Assembly: GCA_051362555.1 (NCBI GenBank)
Contig: CM120648.1
Location: 16,054,587-16,118,586, forward strand
DNA: 64,000 nt
Direction of reading: 5' to 3'
Source of the DNA: Lingula anatina
Lineage: Eukaryota; Animalia; Brachiopoda
The translations under genes were made by a program, and so were the position numbers. The notes beneath the pieces are model-generated. The model did not search any database. It was not told the origin of the DNA and saw only the letters and a list, made by a program, of their open reading frames with translations. Shown in pieces: positions 1 to 64,000 of this stretch (its first letter is position 1; every line of letters starts with the position of its first letter).

Positions 1-1141
1 TTCGTAATATGAATGAATCTGTGGTTCTAAGATTCTTCGGCTTATTAATTTATTTTGTTGCGAAGTTTTATAATCACTACGGTAAAGTAAGCACTGTATC
101 GTTTACGTATACTTCTTTAAGTAAAGCCACTATTAGTGCCAATTGCCTGACCTTGACAAACAGACCAAATTTCATCACGAGCAATAAGCTCTGTATCCCG
201 AATAAATATTTGAGGTGAATCATCTGTAGGAAATATTTCGTCTGCTAGAATAACATCTGCCATACAAGTATAGGTTTGCTCTTAATTGTCTCTTGCTGTT
301 TGAGCCATGTTTAGCAATCTCAAATGATAACATATCTTTGGCAAAAAAATGAGAAAAAAATTGTGAATATAACTGAAGAAGAGCTGATTCTGAATTTAAA
401 GGTTCACTAAATAAACCATTGTGTTTCATGTTGAAAATATACATGGTGAATAGAAATATGCAACAAACCAAATTTAATGGATATAGCTGAACTGTCTTAG
501 TGTTGGGAAATAAAAATACATCTAAGTTCAAATCGTAAAAGCTGAAAAAATTTGAATGACACATTAATGACAACTACTTAAAGAGGTCGTTGTTCTAGGG
601 CATTCCGGGGTAATGTCAATGACTGACTTGTCAAAACATCTCGTCTGTATTTTAACAGGTTACTATATGCTTTCCATTATGATGTGGCGTGAACCTTGTG
701 ATAACTTGTATTACATCGTTGGGATGTAACGTTTACTCATATGAATAAGATCCGTGTTCTTTGTTAAACAGTTCTTCAGAAACAAAATTGTCTACACTCA
801 ACACCGCTGAGCGCGCTGATGCCGCCACAACATTACAGTGAGAATTTATATAATCATCATTTTAAAAGGTCAATGCTCTTGGTTTTTTTTTTCAGTGCAC
901 ACTGCTTTAACTTAAGCCTCATTTGCGAAAATAAAGAGAGGAAATGAGATAGATAAGATAGATAGGAAAACAGTGAATCGATTCACATTTAGGGTTCAGT
1001 TAAGTTGTATCACTGTGTTGTCCAAATTATACATTTGACCTTTGTGTACTTTTTTACAGTGTGTAAGTGTACTATCTTTTTATTTACCAGTGTATCGATT
1101 ATCTAACTCGTCTCGAAGAGATAGATCATTGTGCTTTCTCT

Positions 1142-1897
1142 TTAATTTCTACGTTTTCTTCGTCTTCCTTGTAACGTCTTATTGATATGATAATCTCTTT
1201 TTAATGTGTCTGAAATATTTTCTTCAGGTTCCCAGGAAGTGTTCTTATAACCCTTATATTTTACTTTGTAATGTCTCTTTGCGTTTATATTCTTACAACA
1301 TAACAATTTTTCTACTTCATAATATTCGTACTCGTCTTGCTTACTGTCCGATGCAAGTTCTGCTTTTTCTGTTTCATGAATGTCTCTATCTTGTGTTTCA
1401 TTGGTCGTTTTATTGTCATTTGATTTGTTGTCTTGCTCATTATTACTTTCATTCAGCCTTTCGTATTTATTGTAATCTTTAGGGTCATAATACATTTTCA
1501 ATCTATTTGCATGAACAGGCGATTTATGTTCCTTGTGTGTTTTACAATCTCTCAAATAATACGTGCACCCTGTTGATAAGATCTTTGTAATGTAATATGG
1601 TCCTTTGTATTTAATGTACAATTTAGAACTTAATCCTTTAGGTGTCATTGGAGTATATATCCAAACTCTATCACCTACTTTATAAATCGGTTGCTTTGAT
1701 TTAAGGTCATACCTTTCTTTATACTGTTTCTGAGTTGCTTCCCTATTCTTTGTTGCAATTTCTTTTGCTGTTTCAAGGGTGTCTTTCAATTCTTTAATGT
1801 ACTGAGGTAGATTTTTATTCTCATGAGATTCAGGTATCAAGTCACTATCTAATGGCGTACTAAATAATAAGGAGAAAACTTTGTGGACTGCGTACAA
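1142..1897 (-). pseudogene. integrase C-terminus: GPY/F module plus chromodomain
   Basis: YKVGDRVW..KL..KYKGPY..VHANRLK (GPY/F), then YEVEKLL..HYKVKYKGYKNTSWEPEENI (chromodomain consensus). Confidence 0.88.
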
Positions 1898-3330
1898 GGA
1901 GTTGCACGCAATGCCATCATTACTCCTGGAAGTATATCAGGCCAATTAGTTTGATCTTTCTCACAATATGCTCTCAAAGTTTGAGCAATTATTGAATTAG
2001 TTCTTTCACAGGCTGCGTTACTTTGTGGATGCCATGCACTAGTATGATAGCGCTTTATGTGGAATAATTTACATAACGATTGAATAATTTGAGATAAAAA
2101 ATTCTTTCCTCGATCAGAAACGAGATATGACGGACAACCATATCTTGTAAACACTTCTCTGTAAAGAGTCTTGGCGATTTCTTCGGCTTCTTGAGTTTTC
2201 AAAGGTATTGCTTCAGCAAAATTAGAAAAAGAACACGTAACCAACAAAATGTACTTATATCCTTCTTTTGATTTTATTAAGGGACCTAATATATCCATGT
2301 GCATTCTTTCAAACACGCCTGCGATGAGTAAAGGATTCAAAGGTGCTGGAGCATCTCTACGTAAATGCTTAACCTTTTGACACACTTCACATGATTTGAC
2401 GTACTCCATGACGTCTTTATAAAGTGACTTCCAAAAATACTTATTCCTAATGGAGGCAAAAGTTCTGTCGCAACCTTGATGACCGCCAGCTGTCAAGGAA
2501 TCATGATATGTATGTAAAACGTCGCTTCTGAGTGTTTCAGGGACAGCTAATTGTTTTATTATTCGCAGCTTCTCTGGCATTCCTCGCGAATGCGGTTGAT
2601 AAAGGTGATACAAAACGTTATCTATCATCACGTATTGATCTGATTCTGCGATGATTTTACGCGCTTGTTTCAAGTCGACGGGTAAATCGTTTAGTTCCAG
2701 GTATCTTATTATATCTTGAAATTCAGGCCATTCACGTTGGTCTTGTTTTAATTTTTCTTTCTCGTCTACATTTGTAACATCATCAACGTTTATGTCATCA
2801 CATTGACTTAAGTGCTGCTCACTTCTCGATTTGCTAGTTTGTTTTGGTAAACACAGCCTAGCTTGGGTGAAATTTTTATCTTGACACCTGTCAGTATCAT
2901 CCGCACTTAAGTGACTATCGTTGCTAATGGTTTCTAAAACATTTACTGGTTCATATTCGCGTCTTGATAGTGCAGCAGCTGGGTTTGTTTTTCCAGGTCT
3001 GTGAATTATTTCAAAAGCTAGGCCTTGTAACTTCAATGACCATCTAATAAGCCTGCCAGATGTATGTTTCACATTTTGTAGCCACGAAATTGCTTTATTA
3101 TCTGTATACACTTTAAAGTGGTTGTTGGACAAATATTGTTCAAATTGTTTTATCCCTTCAATAACTGCCAAACATTCTAATTCATGGATTGTGTAGTTCT
3201 TTTCAGCGTTGTTTAAAGATCTACCTCCATACGCAATAACTCTATCATGGTTGTTGTCATTCTTTTGACCTAAAATATAACCTATAGCTGTAGTAGATGC
3301 GTCCGTCGTTAGTGTAAACTCGCGCGACAT
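1849..3330 (-). pseudogene. RNase H and integrase core of the gypsy polyprotein
   Basis: LTTDAS..IG, NYTIHELECLA and YTDNK (RNase H); HDS..GGHQG..CEVC (HHCC); HMDILGP, SDRG and ERTN (DDE). Frameshift near 1860. Confidence 0.93.
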
Positions 3331-6104
3331 ATCTGGATAAGCCAGTATTTTATAAATTTTCTGTAGAAGTTACACAACCCTAAAAAACTTCTGACGTCTC
3401 TTACAGCTTTTGGCGTTGGAAACGATTTTATGGCTTCAAGATTTTTCTCATCTGGTCTTATTCCATTTTTATCTATTACATGGCCTAAATATTTAGCTTT
3501 TGGTGTTGCAAACTTACATTTTGATGGTTTAAGTCTGAGATTTGCAGATCTTAGTTTTTGGAATACTTGGTTTAAAAACTGTTTTAAGTGCTCGTCAAAC
3601 GTCTTACTCATGACCAAAATATCATCGATGTATATCAGTATTGTTTTCCAATTCATGTCTCTAAAAATGTGACTCATTAAGGCTTGGAAGCTAACACCAG
3701 CATTACGAAGGCCATACGCTAAACGTAAGAATTGAAAGTGACCGTGGTGTGTGATAAACGCAGTCTTGTGTTTAGTTTCAGGGTCAAGAGGTAATTGCCA
3801 GTATGCACCTGCCATATCTAAACTTGAGAAATATCTAGCACCTGACGTACCTATCGTTTCAAAAACATCTTCTAAACGTGGGAGTGGCCAATGCATAGGT
3901 TTTGTAACTTTATTTAACTTCCAGTAATCAATTGCAAATCTGTATTCTCCATTTTTCTTTTTTACAAGTACTACTGGACTACTGTACTCACTCATGCTTT
4001 CTTCGATTATACCGTGTTGTAACATTTCGTCTACTTGTTTGACAATTTCATCTTTCAGCTTCGGTGACGTACGATAAAACGTTTGTTTGACAGGGATATC
4101 ATTAATTGTGTCAATCCTATGTTGATACATATTTGCTGAACCTAATTCTGATAGATTGGTAGCAAAAACTTCACGATTACGTCCTAACAACATTTTTAAT
4201 TGTTGTTTCTGATTTTCACTCATGTCTGAATCTGCAAATTTTATATTTAATTCATCTGCATTCCGCAATGCTTCTTGATCTGATAACCTATCACCTTTTT
4301 GTGCTGTATGTCCCTTTGACATTTCATTTAAAGCACTGACGCTTGCCAGACTCACTGAACTTGCAACAGCTAATATTGTTCTTTTGGAAACGAAAATACT
4401 TTCATCGCTAGGGTTCATTATTCTATAAGCGGATTTGTTTTTATCAATTGAAACCAAACATTTTGGTCCGATAAGTTTTTTCTTTGACTCAAGCTTTCGT
4501 ACTGGTTCTAGTAAAGCTACTGAAATAGAGGAAGAGTGTGATATTTTCACTGGTATTAAGCATTCACATCTGGGTGGAATAAATTCTGATTTAAAGTTAC
4601 GCACTAAACCTACTACAGGTGGACTATAAGAAGGTAAGAGCAAATTATAATCAGGCAATGCCATGCTATCAGACGATAAATCAATTTTTACATTTTGTTT
4701 TCTTAAGAAATCTGTGCCTAATATCAAACCTCTTGGCAACTGACTAAATACGTGGACTTTATGTTTTATGATTACATCACCAAAGCAAAGAGGTAGCTCT
4801 ACTTTTCCTAGAACTTTAATCACAGATCCATCAACAACTGAAACTTCTTTTAATGACGGTTTTTCGTATGAATTTCGATCCTTTTTCCCTAATTTTGATA
4901 AGAAAGATTCCGATACACAAGATATGACTGCACCTGTGTCAACCAAAGCATTGACATGTTGTTTGTCGATTTGGATTGATACTAGATTATTAGCTTGGTA
5001 ATCGGAAATAATAGAAATTGGCACTTTTCTATCTTCAATCTTGTTATAAAACCTTTTTCTTTTTCCTAGCCGTTTGTTTACACGTGCAGAATGACAGACT
5101 TTTGCTATGTGTCCTATTTTACCACAACAATTACAGTTAAAATTGCGACCAAAACAATTAGTTCTAAGATGCGTGTACTCACCACATCCCTGACATATTG
5201 GCCATTTTCTTATCGGATTTTGTTGTTGAGGATAGTTCGTATGTCCAGCTAATGTTAATTTGTACTCTGAGCGTCGCAGATACCTGCCGCGTTGTGTCAT
5301 ACTTCTGGGACCTATGGTGTTGGGAGTGAATTTTCCTGGATACTCTATAGGGCTCGATCTTGGGGTTTCAAAGTTTGTTTCATTTCTGGTTTCGCTTGGT
5401 TCTTGCAATATATGGATTGCAGACTGCGCATTGGCGATGTCCTTAATTGAACTCTGAAGAGTGTCTATTTTCTCTGTTATCATTTTTATGTCATTTCGTT
5501 GACCTCTTTTCGTCGGCTGAACTGCGTTTTCTGCAATGCGCGCGTTGTGCATAAGAGAATCAAAGTCTGTGGGCTCCCTCTGCAATACAAATGGGCGGAT
5601 TTCGGGGAGTAACCCATTCATTACCACTGTAAATGTCGTCCCGTCATCTAAACGCGCACGTTTGGCGTCGTGACGCATCGACTCAATGTAACTCTGTACT
5701 GGTTCTTCTGGCAGCTGTTGACGTCTGAAAAAATCTGAGGCTTTCTCCCAAGTTTCTCCGGATTTCAGTTCATATCGCTGTCGGAACTCGCGGACTAGCG
5801 ATTTCCAGTCTTTTTGTACTTCCACTGTTAAACAATCGTACCAGTTTAACACTGTTGGATTCAGTAAGAGAGGAAATAAGGCGGTAATTTGTTCATCTTC
5901 TATTTTTTTGTACTGAGTATAATTTTCAAATTGTTTTAACCACCTTTCTACATCTTCGTTTGCGTTACCAGTAAACTCTTCTGGCGCTAAAGTCAAATCT
6001 GACAACATCTTCATTTTTTTTTTTTTTTTTTCAGTTATTAATTGTTGCTTGGGTAATGACTTTTGGCGATTTTCAATACCCAGCATACTCAGTTTTCGCT
6101 GCAC
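3309..6104 (-). pseudogene. gag-protease-reverse transcriptase part of the gypsy polyprotein
   Basis: Retrotrans-gag-like N-terminus (PEEFTG..DVERWL), knuckles CQGCGEYTHLRTNC and CNCCGKIGHIAKVC, protease LVDTGA, RT motifs SPVVLVKKK..YRFAIDY, LDMAGAYWQ, YGLRNAG and YIDD. The ORF breaks by frameshift/deletion near 3330. Confidence 0.93.
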
Positions 6105-6230
6105 TGGGGCACTGACGATGTTTGCCCTTGGGTGGATGGTGTGAACCCATCGGTGTCTACGCTCCTGCTGCCGTTATGACCATAACTGTATCGCCGTTCC
6201 GCTTGCCTCGGTAGAGCGGGGATCGATTTT

Positions 6231-6240
6231 TCCTCCACCA
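6231..6240 (-). promoter_or_regulatory. primer-binding site TGGTGGAGGA (tRNA-Ala type)
   Basis: The plus strand reads tcctccacca, like the 3' end of eukaryotic tRNA-Ala (..CTCCACCA), immediately inside the LTR. Confidence 0.75.
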
Positions 6241-6242
6241 CT

Positions 6243-6772
6243 TGTTATAGTGAGGAATGACGACAGCAGTTTGGAGCTTTCGAACGTTTATTCACCGACT
6301 CTTGCTTCTTACAACTTCACAAATATTTATACTCAATTTCTCCGTACTGATCACGCATTTACTTGTTTTCTTTTCCATTGTCTTTGCGTGATTACAAAAT
6401 ATTTTCCATTCCCATGTTGCAAGTCACTATGCAACATTTCCTTATCAGGTAATCCCTAAGAAACTTGTTTTCAATTAAAGATATCTAAAATATTATTTGG
6501 ATTACTCATGCTTGGACCTTATCCAAAACTCAGCTATCATGTGATAAATAGATGATCAAAATTATTATATGTTATGAAATTAACCAATCACATTAACTGT
6601 TACTGACTTTGACCTTTTCCATCTTTTTCTGACACTAAAAACATGTTCTACACTTGTTGACTCTTGGAGAAACTTAACTTACACTCAATAACTCTCTGTC
6701 CTTTTACTCTTTTGATTCCGCTTTAATTGTTATCTGTGATTAGTGAAAGTGTAAGTAATTTGCTTTACAACA
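6243..6772 (-). repeat. 5' LTR of the gypsy element (~530 bp)
   Basis: Termini TGTT...AACA. Lies 2 nt from the PBS, with minus-strand TATAAA (~6326-6331) and AATAAA (~6287-6292). The host repeat resumes exactly at 6773 (gatattttcccacataacc, compare the uninterrupted copy at ~7650). Confidence 0.85.
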
Positions 6773-8900
6773 GATATTTTCCCACATAACCTCAATGTCA
6801 TATGGGGAGAAATGTCCCTGCACGCAATATATAGTAAGCTCGCCACAACCTGTAACCTTGAAAATACTATTTACGATTTCACAGTACGTTATTCGTGATA
6901 AAAGTTATCTTGGCTCTTGCGCGTGCTCAGGGAAGACGGAACTGGTAAAACTACCCCCTCATGCCTACCTGTCCTTGTAGCATTATGGCGGGAGTTTGAG
7001 AAAACGTTCCTTAAGTCAAAACTAAAGGTATCGCGCTAGCTTGCGCCATTGCATCTTGACAATTTAAGCGTTTTGTTCATGTACTTTAAGGCAGATCATT
7101 TAAATAACAAATCTACAAACACAGTAAGAGCACAAATACAAAATGGCAGCATTTTCGGTTACCAGCAATTGAGAATAACGACAATATGAGTACAATACCA
7201 AGTACCTGCTAACTGTAACATATCGCCACGGTGAAACAGGTTCAAACCTAAAACGAAGACAACAAACAGCTTGGCGAAGCTTTCTATTCCTTATTGTCAA
7301 CTGTTATCCTCCGTGAGTGCTGCAAATTGGACTTCTCGAACGCAAACATTTACAAAACCTTCCAAAACGACTGGCCCCAGCGACTCGCAAGGCATACTTG
7401 CGCCTTTCCATTGCAACCTTTCCTCTAGTCCTACGAACCCCACGGATTCTACTGCAACCAAAATTCGCTGGGGCCATACGATCCTAAAATTCGTGCGCCC
7501 GGTTGTGACCATGGCTTTAATGGGTGGTACAGTCGCAGAAAACCGCGGCAACAACGGCTCCATTTTCGAAGAAGCCACACGGGGGATGTAAGGCAACTGT
7601 AATGAGACTGTATGGGTTTTTAACGCGTTAACTTTTCAACCGGCAAACCGATATTTTCCCACATAACCTCAGTGTCATATGGGGAGAAATGTCCCTGCAC
7701 GCAATATATAGTAAGCTCGCCACAGCCTGTAACCTTGAAAATACTATTTATTTTTTCTTGAAGCGTTATCGAAGGCGTTTGAGAAAACATTCCTGTAAGT
7801 CAAAATTAAAGGTATCGCGCTAGCTTGCGCCATTGCATTTTGTCAATTTAAGCGTTTTGTACGGGTACTTCAAGGCAGGTCATTTAAATAACAAATGCAG
7901 CATTTTCGATTACCAGCAATTGGGAATAACGACAATGAGAATACAATACCAAGTAACTGTAAACTGTTTGAGAAAACAGTTAACTGTCAAACCCAAAAAC
8001 ATACGATCCTAAAATTCGTGCGCCCAGTTGTAACCATGGCTAAAATGGGTGCTACAGTCGCAGAAATCCGCGGCAACAACGGCTCCATTTTCGAGGAAGC
8101 CACACGGGGGATGTAAGGCAACTGTAATGAGACTGTTGGGGTATTTCAACGCGCTAACATTTCAACCGGCAAACCGATATTTTCCCACAACCTCAATGTC
8201 ATATGGGGAGAAATGTCCCTGCACGCAATATATAGTAAGCTCGCCACAGCCTGTAACCTTGAAAATACTATTTACGATTTCACCGTACGTCATTCGTGAT
8301 AAAAGTTATCTTGGCTCTTGCGCGTGCTCAGGGAAGACGGAACTGGTAAAACTACCCCCATATGTCTACCTGTCCTTGTAGTGTTATCGCGGGAGTTTGA
8401 GAAAACGTTCCTGTAAGTCAAAACTAAAGGTATCGCGCTAGCTTGCGCCATTGCATCTTGTCAATTTAAGCGTTTTGTTCATGTACTTTAAGGCAGATCA
8501 TTTAAATAACAAATCTACAAACACAGTAAGAGCACAAATACAAAATGACAGCATTTTCGGTTACCAGCAATTGAGAATAACGACAATATGAGTACAATAC
8601 CAAGTACCTGCTAACTGTAACATATCGCCACGGTGAAAAAGGTTCAAACCCAGAACGAAGACAACAAGCAGCTTGACGAAGTTGTTCATTTTCGTAAACT
8701 TGTTTCTTCTCCTTATTGTCGACTGATGTTCTCCGTGAGTGGAATTTGGCGTCTCAAACTTGAACGTTTGCAATAACTTTAAAACTGCGTTGCCATCGGT
8801 TTATATAGAACTCTGTGCTCTTCCCGTGGGCGTTTCGATAGATGACAGGTTTGAAAAATCCTTTCGGTTGACACGCCCCATCTGGGTAGATCTAGACAAT
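6773..8900. repeat. local rearranged triplication of a degenerate coding-like segment
   Basis: gatattttcccac..atatggggagaaatgtccctgcacg occurs at 6773, ~7650 and ~8176, with other blocks duplicated. The homolog is single-copy at ~36020-36960. Confidence 0.85.
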
Positions 8901-10049
8901 TGTCTCTAACATTTGATACGCAACCAAGTTGCACCCGTCACAAAGGGCTAATTCCTACTGAGACTATCGTTCTACGCACATCGATCCAGCTTTGCGGGGA
9001 CTCAAGGTGAATGCAATCAGGTTAACAAATGAACACGCCCACTCTTGAAATCAACGTGGTTGTAGAATCCCCAGCTTTTCTGTTCTGCTCGGCGCCGGGA
9101 GGAGGCGTGATAAGCTGTTGATCTGCTTTCATTCAGCGAGACCCCCTGAGGAGTTGAATCGATCTACGTAGACCGACAGTTTCATTGGAAATGCCCCTAC
9201 ATTGTGTAAAGGTAAATTAAAAATCTGGAAACTTGTCAACGGAGGTAGTCTTTGACGTTTCAGAGAAAATTACCTAAAATTTCAGGCTATAAACAATTTA
9301 GTTTTATTATTTGACCTTTAAGATTTGCTGGCCTGAAATTAAAGTTGAAATATGATCGTGTTTTTGTCATCCCCGGCAGAATGACGCACAACTCAGCAAG
9401 AAGAGGAAGGGAGCCGATTTTACACGGCTTGAATTGAAAAAATGACATGCTCCATTAATGAAACCCAATTAAAGGAGCCTACAAAACTGGTTTCGGTGGA
9501 AATTACTTATATGTGGTTTTAGATCAATAAGGATGTTTTGCCAAAAGAAGCAATACCTTCCATTATTTCTTTGAAATAAATTCATTCCCAAAATTTAGAG
9601 AAGTTCAAAAGTGAGACACACTGAACCCTTTCTTTTTGAATATATTAATTGATGGCATACTTAGACTTACAGATAAATCAAAAAGCAAAGCCCCACCAAA
9701 CCTTTTACTGGTCTTTTTTATGCAGACGATCTAGTTTTGTTTTTGGCAAGTGCCTCAGGCCTTCAGAATACCAGTAGTTTAAAATGCTTAGAAAAACACT
9801 GTCATAGATAGAGGTTAACTGTTCATTAAAAAAAGACGAAAGTTGTTATTTTTAATGTTAAGGAAGAAATACATGGTCACACTGTTGGAAATAGAGAGTT
9901 TTTTTTTTTTTTACTTTCATAACCAGTTGGTGCCAGTAGTAACAAGCTAGCTACATGTGTAACTAGGTCTCCTTTTCACAAGGTCTGGCACTCTAGCCCC
10001 TGCACAACAAAATTTATATATAAAGCCTTCTTCAGTCAAGCTAGTAACA

Positions 10050-10960
10050 ATCCCATCTTCTTAAAAGAAAAAAGACTTTATGAAACAATGATTTTCCAAG
10101 TTGCAGCATATGGAGCTGTAACATTGGGTTACACCCCATTTTATGATAAGTCCTCAACAGAAAAAATACATCTCCAAATTCGCTAGCACCTTTTAGGGGT
10201 GCATTCTAAATCTAGTGATTATGCTGTTCGGGGGGAACTTGGGCGCCAAATTCAGATACAAGTAATTAAATACTGGGTCAATATTTTATAATAAGATGAC
10301 TGTGTTCCACTTAAACGGGCATACCTAGATGAATTAAAACACTTTGATCTTCTTTCAAACACTAGCCTTCATAACACAAGCCATACAAGCCACGGAGTGA
10401 AGGAGGGAAGAAAATTCTTGTAGAAAATGGTTTTGGGCATGTATGGTTCAAAGAGAAAACGGACAAAAAGTTCATGAAGAATTTTAGTGTTATACTTAGA
10501 GACAGCAATATACAACTTTGGCTAGCAAAGTATCACAAGAAAATCTCAAGCTGAGAACGTATAAACGTATAAAACTATTAAACTTTATTTTGGGAAAGAA
10601 AAATACCTTGATATAATTCAAGATAAAGAATTACGCCAAGCCCTAACCAAATTTAGAATCAGCAACCACAATTTGCACATTGAAACAGATCGGCATGTCA
10701 ATGCATGGTTAACCAACACCAGATGAAAAAAGAAAATGTCGCATTTTCCACACTAGAGTTATAGGATTCAGAGCACTTTTTAAATACCTGCTCTCTGTAT
10801 ACTGAATACAGAAAAGAACTATTTCAAATAGTGCAAAGCGGCCACACATGCTTTACACATTTTAACAACAAAGATAAATTCTCCATCATAATGAACAACC
10901 CAAACGAGACTGTAATAATATCTTTAGCCAAATTCCTTAATTTAACCTCGCTTTTGTGAA
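10050..10960 (+). mobile_element. degenerate 3' part of a CR1/L2-group LINE ORF2
   Basis: Broken frames give LLGVHSKSSDYAVRGELGR, KLRTYK and KYLDIIQDKELRQALTKFRISNHNLHIET, typical of post-RT LINE sequence. Copy 2 retains only ~37996-38290. Confidence 0.75.
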
Positions 10961-11231
10961 AAGAAACTGCGCTGCATCTTCCACTTAGTGATGTGAATAA
11001 TTACTGCAAATGTTTAGGTTCATTTCACATAGTAGAAAACAGGTTCGTGAATAATTAATTTCTATATCTTAGTCATGTACTTGTAGTGTGATGCTAGCGT
11101 ATGATCAGTGCTGTGAGCAGTTGACTCGGCATTAAGACCGCACCTAGCTTATCATCATGAAATACTGGATATGTATGTGTAATAACGATGCATTGCTATA
11201 TATGTAATTTTCTGTTTTTCTTTATTTCATT

Positions 11232-11270
<39 letters not shown>

Positions 11271-12978
11271 TTACTATTACTTTTTATCTTTGCACATTTT
11301 CACCAGTTCAGTCTGGTGTAGAAGGTATGAATAAAGCATATTTAATGATAATTAAAACACGAGTATTATCAATTTTGTTTCATTGACATGTAAGGATGAG
11401 TGACAACGGCGCCAGTTTTGTGGGAAGGGCTGAGATGGGGTATTAATCCTTTCAACCTAAACATTAATGATTGGATTGAAAAAAAAAATGATACGGGTAG
11501 CTATCTTCCCATTAGTATTAATACTAATTGGGAGCGCAAGGAAAGGGGGGGCGTCTCCTTGAAGTCAAAGTATCTGAGGCTGAGGTTTGCGATGTAGGGA
11601 GTATTACCCACTTTGGCCAAACTTGTCATTTTAAAACTAACGAACTATAATATAAACGTAGGGTCATTTTGGTTAAGTTGAGGCTCGGACACATTAGTAT
11701 TTTGTATCCGATGTTGAGGAGTTCAAAGGTGTTGTGAACTACAACATTGGTCAAAAAGGTTGTCCCACCCCCATTTCCATGTACTTTTATTTACAAATGA
11801 TCACCACACAGCTGTAAATTGTTAGATATAGTGCTTTTTATTACAAATCCCGTGTATAACATGATTAATGGTTAAAAAATACAAAATAGTGGTGAAAATA
11901 TACACACTTTATACCCCTTAGTAAAATTTATAACAGGCACCCCCTCAAATCCACCGTTTCACTGTGACTTCTACAGATGTAAAGAAACGCCTATTAAATT
12001 GAAACGACACCATCAAATGTCACCAAATCCACACACAATTAGCATTAGGGTATGCTCGTTAAAGGTGACGTGCCTAACAGCGTGTGCGTCTGCCGCGCAC
12101 TGCAATTATCTCCTGTAGACGGCACGACAAGCCTTCGACACGGGTAACAATTCTATTATGTGGGATATTGCATAAAAAATTATTTATGCAACCCATGTAA
12201 GGAGTTTACCGAAAGGAAACTGTGGTTCCAGTGAGAAGGTACACTTCTTTATTTGCGGTTTTAAAGCAATAAGACCCGCTTTGTCAAAACAACCTGTTTG
12301 TTCCATCATTTATGATAAATCACACGAGGGTATAAGCTAGAATTATTGTTTAATTGACATGCAAAGATTAATGACCAAGACGCCATCTTGAGTGGTTAGC
12401 TGTAGCATTTACTCTATCCACCTGCACATAATGCAGCTTGTAAAAACTGATTGGATTAAAAAAATAATAATATGAGTAGCCATCTTCCCATCAGTATTAA
12501 TGCTAATTGGGAGCGCAGGGAATTGGGGGGGGGGGGGGGGAGTGGCGTCTCCTTGAAGTCAAAGTATCTGAGGCCGAGGTTGGCAGTCTAGGGAGTATTA
12601 CCCACTTTGGCCAAACTTGTCATTTTAAAGCTAACGAACTATAATATAAACGGTGAACTTCAGGGTGTCTTAATATCAAAAAGTTTGGGACACATGAGGG
12701 CCATTTTGGTTAAGTTGAGGCTCGGACACATTAGTATTTTGTACCCGCGGTTGAGGAGTTCAAAGGTGTTGTGAACTGTATTAGGATACCAGGTTGCCTT
12801 CAATTTCCCTGATGAAACTTGTTTATTTTTTACTACTTTGCAGCTGATGATGCATTTGGGTATTTTTTTTATTATTTTTTGATACAACCATGCATCCAGT
12901 TTTCTTGCCATTCATTTCCAGTCCCCTCTTCTCGGTTCAAAAACATGGTTCAAATATAAAATTTACACAGCAGCAGAT

Positions 12979-13383
12979 ATGGATGCAGTAGTTGTTTGTG
13001 GTGATTTCAATACCAGAATCGGTAATTTACAAGACTGCATTGAAGGAATAGATAACCTTCCAGAGAGAGCCTGTGTTGATGAAACCGTCAATCAGCACGG
13101 TGTGTCTATGATAGATTTCTTAATAGAATCAAAATTCTGTGTATTAAATGGTAGAGTTTCTAAAGAGAAAGACGACTTCACTTGTAGAACAGGACGGGGT
13201 TTGTCAGTAGTTGATTATATAATAGAAGCTCAAGATATGTTTAGAAAATGTCATAGTATGCACGTATCTCCATGTAGTGACTTAGTAGAATCTCATCACT
13301 TACACTCATTGCTAAACGGCAGATCAAATGTACCTGATCACGCATTTTTATCTATTGTGCTAGACACACATGTAGACCGATGA
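12979..13383 (+). mobile_element. LINE AP-endonuclease fragment
   Basis: VVCGDFNTRIG, VLNGR, FTC..G.SVVDY and PDH motifs. Confidence 0.88.
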
Positions 13384-14416
13384 CATCTATGGGAATAATC
13401 CCAAATATTGGTTTTAACAGAGTCCGTCCTCCATTAGATTCATACAGCTTGGGGTTACCGTGACGTAAGTGGATTGACTGCTGGGACGGGCTGGTTACTT
13501 ATACAAGTTTTAAGTTTACATTGATTGGTATCTACTTTTTCTTGTTTTTCTTCTCCGGTAGAATGACGCACTAAACGCTGAGACGAGAAGGTAATACGAC
13601 TTTACCTTGACTTGAAATGAAAAAATGATATGTTTGATTTATGCAACCCATGTAAGGAGTTTACCGAAAGGAAACTGTGGTTCCAAAGGGAATGTACTTC
13701 TTTATTGGCGGTTTTAAAGCAATAAGACCCGCTTTGTCAAAACAACCTGTATATTCCATCATTTATGATAAATCAAACGAGGGTATAAGCTAAAATTATT
13801 GTTTGATTGACATGCAAAGATTAATGACAAAGACACCATCTTGAGTGGTTAGCTGTAGCATTTACTCTATCCACCTGTTTATAATGCAGCTTTTAAAAAC
13901 TGATTGGATTAAAACATAATTATATGAGTAGCCATCTTCCCATCAGTATTAATGCTAATTGGGAGCGCAAGGAAAGAAGGGGCGTCTCCTTGAAGTCAAA
14001 GTATCTGAGGCTGAGGTTGACGGTCTTATAGGGAGTACTACCCATGTTAGCCAAACTTGTCATTTTAAAGCTAACGAACTATAATATAAACGCTGAACTT
14101 CAGGGTGTCTTAATATCAAAAGGTTTGGGACACATGAGGGCCATTTTGGTTAAGTTGAGGCTCGGACACATTAGTATTTTGTACCCGCGGTTGAGGAGTT
14201 CAAAGGCGTTGTGAACTGTATTAGGATACCAGGTTGCCTTCATTTTCCCTGATGAAACTTGTTTATTTTTTACTACTTTGCAGCTGATGATGCATTTGGG
14301 TATTTTTTATTATTTTTTGATACAACCATGCATCCAGTTTTCTTGCCATTCATTTCCAGTCCCCTCTTCTCGGTTCAAAAACATGGTTCAAATATAAAAT
14401 TTACACAGTAGCTGAT

Positions 14417-14821
14417 ATGGATGCAGTAGTTGTTTGTGGTGATTTCAATTCCAGAATTGGTAATTTACAAGACTGCATTGAGGGAATATATAACCTTCCA
14501 GAGAGAGCCTGTGTTGATGAAACCGTCAATCAGCACGGTGTGTCTATGATAGATTTCTTAATAGAATCAAAATTCTGTGTATTAAATGGCAGAGTTTTTA
14601 AAGAGAAAGACGACTTCACTTGTAGAACAGGACGGGGTTTGTCAGTAGTTGATTATATAATAGAAGCTCAAGATATGTTTAGAAAATGTCATAGTATGCA
14701 CGTATCTCCATGTAGTGACTTAGTAGAAGCTCATCATTTACACTCATTGCTAAACGGCAGATCAAAAGTACCTGATCACGCATTTTTATCTTTTGTGCTA
14801 GACACACATGTAGACCGATGA
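14417..14821 (+). mobile_element. LINE AP-endonuclease fragment (tandem copy)
   Basis: Near-identical to 12979-13383. Confidence 0.88.
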
Positions 14822-15487
14822 CATCTATGGGAATAATCCCAAATATTGGTTGTAACAGAGTCCGTCCTCCATTAGATTCATACAGCTTGGGGTTACCGTG
14901 ACGTAAGTGGATTGACTTCTGGGACGGACTGGTTACTTATACAAGTTTTAAGTTTACATTGATGGGTATCTACTTTTTCTTGTTTTTCTTCTCCGGTAGA
15001 ATGACGCACTACACGATAAGACGAGAAGGTAATACGACTTTACATTGACTTGAAATGAAAAAATGATATGTTTGATTTATGCAAGCCATGCAAGGAGTTT
15101 ACCGAAAGGAAACTGTGGTTCCAATGGGAAGGTACTTCTTTATTGGCGGTTTTAAAGCAATAAGACCCGCTTTGTCAAAACAACCTGTATATTCCATCAT
15201 TTATGATAAATCAAACGAGGGTATAAGCTAAAATTATTGTTTGATTGACATGCAAAGATTAATGACCAAGACGCCATCTTGAGTGGTTAGCTGCAGCATT
15301 TACTCTTTCCACCTGCACATAATGCAGCTTGTAAAAACCGATTGGATTAAAAAAAATAATAATATGAGTAGCCATCTTCCCATCGGTATAAATGCTAATT
15401 GGGAGCGCAAGGAAATGGGGGGGGGGGGGGGGGCGTCTCCTTGAAGTCAAAGTATCTGAGGCCGAGGTTGGCAGTCTAGGGAGTATT

Positions 15488-16070
15488 CTGTTTTCCCTTT
15501 TTGTCAATGACTGTGAATTAAAATTTCTAAAAAGTGATACCCAGCCAGTTATTATGAATGATTTGTCACTTTTTCTACTCATGTATGCTGATGACATGGT
15601 TTTATTCGCTGATTCTGCTGAGGGGCTACATAGTATGTTGAACTCCCTATCAACATATACTGATAAATGGTCTTTAACTGTAAATGTAAGAAAAACAAAA
15701 ATACTGGTATTTAGAAAAGGTGGTGCTTTAAAAACTGATAAAGTATGGCTATATAAGGGTCACAAACTGGAAGTAGTTAATGAATTCTGTTACCTGGGTG
15801 TCACAATGAATTACAATGGTAAATATTATAAAACCCAGATACAACTTGCATTATGTACAATGCCGCAAAGCCATGTTCAGTTTGTTTAGAAAGTGTAGTG
15901 ATATGAGCTTGAACCATACTACCGCTTTATCTTTGTTTGACACTTATATATCTAGTATCGCCAATTATGGATGTGAAATATGGGGTCACCATCCTGCCCC
16001 TGATATTGAAAAGGTGCATTTGGACTTTGGGAAATTTATTTTGGGGGTTAAACGTTTAACCCCTGACTCA
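15488..16070 (+). mobile_element. LINE reverse-transcriptase fragment
   Basis: LFSLFVND, LLMYADDMVL, LTVNVRKTKILVF, FCYLGV, then after a frameshift YGCEIWG. Confidence 0.9.
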
Positions 16071-17403
16071 ATGAGTATCTGAGGTTGAGGTTTGCGATCT
16101 AGGGAGTATTACCCACTTTGGCCAAACTTGTCATTTTAAAACTAACGAACTATAATATAAACGTTGAACTTCAGGGTGTCTTAATATTAAAATATTTGGG
16201 ACACAAGAGGGACATTTTGGTTAAGTTGAGGCTCAGACACATTAGTATTTTGTATCCGAGGTTGAGGAGTTCAAAGGTGTTGTGGACTATTTTCCCTATT
16301 TGCCTTCATTTTCCCTGATGGAACTTGTTTTTTAATTTTTTTTCCTCCTTTGCAGTTGATGTTGATTTCTGTTTATTTTTATTTTTATATAACCATGCAT
16401 TAGGTTCCACCCCCTCTTCTCAGTTCAAAGTCATGGTTCAAAAGTAAAAACTATCTGACATATATATTTTTATTGCATAATAAGCAAATAATTTCGAACA
16501 TAAAAAAGACAATCTATTCTAAATGTAGAAGGGCTTCATACCAGACACAAAGTGCGATCTTAGCAACATTTTCGGTATCTAAAAACTGCCTTTAACATAA
16601 TATTATTACTCATTTGCTGTCATAAACGCATAATATGAGTCTTCTACAGAAAGTAAGGCTACAACTGAAGTAAGCAATGACAGTAGTTTTCCTTTCACAA
16701 AACCATTTGATAAATAAAACTTTTAACATGATGAGTAATCAACTGCCCCCCCCCCTCCACCCCGGTATTCTCCTTTCCACCCTTTCAGTTCATACCCTTT
16801 TGATGAAACCAAGAGCGCATTCCCACAGACACCATTGGCCTACGGAGATCGATCCAACTCCGCGGGGAATCTCGCAAAAAGCAATCAGTTTTACAGATTA
16901 ACACGTCTCTTATAGGCGTTTAGTTGAAAACAGAAAAGCTGGTGACTGTACGCGTACGATGGAAATAAGAGGAAGCATGTGATTCAGTTAAGCTGATGGC
17001 ACTCAGCGAGAGTCCCTACAGATTAAGTTCGATCTACGTACATTGTAGACCGATGACATCTATGGGAACAAGCCCAAATATTGGTTGTAACAGAGTCTTT
17101 CCTCCATTAAATTTATAGATGTTGGGGGTTACCGTGACGTAAGTGGATTGCCTTCTGGGAAGAGTACTTATACAGGTTTCACGTTTATATTAACGGATAT
17201 CTAATTTTTCCTGTCGAAAGGCGGTCAAAGGTGAAGGATGAATCAAAGATAAATTTAGAAGACTGACTGAAATATATCTCTGGATCTGCCCTTAGCCGTG
17301 TATTGTAAGGGGCTCTGGTGCATTGGGACTGGTTGACTTCACAACATTTTATTATTAAAAAAAAATGTTTTAAACTGAACCGTCTTTTTCCACCAACTTT
17401 CAG

Positions 17404-18829
17404 CTAGATTACGGTGTACTCAAACAGAGGGATATATTTCCCCCTTGATTCGTCATACTTGGCGCACAATTTCAACTTCCCGGGACAGTCTCCTGTATAA
17501 ACTGTTCCATCCCACGTGTTCCCGTCGCTAGGCAACGGTTGCCATTTCCGGTTCACCATAGCGGAGACCTGTAGCGCTCCAGGAACCTGAAGTTTGAAAC
17601 TTATTAGGCTTCCGGCGTCAAGGACCCCCGTGAAAGGGTGATGGAGAACCCCTACATCCCAGCGCCCTAACGCGATGGGCAAGGGGCATTGTTCCATAGA
17701 CGGCACAGAGCAGCGAACAAGCACGCGGTAAACACACTCAAATTGGTCTTCCACTGCCGACTGCGAAACTGAGATTTGGGATACATTCAAGTCTAATTCC
17801 GCAGCGAAAACAGAAAGCATGTAAAATCCGTTTTTTATCATTCTTAATCTGAATCCCACGTGATCTGGGTCTTTTTCGTAGATCATGGCGAACTGAGTGT
17901 TCTCCAGAGCGGACGACACCGATTTCCCAAAATATACGAAAGTATGCGAAATTCGGCAGTTTCTTTTTGTAAGTATTCGAAAACAATAATCACTTTCTTT
18001 GTCATGTACAACGTATGGGTCAAAACGAGCTACAGGAGAAATGCCCAAGCCCTTGGCATGTGCAGTGGCACCCAAAATGTGTACATTTGGATAATGACGT
18101 CTGCTAGAAGATTTGTCGACGTCAGTACAGTTAATCTGAAACACGCATGCGCATTCCATGGTGGTCGAAGGGTCGTCTGCTACGAATATTTTGAAAAAGT
18201 ATATGCCTGGCTGTGGGACTTTGGCAGTGAAAAGAACCTCGTTGTCGATTCTTCGACTAAGAACGCTTCCTGTCCCCGATTCTCGACTAGCTGCAGACGG
18301 GGGGTGGTGTGGGTCAATTTTAGCAGCAAAGTCTGCCCGACTGGCATTCGGCACTCCTATTCTCACCTCAGCCCTGCCGGAGTGTGTCCATAGAATCGAT
18401 ATGTACCGGGTTGCAAAGCGCAGGCCTTTGTTAAAAAATGGCGCCTTTACCACCGGGAGTCTAATAAATTCCTCCATGGAAATGGCAGGCTCCATTAGCT
18501 GCCACTTTTTGTCGTCCGGAAAATGTTCAAAAATATGATCTTCGGGGTCTGTGAGAAAATAAAACTCCTCACACCGATATTGAAGCTCTTCGTTGATGAC
18601 ATTCCCCTGACCTTGACCTGGTGATGTGATCTGACCTTGACCTAGTTCGTCCTCAAAATGTTTCCCCCTGGTGAATCGTGCACCCCATTGGCAGTTGATG
18701 AAGTGCCAAGACCCGTCCACGCAGACCGCTGTCCAGGAATTTCTGAAGCGCCTGGACATTTTACGACCAGCCTTGTAGCCAGAACCCTTCGAGTACCCAC
18801 GGATGATCTCACAGTGAATTCCAGCGTAA
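17404..18829 (-). CDS. Hil: hillarin-like terminal exon, copy 1 (open frame)
   Basis: Acceptor ttttatattag at 18830. YAGIHCEIIRGYSKG..SWTAVCVDGSWHFINCQWGAR..FYFLTDPEDHIFEHFP..WQL followed by KY-type Ig-like repeats, stop at 17404. Confidence 0.9.
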
Positions 18830-19286
18830 CTAATATAAAAAATAAAAACAATAACAATGACTTTTAATTGACTTCCCGAAAAAAGGCAGCTTTAAGGAAC
18901 AAAGACTAGATAAATGTCTAAAAAAATGTTTTTGAAATGACAAAAATAAATAATAAAAAGTTACATCACTTTAATTGAATCCCCGAAAATAAGCAGTCAT
19001 AATGAAGAAAGACTCGACTGATACATTCAGTTCACTGTTAGAATGAGGGAACAGGGTTTCCTTGAGAAAAGAAAAGAAGAAGAAAAGAAGTTCAAGAAAA
19101 ATAAGAAGAAGAGGTGGATACCACCAAAGATAAGATTGAGGGGTACTTGCTATGCCAACTCCCCCCCAACCCAGAATCCAGAATACAGTTTAGCCCACCC
19201 TCGACGTTGCAGGTGGTTTCCTCGAATAAAATATTCACTGAAAGTGGTATAGAGTTTCATGAGACAAAAGAGGCACTGAGGTTTAC

Positions 19287-19430
19287 CTGCATAGTCGTTT
19301 AAAAAGAACATGATAACTTTCAATCCCCAGTTTGATCCCTCTAAGCAGTCCCAGGGGAGTGTCTGGGTCAAGGTCATCGCTGAACTCCATCTTGTTCAGG
19401 TTCTTTACGGTAATCCAACGGAATATGGCT
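19287..19430 (-). CDS. Hil: hillarin-like internal exon (144 nt)
   Basis: tttcag|...|gtaaac; encodes AIFRWITVKNLN...ESYHVLFKRLC. Confidence 0.9.
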
Positions 19431-19771
19431 CTGAAAGCATGTAACATTAACAACGTTAAACAAACGTGCACCTTGGTTTAGACAGCGCAAAAACAGATTA
19501 AAGAAATGTTAAAATCAATGATGTTGCATCTGCCCTAAGAATTTCACTAAGTATTATATGAGATAAAATAGGCAAATGTTCTTTAAAAAAATCAGTCATT
19601 TTTCTAATATGCAATTGCAATCATGCTCAGTGTGTGTTTGTTCAGGAAAATAATAAATAAATAAGATTAAAATTAAAATTAATTAAAATCAAAATAAATA
19701 AAATCAAATAAAACAGATATCAGAATTCAATGCTGACCTTCAGTAATATTTATAATAAGAATGATTAGTAC

Positions 19772-19857
19772 CTTGCTTTTTCTAATTCGTTACAGCAGTC
19801 CTTGGTTAGGTTCCTTACAAGGTCTGTAAATGTAGTCAAATCGTCGGATTTCGCAAC
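19772..19857 (-). CDS. Hil: hillarin-like internal exon (86 nt)
   Basis: taaag|...|gtacta; encodes VAKSDDLTTFTDLVRNLTKDCCNELEKA(R), phase-compatible with both neighbours. Confidence 0.85.
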
Positions 19858-20851
19858 CTTTAATAACAATAGTAAAAAAGTCTTAGTCATACCCCGCTTG
19901 AAGAAGGAAAACAACCTTTCCCCAAGGATATCAAGAAGCATGAATAATGTAAAAATGTAACAATATGATAAAAATCCTTCTCTCTACAATTAAGCCCATT
20001 GTAATTATTTACTTATTTATTTATTTATTACAAGAGAATATACGAATGTACGCCTGGTAAGGAAAGTGAGTCAATCTCGTCGTAGAGTGGAACTGCTGTT
20101 TTAATTTCGTGACTTTGTCAAAACAACAAAAAAGTCACAAAATTGGCCATAATTCCCAGGTGCAGACGTCTCACTCACTAACATTTGGTCTGGTGATGAA
20201 TACTGACAGATTTTTACTAAAATTGAAGCAATAGCTTGTAACGACGGTTATGAATTTCACTGGGGATATGTGCACAGAAGCCACATTTCCTGTTTGCGTC
20301 GCCAACGTCAAAATGTTTTCAACAAGATATGTCTGTCGAATTTCATAGTTATGAAACATTTCATTGTTTTTTTTTTTCATATTCAAATATTGCTTTTTTT
20401 TGTTCATTTTAATTTATTTCAAAAGTCGAGTTTGGCTGTACGGTTTGTCAGAGTTTAAAATTATGTCTTAACGGAACAAATCTTTTTAATTGGATTATGC
20501 CCCTATTTCACACAGACCACGAATCCCACGAATCGCCAGGAATCGACAAATTTCAGGATTCGTGAGGATTCGTGAGATTTTTTAATGAACTACAGCTGAC
20601 GACGTAACAAACGTAGCGTCTCCCTGGCAGAGCTTTCTGCTGCTGTACACATAATAAAGGTTCATCTTTTCTGGACCTTGGTAGGTAAACGAAGCAGGAC
20701 ATTCTTGGTCTCACAGCACCCCTGTCCTGGATAGATAAATCCTGTCCCCTCCCAACTCCACTCGTCGCTCTCATTGGGTAGTCAGCCGGTGGACGGAGAA
20801 TCCGTAGCCTTGGTAGGTAGTCCAAACCAAACATTTTTATTTCAACCCCCC

Positions 20852-20888
<37 letters not shown>

Positions 20889-22636
20889 GCTTAGTCTCAC
20901 AGTTCCCTACTGTCCTGGATAGAAAAAAACACTCTTCATCCTCCTCTCGTTGCTCTCGTAGGGTATTCAGCCGATGTACTGATAATTCTTAGCCTGGTTA
21001 TTAAGCCCAAACAGACATATTTTATCTCAACCCCCATCTCCCACCCTGTGTAGATTACACCTCACCCCAGCAACCCCCCCACCCACCCACCCACCCACCC
21101 CACCATATACCCTCTGATATCACAACCCCACTAAAATACTGTACAGAATCACACTGTTGGGTTTTCAACAATTTTGTACCAGAATACTAGCGCACCCTGT
21201 GGTCAGAGAGTACCAGCCATACGGTTGGCTTGGCTTTGTGACAGGACTGGTAGTCCTAGGAATGGAAGTCCAGGTTCCCATATGATAAGTACAGGTTAGG
21301 GTTAGCCGGTGTGACAGGAATGGTAGTCCTAGGAATGGAAGTCAGGACTCTCATAAGGCTAGTACAGATTAGGGTTAGTCGGAGTATTGGGGTTAGTATG
21401 TGGGGCGAATGTCACCTGTTCAAAATTAAATGGGGAACTGTATATGGTTCACTAGCGGACAACTATTCCTGTCAAAGGCTGCTATACCCTCTCGTACAAT
21501 GGTTTCACTGACGTACGCCCCTTATAAAACTAGCTTCTTCTGTCCATTTCCAGAACATGATTCTTCAACACACCTTACTTAAAATAAGACTTTGTGGCAA
21601 ATCTATGTTTTGATTGCTGAAGGTATATATTTTTCAAATGGACTCATTGTTATTTCTTCTAAAGCAACACAATAAGACACGTCTGGCTGCTTTCCTCCAG
21701 AAGGCATGTGTTATAGACTTATACAAGCATGTTTTGTTCTTGCATCACACAGTGATCGACTTTCATCCTTTTTAAAGGTCAAACTTTATTATCTACCCTG
21801 GCAACGCACGAAGCGTTAGATCAATAAATAGAATTCAAATAAAATTACTGATCAATAAAAATAAGAATATCAATAGATATTTAAATAATCAAGATAAAAT
21901 AGATTTATTTTAATCAGTCAACGTTGACACTTGTATACCGTTCTGTAAGTTTTATTTCGTCTTGGCATCTGCACAGGTTCATTCACTAATGTAGGCGTTT
22001 TGAGGTAGGAAGAGTCTAAAAGAAACATTTTTTTGTTTTTTCTTTTAGTTACGGATACTGTTAGCCTTTGCCAAAGCTCCTCATTAACTGCCTCACATAC
22101 ATTCGTTTGGATAATAGATAAATCTTTAGTGTTCAGTGACTTAATTAATTAACATTTACACGTATGTTATTTTACGAGTGAGGTCATAATTGCGGCTTTG
22201 TGATAAAATATTGAAAGATTGGTTTCGCAAATTTCTCCTTTACCTGACAACCTACGAACACCGCTTCAACGCCAATTTAATGACACCATTTAGTACTCCA
22301 AAATCCTGCCAAAGATTCGTTTTAAAAGTCTTTGTTCAGATTTTATCGTTGATAAAGCAAAATAATGTCTTTGTTTAATTTTAAAAAATCTGTTTTTAGG
22401 GATGAAGTTACGCCCCACACCGATAGATTATATTTTGGGGGTTTTTTTTATTGTTTTAAATCAAAACAAAGATAAGTGCATTGTTGAATAATAAGATGCA
22501 GGAAAAAAACTACATTTCGGCATCTGGATGATAAAAAAGGCTTAGAATACCCTGTGGTTAAGTGAATGGCGAAAATTCATATAATCGAAACGCATTCAAA
22601 TAAATAAATAAATAAATAAAGCCATACAATACTGAC

Positions 22637-22771
22637 CTCGATCGCTTGCATATCGAGGCGTTGGACAGCAGAATCCGACTTTTCAAAGAAGTCCATCTTT
22701 TTAACCTCTGGTGGAGCGACATCTGGCGGTAAAGATCTGTTGAAATCATTCTCTGTGTCGATTGCTCTTTC
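22637..22771 (-). CDS. Hil: hillarin-like internal exon (135 nt)
   Basis: tttcag|...|gtcagt; encodes ERAIDTEND..PPDVAPPEVKK..RLDMQAIE. Confidence 0.8.
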
Positions 22772-23105
22772 CTGAAATGTTTCAACGTGTTATTGTGAGT
22801 TAAGAAACACATGGCTGGCTCATTTATCATATAAAGATTACATAAAGATCATATATGTGGTGGGGGGCTGTGGTCAAAACCCCGAAACCAAAATGCCGCG
22901 CTATGGGATTATCCTTGCGAATGTGGTTATTGTAAATTCTAAACAACACTGTTTCTAAGAAGCACTGCATAACAAGTAGGGAGAGTTTACCATTTATGAG
23001 TCCCACAAGGTGGAAACATAGTGTCTAAGCAGAAAGAAAAAACGAAACTTTGTGAACCAGTCAATTAATTATCCTGCTTACTTAACCGCCTTGTAGAGAT
23101 GCAAA

Positions 23106-23144
<39 letters not shown>

Positions 23145-23723
23145 ATGAAATAAAATAAAATAATAAACGAATAAAAATTAAAGACATTAATACGCTACAC
23201 TATTACCAAATAGAGTCATAATGAATAAAATAAGAATTTCACGTTAAAAATAGCTAAAATAAGTGACTATATCTATTTTAAACTTCATCAATTTGAGATA
23301 AATGGGCATAAACATCCTATGAAAATATACAAATACACATGCATATAATGTGCCCACGACTTGAATTTCACCACTATCACAATTTAGTCCTCTGCTTCTA
23401 TTGCAACAGCTGTATTCACTTTGATAGCACTAGCACACTTACCTCTGGGATATTCAAACTATGGGGCCGGAAACTCTCCGGGATGACTCAAACTGTTCGT
23501 AAAATCAAGCGAGATTTCGCTGTATCTAGAGTAGGTTTGGGGTATAGATAATGGCAGCTTTAAAATACGTAAACGCTTTCAATACGAGGGGGACCGTTTA
23601 TTATTTTTCTTTTCAATTGTCTTTCAAAAGTATATTTCATTAAATTTTCAAACATTTAATTAGTCAGGAAATCTAGACCGAACCCCCCCTTGTATAACTC
23701 AAAAAAGAAGATGTTATAGGTCT

Positions 23724-24548
23724 ACGTCGAGGGGGGTAACTTGCCCCACCACGAGCAAGTTGGCCCCAGGGTCAGGGCAAGTTGGCACCCTATACGAAAA
23801 TGAAGTAAGTATCCCATGTAAACACCTTGGAATACATTTTAAATTTATTAAATTGATTTTTGAGAGTCTTTGATGAATAAATAGTTCAAATGAGGCAGAT
23901 TTATTGAGGTTTCTGTACGTCACGTTGTATGTGTTGCAAGAACCAAAATATTAATCAATAAAATTTATTTTGTTTTAATTAAAAATAAATTAATAATGGT
24001 ATAAATCAAGTTCTTAATGAATGAAAACGAATTATAACTTTTCGTTTTAAAAGAAAGTAACAAATTCAGTTTTAAACTAGTTTGTTTCAACAATAGTCTC
24101 TAACTCTGTTGCTCGCCAAGGTTTGTGGGTAATATGAGGGTCCAACTTGCCCCGAGTCAAGGGGGGACAACTAGCCCCGAGTGCATTTTTTTTAAAGGAT
24201 GGCAGCCATTTATGGTGCTAGAATGAGCAACGATCATACATCTCTGTGAAACTTGAAACAATCAGCTTCGGTTTGATGGCCTAAACATATAGCCTATTAT
24301 ATTCGATCAAAAGCCTATGAAAATAGATTTCTTAATCTTTAAAACAAAATTACTTTTAGGTGCAAAAATCGTTTATTCCGACTCACCGCTTAAGTAAAAT
24401 TTTTTAACGTCGGACACTTCCTTAGCATTGTAGGCTACAGTCACTTTACAAGAGTATGTGGCTAATTATTTTTTTACCTCGTAGTTACTTTTCGTAAATT
24501 GACGGGAGGCTAATTTACCCTGGGGTCCAACTTGCCCTGGTCTCCACG
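23724..24548. mobile_element. non-autonomous DNA transposon (pogo/Tc1-like termini)
   Basis: Repeated caagttgg/caacttgccc motifs near both ends. The right end (caacttgccctggtctcc) recurs inverted at 33376-33790. Confidence 0.6.
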
Positions 24549-24717
24549 ATTTGGTGAGCTTTACGATGCCTTACACAAATCGGCTGAATCGTACATCCTG
24601 TGTAAAGTTGACTTTATTCTGTTCATCTTATTCTGTTCATTTTACACATGTTATATTTACTGAACATTTTTTTATGGATTTTACAATAAATAAAGAATAT
24701 TATTATTACAGTCTAAC

Positions 24718-25229
24718 CTTCTCAGCTATCAGTGATAGCATCTCTTTGCTGTGTTCTCCACCAGCTTGGCAAGCTCCTCTTGCTCTTGTTGTTCTAGAGA
24801 TCGCATCAGCTCCTGCATTCTCTCGTCAAGACGGCTTTGGTATTCGTCATCAATGTGCTTACTTTTCTCCAGCAAGCTGGTCGCGCTTGTATCTCCTTCA
24901 AAAGCTTCGTCATCCAGATTCTGGCCGTCGGTGATGACGTCATCATCGTCGTCATCTTCAGCCCCTCTGTCGTCTGCTGCGCTTTTGGGGGCTCCTTTCC
25001 AAACTAATGGGGTCCCTTTGATAATTCGGCTAGAACTCTTCATTCCTAACCTGTAGAGGAGAGCGACGAATTCTTTGACAGAGGTTTCTTTTTCTGCCAT
25101 AATCTCTTCCACAAGCTTCTTCATGCGCGCTTCCTTTTGCAAGTGGAATTTCTTAAAGAGAGAGTCTTCTTCCTGTTGTTTTCACTCCAGTTCGCGCTGG
25201 GTTTCAAATATTTAATGATCTTCGAAGTC
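24718..25229 (-). pseudogene. Hil: hillarin-like coiled-coil exon with lesions
   Basis: DFEDH*IFETQRELE*KQQEEDSLF.. (TAA 25212-25214, TGA 25182-25184), plus a -1 frameshift near 24755 before HSKEMLSLIAEK|gttag. Confidence 0.75.
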
Positions 25230-25539
25230 CTTTGTAAAGAAGAATAATAAAAATACTAATAGATTAAGCAAATTTATATATTTCAATATGATAGAAATAT
25301 AGCCTTTATGGCAACGAGGCCTTTATTAAGAAAAAAATGCTGAGTAAAACAATAACAATTTCTGTGAAAATTTAAGTTTAACATTTTTTAGCTCTTTCTC
25401 TTCCAATCTAAATTTTCCAAAGACAATCGTCTCCATAACAAATAAATCGAGCAAATTTCTTCAAGACTGAAGCAAGTGTCACAAAAAACAGTCCATGTGG
25501 TGATGATGCTCTCACATATATTTATTATTGACTTTTCAC

Positions 25540-25698
25540 CTTGTAAGTTTTGAGCGAGGGGTATCTTGTTATCGTCTTGCGTCCGCTAGGGGTGAGTAAG
25601 GTGGCACTTTCTGCGTTGCTGTCGTCATTCTGTTCGTCAACAGTCGTCGCTGGCGCTGCTGGATCCGTGCTCTGTGCGTCATACATAGAGGCTCGCAC
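25540..25698 (-). CDS. probable upstream exon of the same gene (159 nt)
   Basis: ctcaag|...|gtgaaa; 53 open codons VRASMYDAQS...RYPSLKTYK, phase 0 at both ends, GC-rich island in AT-rich intron. Confidence 0.6.
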
Positions 25699-26298
25699 CT
25701 TGAGATAGATATAAACATTTATTTGTTTGTTTATTTATTTATTCTTTAAACCTCAAGGGTTTAAAACGTTCAAGAATAGCCTACATAAATGAAATCGCAG
25801 ACATAATTCACAGAATAAAAGCACTTAATTAAACCGTTCTAATGTACATAAAATCATTCTGAAATAATGTGGTCAGGTTAAAATATTGGGCAAAGTAGTA
25901 CTGAAAAGGAATAAAATTAAAAAAAAGCGTTAGTTAAAAGTAGCACCGAAGGTAGGCCTACCCACATTACTAGTTTTTTTTTTTTTTTTTTTTTTACATA
26001 TAGACGACTGGGATGTTTTCACTTAAATTTATCATGATCAAATGTTGATAATAATCTTTTTTTTTTCGCTTTATACACAAAATTGAAACTATTATATTTC
26101 AAAGGGGAACATTCATTTAATATTTTAAATTAAAATTCTATAAGTGTGTTTCAATTCATTTCGCTTGTTTCTACTTATGTATCACTTCAAACCTACTCAT
26201 CTGTGTAACTTTCACCCATCACCCCTCAACCCACACACCCCCGAGGTGAGCGACCCCTCCCTCCACCCGCCACCCCCTCCTTCCGTGTGAACCCTATT

Positions 26299-26570
26299 AA
26301 GTGGCAGATTTAGGGGGGTTCAGGGGGGTCCTGACTCCTCCTTCGATCTCTGAAAAAAAAACACACAATGCCCCCCCCCCCTTGAAAATATCATTTTGAC
26401 TAGCTGAATCATAGTAATAAAACGTACAAAATGCCACCGTTAGCCCTCTAAAATACCAATTTTTTCGGGAACCTTCAGTGGGCCCCCAACCCCACACCAA
26501 GGAGCTGGGGGACGTTCGGCTTTGCATGCGCGGACCCCGCCCCCTACAAATATCCCTGGAACCGCCCCGG
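26299..26570. mobile_element. short GC-ended MITE
   Basis: agtggcagatttagggggg...cctggaaccgcccc imperfect TIRs; related copy at ~29665-29903. Confidence 0.6.
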
Positions 26571-26645
26571 CACAACTGGAAACGCTCCGTGTCGGATTAT
26601 CAAATAAGTGCTCGTGTGCAAATGATGAATTTTAACAACATTGAT

Positions 26646-28406
26646 AACTAAATGATCAGAGAGGCGATACCGCCTCCTAATATTGTACCACCAGCTGGAG
26701 TAAGCGCATTCGTATAGACCCCACACACACACATACACAAAAGGGACACCACCACCAGCCTTGTGCTTGACAAGCTGTAAAAAATGCAATCAACAAGAAT
26801 TCTCAAAACATGCAAAAAATATATATAACTAAAAATGGTACAATCAAAGTTCAGTTCATTGTAAGGTAGGTCAAAGGTCAATTTCGAGGTCACAGTAAAT
26901 TTCAAGCATATGACTTCTTATTCAAGTTCAATAGTAACTATGGACTTATCTCTGCCAGTTTTGGAGATAAAAGGGAACTAAAATGTGTAAAGTTCAATTC
27001 GTGATGAAAAGTAAGTCAAAGGTCAATTTCAAGGTCACACTTAGATTGCCAGTATATGACTTCCTATTCAAATTCAATAGTAACTATGGGCGTATCTTTG
27101 CCAGTTTTGGAGATAAAAGGGAACCTATATTTGAAACGTTAAGTTCATGGTGAAAAGTAGTTCAAAGGTCAATCTTAAGGTCACAGTAAATTGCCTCTAA
27201 TGACTTTCTATTCAAATTCAATAGTAACTATGGGCATATCTTTGCCAGTTTTGGAGATTAAAGGGAACCAAAATTTGCCAACTTCAATTCATGATAAAAA
27301 GTAGGTCAAAGGTTAATTTCAAGGTCATATTTAGATTGCCAGTATATGACTTCCCATTCAAATTCACTTGTAACTATGGACCTATCTCTGCCAGTTTTGG
27401 AAATAAAAGGGAACCAAAATTTGCAAAGTTCAGTTCATTGTGAAAAGTAGGTCAAAGGTCAATTTTAAGGTCACAGTAAATTGCCTCTAATGACTTTCTA
27501 TTCAAATTCAATAGTAACTATGGGCGTATCTTTACTAGTTTTGAAAGTGGAAGCATTAAAAAAGGTGCAAAGTTTAGTTTATGGTGTAAAGTAGGTCAAA
27601 GGTCAATTTCAAGGTCAGAGTAAGATTACCTGTATATGACTTGGTAAACTTCAATAGTAACTATGGACCTTTCTCTGCCAGTTTTGGAGATAAAAGGATA
27701 CCAAAATTTGCAAAGTTCAAATCATGATGAAAAGTATGTCAAAGGTCAATTTCAAGGTCACATTAAGATTGCCAGTATATGACTTCCTATTCAAGTTCAA
27801 TAGTAACTAAGGACCTATCTCTGTCAGTTTTGGAGATAAAAGGGAACCAGAATTTGCAAAGTTCAATTCATGATAAAACGTAGGTCAAAGGTAAATTTCA
27901 AGGTCAAATTTAGATTGCCAGTATATGACATCCTTAACTTCAATAGTAACTATGCACCTATCTCTGCCAGTTTTGGAGATATAAGGGACTAAATGTTATA
28001 ATATTGGAGTTACAATAATGTGCCATGAAATTAAGGTCAAAGGTCAAATCCAAGGTCATATTTGAAATCTACACATATGACTTTTGGAAAGCCGTCTGTA
28101 GAAATTTTTCCCATAATTCCTTCCGTAGGGTAAATAATTGGCATTTAATTTTGCAATTTTTGGATAAGGGGGAATTGCAATGAGTGCCACACCTAGACCC
28201 CAATACCGACAAAGCCCAAATTTTACGTGGAACGAGATGAGGTTATAGGTGACCTAAATCCAAGGGATGGGTACTGAGGCCCTTACCGTCTAGGAGGAGA
28301 AGCGGTAACGGTAACATGGCGGCTGAGCCGGAGGAGCCGGCAGAGCCGGCAGAACGATCCGGACGGGACTAAAACCATGTGTTCCAACGCTGGTGGTACT
28401 ATTATA
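26646..28406 (-). mobile_element. Helentron-associated non-autonomous element (HINE/DINE-1-like) with internal satellite
   Basis: Subterminal inverted repeats gtaccaccagc (26685-26695) and gctggtggtac (28389-28399), perfect hairpin gaggcg-atac-cgcctc (26661-26676) outside one of them, a short-repeat tract at 28320-28370 and a central tandem array. Confidence 0.75.
26820..28085. repeat. ~145-bp tandem satellite, about 8.5 copies
   Basis: The atagtaacta anchor (degenerate in one copy) occurs at ~26931, 27077, 27221, 27367, 27511, 27654, 27800 and 27943. Confidence 0.95.
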
Positions 28407-29664
28407 CCATGTTTGCAGACTCTCGATGTGCGGGATGAATTAGTGAGTACGGCTCTCGGCATATTGATTGTTATGGCAGATTAATACATGTACAGCCAAA
28501 CTGGCCCTCTCTGTGAGAAAGTAGAAAGTTTCCATTTGATCCCTTTGCTACCACTAAAGTTTCTGTGGTTCCGTGTTAACACCGCTGTCTTCTACAAAAC
28601 TGTGCACAGCTAGGCGTGGGTTCGAATCTTGAGACCTTTACTGTGATTCTTTATTTATTTATTTATTTTTATTTATTATTATTATTATTATTTTTTTTTT
28701 TTTTGCTTGAAATAATTTCTCAAATTTTCGTTTGATTACTATAAGAGGAAACTCGTAGGTGCGGAGGGTGGGTAGGTCAGTCACAGCGCAGTTGGTAGGG
28801 TGTTTGCAAAAAATGGTTGCAAAAAAAAAAAAAAAAAAAAAAAGCAATCAGAAAACCATGGTGACAGCAAGTCACGAGTTCAAATCCCAGGTGACGCGTG
28901 TTAATTCACCGCAACAACTAGCTGGCCCGGCAATCAAAATCGAATGCAGGCATACCGGTACGTGTGTCCGAGCTAATTACCTTTTGCATAAAATCCGGTA
29001 TAGTTTAGAATTAATCATTGGTTTTGACAACAAATTATTGCTCGACATTATCATAGAGTCTGTGTCGTCAATTACATTTCTCTTCTCTGCTTTAAAGTCC
29101 TAAAAATGATACTTAGGCAGGAATGGTCATTGATCTCCATCCTTTACCAACTACGCAACAGTTCAAAATTGAATTAAGTCAATACCTTACCCGGCATGGC
29201 GTTATGCATGTCATACAGCCCTTTCATGAAAAAAAGGTATCTGCTAGTTGGGACTATCAGCAAGAAAGTTTTTTCAAAAGTCACATTGCCGCTATTGCTA
29301 TACTTGTAATCATACATTTTGTTTTTATCCCCCCTCCTCCTTTGGCCTTGTTTATCAAGACTCTACATACTGTACATTCATACCCGGGGCAACAGTGGGC
29401 GTTTAAAATGGCTAAGACTACTCACAGCTTTGTGAACCGCTTTGGCTCTTAACGTGCCCTATAGCGTCACAGGTGAAATCAAACGTAAACTTAGTGTAAA
29501 ACAAAATGAAAATAACAGCATCTGAAATTATCTAACTAAAAATGTTTGGCTAACACGTAAGATTGTCACCAAAATGGCTGACTTTTCGGTGCCTTGAGGC
29601 CAGTGAAAGGGAGTCTCCCCCCGGACGAATTACCTGTAAGAACCCGGTAAAGTGGTTCGGTAAG

Positions 29665-29903
29665 CAGTAGCGGCTTTAGAGGGTGTCTGGGGGGTCCTGA
29701 CCCCCTTCGATTTCTGAAAATAAATCAAACCAATAGTCCCCTCTTGAAATTAAAATTTGGGCAAGCTGAATCAAAGTTTAAACCGCACCAAGTGGCACCG
29801 TTCGCCCTGTAAAATGTCATTTTTCCGTCCCCAGGCCCCAGACCAAGAGAGGGGGGTCGAGTTTGCATCCGCCCCCCTCCCCTTCAAAAATTCCTGTATC
29901 CGT
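29665..29903. mobile_element. short GC-ended MITE related to 26299-26570
   Basis: cagtagcggctttagaggg..gggggtcctgacccccttcgat..aaattcctgtatccg. Confidence 0.55.
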
Positions 29904-30968
29904 TATTTGGATAGAATAAATTCGTATGCGAGACCTATTAATTGATATTTTGTAGAGGCTTACAGGCTAAGCTTGGCTCTCATATTGAGGCACGTTTTAT
30001 TCGTGTGCTTCTTCGTGCACACAAACACGCACAAACACGCGCATCTTATTCACCATCTTGACCGAGAAGTAAATGTTTTAGTCCAATTGGTCTTGACGTC
30101 ATTCCCGTTTCTCCCCACTGGGTCTTTGTGAAGCGATAAGGGCATTAATTGATCTCTAAAGGGACGTTTTATACACAGGCGTTGTCTAAATTTTTTTGAT
30201 TACTTTTTAACGTCCACTTAATTTACACTTTTTTTCAGTGTGATGTCGCTATACCTAACCAACAACCAGAAATTAAGTGCGAACATTTTCGCTCGTCAAG
30301 TAAAGAGAGGGTGACTAAGAAACCAATGTTGATTGGGTAATTTTAAAATTATGAATTTGATTGATTTATTAATAATAAGATAGGAGGAGAGATTAATCCA
30401 AGAAACAGGATATGTCTTTTTTTGTGCACCACATTGCTGTGCCTCTATATGCACCCAAAGCAGTAAGGGCACTATAAGAGTTTTCTTAAAACTTTTTCAC
30501 ATTCTTCTTTTTTTTTTTTTTTTTGAGCAGCGTTGCAACTGCTGGATTCACCGATCACCAATAAATTAATGAATTTATTAATAATTAATTAAATAATTAA
30601 CAAATTAAGGAGGTTGGTGAGGATTTTGAAATGATGGGTATAAAATTCTTTTATTGGGAAGAATGTCTCGAGTGCATTTGTTTTAAAAGTAAAGGTTCTG
30701 GGCCTAAACTTAAAACAGGACGTCTCATAGGACAGCTGGACGGTGATCTGGCTTGCAGGTGACCAACTCTCAAGCGCCATGTTAAAGGTACCGAAACTAC
30801 TCTTAGTTTCACGTAAGTTGTAAACTTCTGATGATTCTAATTAGTTTGATATTACATGTGAGTTACACGCATAAGGGAAGTTTTAAAAACTTTTGTCTGC
30901 TCCCATCATACCACGATGTCTTTTCCATTTCACTGTCTATTTAATGAATTAAACTTATTTGTTCGTTC

Positions 30969-31151
30969 GAGCCCGTAGCCGGGGGGGGGGGGGGGGGGGG
31001 GGGGGGAGTTCGAAAGAACCGCCCATTTTGCAAGGAAAATGTCCCCTTTTGGTGAAATTTAATAATGGTATATGAAAGTTTCATGGTAAAAGGTACACTT
31101 TTTCAGAAAAAAAGAACCCCCCACCCTTTGAAATTTCTGGCAACGGGTCTG
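30969..31151. mobile_element. short MITE
   Basis: Imperfect TIRs gagcccgtagccgg / ctggcaacgggtct with an internal poly-G. Confidence 0.55.
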
Positions 31152-31368
31152 TCGTTTGTTTATTTTGTTAACTGTAGAGACAAAGGACAAGAACGCAAGA
31201 ATTCAAGCAACTTAAGACATTTAATGAAGCAAGGGTGACATATCAAAGCGGATCAAAAAAAAAAAAAAACATTCTAGCATCATTCATGCCTTCGAGTAGC
31301 ATTCAGGCAACAATTATGATAAAGATCTGCTAACAATCATGAGGTAGTTGTGCGGCAATTAATCTACA

Positions 31369-31727
31369 GTCAAAGTATCGCCACTTGTCCAGTGCAGTCA
31401 TTGCATTAACGGCATTTTCATAATCAGCAAATTTTCTTCTTCTTTGTATAAAATCTGTCATTTCCGTAGACTGAAAATTCTTAAAATATCTATTGCTATG
31501 GCTAAGGATTTCTTTGCCTTTGTGAAAATAGTCATGATAAAAGTTGAGAAAAATTAAAGTCAAAGTATCACCACTTGTGCATTGCAGTCATTGCATTAAA
31601 GGCATCTTCATAATTTTCTTCTTTAAATAAAATCTGTCATTTCCGTAGACTGAAAATTCTTAAAATATCTTTTGCTATGGCTAAGGATTTATTTGCCTTT
31701 GTGAAAATAGTCACGAGAAAAATTAAA
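31369..31727. repeat. ~190-bp direct tandem duplication
   Basis: gtcaaagtatc(g/a)ccacttgt..gcagtcattgcattaa occurs at ~31369 and ~31559. Confidence 0.85.
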
Positions 31728-32325
31728 TACTACGCACTCTATACCATGTGGTAAGCTATCAAACGTTCAATACCTTTAGCAAGATCCCTTTAACCATCCA
31801 TCTATCTGTATCATACTGCACTGTTTTAGAGAATTTAAAACTGAAGGCTTACAACACATATATCACAACAGCTAAACATAAAAGAGCTGGAGCTGCACGA
31901 AGCAAACTCGTTCTTAAAGTCGTCAAATCATTTCAAGGCATTTGCGCTTTTTTGAGAGATGTTGTTAACACTTTAACATTGAGATTTTGTGTACCGTTAT
32001 ATTAATTTCAAGTCTATGAGAACCAAAGGCAAATAACTACTAAAAATCTTGCCAAAAAATTCCAAATAAAAGCGGTCGATTTGGCACTTTATTTCAAACG
32101 GAGTCTTATTTACTGTGATTTGTGATTTGCTGATTCTATTTCATGTGGTCTTAACACCCCCTCTCCCATGAGACCCTCTCAAAAAGTCCGAAGGCAAAAT
32201 TAATGTTCGAAAATGAGAACAATTTGATTGTCAGTGGGCTGTGATATTGCATCTTCATGTAAACATGCCAGCTGTATTACATTCGATGCTATACCCCAAG
32301 TATTGCGCATGCCTTATAGCTCAGT

Positions 32326-32618
32326 TTACATGAAATAGGCAATGAAAGGGTTGTAGAGCATACGCCCGGAGAACTGGATATCCAGTTGGTATCTGCCGAA
32401 TGTGGGTACGAGGTTGGTGATGTCGTAATGCAGACAGGCCGAGCCACACTGGCGGTAGGTGGCCTCCATGCCGGTGTCTTCGTTGGTGACTTTCAGCTCT
32501 AGGCACATTTCTGTGCTGTTGGTTGGAACTATCAAATACACGCGTCTTAGGCGTCTGGTGCTAGGCTGTGGTCCCAGGCGAATGACGTCAAATGTATACC
32601 GTCCGTTTCTGGCGGGAT
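32326..32618 (-). CDS. probable terminal exon of a gene ending in a filamin-like Ig repeat
   Basis: Acceptor ttgcattcag at 32619 and a GC-rich open frame to TAA. LELKVTNEDTG..YDITNLVPTFGRYQLDIQFSGRMLYNPF resembles the filamin repeat ending P..G.Y.I.I.F.G..I..SPF. Confidence 0.6.
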
Positions 32619-32982
32619 CTGAATGCAAACGGAATGAATTAATTGATCGATTATAATAAATGATTATACACATTCGATAAATTTCAGAACTCTTAGAACT
32701 GGCATAATTAACACTTTGCAATAAAAAAAATAAATAAAAATAAAAAAGTGAAAATTTCTCTTTAGTAAACTAGTAGACTTCCGGGCAGAGACAAAATAGT
32801 GTAGTCACATGTACAATTGCGTGGGCTCGGTAGTTAAGTACTCATGATTTTCATTCAGTATTTATTATTTACTTCAATGAAAAGAAAGAAAAGGGGGAAC
32901 AGAGGGTAAAGCCACTGTACATTTACCTTTAGCATTCCTGTAAATTACTGAGAGGGGGAGAGAAAGGGGCAAAGAAAATACG

Positions 32983-32987
<5 letters not shown>

Positions 32988-33023
<36 letters not shown>
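32988..33023. repeat. (GA)n microsatellite
   Basis: Direct reading; a second tract lies at ~33090-33119. Confidence 0.95.
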
Positions 33024-33026
<3 letters not shown>

Positions 33027-33282
33027 AAGAGAGGTGGGGCCACAGAAAATACGTACAGACAGGTAGAGGAAGCCAAAGAAAATACGAGATAGAGAGAAAG
33101 AGAGAGAGAGAGAGAGAGACTGGGTGTATATTCCTGCATTCACTAGATAAAACAACGTAAAAGCTAAACCCATGTAAAGATATACACCCGTGTTTTAGTG
33201 GGTACGCCATAGGGAATTTTCACTCTTCACACACGAGACCTATATATTCATGGAGGGTTCATCTTATTCGCAGTCAACTCAC

Positions 33283-33350
33283 GATGGATCCTAAGGCGAT
33301 GCGGTTGTATTTATTAGAGGGAAAGTACCAAGCTGGCGCAACGTTGAACA
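33283..33350 (-). CDS. candidate internal exon of the same gene
   Basis: cttttag|...|gtgagt with a single open frame FNVAPAWYFPSNKYNRIALGSI. The phase does not join 32618 directly. Confidence 0.3.
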
Positions 33351-33375
33351 CTAAAAGATGTTCGAGAAAAACATT

Positions 33376-33790
33376 AGGGGAGACCGGGGCTAGTTGGACA
33401 CCGGGATAAGTTGGACCCCCGTCATTTTATGAAAAAGTAACTACGAGGTAAAGAAATTGGCCACACTCACTTGTAAAGTGACCGTAGCCTACAATGTTAA
33501 GGAAGTGTCGGCCGTTTAAAAGTTTTAATTAAGCGGTGAGTTCAAATAAACTATTTTTGCACCTAAAATTAATTTTGTTTAAGAGATTAAAAAATCTATA
33601 TCCATAGGCTTTTGATCGAATATAAGATATGTATAGGGCATCAAACTGAAGCTCATTGTTTCAAGTTTCACAGAGATGTATCATCGTTGCTCATTCTAGC
33701 ACCATAAATGGCTGCCATCCCTTAAAATAAATAATGTGCACCCGGGGCTAGTTGGACCCTCATATTACCCACAATCCTTTGCGCGCAACG
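33376..33790. mobile_element. truncated inverted copy of the 23724-24548 element
   Basis: Begins ta-ggggagaccggggctagttgg and is reverse-complement similar to ~24110-24545. Confidence 0.7.
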
Positions 33791-33820
33791 CTGTTTGAAA
33801 TAAACAAGAAGTTGTACATG

Positions 33821-33823
<3 letters not shown>

Positions 33824-33883
<60 letters not shown>
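33824..33883. repeat. (TA)n microsatellite
   Basis: Direct reading. Confidence 0.95.
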
Positions 33884-33888
<5 letters not shown>

Positions 33889-34355
33889 CTTGACATTTAA
33901 TATGGAATATTTCGAGGGTATGCCTAAAGTGCAAAAGTAAGGGGGACCCTGCGATTCAAAGCGGACTGTTCATTTTAAATCTGAAAGTCTGCGGAATGCA
34001 CGTTTTAATATAGGCAGTCCCCCGAACTTTCAGATTTAAAACTTAGTATCCGTCTACCGGACACTCAGTTTAAAAAAAAGGGTCCGCCGGACTCTTAAAG
34101 GGCCGGAATCTAGGCACGCTACACCGGCAAGTCCTTTGCTGCCAATTATACGATTATGTTGGAAACAAGATGAGGCGTGTCACTCGCTTAAGCTGATTGC
34201 ACTTAACGAAAACCACTTTTTTCCACTCTCTCCTTTGCCACAATATAAATGCGTGTAAATGGAGTTCAACTTTTTGTTACCATAAGTGTTAGTTAGCTAC
34301 AGGATGTACTGACACTGTCTGCAATAGAATATTCCAATGAAAACTATTAAAACTA

Positions 34356-34976
34356 AGACCTCATTCAGGATTGAAGACTAACTAGTCCGAAGATCATATA
34401 TGGCGACCCACTACAAAGTTTGCCGTCTAATCTGTTAATAGAAACTAAATCAAGTGGTGTCATATTTGACCATCGGACAAGTAAGTACCCTGCTCTAAAT
34501 GGTCCCATTCAGAATGGATGATATGGAACTAACTAATTTTCCGACTACATATGGCTGACCACACTTCAAAAAAGATTCTCGCTGGTCTCCCCGCCTCCAC
34601 ACGTGCCGTCGCTGCAGGGGCCTAGCAATTAAACCTCGCAGCAGAGATTTAATCCGTTTTAATGGCGAGTGTGGAGTCAGGGAGACCATCAGGAATCAGC
34701 GGCATCTCTTTTGAAGTGTGATCTGCCATATGTAGTCGGCGGATCAGTTAGTACTCGAATCATTCATTCTGAATGGGGCCAAAGGGACTTAAGAGCGCAT
34801 TCAGAACAGTGGACTAACAGACATGTGATCAAATATGGCGACCCACTAAAAAGCTGTCCCCTTAGTTTAGGATAAGACACTGAATAGAGTGCTTCGGGAA
34901 TTACGCAACAAACATTTAAGTGGGTAGGCCATATTTGATCCGCGGATCTGTTAGTCCTCTGTTCTGAATGAGTTCT
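34356..34976. mobile_element. cluster of three related Tourist/PIF-Harbinger-like MITEs
   Basis: Units at ~34356-34500, 34501-34780 (ggtcccattcagaatg..cattctgaatggggcc, long TIRs) and 34792-34976 (agagcgcattcagaacag..ctgttctgaatgagttct), with TAA/TTA-like flanks. Confidence 0.7.
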
Positions 34977-37919
34977 AAGGAATTGTAAGTCACCAAACCT
35001 ATGACATTCTGTGGAAACCCCTTATCAAGAGAAACACACACACGACACACACGCGCGCGCACGCGTGCGCTCCAACACTCGAGCCAATGGACAGTTTTCT
35101 AAGGGGAATTTATTCGTTGGACTTCCCTTCAAAACTTGATCGTGATAATGGTTGAACCTTGGGTTGTTTTTCTATTTCGCCTTTTGAGGTTTTTGGAGGC
35201 AAAACAAAAGTAAAGAAACCTAAACCTTATTGTAATTCACTTGCATGGATTTAAAGTTGTGTGTTTGCTTATACTGACTTTTAAGCCTCGATCACTACCG
35301 GCCGTTTGGGCTCTTGCGTCCTGTTTGCTTTCAAATTTTGCGCAGAATCTCAAGTCCCACGCAAGTCCTTCTTACGAAATTTCGAGTTCGCAGATAGCCC
35401 TTAAGCACGCACGGAGGATATTGGACATGTCCAAATAACTGCCAATATCTGCGAGGCCGCAAGTGTAACTTGTTCCCCTAGAACGGAGTTTTAAGGGAGG
35501 TTTGTCAGTGAGAGCAAATGGTCCAAGAGCCACGTCCCAAGCAGTGACGGAGCAAGTGCTATTTGCGAGTTGAATAAGGTGCAAGCGTCACAACTTACGA
35601 AAAAATTCGAACGCACGGAGTGCTCAAGGCACACACTCGTGTTTCGCCAATGAACGTCGAGTGTGCAACGTGCACTACAATTTTCAAAAATGTTGAATTT
35701 TGCTCAATTCAGCTTCCAATATGCCTACAAAAGGCAAGGGAAAATAGCTTAAAGAGTGGAAAAGAAGGGAGGAAGAAGTTGGAAGGGGAGAACAAAAGTC
35801 AAAACTGACGCACGCCGCCACATCGTCATCACAAGCGTGTGACGCAAGTATGAAGCAAAAGTGACGCAAAAGGAAGCTACTTTCGCCGTGCGTTGCATTT
35901 TCTTCTTAGGTGGTGAGTGCATGCCACGTACGCAGACCACAAAACATACTCAAAACATTAGTATCATTCCCATAGCGCTCGCACCTTACAGTAAGCGTTC
36001 CTTCTTAAAAGGGCACCTCACGTGGCCCCAGCGACTCGCAAAGCAGACTTGCGCCTTTCCATTGCAAAATTCCATCTACCCCTACGAATTCCACGGATTC
36101 TACTGTACCCAAATTTCGCTGGGATGTGCGATCGTAAAATTCGTGCGCCTAGTTTTTATCGAGGATTAAATATGTGCTACAGTCGCAGAGATCCGCGGCA
36201 ACAACGCCTCTATTTTCAAGGAAGCCACACGGAGGATGTTAGGCAAAATTAATGACAGTGTTGGGGTTTTGAACGCGCTCACTTTTCAACCGACAAACCG
36301 ATATTTTCTCTGCATGACCACAACGTCTTATCGGCAGAAATCCCCCCCCCCTCCACCTTACTTCTTTCGTGGTAAATGTTTTCTCGGCTTTTGCACGGGC
36401 TCAAAAAAGACGGAACTGGTAAAACTCCCCCTCCTCCATGTCTACCTGTTCTTGTAACGTTATCGCGGGAGTTCGAGAAAACGTTCCTGTAAGTCAAACC
36501 TAAAGGTATCGCGCCAGCTTGCGCCACTGCTTCTTGTCAATTTAAGCGTTTTGTTCATGTACTTAAAGGCAGATCATTTGAATAACAAATGTACAAATAC
36601 ATTAAGAGATCAAATACAAAATGGCAGCATTTTCGGTTACCAGCAAATGGGAGTAACAACAATGGGAGTACAATACCAAGTACCTGGTGACTGTTGCATA
36701 TCGCCACGGTGAAACGGGTTCAAGCCCAGAACGAAGACAACAAACAGCTTGACGAAGTTGTTCATTTTTGTAATCTTCTTTCTTCTCCTTATTGTCGGCT
36801 GATTTTCTCCGTGAGTACTGCAAAACTGGCGTCTCAAACTTGAACGTTTGCATAACTTTAAAACTGCGTGGCCGTCGGTTTATATAGAACTCTGTCCTCT
36901 TCCCGTGGGCGTTTCGATAGATGACAGGTTTGAAAAATCCTTTCGGTTGACACGCCATATCTGGGTGGATCTAGAAAATTGTCTCTAACATCTGATACGC
37001 TACCACTTTGCACCCGTCACTAAAGGCTAATTCCTATTGAAACTATCGTTCTACGCACATCGATCCAGCTTTGCAGGGACTCAAGGTGAATGCAATCAGG
37101 TCAACAAATGAACACGCCCACTATTGTTTTCAACGTGGTCGTAGAATCCCCAGCTTTTCTGTTCTGTTCAGGTCCGGGAGGAGGTGTGATAAGCTGTTGA
37201 TCTGCTTACATTTAGCATTTGCGGAGTTAGATCGATCTACGTAGACCGACAGTTTCATGGGAAATGCCCCTACATTGTGTAAAGGTAAAAATCTGGAAAC
37301 TTGTCAACGGAGGTAATCTTTGACGTTTCAGAGAAAATTATCTAAAATTCCAGGCTATAAACAATTTAGTTTTATTATTTAAGATTTTAGGCCTGAAATT
37401 AAAGTTGAAATATGATCGTGTTTTGCTCGTCCCCGGCAGAATGACGAGCAACTCAGCAAGAAGAGGAGGGGAGCCGATTTTACACGGCTTGAATTGAAAA
37501 AATGACATGCTCCATTAATGAAACCCATTATATGCGGTTTTAGATCAATAAGGATGTTTTGTCAAAAGTAGCAATACCTTCCATTATTTCTTTGAAATAA
37601 ATTAATTCCCAAAATTTAGAGGAGTTCAAAAGTGAGACACACTGAATCCTTTACTTTTGAATATATAAATTGATGGCATAATTAGACTTAAAGATAAATC
37701 AAAAAGCAAAGCCCCACCAAACCTTTTACTGGTCTTTTTTTATGCCGACGATTTAGTTTTGTTTTCGGCAAATGCTTCAGGCCTTCAGAATACCAGTAGT
37801 TTAAAATGCTTAGAAAAAATACTGTCATAGATAGAGGTTAACTGTTCATTGAAAAAAAGACGAAAGTTGTTATTTTTAATGTTAAGGAAGAAATACATGG
37901 TCACACTGTTGGAAATAAG

Positions 37920-37957
<38 letters not shown>

Positions 37958-38564
37958 CATAACCAGTTGGTGCCAGTAGTAACAAGCTACCTACCAGAAT
38001 CAGCAACCACAATTTGCACATTGAAACAGATCGCCATGTCAATGGTTAACCAACACCAGATGAAAAAAGAAAATGTCGCATTTTCCACACTAGAGTTATA
38101 GGATTCAGAGCACTTTTTAAATACCTGCCCTCTGTATACTGAATACAGAAAAGAACTCTTTCAAATAGTGCAAAGCGGCCACACATGCTTTACACATTAT
38201 AACAACAAAGATAAATTCTCCATCATAATGAACCAAACGAGGCTGTAATAATATCTTTAGCCAAATTTCTTAATTTAACCTCGCTTTTGTGAAAAGAAAC
38301 TGCGTTGCATCTCCCACTTAGTGATGTGAATAATTACTGCAAATGTTCAGGTTCATTTCACATAGTAGAAAACAGGTTCGTGAATAATTAATTTCTATAT
38401 CTTAGTCATGTACTTGTAGTGTGATGTTAGCGTATGATCAGTGCTGTGAGCAGTTGACTCGGCATTAAGACCGCACCTAGCTTATCATCATGAAATACTG
38501 GATATGTATGTGTAATAACGATGCATTGCTATATATGTAATTTTCTGTTTTTCTTTATTTCATT

Positions 38565-38607
<43 letters not shown>

Positions 38608-40277
38608 TTACTTTTTATATTTGTACATTTTCACCAGTTCAGCCTGGTGTAGAAGGTATGAATAAAGCATATTTAATGATAAATAAAACGCGAGTATTAT
38701 CAATTTTGTTTCATTGACATGTAAGGATGAGTGACAACGGCGCCAGTTTTGTGGGAAGGGCTGAGATGGGGTATTTATCCTTTCAACCTAAACATTAATG
38801 ATTGGATTGAAAAATAAATGATACGGGTAGCTATCTTCCCATTAGTATTAATACTAATTGGGAGCGCAAGGAAAGGGGGGCGTCTCCTTGAAGTCAAAGT
38901 ATCTGAGGCTGAGGTTTGCGATGTAGGGAGTATTACCCACTTTGGCCAAACTTGTCATTTTAAAACTAACGAACTATAATATAAACGTAGGGTCATTTTG
39001 GTTAAGTTGAGGCTCGGACACATTAGTATTTTGTATCCGATGTTGAGGAGTTCAAAGGTGTTGTGAACTACAACATTGGTCAAAAAGGTTGTCCCACCCC
39101 CATTTCCATGTACTTTTATTTACAAATGATCACCTCACAGCTGTAAATTGTTAGATATAGTGCTTTTTATTACAAATTCCGTGTATAACATGATTAATGG
39201 TTAAAAAATACAAAATAGTGGTGAAAATACAAATGTATACACACTTTATACCCCTTAGTAAATTTTATAACAGACACCCCCTCAAATCCACCGTTTCACT
39301 GTGACTTCTACAGATGTAAAGAAACGTCTATTAAATTAAAAAGACGCCATCAATGTCACCAAATCCACACACAATTGGCATTATAGGGTATGCTCGTTAA
39401 AGGTCACGTGCCTAACAGCATGTGCGTCTGCCGCGCACTGCAATTATCTCCTGTAGACGGCACGACAAGCCTTCAACACGGGTAACAATTCTGTTATGTG
39501 GGATATTGCATAAAAAATCATTTATGCAACCCATGTAAGGAGTTTACCGAAAGGAAACTGTGGTTCCAATGGGAAGGTACTTCTTTATTGGCGGTTTTAA
39601 AGCAATAAGACCCGCTTTGTCAAAACAACCTGTATGTTACATCATTTATGATAAATCAAACGAGGGTATAAGCTAGAATTATTGTTTGATTGACATGCAA
39701 AGATTAATGACCAAGACCATCTTGAGTGGTTAGCTGCAGCATTTACTCTATCCACCTGTATATAATGCAGCTTTTAAAAACTGATTGGATTAAAACATAA
39801 TTATATGAGTAGCCATCTTCCCATCAGTATTAATGCTAATTGGGAGCGTAAGGAAAGAAGGGGCGTCTCCTTGAAGTAAAAGTATCTGAGGCTGAGGCTA
39901 CTCCCTAGATCGCAAACTTGTCATTTTAAAACTAACGAACTATAATATAAACGTTGAACTTCAGGGTGTCTTAACATCAAAAGATTTGGGACACATGAGG
40001 GCCATTTTGGTTAAGTTGAGGCTCGGACACATTAGTATTTTGTATCCGAGGTTGAGGAGTTCAAAGGTGTTGTGAACTATATTAGGATACCAGGTTGCCT
40101 TCATTTTCCCTGATGAAACTTGTTTATTTTTTACTACTTTGCAGCTGATGATGCATTTGGGTATTTATTATTATTTTTTGATACAACCATGCATCCAGTT
40201 TTATTGCCATTCATTTCCAGTCCCCTCTTCTCGGTTCAAAAACATGGTTCAAATATAAAATTTACACAGCAGCTGAT

Positions 40278-40682
40278 ATGGATGCAGTAGTTGTTTGTGG
40301 TGATTTCAATTCCAGAATCGGTAATTTACAAGACTGCATTGAGGGAATAGATAACCTTCCAGAGAGAGCCTGTGTTGATGAAACCATCAATCAGCACGGT
40401 GTGTCTATGATAGATTTCTTAATAGAATCAAAATTCTGTGTATTAAATGGCAGAGTTTTTAAAGAGAAAGACGACTTCACTTGTAGAACAGGACGGGGTT
40501 TGTCAGTAGTTGATTATATAATAGAAGCTCAAGATATGTTTAGAAAATGTCATAGTATGCACGTATCTCCACGTAGTGACTTAGTAGAAGCTCATCATTT
40601 ACACTCATTGCTAAACGGCAGATCAAAAGTACCTGATCACGCATTTTTATCTTTTGTGCTAGACACACATGTAGACCGATGA
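40278..40682 (+). mobile_element. LINE AP-endonuclease fragment (duplication copy 2)
   Basis: Same motifs as 14417-14821. Confidence 0.88.
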
Positions 40683-41341
40683 CATCTATGGGAATAATCC
40701 CAAATATTGGTTGTAACAGAGTCCGTCCTCCATTAGATTCATACAGCTTGGGGTTACCGTGACGTAAGTGGATTGACTTCTGGGACGGACTGGTTACTTA
40801 TACAAGTTTTAAGTTTACATTGATGGGTATCTACTTTTTCTTGTTTTTCTTCTCCGGTAGAATGACGCACTACACGATAAGACGAGAAGGTAATACGACT
40901 TTACATTGACTTGAAATGAAAAAATGATATGTTTGATTTATGCAAGCCATGCAAGGAGTTTACCGAAAGGAAACTGTGGTTCCAATGGGAAGGTACTTCT
41001 TTATTGGCGGTTTTAAAGCAATAAGACCCGCTTTGTCAAAACAACCTGTATATTCCATCATTTATGATAAATCAAACGAGGGTATAAGCTAAAATTATTG
41101 TTTGATTGACATGCAAAGATTAATGACCAAGACGCCATCTTGAGTGGTTAGCTGCAGCATTTACTCTTTCCACCTGCACATAATGCAGCTTGTAAAAACC
41201 GATTGGATTAAAAAAATAATAATATGAGTAGCCATCTTCCCATCGGTATAAATGCTAATTGGGAGCGCAAGGAAATGGGGGGGGGGGCGTCTCCTTGAAG
41301 TCAAAGTATCTGAGGCCGAGGTTGGCAGTCTAGGGAGTATT

Positions 41342-41925
41342 CTGTTTTCCCTTTTTGTCAATGACTGTGAATTAAAATTTCTAAAAAGTGATACCCAGCC
41401 AGTTATTATGAATGATTTGTCACTTTTTCTACTCATGTATGATGATGACATGGTTTTATTCGCTGATTCTGCTGAGGGGCTACATAGTATGTTGAACTCC
41501 CTATCAACGTATACTGATAAATGGTCTTTAACTGTAAATGTAAGAAAAACAAAAATACTGGTATTTAGAAAAGGTGGTGCTTTAAAAACTGATAAAGTAT
41601 GGCTATATAAGGGTCACAAACTGGAAGTAGTTAATGAATTCTGTTACCTGGGTGTCACAATGAATTACAATGGTAAATATTATAAAACCCAGATACAACT
41701 TGCATTATGTACAATGCCGCAAAGCCATGTTCAGTTTGTTTAGAAAGTGTAGTGATATGAGCTTGAACCATACTACCGCTTTATCTTTGTTTGACACTTA
41801 TATATCTAGTATCGCTAATTATGGATGTGAAATATGGGGTCACCATCCTGCCCCTGATATTGAAAAGGTGCATTTGGACTTTGGGAAATTTATTTTGGGG
41901 GTTAAACGTTTAACCCCTGACTCAA
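41342..41925 (+). mobile_element. LINE reverse-transcriptase fragment (duplication copy 2)
   Basis: Same as 15488-16070, with YADD changed to YDDD. Confidence 0.88.
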
Positions 41926-43102
41926 TGAGTATCTGAGGTTGAGGTTTGCGATCTAGGGAGTATTACCCACTTTGGCCAAACTTGTCATTTTAAAACTAAC
42001 GAACTATAATATAAACGCTGAACTTCAAGGTGTCTTAACATGAAAATATTTGGGACACATGAGGGACATTTTGGTTAAGTTGAGGCTCAGACACATTAGT
42101 ATTTTGTATCCGAGGTTGAGGAGTTCAAAGGCGTTGTGAACTATATTAGGATACCAGGTTGCCTTCATTTTCCCTGATGGAACTTGTTTATTTTTTACTA
42201 CTTTGCAGCTGATGATGCATTTGGGTATTTTTTATTATTTTTTGATACAACCATGCATCCAGTTTTATTGCCATTCATTTCCAGTCCCCTCTTCTCGGTT
42301 CAAAAACATGGTTCAAATATAAAAAAAATCCAAACACAATCTGACATATAAGTTTTATTACATTCTAAGCAAATGAATTTGATATATTCAAATAAAAGTA
42401 CATGCAGGCATATAAAGGCAATGTCCGAATTCCAGTGTCGTCATCGTGAGCTAAAACAATACCACCACCAACCCCCCCCCCCCCCCCAACAAAAAAAAAA
42501 AAAAAAAAAAAAAAACATTTATTTATAAAAAAGACAATCTTTTCATAAATTTTATTGTAGAAAAGCTTCATACCAGACACAAAGTGCGATCTAAGTGCGA
42601 GTCATTTTTTGGTATCTTTTTTAACATTATTCTCATTTTCTGTCATAAACACAGAAAGTAAGGCTACAACTGAAAGTAAGCAATAGCAGTCGTTAAGCTG
42701 ATTTTACTCAGCGAGATTCCCTACAGATTAATAACGATCTACGTACATTGTAGACCGATGACATCTATGGGACAGGCCCAAATATTGGTTGTAACAGAGT
42801 CTTTCCTCCATTAAATTTATATGGGGGTTACCGTGACGTAAGTGGATTGACTTCTGAGAAGAGTACTTATACAGGTTTCACGTTTACTTTAACGGATATC
42901 TAATTTTTCCTGTCGAAAGGCGGTCAAAGGTGAAGGATGAATCAAAGATAAATTTAGAAGACTGACTGAAATATATCTCTGGATCTGCCCTTAGCCGTGT
43001 ATCGTAAGGGGCTCTGGTGCATTGGGACTGGTTGACTTCCCAACATTTTATTATTTAAAAAAAATGTTTTAAATTGAACCGTCTTATTCCACCAACTTTC
43101 AG

Positions 43103-44528
43103 CTAGATTACGGTGTACTCAAACAGAGGGATATATTTCCCCCTTGATTCGTCATACTTGGCGCACAATTTCAACTTCCCGGGACAGTCTCCTGTATAAA
43201 CTGTTCCATCCCACGTGTCCCCGTCGCTAGGCAACGGTTGCCATTTCCGGTTCACCATAGCGGAGACCTGTAGCGCTCCAGGAACCTGAAGTTTGAAACT
43301 TATTAGGCTTCCGGCGTCAAGGACCCCCGTGAAAGGGTGATGGAGAACCCCTACATCCCAGCGCCCTAACGCGATGGGCAAGGGGCATTGTTCCATAGAC
43401 GGCACAGAGCAGCGAACAAGCACGCGGTAAACACACTCAAATTGGTCTTCCACTGCCGACTGCGAAACTGAGATTTGGGATACATTCAAGTCTAATTCCG
43501 CAGCGAAAACAGAAAGCATGTAAAATCCGTTTTTTATCATTCTTAATCTGAATCCCACGTGATCTGGGTCTTTTTCGTAGATCATGGCGAACTGAGTGTT
43601 CTCCAGAGCGGACGACACCGATTTCCCAAAATATACGAAAGTATGCGAAATTCGGCAGTTTCTTTTTGTAAGTATTCGAAAACAATAATCACTTTCTTTG
43701 TCATGTACAACGTATGGGTCAAAACGAGCTACAGGAGAAATGCCCAAGCCCTTGGCATGTGCAGTGGCACCCAAAATGTGTACATTTGGATAATGACGTC
43801 TGCTAGAAGATTTGTCGACGTCAGTACAGTTAATCTGAAACACGCATGCGCATTCCATGGTGGTCGAAGGGTCGTCTGCTACGAATATTTTGAAAAAGTA
43901 TATGCCTGGCTGTGGGACTTTGGCAGTGAAAAGAACCTCGTTGTCGATTCTTCGACTAAGAACGCTTCCTGTCCCCGATTCTCGACTAGCTGCAGACGGG
44001 GGGTGGTGTGGGTCAATTTTAGCAGCAAAGTCTGCCCGACTGGCATTCGGCACTCCTATTCTCACCTCAGCCCTGCCGGAGTGCGTCCATAGAATCGATA
44101 TGTACCGGGTTGCAAAGCGCAGGCCTTTGTTAAAAAATGGCGCCTTTACCACCGGGAGTCTAATAAATTCCTCCATGGAAATGGCAGGCTCCATTAGCTG
44201 CCACTTTTTGTCGTCCGGAAAATGTTCAAAAATATGATCTTCGGGGTCTGTGAGAAAATAAAACTCCTCACACCGATATTGAAGCTCTTCGTTGATGACA
44301 TTCCCCTGACCTTGACCTGGTGATGTGATCTGACCTTGACCTAGTTCGTCCTCAAAATGTTTCCCCCTGGTGAATCGTGCACCCCATTGGCAGTTGATGA
44401 AGTGCCAAGACCCGTCCACGCAGACCGCTGTCCAGGAATTTCTGAAGCGCCTGGACATTTTACGACCAGCCCTGTAGCCAGAACCCTTCGAGTACCCACG
44501 GATGATCTCACAGTGAATTCCAGCGTAA
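43103..44528 (-). CDS. Hil: hillarin-like terminal exon, copy 2 (open frame)
   Basis: The 451-aa ORF differs from copy 1 only at GNTW/GDTW in the provided translations. Confidence 0.88.
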
Positions 44529-46550
44529 CTAATATAAAAAATAAAAACAATAACAATGACTTTTAATTGACTTCCCGAAAAAAGGCAGCTTTAAGGAACA
44601 AAGACTAGATAAATGTCTAAAAAAATGTTTTTGAAATGACAAAAATAAATAATAAAAAGTTACATCACTTTAATTGAATCCCCGAAAATAAGCAGTCATA
44701 ATGAAGAAAGACTCGACTGATACATTCAGTTCACTGTTAGAATGAGGGAACAGGGTTTCCTTGAGAAAAGAAAAGAAGAAGAAAAGAAGTTCAAGAAAAA
44801 TAAGAAGAAGAGGTGGATACCACCAAAGATAAGATTGAGGGGTACTTGCTATGCCAACTCCCCCCCAACCCAGAATCCAGAATACAGTTTAGCCCACCCT
44901 CGACGTTGCAGGTGGTTTCCTCGAATAAAATATTCACTGAAAGTGGTATAGAGTTTCATGAGACAAGAGGCACTGAGGTTTACCTGCATAGTCGTTTAAA
45001 AAGAACATGATAACTTTCAATCCCCAGTTTGATCCCTCTAAGCAGTCCCAGGGGAGTGTCTGGGTCAAGGTCATCGCTGAACTCCATCTTGTTCAGGTTC
45101 TTTACGGTAATCCAACGGAATATGGCTCTGAAAGCATGTAACATTAACAACGTTAAACAAACGTGCACCTTGGTTTAGACAGCGCAAAAACAGATTAAAG
45201 AAATGTTAAAATCAATGATGTTGCATCTGCCCTAAGAATTTCACTAAGTATTATATGAGATAAAATAGGCAAATGTTCTTTAAAAAAATCAGTCATTTTT
45301 CTAATATGCAATTGCAATCATGCTCAGTGTGTGTTTGTTCAGGAAAATAATAAATAAATAAGATTAAAATTAAAATTAATTAAAATCAAAATAAATAAAA
45401 TCAAATAAAACAGATATCAGAATTCAATGCTGACCTTCAGTAATATTTATAATAAGAATGATTAGTACCTTGCTTTTTCTAATTCGTTACAGCAGTCCTT
45501 GGTTAGGTTCCTTACAAGGTCTGTAAATGTAGTCAAATCGTCGGATTTCGCAACCTTTAATAACAATAGTAAAAAAGTCTTAGTCATACCCCGCTTGAAG
45601 AAGGAAAACAACTTTTCCCCAAGGATATCAAGAAGCATGAATAATGTAAAAATGTAACAATATGATAAAAATCCTTCTCTCTACAATTAAGCCCATTGTA
45701 ATTATTTACTTATTTATTTATTTATTACAAGAGAATATACGAATGTACGCCTGGTAAGGAAAGTGAGTCAATCTCGTCGTAGAGTGGAACTGCTGTTTTA
45801 ATTTCGTGACTTTGTCAAAACAACAAAAAAGTCACAAAATTGGCCATAATTCCCAGGTGCAGACGTCTCACTCACTAACATTTGGTCTGGTGATGAATAC
45901 TGACAGATTTTTACTAAAATTGAAGCAATGGCTTGTAACGACGGTTATGAATTTCACTGGGGATATGTGCACAGAAGCCACATTTCCTGTTTGCGTCGCC
46001 AACGTCAAAATGTTTTCAACAAGATATGTCTGTCGAATTTCATAGTTATGAAACATTTCATTGTTTTTTTTTTTTCATATTCAAATATTGCTTTTTTTTT
46101 GTTCATTTTAATTTATTTCAAAAGTCGAGTTTGGCTGTACGGTTTGTCAGAGTTTAAAATTATGTCTTAACGGAACAAATCTTTTTAATTGGATTATGCC
46201 CCTATTTCACACAGACCACGAATCCCACGAATCGCCAGGAATCGACAAATTTCAGGATTCGTGAGGATTCGTGAGATTTTTTAATGAACTACAGCTGACG
46301 ACGTAACAAACGTAGCGTCTCCCTGGCAGAGCTTTCTGCTGCTGTACACATAATAAAGGTTCATCTTTTCTGGACCTTGGTAGGTAAACGGAGCAGGACA
46401 TTCTTGGTCTCACAGCACCCCTGTCCTGGATAGATAAACCCTGTCCCCTCCCAACTCCACTCGTCGCTCTCATTGGGTAGTCAGCTGGTGGACGGAGAAT
46501 CCGTAGCCTTGGTAGGTAGTCCAAACCAAACATTTTTATTTCAACCCTCC

Positions 46551-46587
<37 letters not shown>

Positions 46588-48483
46588 GCTTAGTCTCACA
46601 GTTCCCTACTGTCCTGGATAGAAAAAAAAAACTCTTCATCCTCCTCTCGTTGCTCTCGTAGGGTATTCAGCCGATGTACTGATAATTCTTAGCCTGGTTA
46701 TTAAGCCCAAAAAGAACATATTTTATCTCAACCTCCATCTGCCACCCTGTGTAGATTACACCTCACCCCAGCAACCCCCCCACCCACCCACCCCACCATA
46801 TACCCTCTGATATCACAACCCCACTAAAATACTGTACAGAATCACACTGTTGGGTTTTCAACAATTTTGTACCAGAATACTAGCGCACCCTGTGGTCAGA
46901 GAGTACCAGCCATACGGTTGGCTTGGCTTTGTGACAGGACTGGTAGTCCTAGGAATGGAAGTCCAGGTTCCCATATGATAAGTACAGGTTAGGGTTAGCC
47001 GGTGTGACAGGAATGGTAGTCCTAGGAATGGAAGTCAGGACTCTCATAAGGCTAGTACAGATTAGGGTTAGTCGGAGTATTGGGGTTAGTATGTGGGGCG
47101 AATGTCACCTGTTCAAAATTAAATGGGGAACTGTATATGGTTCACTAGCGGACAACTATTCCTGTCAAAGGCTGCTATACCCTCTCGTACAATGGTTTCA
47201 CTGACGTACGCCCCTTATAAAACTAGCTTCTTCTGTCCACTTCCAGAACATGATTCTTCAACACACCTTACTTAAAATAAGACTTTGTGGCAAATCTATG
47301 TTTTGATTGCTGAAGGTATATATTTTTCAAATGGACTCATTGTTATTTCTTCTAAAGCAACACAATAAGACACGTCTGGCTGCTTTCCTCCAGAAGGCAT
47401 GTGTTATAGACTTATACAAGCATGTTTTGTTCTTGCATCACACAGTGATCGACTTTCATCCTTTTTAAAGGTCAAACTTTATTATCTACCCTGGCAACGC
47501 ACGAAGCGTTAGATCAATAAATAGAATTCAAATAAAATTACTGATCAATAAAAATAAGAATATCAATAGATATTTAAATAATCAAGATAAAATAAATTTA
47601 TTTTAATCAGTCAACGTTGACACTTGTATACCGTTCTGTAAGTTTTATTTCGTCTTGGCATCTGCACAGGTTCATTCACTTATGTAGGCGTTTTGAGGTA
47701 GGAAGAGTCTAAAAGAAACATTTTTTTTGTTTTTTCTTTTAGTTACGGATACTGTTAGCCTTTGCCAAAGCTCCTCATTAACTGCCTCACATACATTCAT
47801 TTGGATAATAGATAAATCTTTAGTGTTCAGTGACTTAATTAATTAACATTTACACGTATGTTATTTTACGAGTGAGGTCATAATTGCGGCTTTGTGATAA
47901 AATATTGAAAGATTGGTTTCGCAAATTTCTCCTTTACCTGAGAACCTACGAACACCGCTTCAACGCCAATTTAATGACACCATTTAGTACTCCAAAATCC
48001 TGCCATAGATTCGTTTTAAAAGTCTTTGTTCAGATTTTATCGTTGATAAAGCAAAATAATGTCTTTGTTTAATTTTAAAAAATCTGTTTTTAGGGATGAA
48101 GTTACGCCCCACACCGATAGATTATATTTTGGGTTTTTTTTTTATTGTTTTAAATCAAAACAAAGATAAGTGCATTGTTGAATAATAAGATGCAGGAAAA
48201 AACTACATTTCGGCATCTGGATGATAAAAAAGGCTTAGAATACCCTGTGGTTAAGCGAATGGCGAAAATCCATATAATCCAAACGCATTCAAATAAATAA
48301 ATAAATAAATATGTAAATAAATAAATAAATAAAGCCATACAATACTGACCTCGATCGCTTGCATATCGAGGCGTTGGACGGCAGAATCCGACTTTTCAAA
48401 GAGGTCCATCTTTTTAACCTCTGGTGGAGCGACATCTGGCGTAAAGATCTGTTGAAATCATTCTCTGTGTCGATCGCTCTTTC
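43103..48483 (-). pseudogene. Hil: hillarin-like gene, copy 2 (last four exons only in the window)
   Basis: Exons 48483-48350 (134 nt, 1-nt deletion near 48441), 45554-45469, 45127-44984 and 44528-43103. The upstream intron runs into the transposase array at 49649. Confidence 0.85.
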
Positions 48484-48981
48484 CTGAAATGTTTCAACGT
48501 GTTATTGTGAGTTAAGAAACACAAGGCTGGCTCATTTATAAAGATCATATATGTGGTGGGGGGGGGGGGGGGGGTTGCTCAAAACCCCGAAACCAAAATG
48601 CCGCGCTATGGGATTAGCCTTGCGAATGTGGTTATTGTAAATTCTAATCAACACTGTTTCTAAGAAGCACTGCATAACAAGTAGGGAGAGTTTACCATTT
48701 ATGAGTCCCACAAGGTGGAAACATAGTGTCTATGAAGAAATACAAAACGAAACTTTGTGAACCAGTCAATTAATTATCCTGCTTACTTAACCGGCCTTGT
48801 GGAGATGCAAATAAATACATAAATAAATAAATAAATAAATGAAATAAATAAATGAAATAAATAAATGAAATAAAATAAAATAATAAACGAATAAAAATTA
48901 AACACATAAATACTACACTATTACCGAATACAGTCATAATGAATAAAATAAGAATTTCACGTTAGAAATAGCTAAAATAAG

Positions 48982-48984
<3 letters not shown>

Positions 48985-49047
<63 letters not shown>
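48985..49047. repeat. (TA)n microsatellite specific to duplication copy 2
   Basis: Copy 1 has only gactatatctat at ~23265-23276. Confidence 0.9.
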
Positions 49048-49048
<1 letters not shown>

Positions 49049-49761
49049 TTTAAACTTCATCAATTTGAGATAAATGGGCATAAACATCCTGTGAAAAAAT
49101 ACAAATACACATGCATATTATGTGCCCACGACTTGAATTTCACCACTGTCACAATTTCCTCCTCAGCTTCTATTGCAACAGCTGTATTCAGTTTGATAGC
49201 ACTAGCAGACTTACCTCTGGGATATTCAAACTATGGAGCCGGAAACTCTCCGAGGTGACTCAAACTGTTCGTAAAATCAAGCGAGATTTCGCTGTATCTA
49301 GAGTAGGTTTGGGGTATAGATAATGGCAGCTTTATAATACGTAAACGCTTTTAATACGTAGGGGACAGTTTATTATTTTTTTCTTTTCAATTGTCTTTCA
49401 AAAGTATATTTCATTAAATTTTCAAACATTTTATTAGTCAGGAAATCTAGACCGACCCCCCCCCCCCCCTTGTATAACTCAAAAAGGGGGTGAAGTCCCA
49501 AGAAGATGGTAGCTCTACGTTGAGTTGAGGGGGGGGGGGGGGGACAAGTTGGCACCCTATACGAACATGAAGTATCCCATGTAAACACCTTGAAATACAC
49601 GTTTATTTATTAAGTTGATTTTTGAGAGTCATTGATGAATAAATAATTAGACCCCAGCTCAGCCAAAAATCATACCAGCTCACAGAGTTAGTCCGAAGTC
49701 CATAAGTGAAAAATACTGTCATCTTAGAGGAGAAAAAAAATTAGAGTTGCCAGGAGATAGA

Positions 49762-51771
49762 ATGCCTGGAAGAAAAAAGGCCAGAAAATGGTATTTTAAG
49801 CCAGGCAATACCTATGGGTCTCAGTACTGGCAAGGTGTCAGTGAAAAAAAAGCAGACCAGAGGAAAGAAGAAAGTCACCCCTTTACCAGACTGAGTGCTA
49901 CTCAGTATGAAGACCTTGTGACAGTGAGGAGAGATGGCACTCTCAGCCTCCATGATGTTGATGGAAATCCTGCTCCAGTGAGGTTGCTGAGACCAGTAAA
50001 ACCAAAGGCCACAGTCCAGCAGCCTGAGTCTGATGGCAAGCCACCAGTCAGTGATGATGTCTACAAGCTACACCATCAGGGGAAGCTGCTGCAGTTTTTT
50101 AATGACTGCTTTCAAGAGCATGCAGAGACCAGTGCTGGTTGTAATGGCAGACTTGTCTTCGACCCAAACAAAGAGGAGAAGCGAGGACTGTGTTGGAAGG
50201 AGGAAATGAAGTGTGGGAAATGCAGCTATCACTCTAAAAAGACAAAACTGTACACAGAGGTGACAAGAGAAGGACCAGGGTGCAAGGCAGCAGTACCTAA
50301 TGTAGCCATACAAGTTGGACTGTCCCAGACAATGATATCAAATGTTGCATGCCGGCGAATTTTGATGTCAGCTCACATCCCTGTACCAGCAACAAGTGGG
50401 ATGCAGAAACATACAAACAGTGTGCATGACAAGATAGTGGAAGCCAACAGAGGTGACATGGCCAGAAGGCGGGCTCAGCTGCATGAGAACAACCAAGTAA
50501 TGGGCCTCCCCAGAGACGCACCCATCAGAGTAGAGGGAGATGGACGTTATAATAACCCCCTGTATTCAGGTGCAGGGAAAACTCCCTTCCAGGCAGGCAC
50601 ACAGGCAGTGTATACAGTAGTTGAAAATCAAACTAAGAGCAAACAGGTGATTGCTGTGGCAACAAAAAATAAACTCTGTACTACAGCACAAAGACTGAGA
50701 AACAAGGGGCAGCGTGTGACATGTCCAGATCACCATGGCCACTGCTCTGCTTCAGCACCTCCTAACTCCAGCATTGGCGATGAAGCTGACCTAGCCCAGG
50801 CATGTGTGTTGGAAATGCAGCAGGACAACGAGCCAACACGTGTGAAGTACTGCATTCTGGATGGTGATTCACGTGCACTGAAGGGTTTCCAACCTACCTC
50901 AGAGACATCAACAAGTGATACCCCTCCGCTTCTACTAAAAGACACCCGTCACCTCAGTCTTGGACAGAAACGTGCACTGGCCAAAGTATCCTGGAGTTCT
51001 GGGATGTTTCCTAGACATCTGAAAATAGAGAAAGAAAAACTGATAAACAGATTCAATGAGGATGTTAAGCGTCAGTGTGCTATGACATTGTCACTGTGTT
51101 ATGATGCATGTGCTGGAGATGTGAACAAGATGATAAAAAAACTGACCTATGCCACTGATGCCATGATTGACTGTTACAATGGAAACCATGACTTATGCAA
51201 AAGAGGCAAGTCCTTCACATGTCAGGGCACAAAAAGACACCATTGGAACAAGCCCATGCTACCAGAAGGCTACAGGCTACATATGACTGATGAGGATAAA
51301 GATAAATTAAGACAATGTATTGGTTACAAATTGGACAGAAATGCAGTGCTCTCTCAGCACTTTAATAGTAACAGTCAAAAAGCAGAAGCAGTTAACCGCA
51401 CCTATACATCAACAAACCCAAAATGTGTCACCATGACAAGGAATTTCAGTGGCAGGATACACAGTGCTGTCCACAAGGTGAACAATGGACCAGGTCAGTC
51501 TACAGTGCAGCTACTGGAACATGTTGGAGCCAGCCTTCCACACAATTCCCGTGTTCGATGCCAGCTGAAAAGTGAAGATGCACAAGTGAAAAAGAGAAAA
51601 GATTCTAAAAAGAATATTAAAAGCAAGCAAAACAGAATAAAAACTGTTCTAAGAAACTATCAAATGTATGACTCTAGACCAGAAAAAGTTGTGTACAAAA
51701 AAGGCATGCATGACAAGCTGCCACAGAAATCCATTAGATGCCCTCCAGATCATAATTATAATAAAAAATAA
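49762..51771 (+). CDS. Mutator-like/Kolobok-related DDE transposase, unit 1 (669 aa from first ATG)
   Basis: RGL..C..C N-terminal motif, IRVEGDGRY (D260), VIAVATKNKLC..H.C, YCILDGDS (D367), DTRH (C/D-x-x-H), CYNGNHDLC, NSQKAEAVN (E542) and a basic C-terminus. Family assigned by motif recall, not by search. Confidence 0.8.
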   Translation: MPGRKKARKWYFKPGNTYGSQYWQGVSEKKADQRKEESHPFTRLSATQYEDLVTVRRDGTLSLHDVDGNPAPVRLLRPVKPKATVQQPESDGKPPVSDDVYKLHHQGKLLQFFNDCFQEHAETSAGCNGRLVFDPNKEEKRGLCWKEEMKCGKCSYHSKKTKLYTEVTREGPGCKAAVPNVAIQVGLSQTMISNVACRRILMSAHIPVPATSGMQKHTNSVHDKIVEANRGDMARRRAQLHENNQVMGLPRDAPIRVEGDGRYNNPLYSGAGKTPFQAGTQAVYTVVENQTKSKQVIAVATKNKLCTTAQRLRNKGQRVTCPDHHGHCSASAPPNSSIGDEADLAQACVLEMQQDNEPTRVKYCILDGDSRALKGFQPTSETSTSDTPPLLLKDTRHLSLGQKRALAKVSWSSGMFPRHLKIEKEKLINRFNEDVKRQCAMTLSLCYDACAGDVNKMIKKLTYATDAMIDCYNGNHDLCKRGKSFTCQGTKRHHWNKPMLPEGYRLHMTDEDKDKLRQCIGYKLDRNAVLSQHFNSNSQKAEAVNRTYTSTNPKCVTMTRNFSGRIHSAVHKVNNGPGQSTVQLLEHVGASLPHNSRVRCQLKSEDAQVKKRKDSKKNIKSKQNRIKTVLRNYQMYDSRPEKVVYKKGMHDKLPQKSIRCPPDHNYNKK

Positions 51772-51909
51772 TAATTTTATATAAACAACGTGGTTTGTTA
51801 TTTATTTATTAAATTGTGTGGGGTTAATTTTACTTAAAAGTTGGGGTTAACTTTCATGGTCACACTTAAAAGTTGGGGTTAACTTTCACAGCAGTCACAC
51901 TTAAAAGTT

Positions 51910-52122
51910 GGGGTTAAAGTTAGGGTTAGGGTTAGACTTAGGGTTAGGGTTAGGGTTAAAGTTAGGGTTAGGGTTAGAGGGTTAGGGTTAGGGTTAGGGT
52001 TAGACTTAGGGTTAGACTTAGGGTTAGGGTTAAAGTTAGGGTTAGGGTTAGACTTAGGGTTAAAGTTAGGGTTAGGGTTAGACTTAGGGTTAGGGTTAGG
52101 GTTAGTGTTAGGGTTAGGGTTT
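51910..52122 (+). repeat. degenerate telomeric tract (TTAGGG)n, unit 1
   Basis: GGGTTA hexamers interspersed with GACTTA, AAGTTA and GTGTTA variants. Confidence 0.95.
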
Positions 52123-53554
52123 GAGCTAGTTTTAAAAATGGGATAAATATTCTCCTACCGGCAGCTCTCTATCTTGTTAGTAAACAAACCACTGCACTGC
52201 TGACATTTAGGAGTTCCCTGCACCAGAGGTCCCACACTGCAACACAACTATCCTTGGTCCTGGAAAAAAAATATGCAGTATTTAACATCCTAGCCTGCTA
52301 GTTGGCACCAAAATTAACTCTAACAAAACAGGAAAAATGTCAGAAACAAAGAGGAAAAAATGAAATACAATTTTTATACACTGTATTTTAGCAGAACTAC
52401 ATTTTGTCTGTCCTATACATGTCGTATTCTGTCATTGTAATGACCTATTTTTAGGGTTACACTTGCCACACAAGGGTAGAAACCACCAAATAATTTCCCT
52501 TTGACAACTATACAAAGAAATGCCTGCAAAACTGCATGAATAAAAACATTTCCCATCCCCATGGACGGCAGACACACTGACATAACTCCCAATGGCACAA
52601 AATTATACTGTCACCAGACATTATTTCTTACCGGCATTACTTGAACATGTGACCCTTCTGTTTGTAAGCAAACCACTGCACTGCTCACATGTAGTAGCTC
52701 CCTCCGCCAGAGGTCTCACGACTGCACCACAACTATGCCTGGTCCTGAAAAAAAAACTGGCAGTAGTTTACACCCTGGCCTGCTAGTTGATCCCAAATTT
52801 AACCCTAGCAACACACAAGAAATACCAGGAAAAAAAATGAAAAAAAGCACTATTTTTATCTGAATGAACTATATTCGTCTATAACAGATGCTAATTGGCT
52901 GATTTATCAGTTTCCGCCCAGAACCAGAAACCAAAAATAACAAAATGACAATCCACCTACATATCCGGTTTAAAGTAGTGCTCAAACTTAATCAATCTTT
53001 ATGAAATATTCACCAAAAACTCAACAGCAATCCTGAAACATATCTGGAAAATTTGGTGCCTGTTGTAACAGTACTTATTGATATATTGCAGAATAAAAAC
53101 ATAGTCCAATTTACTGTGTTACACCTGTAAATTACAACAAAAATGAGAGTAATTATGGTATGTGAAGACCTGTGATTTTATGAAAAAGCTATATATCACT
53201 TCCAATTTTTTTACGTGAACAACTTGTTCCTTTAGCTAATCAAAAAAAATATTTCCACACACATTTACCTACTATATATGACCATTTTATGGAAAGTTTT
53301 AAGCTCCCCACCCCCCTAAATACATAGATAAATGGATAAAAATGCTGATGCATTATTCCAAACATCTAAGACCTAAAACCAACATTGCATACAAAAGACA
53401 AGGTGTCACTTCCTCACATGGAAAAAAAATTCCCAGGTTTACATCTGTGTAAACACTTTCCCTGGGGAGTTGAAATCAGTAGGGGCTCTGGGCCAGGTGG
53501 CTAGGGACAGGGAGCTAACACAAACATCCTGCTGCCTGGCCTCCTGCTGCCCTG

Positions 53555-53561
53555 TATAAAA
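53555..53561 (+). promoter_or_regulatory. candidate TATA box of the transposase gene (also ~57476, ~61396)
   Basis: TATAAAA ~120 bp upstream of the ATG, after a GC-rich stretch. Absent from unit 1. Confidence 0.55.
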
Positions 53562-53676
53562 GAGACCCCAGCTCAGCCAAAAATCATACCAGCTCACAGA
53601 GTTAGTCTGAAGTCCATGAGTGAAAAATACTGTCATCTTAGAGGAGAAAAAAAAATTAGAGTTGCCAGGAGACAGA

Positions 53677-55686
53677 ATGCCTGGAAGAAAAAAGGCCAGA
53701 AAATGGTATTTTAAGCCAGGCAATACCTATGGGTCTCAGTACTGGCAAGGTGTCAGTGAAAAAAAAGCAGACCAGAGGAAAGAAGAAAGTCACCCCTTTA
53801 CCAGACTGAGTGCTACTCAGTATGAAGACCTTGTGACAGTGAGGAGAGATGGCACTCTCAGCCTCCATGATGTTGATGGAAATCCTGCTCCAGTGAGGTT
53901 GCTGAGACCAGTAAAACCAAAGGCCACAGTCCAGCAGCCTGAGTCTGATGGCAAGCCACCAGTCAGTGATGATGTCTACAAGCTACACCATCAGGGGAAG
54001 CTGCTGCAGTTTTTTAATGACTGCTTTCAAGAGCATGCAGAGACCAGTGCTGGTTGTGATGGCAGACTTGTCTTCGACCCAAACAAAGAGGAGAAGCGAG
54101 GACTGTGTTGGAAGGAGGAAATGAAGTGTGAGAAATGCAGCTATCACCCTAAAAAGACAAAACTGTACACAGAGGTGACAAGAGAAGGACCAGGGTGCAA
54201 GGCAGCAGTACCTAATGTAGCCATACAAGTTGGACTGTCCCAGACAATGATATCAAATGTTGCATGCCGGCGAATTTTGATGTCAGCTCACATCCCTGTA
54301 CCAGCAACAAGTGGGATGCAGAAACATACAAACAGTGTGCATGACAAGATAGTGGAAGCCAACAGAGGTGACATGGCCAGAAGGCAGGCTCAGCTGCATG
54401 AGAACAACCAAGTAATGGGCCTCCCCAGAGACGCACCCATCAGAGTAGAGGGAGATGGACGTTATAATAACCCCCTGTATTCAGGTGCAGGGAAAACTCC
54501 CTTCCAGGCAGGCACACAGGCAGTGTATACAGTAGTTGAAAATCAAACTAAGAGCAAACAGGTGATTGCTGTGGCAACAAAAAATAAACTCTGTACTACA
54601 GCACAAAGACTGAGAAACAAGGGGCAGCATGTGACATGTCCAGATCACCATGGCCACTGCTCTGCTTCAGCACCTCCTAACTCCAGCATTGGCGATGAAG
54701 CTGACCTAGCCCAGGCATGTGTGTTGGAAATGCAGCAGGACAACGAGCCAACACGTGTGAAGTACTGCATTCTGGATGGTGATTCATGTGCACTGAAGGG
54801 TTTCCAACCTACCTCAGAGACATCAACAAGTGATACCCCTCCGCTTCTACTAAAAGACACCCGTCACCTCAGTCTTGGACAGAAACGTGCACTGGCCAAA
54901 GTATCCTGGAGTTCTGGGATGTTTCCTAGACATCTGAAAATAGAGAAAGAAAAACTGATTAACAGATTCAATGAGGATGTTAAGGGTCAGTGTGCTATGA
55001 CATTGTCACTGTGTTATGATGCATGTGCTGGAGATGTGAACAAGATGATAAAAAAACTGACCTATGCCACTGATGCCATGATTGACTGTTACAATGGAAA
55101 CCATGACTTATGCAAAAGAGGCAAGTCCTTCACATGTCAGGGCACAAAAAGACACCATTGGAACAAGCCCATGCTACCAGAAGGCTACAGGCTACATATG
55201 ACTGATGAGGATAAAGATAAATTAAGACAATGTATTGGTTACAAATTGGACAGAAATGCAGTGCTCTCTCAGCACTTTAATAGTAACAGTCAAAAAGCAG
55301 AAGCAGTTAACCGCACCTATACATCAACAAACCCAAAATGTGTCACCATGACAAGGAATTTCAGTGGCAGGATACACAGTGCTGTCCACAAGGTGAACAA
55401 TGGACCAGGTCAGTCTACAGTGCAGCTACTGGAACATGTTGGAGCCAGCCTTCCACACAATTCCCGTGTTCGATGCCAGCTGAAAAGTGAAGATGCACAA
55501 GTGAAAAAGAGAAAAGACTCTAAAAAGACTATTAAAAGCAAGCAAAACAGAATAAAAACTGTTCTAAGAAACTATCAAATGTATGACTCTAGACCAGAAA
55601 AAGTTGTGTACAAAAAAGGCATGCATGACAAGCTGCCACAGAAATCCATTAGATGCCCTCCAGATCATAATTATAATAAAAAATAA
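53677..55686 (+). CDS. DDE transposase, unit 2
   Basis: Intact 2010-nt ORF with 8 aa differences from unit 1. Confidence 0.8.
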   Translation: MPGRKKARKWYFKPGNTYGSQYWQGVSEKKADQRKEESHPFTRLSATQYEDLVTVRRDGTLSLHDVDGNPAPVRLLRPVKPKATVQQPESDGKPPVSDDVYKLHHQGKLLQFFNDCFQEHAETSAGCDGRLVFDPNKEEKRGLCWKEEMKCEKCSYHPKKTKLYTEVTREGPGCKAAVPNVAIQVGLSQTMISNVACRRILMSAHIPVPATSGMQKHTNSVHDKIVEANRGDMARRQAQLHENNQVMGLPRDAPIRVEGDGRYNNPLYSGAGKTPFQAGTQAVYTVVENQTKSKQVIAVATKNKLCTTAQRLRNKGQHVTCPDHHGHCSASAPPNSSIGDEADLAQACVLEMQQDNEPTRVKYCILDGDSCALKGFQPTSETSTSDTPPLLLKDTRHLSLGQKRALAKVSWSSGMFPRHLKIEKEKLINRFNEDVKGQCAMTLSLCYDACAGDVNKMIKKLTYATDAMIDCYNGNHDLCKRGKSFTCQGTKRHHWNKPMLPEGYRLHMTDEDKDKLRQCIGYKLDRNAVLSQHFNSNSQKAEAVNRTYTSTNPKCVTMTRNFSGRIHSAVHKVNNGPGQSTVQLLEHVGASLPHNSRVRCQLKSEDAQVKKRKDSKKTIKSKQNRIKTVLRNYQMYDSRPEKVVYKKGMHDKLPQKSIRCPPDHNYNKK

Positions 55687-55824
55687 TAATTTTATATAAA
55701 CAACGTGGTTTGTTATTTATTTATTAAATTGTGTGGGGTTAATTTTACTTAAAAGTTGGGGTTAACTTTCGCGGTCACACTTAAAAGTTGGGGTTAACTT
55801 TCACAGCAGTCACACTTAAAAGTT

Positions 55825-56043
55825 GGGGTTAAAGTTAGGGTTAGGGTTAGACATAGGGTTAGGGTTAGGGTTAAAGTTAGGGTTAGGGTTAGAGGGTTAG
55901 GGTTAGGGTAAGGGTTAGGGTTAGACTTGGGGTTAGACTTAGGGTTAGGGTTAAAGTTAGGGTTAGGGTTAGACTTAGGGTTAAAGTTAGGGTTAGGGTT
56001 AGACTTAGGGTTAGGGTTAGGGTTAGTGTTAGGGTTAGGGTTT
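55825..56043 (+). repeat. degenerate telomeric tract, unit 2
   Basis: Same pattern as unit 1 with a few private variants. Confidence 0.95.
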
Positions 56044-57597
56044 GAGCTAGTTTTAAAAATGGGATAAATATTCTCCTACCGGCAGCTCTCTATCTTGTTA
56101 GTAAACAAACCACTGCACTGCTGACATTTAGGAGTTCCCTGCACCAGAGGTCCCACACTGCAACACAACTATCCTTGGTCCTGGAAAAAAAATATGCAGT
56201 ATTTAACATCCTAGCCTGCTAGTTGGCACCAAAATTAACTCTAACAAAACAGGAAAAATGTCAGAAACAAAGAGGAAAAAATGAAATACAATTTTTATAC
56301 ACTGTATTTTAGCAGAACTACATTTTGTCTGTCCTACACATATCGTATTCTGTCATTGTAATGACCTATTTTTAGGGTTACACTTGCCACACAAGGGTAG
56401 AAACCACCAAATAATTTCCCTTTGACAACTATACAAAGAAATGCCTGCAAAACTGCATGAATAAAAACATTTCCCATCCCCATGGACGGCAGACACACTG
56501 ACATAACTCCCAATGGCACAAAAATATACTGTCACCAGACATTATTTCTTACCGGCATTACTTGAACATGTGACCCTTCTGTTTGTAAGCAAACCACTGC
56601 ACTGCTCACATGTAGTAGCTCCCTCCGCCAGAGGTCTCACGACTGCACCACAACTATGCCTGGTCCTGAAAAAAAAACTGGCAGAAGTTTACACCCTGGC
56701 CTGCTAGTTGATCCCAAATTTAACCCTAGCAACACACAAGAAATACCAGGAAAAAAAATGAAAAAAAGCACTATTTTTATCTGAATGAACTATATTCGTC
56801 TATAACAGATGCTAATTGGCTGATTTATCAGTTTCCGCCCAGAACCAGAAACCAAAAATAACAAAATGACAATCCACCTACATATCCGGTTTAAAGTAGT
56901 GCTCAAACTTAATCAATCTTTATGAAATATTCACCAAAAACTCAACAGCAATCCTGAAACATATCTGGAAAATTTGGTGCCTGTTGTAACAGTACTTATT
57001 GATATATTGCAGAATAAAAACATAGTCCAATTTACTGTGTTACACCTGTAAATTACAACAAAAATGAGAGTAATTATGGTATGTGAAGACCTGTGATTTT
57101 ATGAAAAAGCTATATATCACTTCCAATTTTTTTACGTGAACAACTTGTTCCTTTAGCTAATCAAAAAAAATATTTCCACACACATTTACCTACTATATAT
57201 GACCATTTTATGGAAAGTTTTAAGCTCCCCACCCCCCTAAATACATAGATAAATGGATAAAAATGCTGATGCATTATTCCAAACATCTAAGACCTAAAAC
57301 CAACATTGCATACAAAAGACAAGGTGTCACTTCCTCACATGGAAAAAAAATTCCCAGGTTTACATCTGTGTAAACACTTTCCCTGGGGAGTTGAAATCAG
57401 TAGGGGCTCTGGGCCAGGTGGCTAGGGACAGGGAGCTAACACAAACATCCTGCTGCCTGGCCTCCTGCTGCCCTGTATAAAAGAGACCCCAGCTCAGCCA
57501 AAAATCATACCAGCTCACAGAGTTAGTCTGAAGTCCATGAGTGAAAAATACTGTCATCTTAGAGGAGAAAAAAAAATTAGAGTTGCCAGGAGACAGA

Positions 57598-59607
57598 ATG
57601 CCTGGAAGAAAAAAGGCCAGAAAATGGTATTTTAAGCCAGGCAATACCTATGGGTCTCAGTACTGGCAAGGTGTCAGTGAAAAAAAAGCAGACCAGAGGA
57701 AAGAAGAAAGTCACCCCTTTACCAGACTGAGTGCTACTCAGTATGAAGACCTTGTGACAGTGAGGAGAGATGGCACTCTCAGCCTCCATGATGTTGATGG
57801 AAATCCTGCTCCAGTGAGGTTGCTGAGACCAGTAAAACCAAAGGCCACAGTCCAGCAGCCTGAGTCTGATGGCAAGCCACCAGTCAGTGATGATGTCTAC
57901 AAGCTACACCATCAGGGGAAGCTGCTGCAGTTTTTTAATGACTGCTTTCAAGAGCATGCAGAGACCAGTGCTGGTTGTGATGGCAGACTTGTCTTCGACC
58001 CAAACAAAGAGGAGAAGCGAGGACTGTGTTGGAAGGAGGAAATGAAGTGTGAGAAATGCAGCTATCACCCTAAAAAGACAAAACTGTACACAGAGGTGAC
58101 AAGAGAAGGACCAGGGTGCAAGGCAGCAGTACCTAATGTAGCCATACAAGTTGGACTGTCCCAGACAATGATATCAAATGTTGCATGCCGGCGAATTTTG
58201 ATGTCAGCTCACATCCCTGTACCAGCAACAAGTGGGATGCAGAAACATACAAACAGTGTGCATGACAAGATAGTGGAAGCCAACAGAGGTGACATGGCCA
58301 GAAGGCAGGCTCAGCTGCATGAGAACAACCAAGTAATGGGCCTCCCCAGAGACGCACCCATCAGAGTAGAGGGAGATGGACGTTATAATAACCCCCTGTA
58401 TTCAGGTGCAGGGAAAACTCCCTTCCAGGCAGGCACACAGGCAGTGTATACAGTAGTTGAAAATCAAACTAAGAGCAAACAGGTGATTGCTGTGGCAACA
58501 AAAAATAAACTCTGTACTACAGCACAAAGACTGAGAAACAAGGGGCAGCATGTGACATGTCCAGATCACCATGGCCACTGCTCTGCTTCAGCACCTCCTA
58601 ACTCCAGCATTGGCGATGAAGCTGACCTAGCCCAGGCATGTGTGTTGGAAATGCAGCAGGACAACGAGCCAACACGTGTGAAGTACTGCATTCTGGATGG
58701 TGATTCATGTGCACTGAAGGGTTTCCAACCTACCTCAGAGACATCAACAAGTGATACCCCTCCGCTTCTACTAAAAGACACCCGTCACCTCAGTCTTGGA
58801 CAGAAACGTGCACTGGCCAAAGTATCCTGGAGTTCTGGGATGTTTCCTAGACATCTGAAAATAGAGAAAGAAAAACTGATTAACAGATTCAATGAGGATG
58901 TTAAGGGTCAGTGTGCTATGACATTGTCACTGTGTTATGATGCATGTGCTGGAGATGTGAACAAGATGATAAAAAAACTGACCTATGCCACTGATGCCAT
59001 GATTGACTGTTACAATGGAAACCATGACTTATGCAAAAGAGGCAAGTCCTTCACATGTCAGGGCACAAAAAGACACCATTGGAACAAGCCCATGCTACCA
59101 GAAGGCTACAGGCTACATATGACTGATGAGGATAAAGATAAATTAAGACAATGTATTGGTTACAAATTGGACAGAAATGCAGTGCTCTCTCAGCAATTTA
59201 ATAGTAACAGTCAAAAAGCAGAAGCAGTTAACCGCACCTATACATCAACAAACCCAAAATGTGTCACCATGACAAGGAATTTCAGTGGCAGGATACACAG
59301 TGCTGTCCACAAGGTGAACAATGGACCAGGTCAGTCTACAGTGCAGCTACTGGAACATGTTGGAGCCAGCCTTCCACACAATTCCCGTGTTCGATGCCAG
59401 CTGAAAAGTGAAGATGCACAAGTGAAAAAGAGAAAAGACTCTAAAAAGACTATTAAAAGCAAGCAAAACAGAATAAAAACTGTTCTAAGAAACTATCAAA
59501 TGTATGACTCTAGACCAGAAAAAGTTGTGTACAAAAAAGGCATGCATGACAAGCTGCCACAGAAATCCATTAGATGCCCTCCAGATCATAATTATAATAA
59601 AAAATAA
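57598..59607 (+). CDS. DDE transposase, unit 3
   Basis: Intact; differs from unit 2 by SQHF to SQQF. Confidence 0.8.
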   Translation: MPGRKKARKWYFKPGNTYGSQYWQGVSEKKADQRKEESHPFTRLSATQYEDLVTVRRDGTLSLHDVDGNPAPVRLLRPVKPKATVQQPESDGKPPVSDDVYKLHHQGKLLQFFNDCFQEHAETSAGCDGRLVFDPNKEEKRGLCWKEEMKCEKCSYHPKKTKLYTEVTREGPGCKAAVPNVAIQVGLSQTMISNVACRRILMSAHIPVPATSGMQKHTNSVHDKIVEANRGDMARRQAQLHENNQVMGLPRDAPIRVEGDGRYNNPLYSGAGKTPFQAGTQAVYTVVENQTKSKQVIAVATKNKLCTTAQRLRNKGQHVTCPDHHGHCSASAPPNSSIGDEADLAQACVLEMQQDNEPTRVKYCILDGDSCALKGFQPTSETSTSDTPPLLLKDTRHLSLGQKRALAKVSWSSGMFPRHLKIEKEKLINRFNEDVKGQCAMTLSLCYDACAGDVNKMIKKLTYATDAMIDCYNGNHDLCKRGKSFTCQGTKRHHWNKPMLPEGYRLHMTDEDKDKLRQCIGYKLDRNAVLSQQFNSNSQKAEAVNRTYTSTNPKCVTMTRNFSGRIHSAVHKVNNGPGQSTVQLLEHVGASLPHNSRVRCQLKSEDAQVKKRKDSKKTIKSKQNRIKTVLRNYQMYDSRPEKVVYKKGMHDKLPQKSIRCPPDHNYNKK

Positions 59608-59745
59608 TAATTTTATATAAACAACGTGGTTTGTTATTTATTTATTAAATTGTGTGGGGTTAATTTTACTTAAAAGTTGGGGTTAACTTTCGCGGTCACA
59701 CTTAAAAGTTGGGGTTAACTTTCACAGCAGTCACACTTAAAAGTT

Positions 59746-59964
59746 GGGGTTAAAGTTAGGGTTAGGGTTAGACATAGGGTTAGGGTTAGGGTTAAAGTTA
59801 GGGTTAGGGTTAGAGGGTTAGGGTTAGGGTAAGGGTTAGGGTTAGACTTGGGGTTAGACTTAGGGTTAGGGTTAAAGTTAGGGTTAGGGTTAGACTTAGG
59901 GTTAAAGTTAGGGTTAGGGTTAGACTTAGGGTTAGGGTTAGGGTTAGTGTTAGGGTTAGGGTTT
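59746..59964 (+). repeat. degenerate telomeric tract, unit 3
   Basis: Same variant pattern as unit 2. Confidence 0.95.
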
Positions 59965-61517
59965 GAGCTAGTTTTAAAAATGGGATAAATATTCTCCTAC
60001 CGGCAGCTCTCTATCTTGTTAGTAAACAAACCACTGCACTGCTGACATTTAGGAGTTCCCTGCACCAGAGGTCCCACACTGCAACACAACTATCCTTGGT
60101 CCTGGAAAAAAATATGCAGTATTTAACATCCTAGCCTGCTAGTTGGCACCAAAATTAACTCTAACAAAACAGGAAAAATGTCAGAAACAAAGAGGAAAAA
60201 ATGAAATACAATTTTTATACACTGTATTTTAGCAGAACTACATTTTGTCTGTCCTACACATATCGTATTCTGTCATTGTAATGACCTATTTTTAGGGTTA
60301 CACTTGCCACACAAGGGTAGAAACCACCAAATAATTTCCCTTTGACAACTATACAAAGAAATGCCTGCAAAACTGCATGAATAAAAACATTTCCCATCCC
60401 CATGGACGGCAGACACACTGACATAACTCCCAATGGCACAAAAATATACTGTCACCAGACATTATTTCTTACCGGCATTACTTGAACATGTGACCCTTCT
60501 GTTTGTAAGCAAACCACTGCACTGCTCACATGTAGTAGCTCCCTCCGCCAGAGGTCTCACGACTGCACCACAACTATGCCTGGTCCTGAAAAAAAAACTG
60601 GCAGTAGTTTACACCCTGGCCTGCTAGTTGATCCCAAATTTAACCCTAGCAACACACAAGAAATACCAGGAAAAAAAATGAAAAAAAGCACTATTTTTAT
60701 CTGAATGAACTATATTCGTCTATAACAGATGCTAATTGGCTGATTTATCAGTTTCCGCCCAGAACCAGAAACCAAAAATAACAAAATGACAATCCACCTA
60801 CATATCCGGTTTAAAGTAGTGCTCAAACTTAATCAATCTTTATGAAATATTCACCAAAAACTCAACAGCAATCCTGAAACATATCTGGAAAATTTGGTGC
60901 CTGTTGTAACAGTACTTATTGATATATTGCAGAATAAAAACATAGTCCAATTTACTGTGTTACACCTGTAAATTACAACAAAAATGAGAGTAATTATGGT
61001 ATGTGAAGACCTGTGATTTTATGAAAAAGCTATATATCACTTCCAATTTTTTTACGTGAACAACTTGTTCCTTTAGCTAATCAAAAAAAATATTTCCACA
61101 CACATTTACCTACTATATATGACCATTTTATGGAAAGTTTTAAGCTCCCCACCCCCCTAAATACATAGATAAATGGATAAAAATGCTGATGCATTATTCC
61201 AAACATCTAAGACCTAAAACCAACATTGCATACAAAAGACAAGGTGTCACTTCCTCACATGGAAAAAAAATTCCCAGGTTTACATCTGTGTAAACACTTT
61301 CCCTGGGGAGTTGAAATCAGTAGGGGCTCTGGGCCAGGTGGCTAGGGACAGGGAGCTAACACAAACATCCTGCTGCCTGGCCTCCTGCTGCCCTGTATAA
61401 AAAAGACCCCAGCTCAGCCAAAAATCATACCAGCTCACAGAGTTAGTCTGAAGTCCATGAGTGAAAAATACTGTCATCTTAGAGGAGAAAAAAAAATTAG
61501 AGTTGCCAGGAGACAGA

Positions 61518-63527
61518 ATGCCTGGAAGAAAAAAGGCCAGAAAATGGTATTTTAAGCCAGGCAATACCTATGGGTCTCAGTACTGGCAAGGTGTCAGTGA
61601 AAAAAAAGCAGACCAGAGGAAAGAAGAAAGTCACCCCTTTACCAGACTGAGTGCTACTCAGTATGAAGACCTTGTGACAGTGAGGAGAGATGGCACTCTC
61701 AGCCTCCATGATGTTGATGGAAATCCTGCTCCAGTGAGGTTGCTGAGACCAGTAAAACCAAAGGCCACAGTCCAGCAGCCTGAGTCTGATGGCAAGCCAC
61801 CAGTCAGTGATGATGTCTACAAGCTACACCATCAGGGGAAGCTGCTGCAGTTTTTTAATGACTGCTTTCAAGAGCATGCAGAGACCAGTGCTGGTTGTGA
61901 TGGCAGACTTGTCTTCGACCCAAACAAAGAGGAGAAGCGAGGACTGTGTTGGAAGGAGGAAATGAAGTGTGAGAAATGCAGCTATCACCCTAAAAAGACA
62001 AAACTGTACACAGAGGTGACAAGAGAAGGACCAGGGTGCAAGGCAGCAGTACCTAATGTAGCCATACAAGTTGGACTGTCCCAGACAATGATATCAAATG
62101 TTGCATGCCGGCGAATTTTGATGTCAGCTCACATCCCTGTACCAGCAACAAGTGGGATGCAGAAACATACAAACAGTGTGCATGACAAGATAGTGGAAGC
62201 CAACAGAGGTGACATGGCCAGAAGGCAGGCTCAGCTGCATGAGAACAACCAAGTAATGGGCCTCCCCAGAGACGCACCCATCAGAGTAGAGGGAGATGGA
62301 CGTTATAATAACCCCCTGTATTCAGGTGCAGGGAAAACTCCCTTCCAGGCAGGCACACAGGCAGTGTATACAGTAGTTGAAAATCAAACTAAGAGCAAAC
62401 AGGTGATTGCTGTGGCAACAAAAAATAAACTCTGTACTACAGCACAAAGACTGAGAAACAAGGGGCAGCATGTGACATGTCCAGATCACCATGGCCACTG
62501 CTCTGCTTCAGCACCTCCTAACTCCAGCATTGGCGATGAAGCTGACCTAGCCCAGGCATGTGTGTTGGAAATGCAGCAGGACAACGAGCCAACACGTGTG
62601 AAGTACTGCATTCTGGATGGTGATTCATGTGCACTGAAGGGTTTCCAACCTACCTCAGAGACATCAACAAGTGATACCCCTCCGCTTCTACTAAAAGACA
62701 CCCGTCACCTCAGTCTTGGACAGAAACGTGCACTGGCCAAAGTATCCTGGAGTTCTGGGATGTTTCCTAGACATCTGAAAATAGAGAAAGAAAAACTGAT
62801 TAACAGATTCAATGAGGATGTTAAGGGTCAGTGTGCTATGACATTGTCACTGTGTTATGATGCATGTGCTGGAGATGTGAACAAGATGATAAAAAAACTG
62901 ACCTATGCCACTGATGCCATGATTGACTGTTACAATGGAAACCATGACTTATGCAAAAGAGGCAAGTCCTTCACATGTCAGGGCACAAAAAGACACCATT
63001 GGAACAAGCCCATGCTACCAGAAGGCTACAGGCTACATATGACTGATGAGGATAAAGATAAATTAAGACAATGTATTGGTTACAAATTGGACAGAAATGC
63101 AGTGCTCTCTCAGCAATTTAATAGTAACAGTCAAAAAGCAGAAGCAGTTAACCGCACCTATACATCAACAAACCCAAAATGTGTCACCATGACAAGGAAT
63201 TTCAGTGGCAGGATACACAGTGCTGTCCACAAGGTGAACAATGGACCAGGTCAGTCTACAGTGCAGCTACTGGAACATGTTGGAGCCAGCCTTCCACACA
63301 ATTCCCGTGTTCGATGCCAGCTGAAAAGTGAAGATGCACAAGTGAAAAAGAGAAAAGACTCTAAAAAGACTATTAAAAGCAAGCAAAACAGAATAAAAAC
63401 TGTTCTAAGAAACTATCAAATGTATGACTCTAGACCAGAAAAAGTTGTGTACAAAAAAGGCATGCATGACAAGCTGCCACAGAAATCCATTAGATGCCCT
63501 CCAGATCATAATTATAATAAAAAATAA
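61518..63527 (+). CDS. DDE transposase, unit 4
   Basis: Intact; protein identical to unit 3 in the provided translations. Confidence 0.8.
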   Translation: MPGRKKARKWYFKPGNTYGSQYWQGVSEKKADQRKEESHPFTRLSATQYEDLVTVRRDGTLSLHDVDGNPAPVRLLRPVKPKATVQQPESDGKPPVSDDVYKLHHQGKLLQFFNDCFQEHAETSAGCDGRLVFDPNKEEKRGLCWKEEMKCEKCSYHPKKTKLYTEVTREGPGCKAAVPNVAIQVGLSQTMISNVACRRILMSAHIPVPATSGMQKHTNSVHDKIVEANRGDMARRQAQLHENNQVMGLPRDAPIRVEGDGRYNNPLYSGAGKTPFQAGTQAVYTVVENQTKSKQVIAVATKNKLCTTAQRLRNKGQHVTCPDHHGHCSASAPPNSSIGDEADLAQACVLEMQQDNEPTRVKYCILDGDSCALKGFQPTSETSTSDTPPLLLKDTRHLSLGQKRALAKVSWSSGMFPRHLKIEKEKLINRFNEDVKGQCAMTLSLCYDACAGDVNKMIKKLTYATDAMIDCYNGNHDLCKRGKSFTCQGTKRHHWNKPMLPEGYRLHMTDEDKDKLRQCIGYKLDRNAVLSQQFNSNSQKAEAVNRTYTSTNPKCVTMTRNFSGRIHSAVHKVNNGPGQSTVQLLEHVGASLPHNSRVRCQLKSEDAQVKKRKDSKKTIKSKQNRIKTVLRNYQMYDSRPEKVVYKKGMHDKLPQKSIRCPPDHNYNKK

Positions 63528-63665
63528 TAATTTTATATAAACAACGTGGTTTGTTATTTATTTATTAAATTGTGTGGGGTTAATTTTACTTAAAAGTTGG
63601 GGTTAACTTTCGCGGTCACACTTAAAAGTTGGGGTTAACTTTCACAGCAGTCACACTTAAAAGTT

Positions 63666-63890
63666 GGGGTTAAAGTTAGGGTTAGGGTTAGACTTAGGGT
63701 TAGGGTTAGGGTTAAAGTTAGGGTTAGGGTTAGGGTTAGGGTTAAAGTTAGGGTTAGGGTTAGAGGGTTAGGGTTAGGGTTAGACTTAGGGTTAGGGTTA
63801 AAGTTAGGGTTAGGGTTAGACTTAGGGTTAAAGTTAGGGTTAGGGTTAGACTTAAGGTTAGGGTTAGGGTTAGTGTTAGGGTTAGGGTTT
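63666..63890 (+). repeat. degenerate telomeric tract, unit 4
   Basis: Rearranged hexamer order; lacks the variants private to units 2 and 3. Confidence 0.95.
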
Positions 63891-64000
63891 GAGCTAGTTT
63901 TAAAAATGGGATAAATATTCTCCTACCGGCAGCTCTCTATCTTGTTAGTAAACAAACCACTGCACTGCTGACATTTAGGAGTTCCCTGCACCAGAGGTCC

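Follow-up and report, generated by a model that had tools for sequence, protein, structure and literature searches.

The window, that is, the whole 64,000-nucleotide stretch of Lingula anatina DNA that was analysed, very probably ends in an INT-(LTDR-INT)n multimer of a cut-and-paste transposon, likely of the KolobokP type, from which the His-Me nuclease gene has been lost, which adjoins an intron of a hillarin/KY-like gene, and whose TTAGGG-like tract is likely a passenger. Four head-to-tail repeats start at 49649, 53563, 57484 and 61404 (periods of 3914, 3921 and 3920 bp), which bears out the original prediction of a tandem array of ~3.92-kb units. The units are more than 99% alike, with 21 differing sites between units 1 and 2 and 3 between units 2 and 3, and since the copies can be told apart the array is not an exact assembly loop. 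At least 4 units stand within the window, the fourth being cut by the window end so that INT 4 runs off it. The likely LTDR is 446 bp and the likely monomer 4,367 bp. The parts of the unit other than the LTDRs, ORFs and tracts are as follows.

49649 to 52473, plus strand: INT 1, 5'-truncated; the left LTDR is missing, as are 643 bp at the start of INT
52920 to 56394, plus strand: INT 2, complete (3,475 bp), with a 757-bp leader, the ORF and a 708-bp trailer
51832 to 51917, plus strand: short repeats that merge gradually into the tract (also at 55747-55832, 59668-59753 and 63588-63673)
52175 to 52360, plus strand: partial duplicate of LTDR-internal sequence, 80% identity, source 52659-52845 (same at 56096-56281 and 60017-60201)

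The short repeats (32-35 bp, 2.6 copies) lie 3' of each ORF, and both they and the degenerate TTAGGG tract were seen in all four units as had been claimed. A TATA box had been assigned to every unit; one is present at 53555 in the leader of INT 2, but copy 1 starts just past its position. The junction between host intron and array at 49648|49649 is blunt with no microhomology seen, and is crossed, weakly, by one contig of DNA run X5 that reaches only 20 bases into the element.

The boundaries of the element are set by three LTDRs.

52474 to 52919, plus strand: LTDR 1, 446 bp, GG..CC with a degenerate TIR; the left end has good support and the right end is likely
56395 to 56840, plus strand: LTDR 2, 446 bp; an alternative right end at 57046 would make it 652 bp
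60315 to 60760, plus strand: LTDR 3, 446 bp

The left LTDR end at 56395 is well supported. A matrix of LTDR starts built from 12 LTDRs of related loci ranks this position first (19.4 vs 3.2 for the next), a score reached by 0 of 300 shuffles, and finds one LTDR start per unit. The right end is likely at 56840, which is the sole match in the unit to a right-end motif that was written after the candidate was known and that fits 4 of the 12 training ends; right-end matrices do not single it out. Both candidate right ends finish in CC, and both lengths, 446 or 652 bp, correspond to published classes. The absence of a TIR pair, as first reported, held under the earlier phasing, but a degenerate GG..CC pair (13/20 matches) bounds the 446-bp segment of the spacer, and the element ends had been missed because the unit was phased on the 5'-truncated first copy. 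Only the terminal 3 bases of this pair match without a break, and the TIR alone was rejected as proof of an LTDR since 111 of 200 shuffles reach the same score. The LTDRs are flanked by ACAA and AGAA, whereas most relatives have TATA/TTAA-like flanks. A search with nhmmer using a whole-LTDR profile gave only E about 1, and blastn of the LTDR and spacer against the 37 related loci gave no match at E 0.01. A TIR search at the 49649 boundary and general inverted-repeat scans returned nothing convincing. Neither a TSD nor an outer terminus is visible in the window, where the left end is truncated and the right end lies beyond, and no solo LTDRs were seen there.

Each of the four units encodes an uninterrupted ORF of 669 aa.

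49762 to 51771, plus strand: transposase ORF copy 1, with S158 and R237 kept as in most relatives
53677 to 55686, plus strand: transposase ORF copy 2, on which catalytic and zinc-finger residues were mapped
57598 to 59607, plus strand: transposase ORF copy 3, uninterrupted
61518 to 63527, plus strand: transposase ORF copy 4, uninterrupted

The claim of an intact DDE transposase, for which Kolobok was among the earlier candidates, is confirmed by a profile match to PF20700 (E 4.5e-43) and by a full catalytic set (D260, D367/D369, D394xxH397 and E542) that 33-35 of 35 homologues share. The first D is followed by a CCHC finger (C306/C321/H324/C328), and another finger (C471/H476/C479/C487) lies between DxxH and E; catalytic and zinc-finger residues together, H476 excepted, are conserved in 27-35 of the 35. 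The predicted structure (pLDDT 82) has as its top match among solved structures the ISCth4 transposase (E 9.3e-4), which is IS256/Mutator kin. The two have in common an RNase H core with a helical insertion, but they share 9% identity with a TM-score of 0.29/0.44, and ISCth4 (PDB 6XGX) is a bacterial insertion sequence without an LTDR.

KolobokP transposases, as described by Kojima and Bao (2022), are recognised by two fingers, a CCHC one that follows the first D and another located between C/DxxH and E, and (LTDR-INT)n multimers of these elements are common (PMC9587614), which leaves no ground for regarding tandem DDE arrays as out of the ordinary. Their LTDRs of about 450 or 660 bp lie between INTs, read 5'-RR..YY-3' and carry TIRs of 11-18 bp according to the text or 1-25 in Table S1, the outer ends have a 3-5-bp TSD, and most families possess a His-Me nuclease on the complementary strand, which is absent from KolobokP-1_LG and KolobokP-1_SaGl (PMC9587614). 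The window element resembles KolobokP in its DDE domain with C/DxxH, its two fingers, its ~450-bp GG..CC LTDR and ~4.4-kb monomer, its (LTDR-INT)n multimers, a copy without the left LTDR and convergent minus-strand transcription 3' of the transposase; monomer and LTDR lengths fall within the published ranges, and by eye, in the published alignment, the protein is similar motif by motif to KolobokP-4_GiAe, KolobokP-7_GiAe and KolobokP-1_BaPl. It differs from most KolobokP elements in lacking a His-Me ORF, in its weak TIR and in its atypical flanks; its nuclease slot is taken up by a ~220-bp TTAGGG-like tract together with the partial LTDR duplicate, and its contigs display no clear excess of LTDR over INT. 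Three of its short motifs were not found in the sequence file of PMC9587614.

A His-Me profile built from 7 loci and applied to 37 related loci and the window detected a minus-strand nuclease ORF at E<1e-9 in 26 of the 37. With this profile the window array yielded none (best E 3.1), a search of six frames and of the spliced antisense module found none either, and the element is therefore filed as a nuclease-less variant rather than a typical KolobokP member. LTDRs of 447-469 bp with GG..CC ends and TIRs of 14-18/18 matches occur in 12 of 26 scanned loci. In a quick tree confined to related loci (named KolobokP references, other Kolobok lineages and nine short locus proteins, L026, L027, L029, L031 and L033-L037, being left out), the window protein nests among loci bearing His-Me ORFs and LTDRs, and its link to the sister clade has a support of 94. 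Looking up the clusters of the four nearest proteins yielded neither names nor context. Viral contigs gave 52 pattern matches and 0 relatives.

The tract lies inside INT, 3' of the ORF, and ends 352 bp before the left end of the LTDR.

51907 to 52121, plus strand: degenerate TTAGGG/TTAGAC/TTAAAG tract of unit 1, inside INT at the position of the relatives' His-Me gene
55822 to 56042, plus strand: degenerate TTAGGG tract of unit 2, identical to that of unit 3
59743 to 59963, plus strand: degenerate TTAGGG tract of unit 3
63663 to 63889, plus strand: degenerate TTAGGG tract of unit 4, with small indels relative to units 2-3

Each tract is about 212-224 bp long with a GTTAGG period (35.5-37.5 copies, 77-79% matches) and has 21-24 perfect TTAGGG among 35-37 hexamers, the longest perfect run being 3-4 repeats. 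It is copied along with the unit in a fixed variant pattern, and none of the 37 related loci has one. As originally stated, there is no (CCCTAA)n counterpart, CTAACCCTAA being found nowhere in the window. A short internal degenerate TTAGGG tract is present in KolobokP-2_PaMi of a sea star (supplement of PMC9587614); it too is on the transposase strand, but it is about 100 bp by eye and upstream of the transposase, whereas the window tract is longer and downstream.

The tract is likely a passenger in the nuclease slot and not a telomere target. Alternatively, the tract could have a function: as a fragile site, prone to G-quadruplexes or bound by telomere proteins, it would set off breaks and unequal crossover in place of the lost nuclease and so sustain growth of the multimer. 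This is unlikely, although the tract occupies precisely the nuclease slot, contains 6 G4-type motifs if loops of up to 12 are allowed (1-2 at a maximum of 7) and accounts for most indels between units, and the family appears array-dominated from a rough element-to-flank depth ratio of contigs of ~13-16. Microsatellites collect indels through slippage alone, L005-L007, relatives that also lack the nuclease, are free of such a tract, and a related family could provide a nuclease in trans. Equally doubtful is the broader proposal that a KolobokP sub-lineage swapped its homing-type nuclease for a fragile-site tract and spreads as a macrosatellite by break-induced unequal crossover, making antisense (CCCUAA)n-containing RNA and seeding interstitial telomere-like arrays in genes.

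A telomere-associated or telomere-targeting DDE element, with the tracts as target remnants or the array capping a chromosome end, is very unlikely. Telomeric retroelements and TBE/TATE-type elements do combine a tandem order with telomeric repeats close to a gene of a mobile element. In the window array the repeat is internal and degenerate with a fixed pattern, there is no reverse transcriptase, and no telomeric repeats abut the element termini: the tract is about 350 bp inside INT rather than between element ends. Within the left 49.6 kb of the window, short TTAGGGTTAG motifs are also found interstitially, at 4 positions. The G-rich strand points right as at a chromosome end, and the right end of the array is beyond the window, but on its left the array borders an ordinary intron, which belongs to a duplicated hillarin/KY-like gene.

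43109 to 48483, minus strand: 3' exons of hillarin/KY-like gene copy B (43109-44548, 44986-45141, 45468-45539 and about 48344-48483)
22777 to 24717, minus strand: paralogous intron of hillarin/KY-like copy A, with the empty site at 23886|23887 and the upstream exon at about 24718-25232

The array starts 1.17 kb upstream of the copy B exons, in the next intron. Upstream exons of copy B were not seen in the window, which would suit a chromosome end, yet the paralogue, which holds the empty site, continues into upstream exons.

The RNA over the array is mostly antisense, spliced and non-coding, with a sense depth of at most about 6 in X13.

56553 to 56665, minus strand: antisense exon A (RNA), inside the LTDR
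56080 to 56180, minus strand: antisense exon B (RNA), inside the partial LTDR duplicate
55317 to 55479, minus strand: antisense exon C (RNA), overlapping the transposase ORF
54813 to 54933, minus strand: antisense exon D (RNA), overlapping the transposase ORF and splicing to exon A of the LTDR on its left

The RNA shows four GT-AG joints, which in X13 all lie on one strand, and the spliced module has no long ORF. The transcripts likely stem from an inward-facing CCAAT promoter of the LTDR (the old nuclease promoter) or from host-gene read-through. Loose RNA ends link exons A and D to sequence absent from the window, where they were sought as hillarin exons and not found, and expressed copies may thus lie elsewhere. 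Splicing of D to A was rejected as proof of tandem order, since a monomer with exon A in its LTDR, or back-splicing, gives the same joint.

That the transposase was domesticated and the macrosatellite retained for a host function, as suggested earlier, is scarcely credible. The four ORFs are open with a complete catalytic set, and the unit occurs in samples of at least three studies, but open frames are expected anyway of copies less than 1% apart, the LTDR architecture is kept and the RNA is mainly antisense. The ORF differences among the four copies, few as the sites are, comprise 9 non-synonymous and 2 synonymous ones; among the former, S158P and R237Q affect residues that 24 of 35 homologues retain.

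Units 2-4 are almost identical and no long read here spans the array, but an assembly artefact can be dismissed with near certainty, as every unit has private or shared differences, contigs of runs X3 and X5 span both LTDR ends unbroken at about the depth of the ORF, the TATA junction, too, is spanned at unit depth in contigs of independent DNA runs, and 10 of the 37 related loci also assemble with overlapping ends, as expected of tandem units or circles. The value of unbroken contigs as a sign that free ends are lacking is weakened, since rare branches get cut, as in the X5 junction contig.

Array growth by recombination or circles, raised in the original prediction, is judged likely; the published routes to multimers are unequal crossover between LTDRs or re-integration of an LTDR-INT circle (PMC9587614). 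A monomer may have been inserted by its own transposase and then have grown by either route. Later unequal exchange would have spread one local variant, recorded in the 10 ORF changes common to units 2-4 against unit 1, and a deletion would have taken the left LTDR along with 643 bp of INT. The tract may have arisen through slippage of a TTAAAGTTAGGG-like motif and been copied passively. Given its worn TIRs, the element is now likely closer in behaviour to a macrosatellite than to a mobile element.

The array likely adds one young nuclease-less family to KolobokP and illustrates one route by which TTAGGG-like tracts multiply away from chromosome ends. If the tract did drive crossover, this would amount to a novel way of propagating, though nothing in the present data shows this. 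Next to a host intron, a nuclease-less family can stand as an array of at least 4 units whose transposases are intact. In the published model the element's own nuclease drives multimer formation, which a 2026 review calls unconfirmed (PMC13565253), and nuclease-less multimers offer a natural control for that model.

The array contains four open transposase reading frames of 669 aa in repeats that begin at 49649, 53563, 57484 and 61404 (period 3914-3921 bp), and each ORF is followed by 32-35-bp repeats and then by a TTAGGG-like hexamer tract, as the original prediction had described. There are 21 differing sites between units 1 and 2, and 3 between units 2 and 3. The predicted DDE identity of the transposase was borne out by a Pfam HMM search in which PF20700 covers residues 108-487 (E 4.5e-43). 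The same domain is present in all 35 homologues (28-59% identity), most of which are encoded on contigs of 2-4.8 kb. Residues D260, D367, D369, D394xxH397 and E542 are conserved in 33-35 of these homologues and C306/C321/H324/C328 and C471/C479/C487 in 27-35, while the position of H476 is occupied by C or H in 33. The structure model of the transposase (pLDDT 82) matched the ISCth4 transposase best, a weak match (E 9.3e-4) and the only one of 375 below 0.001. PMC9587614 gives this residue signature for KolobokP and three sister lineages, and in its alignment KolobokP-4_GiAe, -7_GiAe and -1_BaPl have, by eye, the same motifs in the same order as the window protein.

The original prediction had reported no TIR pair, which holds at its unit boundary, where none was found, but within the unit a GG..CC pair bounds a candidate LTDR, the terminal repeat segment between the internal regions (INT) of KolobokP. 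A matrix trained on the LTDR starts of 12 relatives has its top position in the unit at 56395 (score 19.4 versus 3.2 for the next; 0 of 300 shuffles). The right end, placed less surely at 56840, would yield a 446-bp LTDR with 13 of 20 TIR matches, a number that by itself does not exceed chance, as 111 of 200 shuffles reach it, and with a CCAAT box at position 22. This site is the sole match of a right-end motif (2 of 2000 shuffles) that was composed after the candidate was known and fits 4 of the 12 training ends; right-end matrices did not rank it. A rival right end at 57046 would give a 652-bp LTDR, and the LTDR flanks are atypical. The CCAAT box (56815-56819), which faces inward and is found at 20-24 bases from the right end of the LTDR in 6 of the 12 relatives (L001, L010, L014, L022, L029 and L033), is a candidate promoter element for a minus-strand gene. 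The tract follows the stop codon and stops 352 bp short of the LTDR; this is the nuclease slot, which also contains a partial LTDR duplicate, 80% alike.

Relatives of the transposase are encoded at 37 metagenome loci. A His-Me finger nuclease profile built from 7 of these loci detected a minus-strand ORF in 26 of the 37 (E<1e-9); in the window array it found no such ORF, the best E there being 3.1. Segments of 447-469 bp with GG..CC ends and 14-18 of 18 TIR matches, which are LTDRs, occur in 12 of 26 loci scanned. Ends overlap or repeat in 10 of the 37 loci, and none of the 37 has more than two TTAGGG per 150 bp. A quick tree (64 rows, 9 short loci excluded) groups the window protein with its close relatives P0001-P0003 (support 100), and next with L003, which has the nuclease, and L005-L007, in which none was found (support 94); the group sits within a tree rich in nuclease-bearing loci. 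Seven loci in the tree lack a His-Me match at E<1e-9 (L005, L006, L007, L017, L022, L028 and L032). Since L007 and L022 lack it despite 2-3 kb of downstream sequence, nuclease loss seems recurrent among the relatives; the remaining negative loci are perhaps too short. PMC9587614 describes (LTDR-INT)n multimers as common in KolobokP, reports copies without the left LTDR as well as nuclease-less families, and proposes that multimers originate by unequal crossover or from LTDR-INT circles. One family there has a short internal TTAGGG-like tract, no other long tract was seen among 12 matches to four motifs, and a closer family could be in the supplements. A literature search covering few subscription journals and no Repbase found no telomere-targeting Kolobok or Mutator-like element and turned up two papers that mention KolobokP by name.

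The left flank of the array belongs to a tandem duplication (about 8281-49648, period about 26-28 kb, 89-98% alike) in which 16987-23883 matches 42692-49645. The duplicated gene is hillarin/KY-like and on the minus strand. Features of the window outside the array are as follows.

Features of the window outside the array
1142-6086, minus strand: Gypsy-order LTR retrotransposon
15392-15889 and 41252-41743, plus strand: 165-aa ORFs with a YADD/YDDD-type motif
17404-18759 and 43103-44458, minus strand: hillarin/KY-like terminal-exon ORF, 451 aa
26845-27988: 146-bp satellite, 7.9 copies, 81% matches

The Gypsy element has its pol in pieces, with ORFs for gag-protease-RT (925 aa), RNase H-integrase (493 aa) and a tail (168 aa). 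The 165-aa ORFs resemble, by eye, fragments of non-LTR reverse transcriptases. A two-copy 73-bp repeat with TTAGGGTTAG motifs occurs once per gene copy (21237-21382 and 46930-47075); these short telomere-like motifs are interstitial and have no relation to the array. Mapping of 18 homologues gave four exon groups in both gene copies and, within the window, an additional upstream exon in copy A only. The paralogous site of the array junction, between 23886 and 23887, lies inside intron 22777-24717, which places the start of the array within a hillarin/KY-like intron.

Nine sequencing runs of three studies contain at least half of the words of the unit. Single contigs span the TATA junction and the two LTDR ends, with depths of 266-365 in DNA run X3 (ORF 363) and 1076-1244 in X5 (ORF 1186), and since these depths are near that of the ORF they fit a family with most of its copies in arrays. 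Contigs of the flank or junction have depths of 27 and 74, a ratio of roughly 13-16-fold that is not a copy number. A diverged sister family of the same species (~89% alike), seen at 51225-51537 and the ORF end in runs X3, X5, X7, X8 and X9, differs in sequence downstream of the stop codon. A single X9 contig, and so a weak observation, has the ORF end joined almost straight to LTDR sequence, with no tract in between.

RNA run X13 contains four joints with minus-strand GT-AG ends (17, 1, 14 and 14 reads, first mate always plus). X16 has 2, 3, 2 and 0 reads for these joints, all four are present in X8 contigs, and X19 has only 7 reads, with no joint among them; three of the joints were checked in DNA runs X3, X5 and X9 and are absent. 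Every frame of the 498-nt exon module is interrupted by stops, and some reads link exon A, in the LTDR, and exon D, overlapping the transposase ORF, to sequence outside the window. Minus-strand coverage is highest next to the tract, reaching 80 at 55751-55881, so antisense RNA likely runs through the C-rich strand of the tract; sense coverage does not exceed about 6. Minus-strand depth in X13 ends near 53260 (53262-53392) and many molecules terminate near 55733 (55655-55733), both candidate 3' ends of antisense isoforms.

The array, which has a tandem LTDR-INT build, an intact catalytic set, no nuclease, an internal tract, an intronic left flank and antisense splicing, is most probably a nuclease-less KolobokP-type multimer. 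The transposase would have made the original insertion, unequal crossover or circles would have enlarged the array, a deletion may have removed the left end, and slippage may have given rise to the tract. That the tract is itself functional is unlikely. An association with telomeres is less likely again. Telomerase would be expected to add perfect repeats, in tracts that vary in length, whereas only 21-24 of the 35-37 hexamers are perfect TTAGGG, perfect runs reach at most 3 repeats (4 in unit 4), TTAGAC and TTAAAG recur in a fixed pattern, and the tract is identical in units 2 and 3; it looks like a microsatellite copied along with the unit. A domesticated transposase is still more improbable, as 9 of the 11 codons that differ among the four ORFs are non-synonymous and these few sites give no sign of purifying selection. 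S158P and R237Q are common to units 2-4, the unit-1 residue there being conserved in 24 of 35 homologues, and the ORF differences point to local spread of one variant. That the array is an assembly artefact has next to no probability. The array is real, young, nuclease-less and probably of KolobokP type, and its telomere-like tract is likely a passenger.
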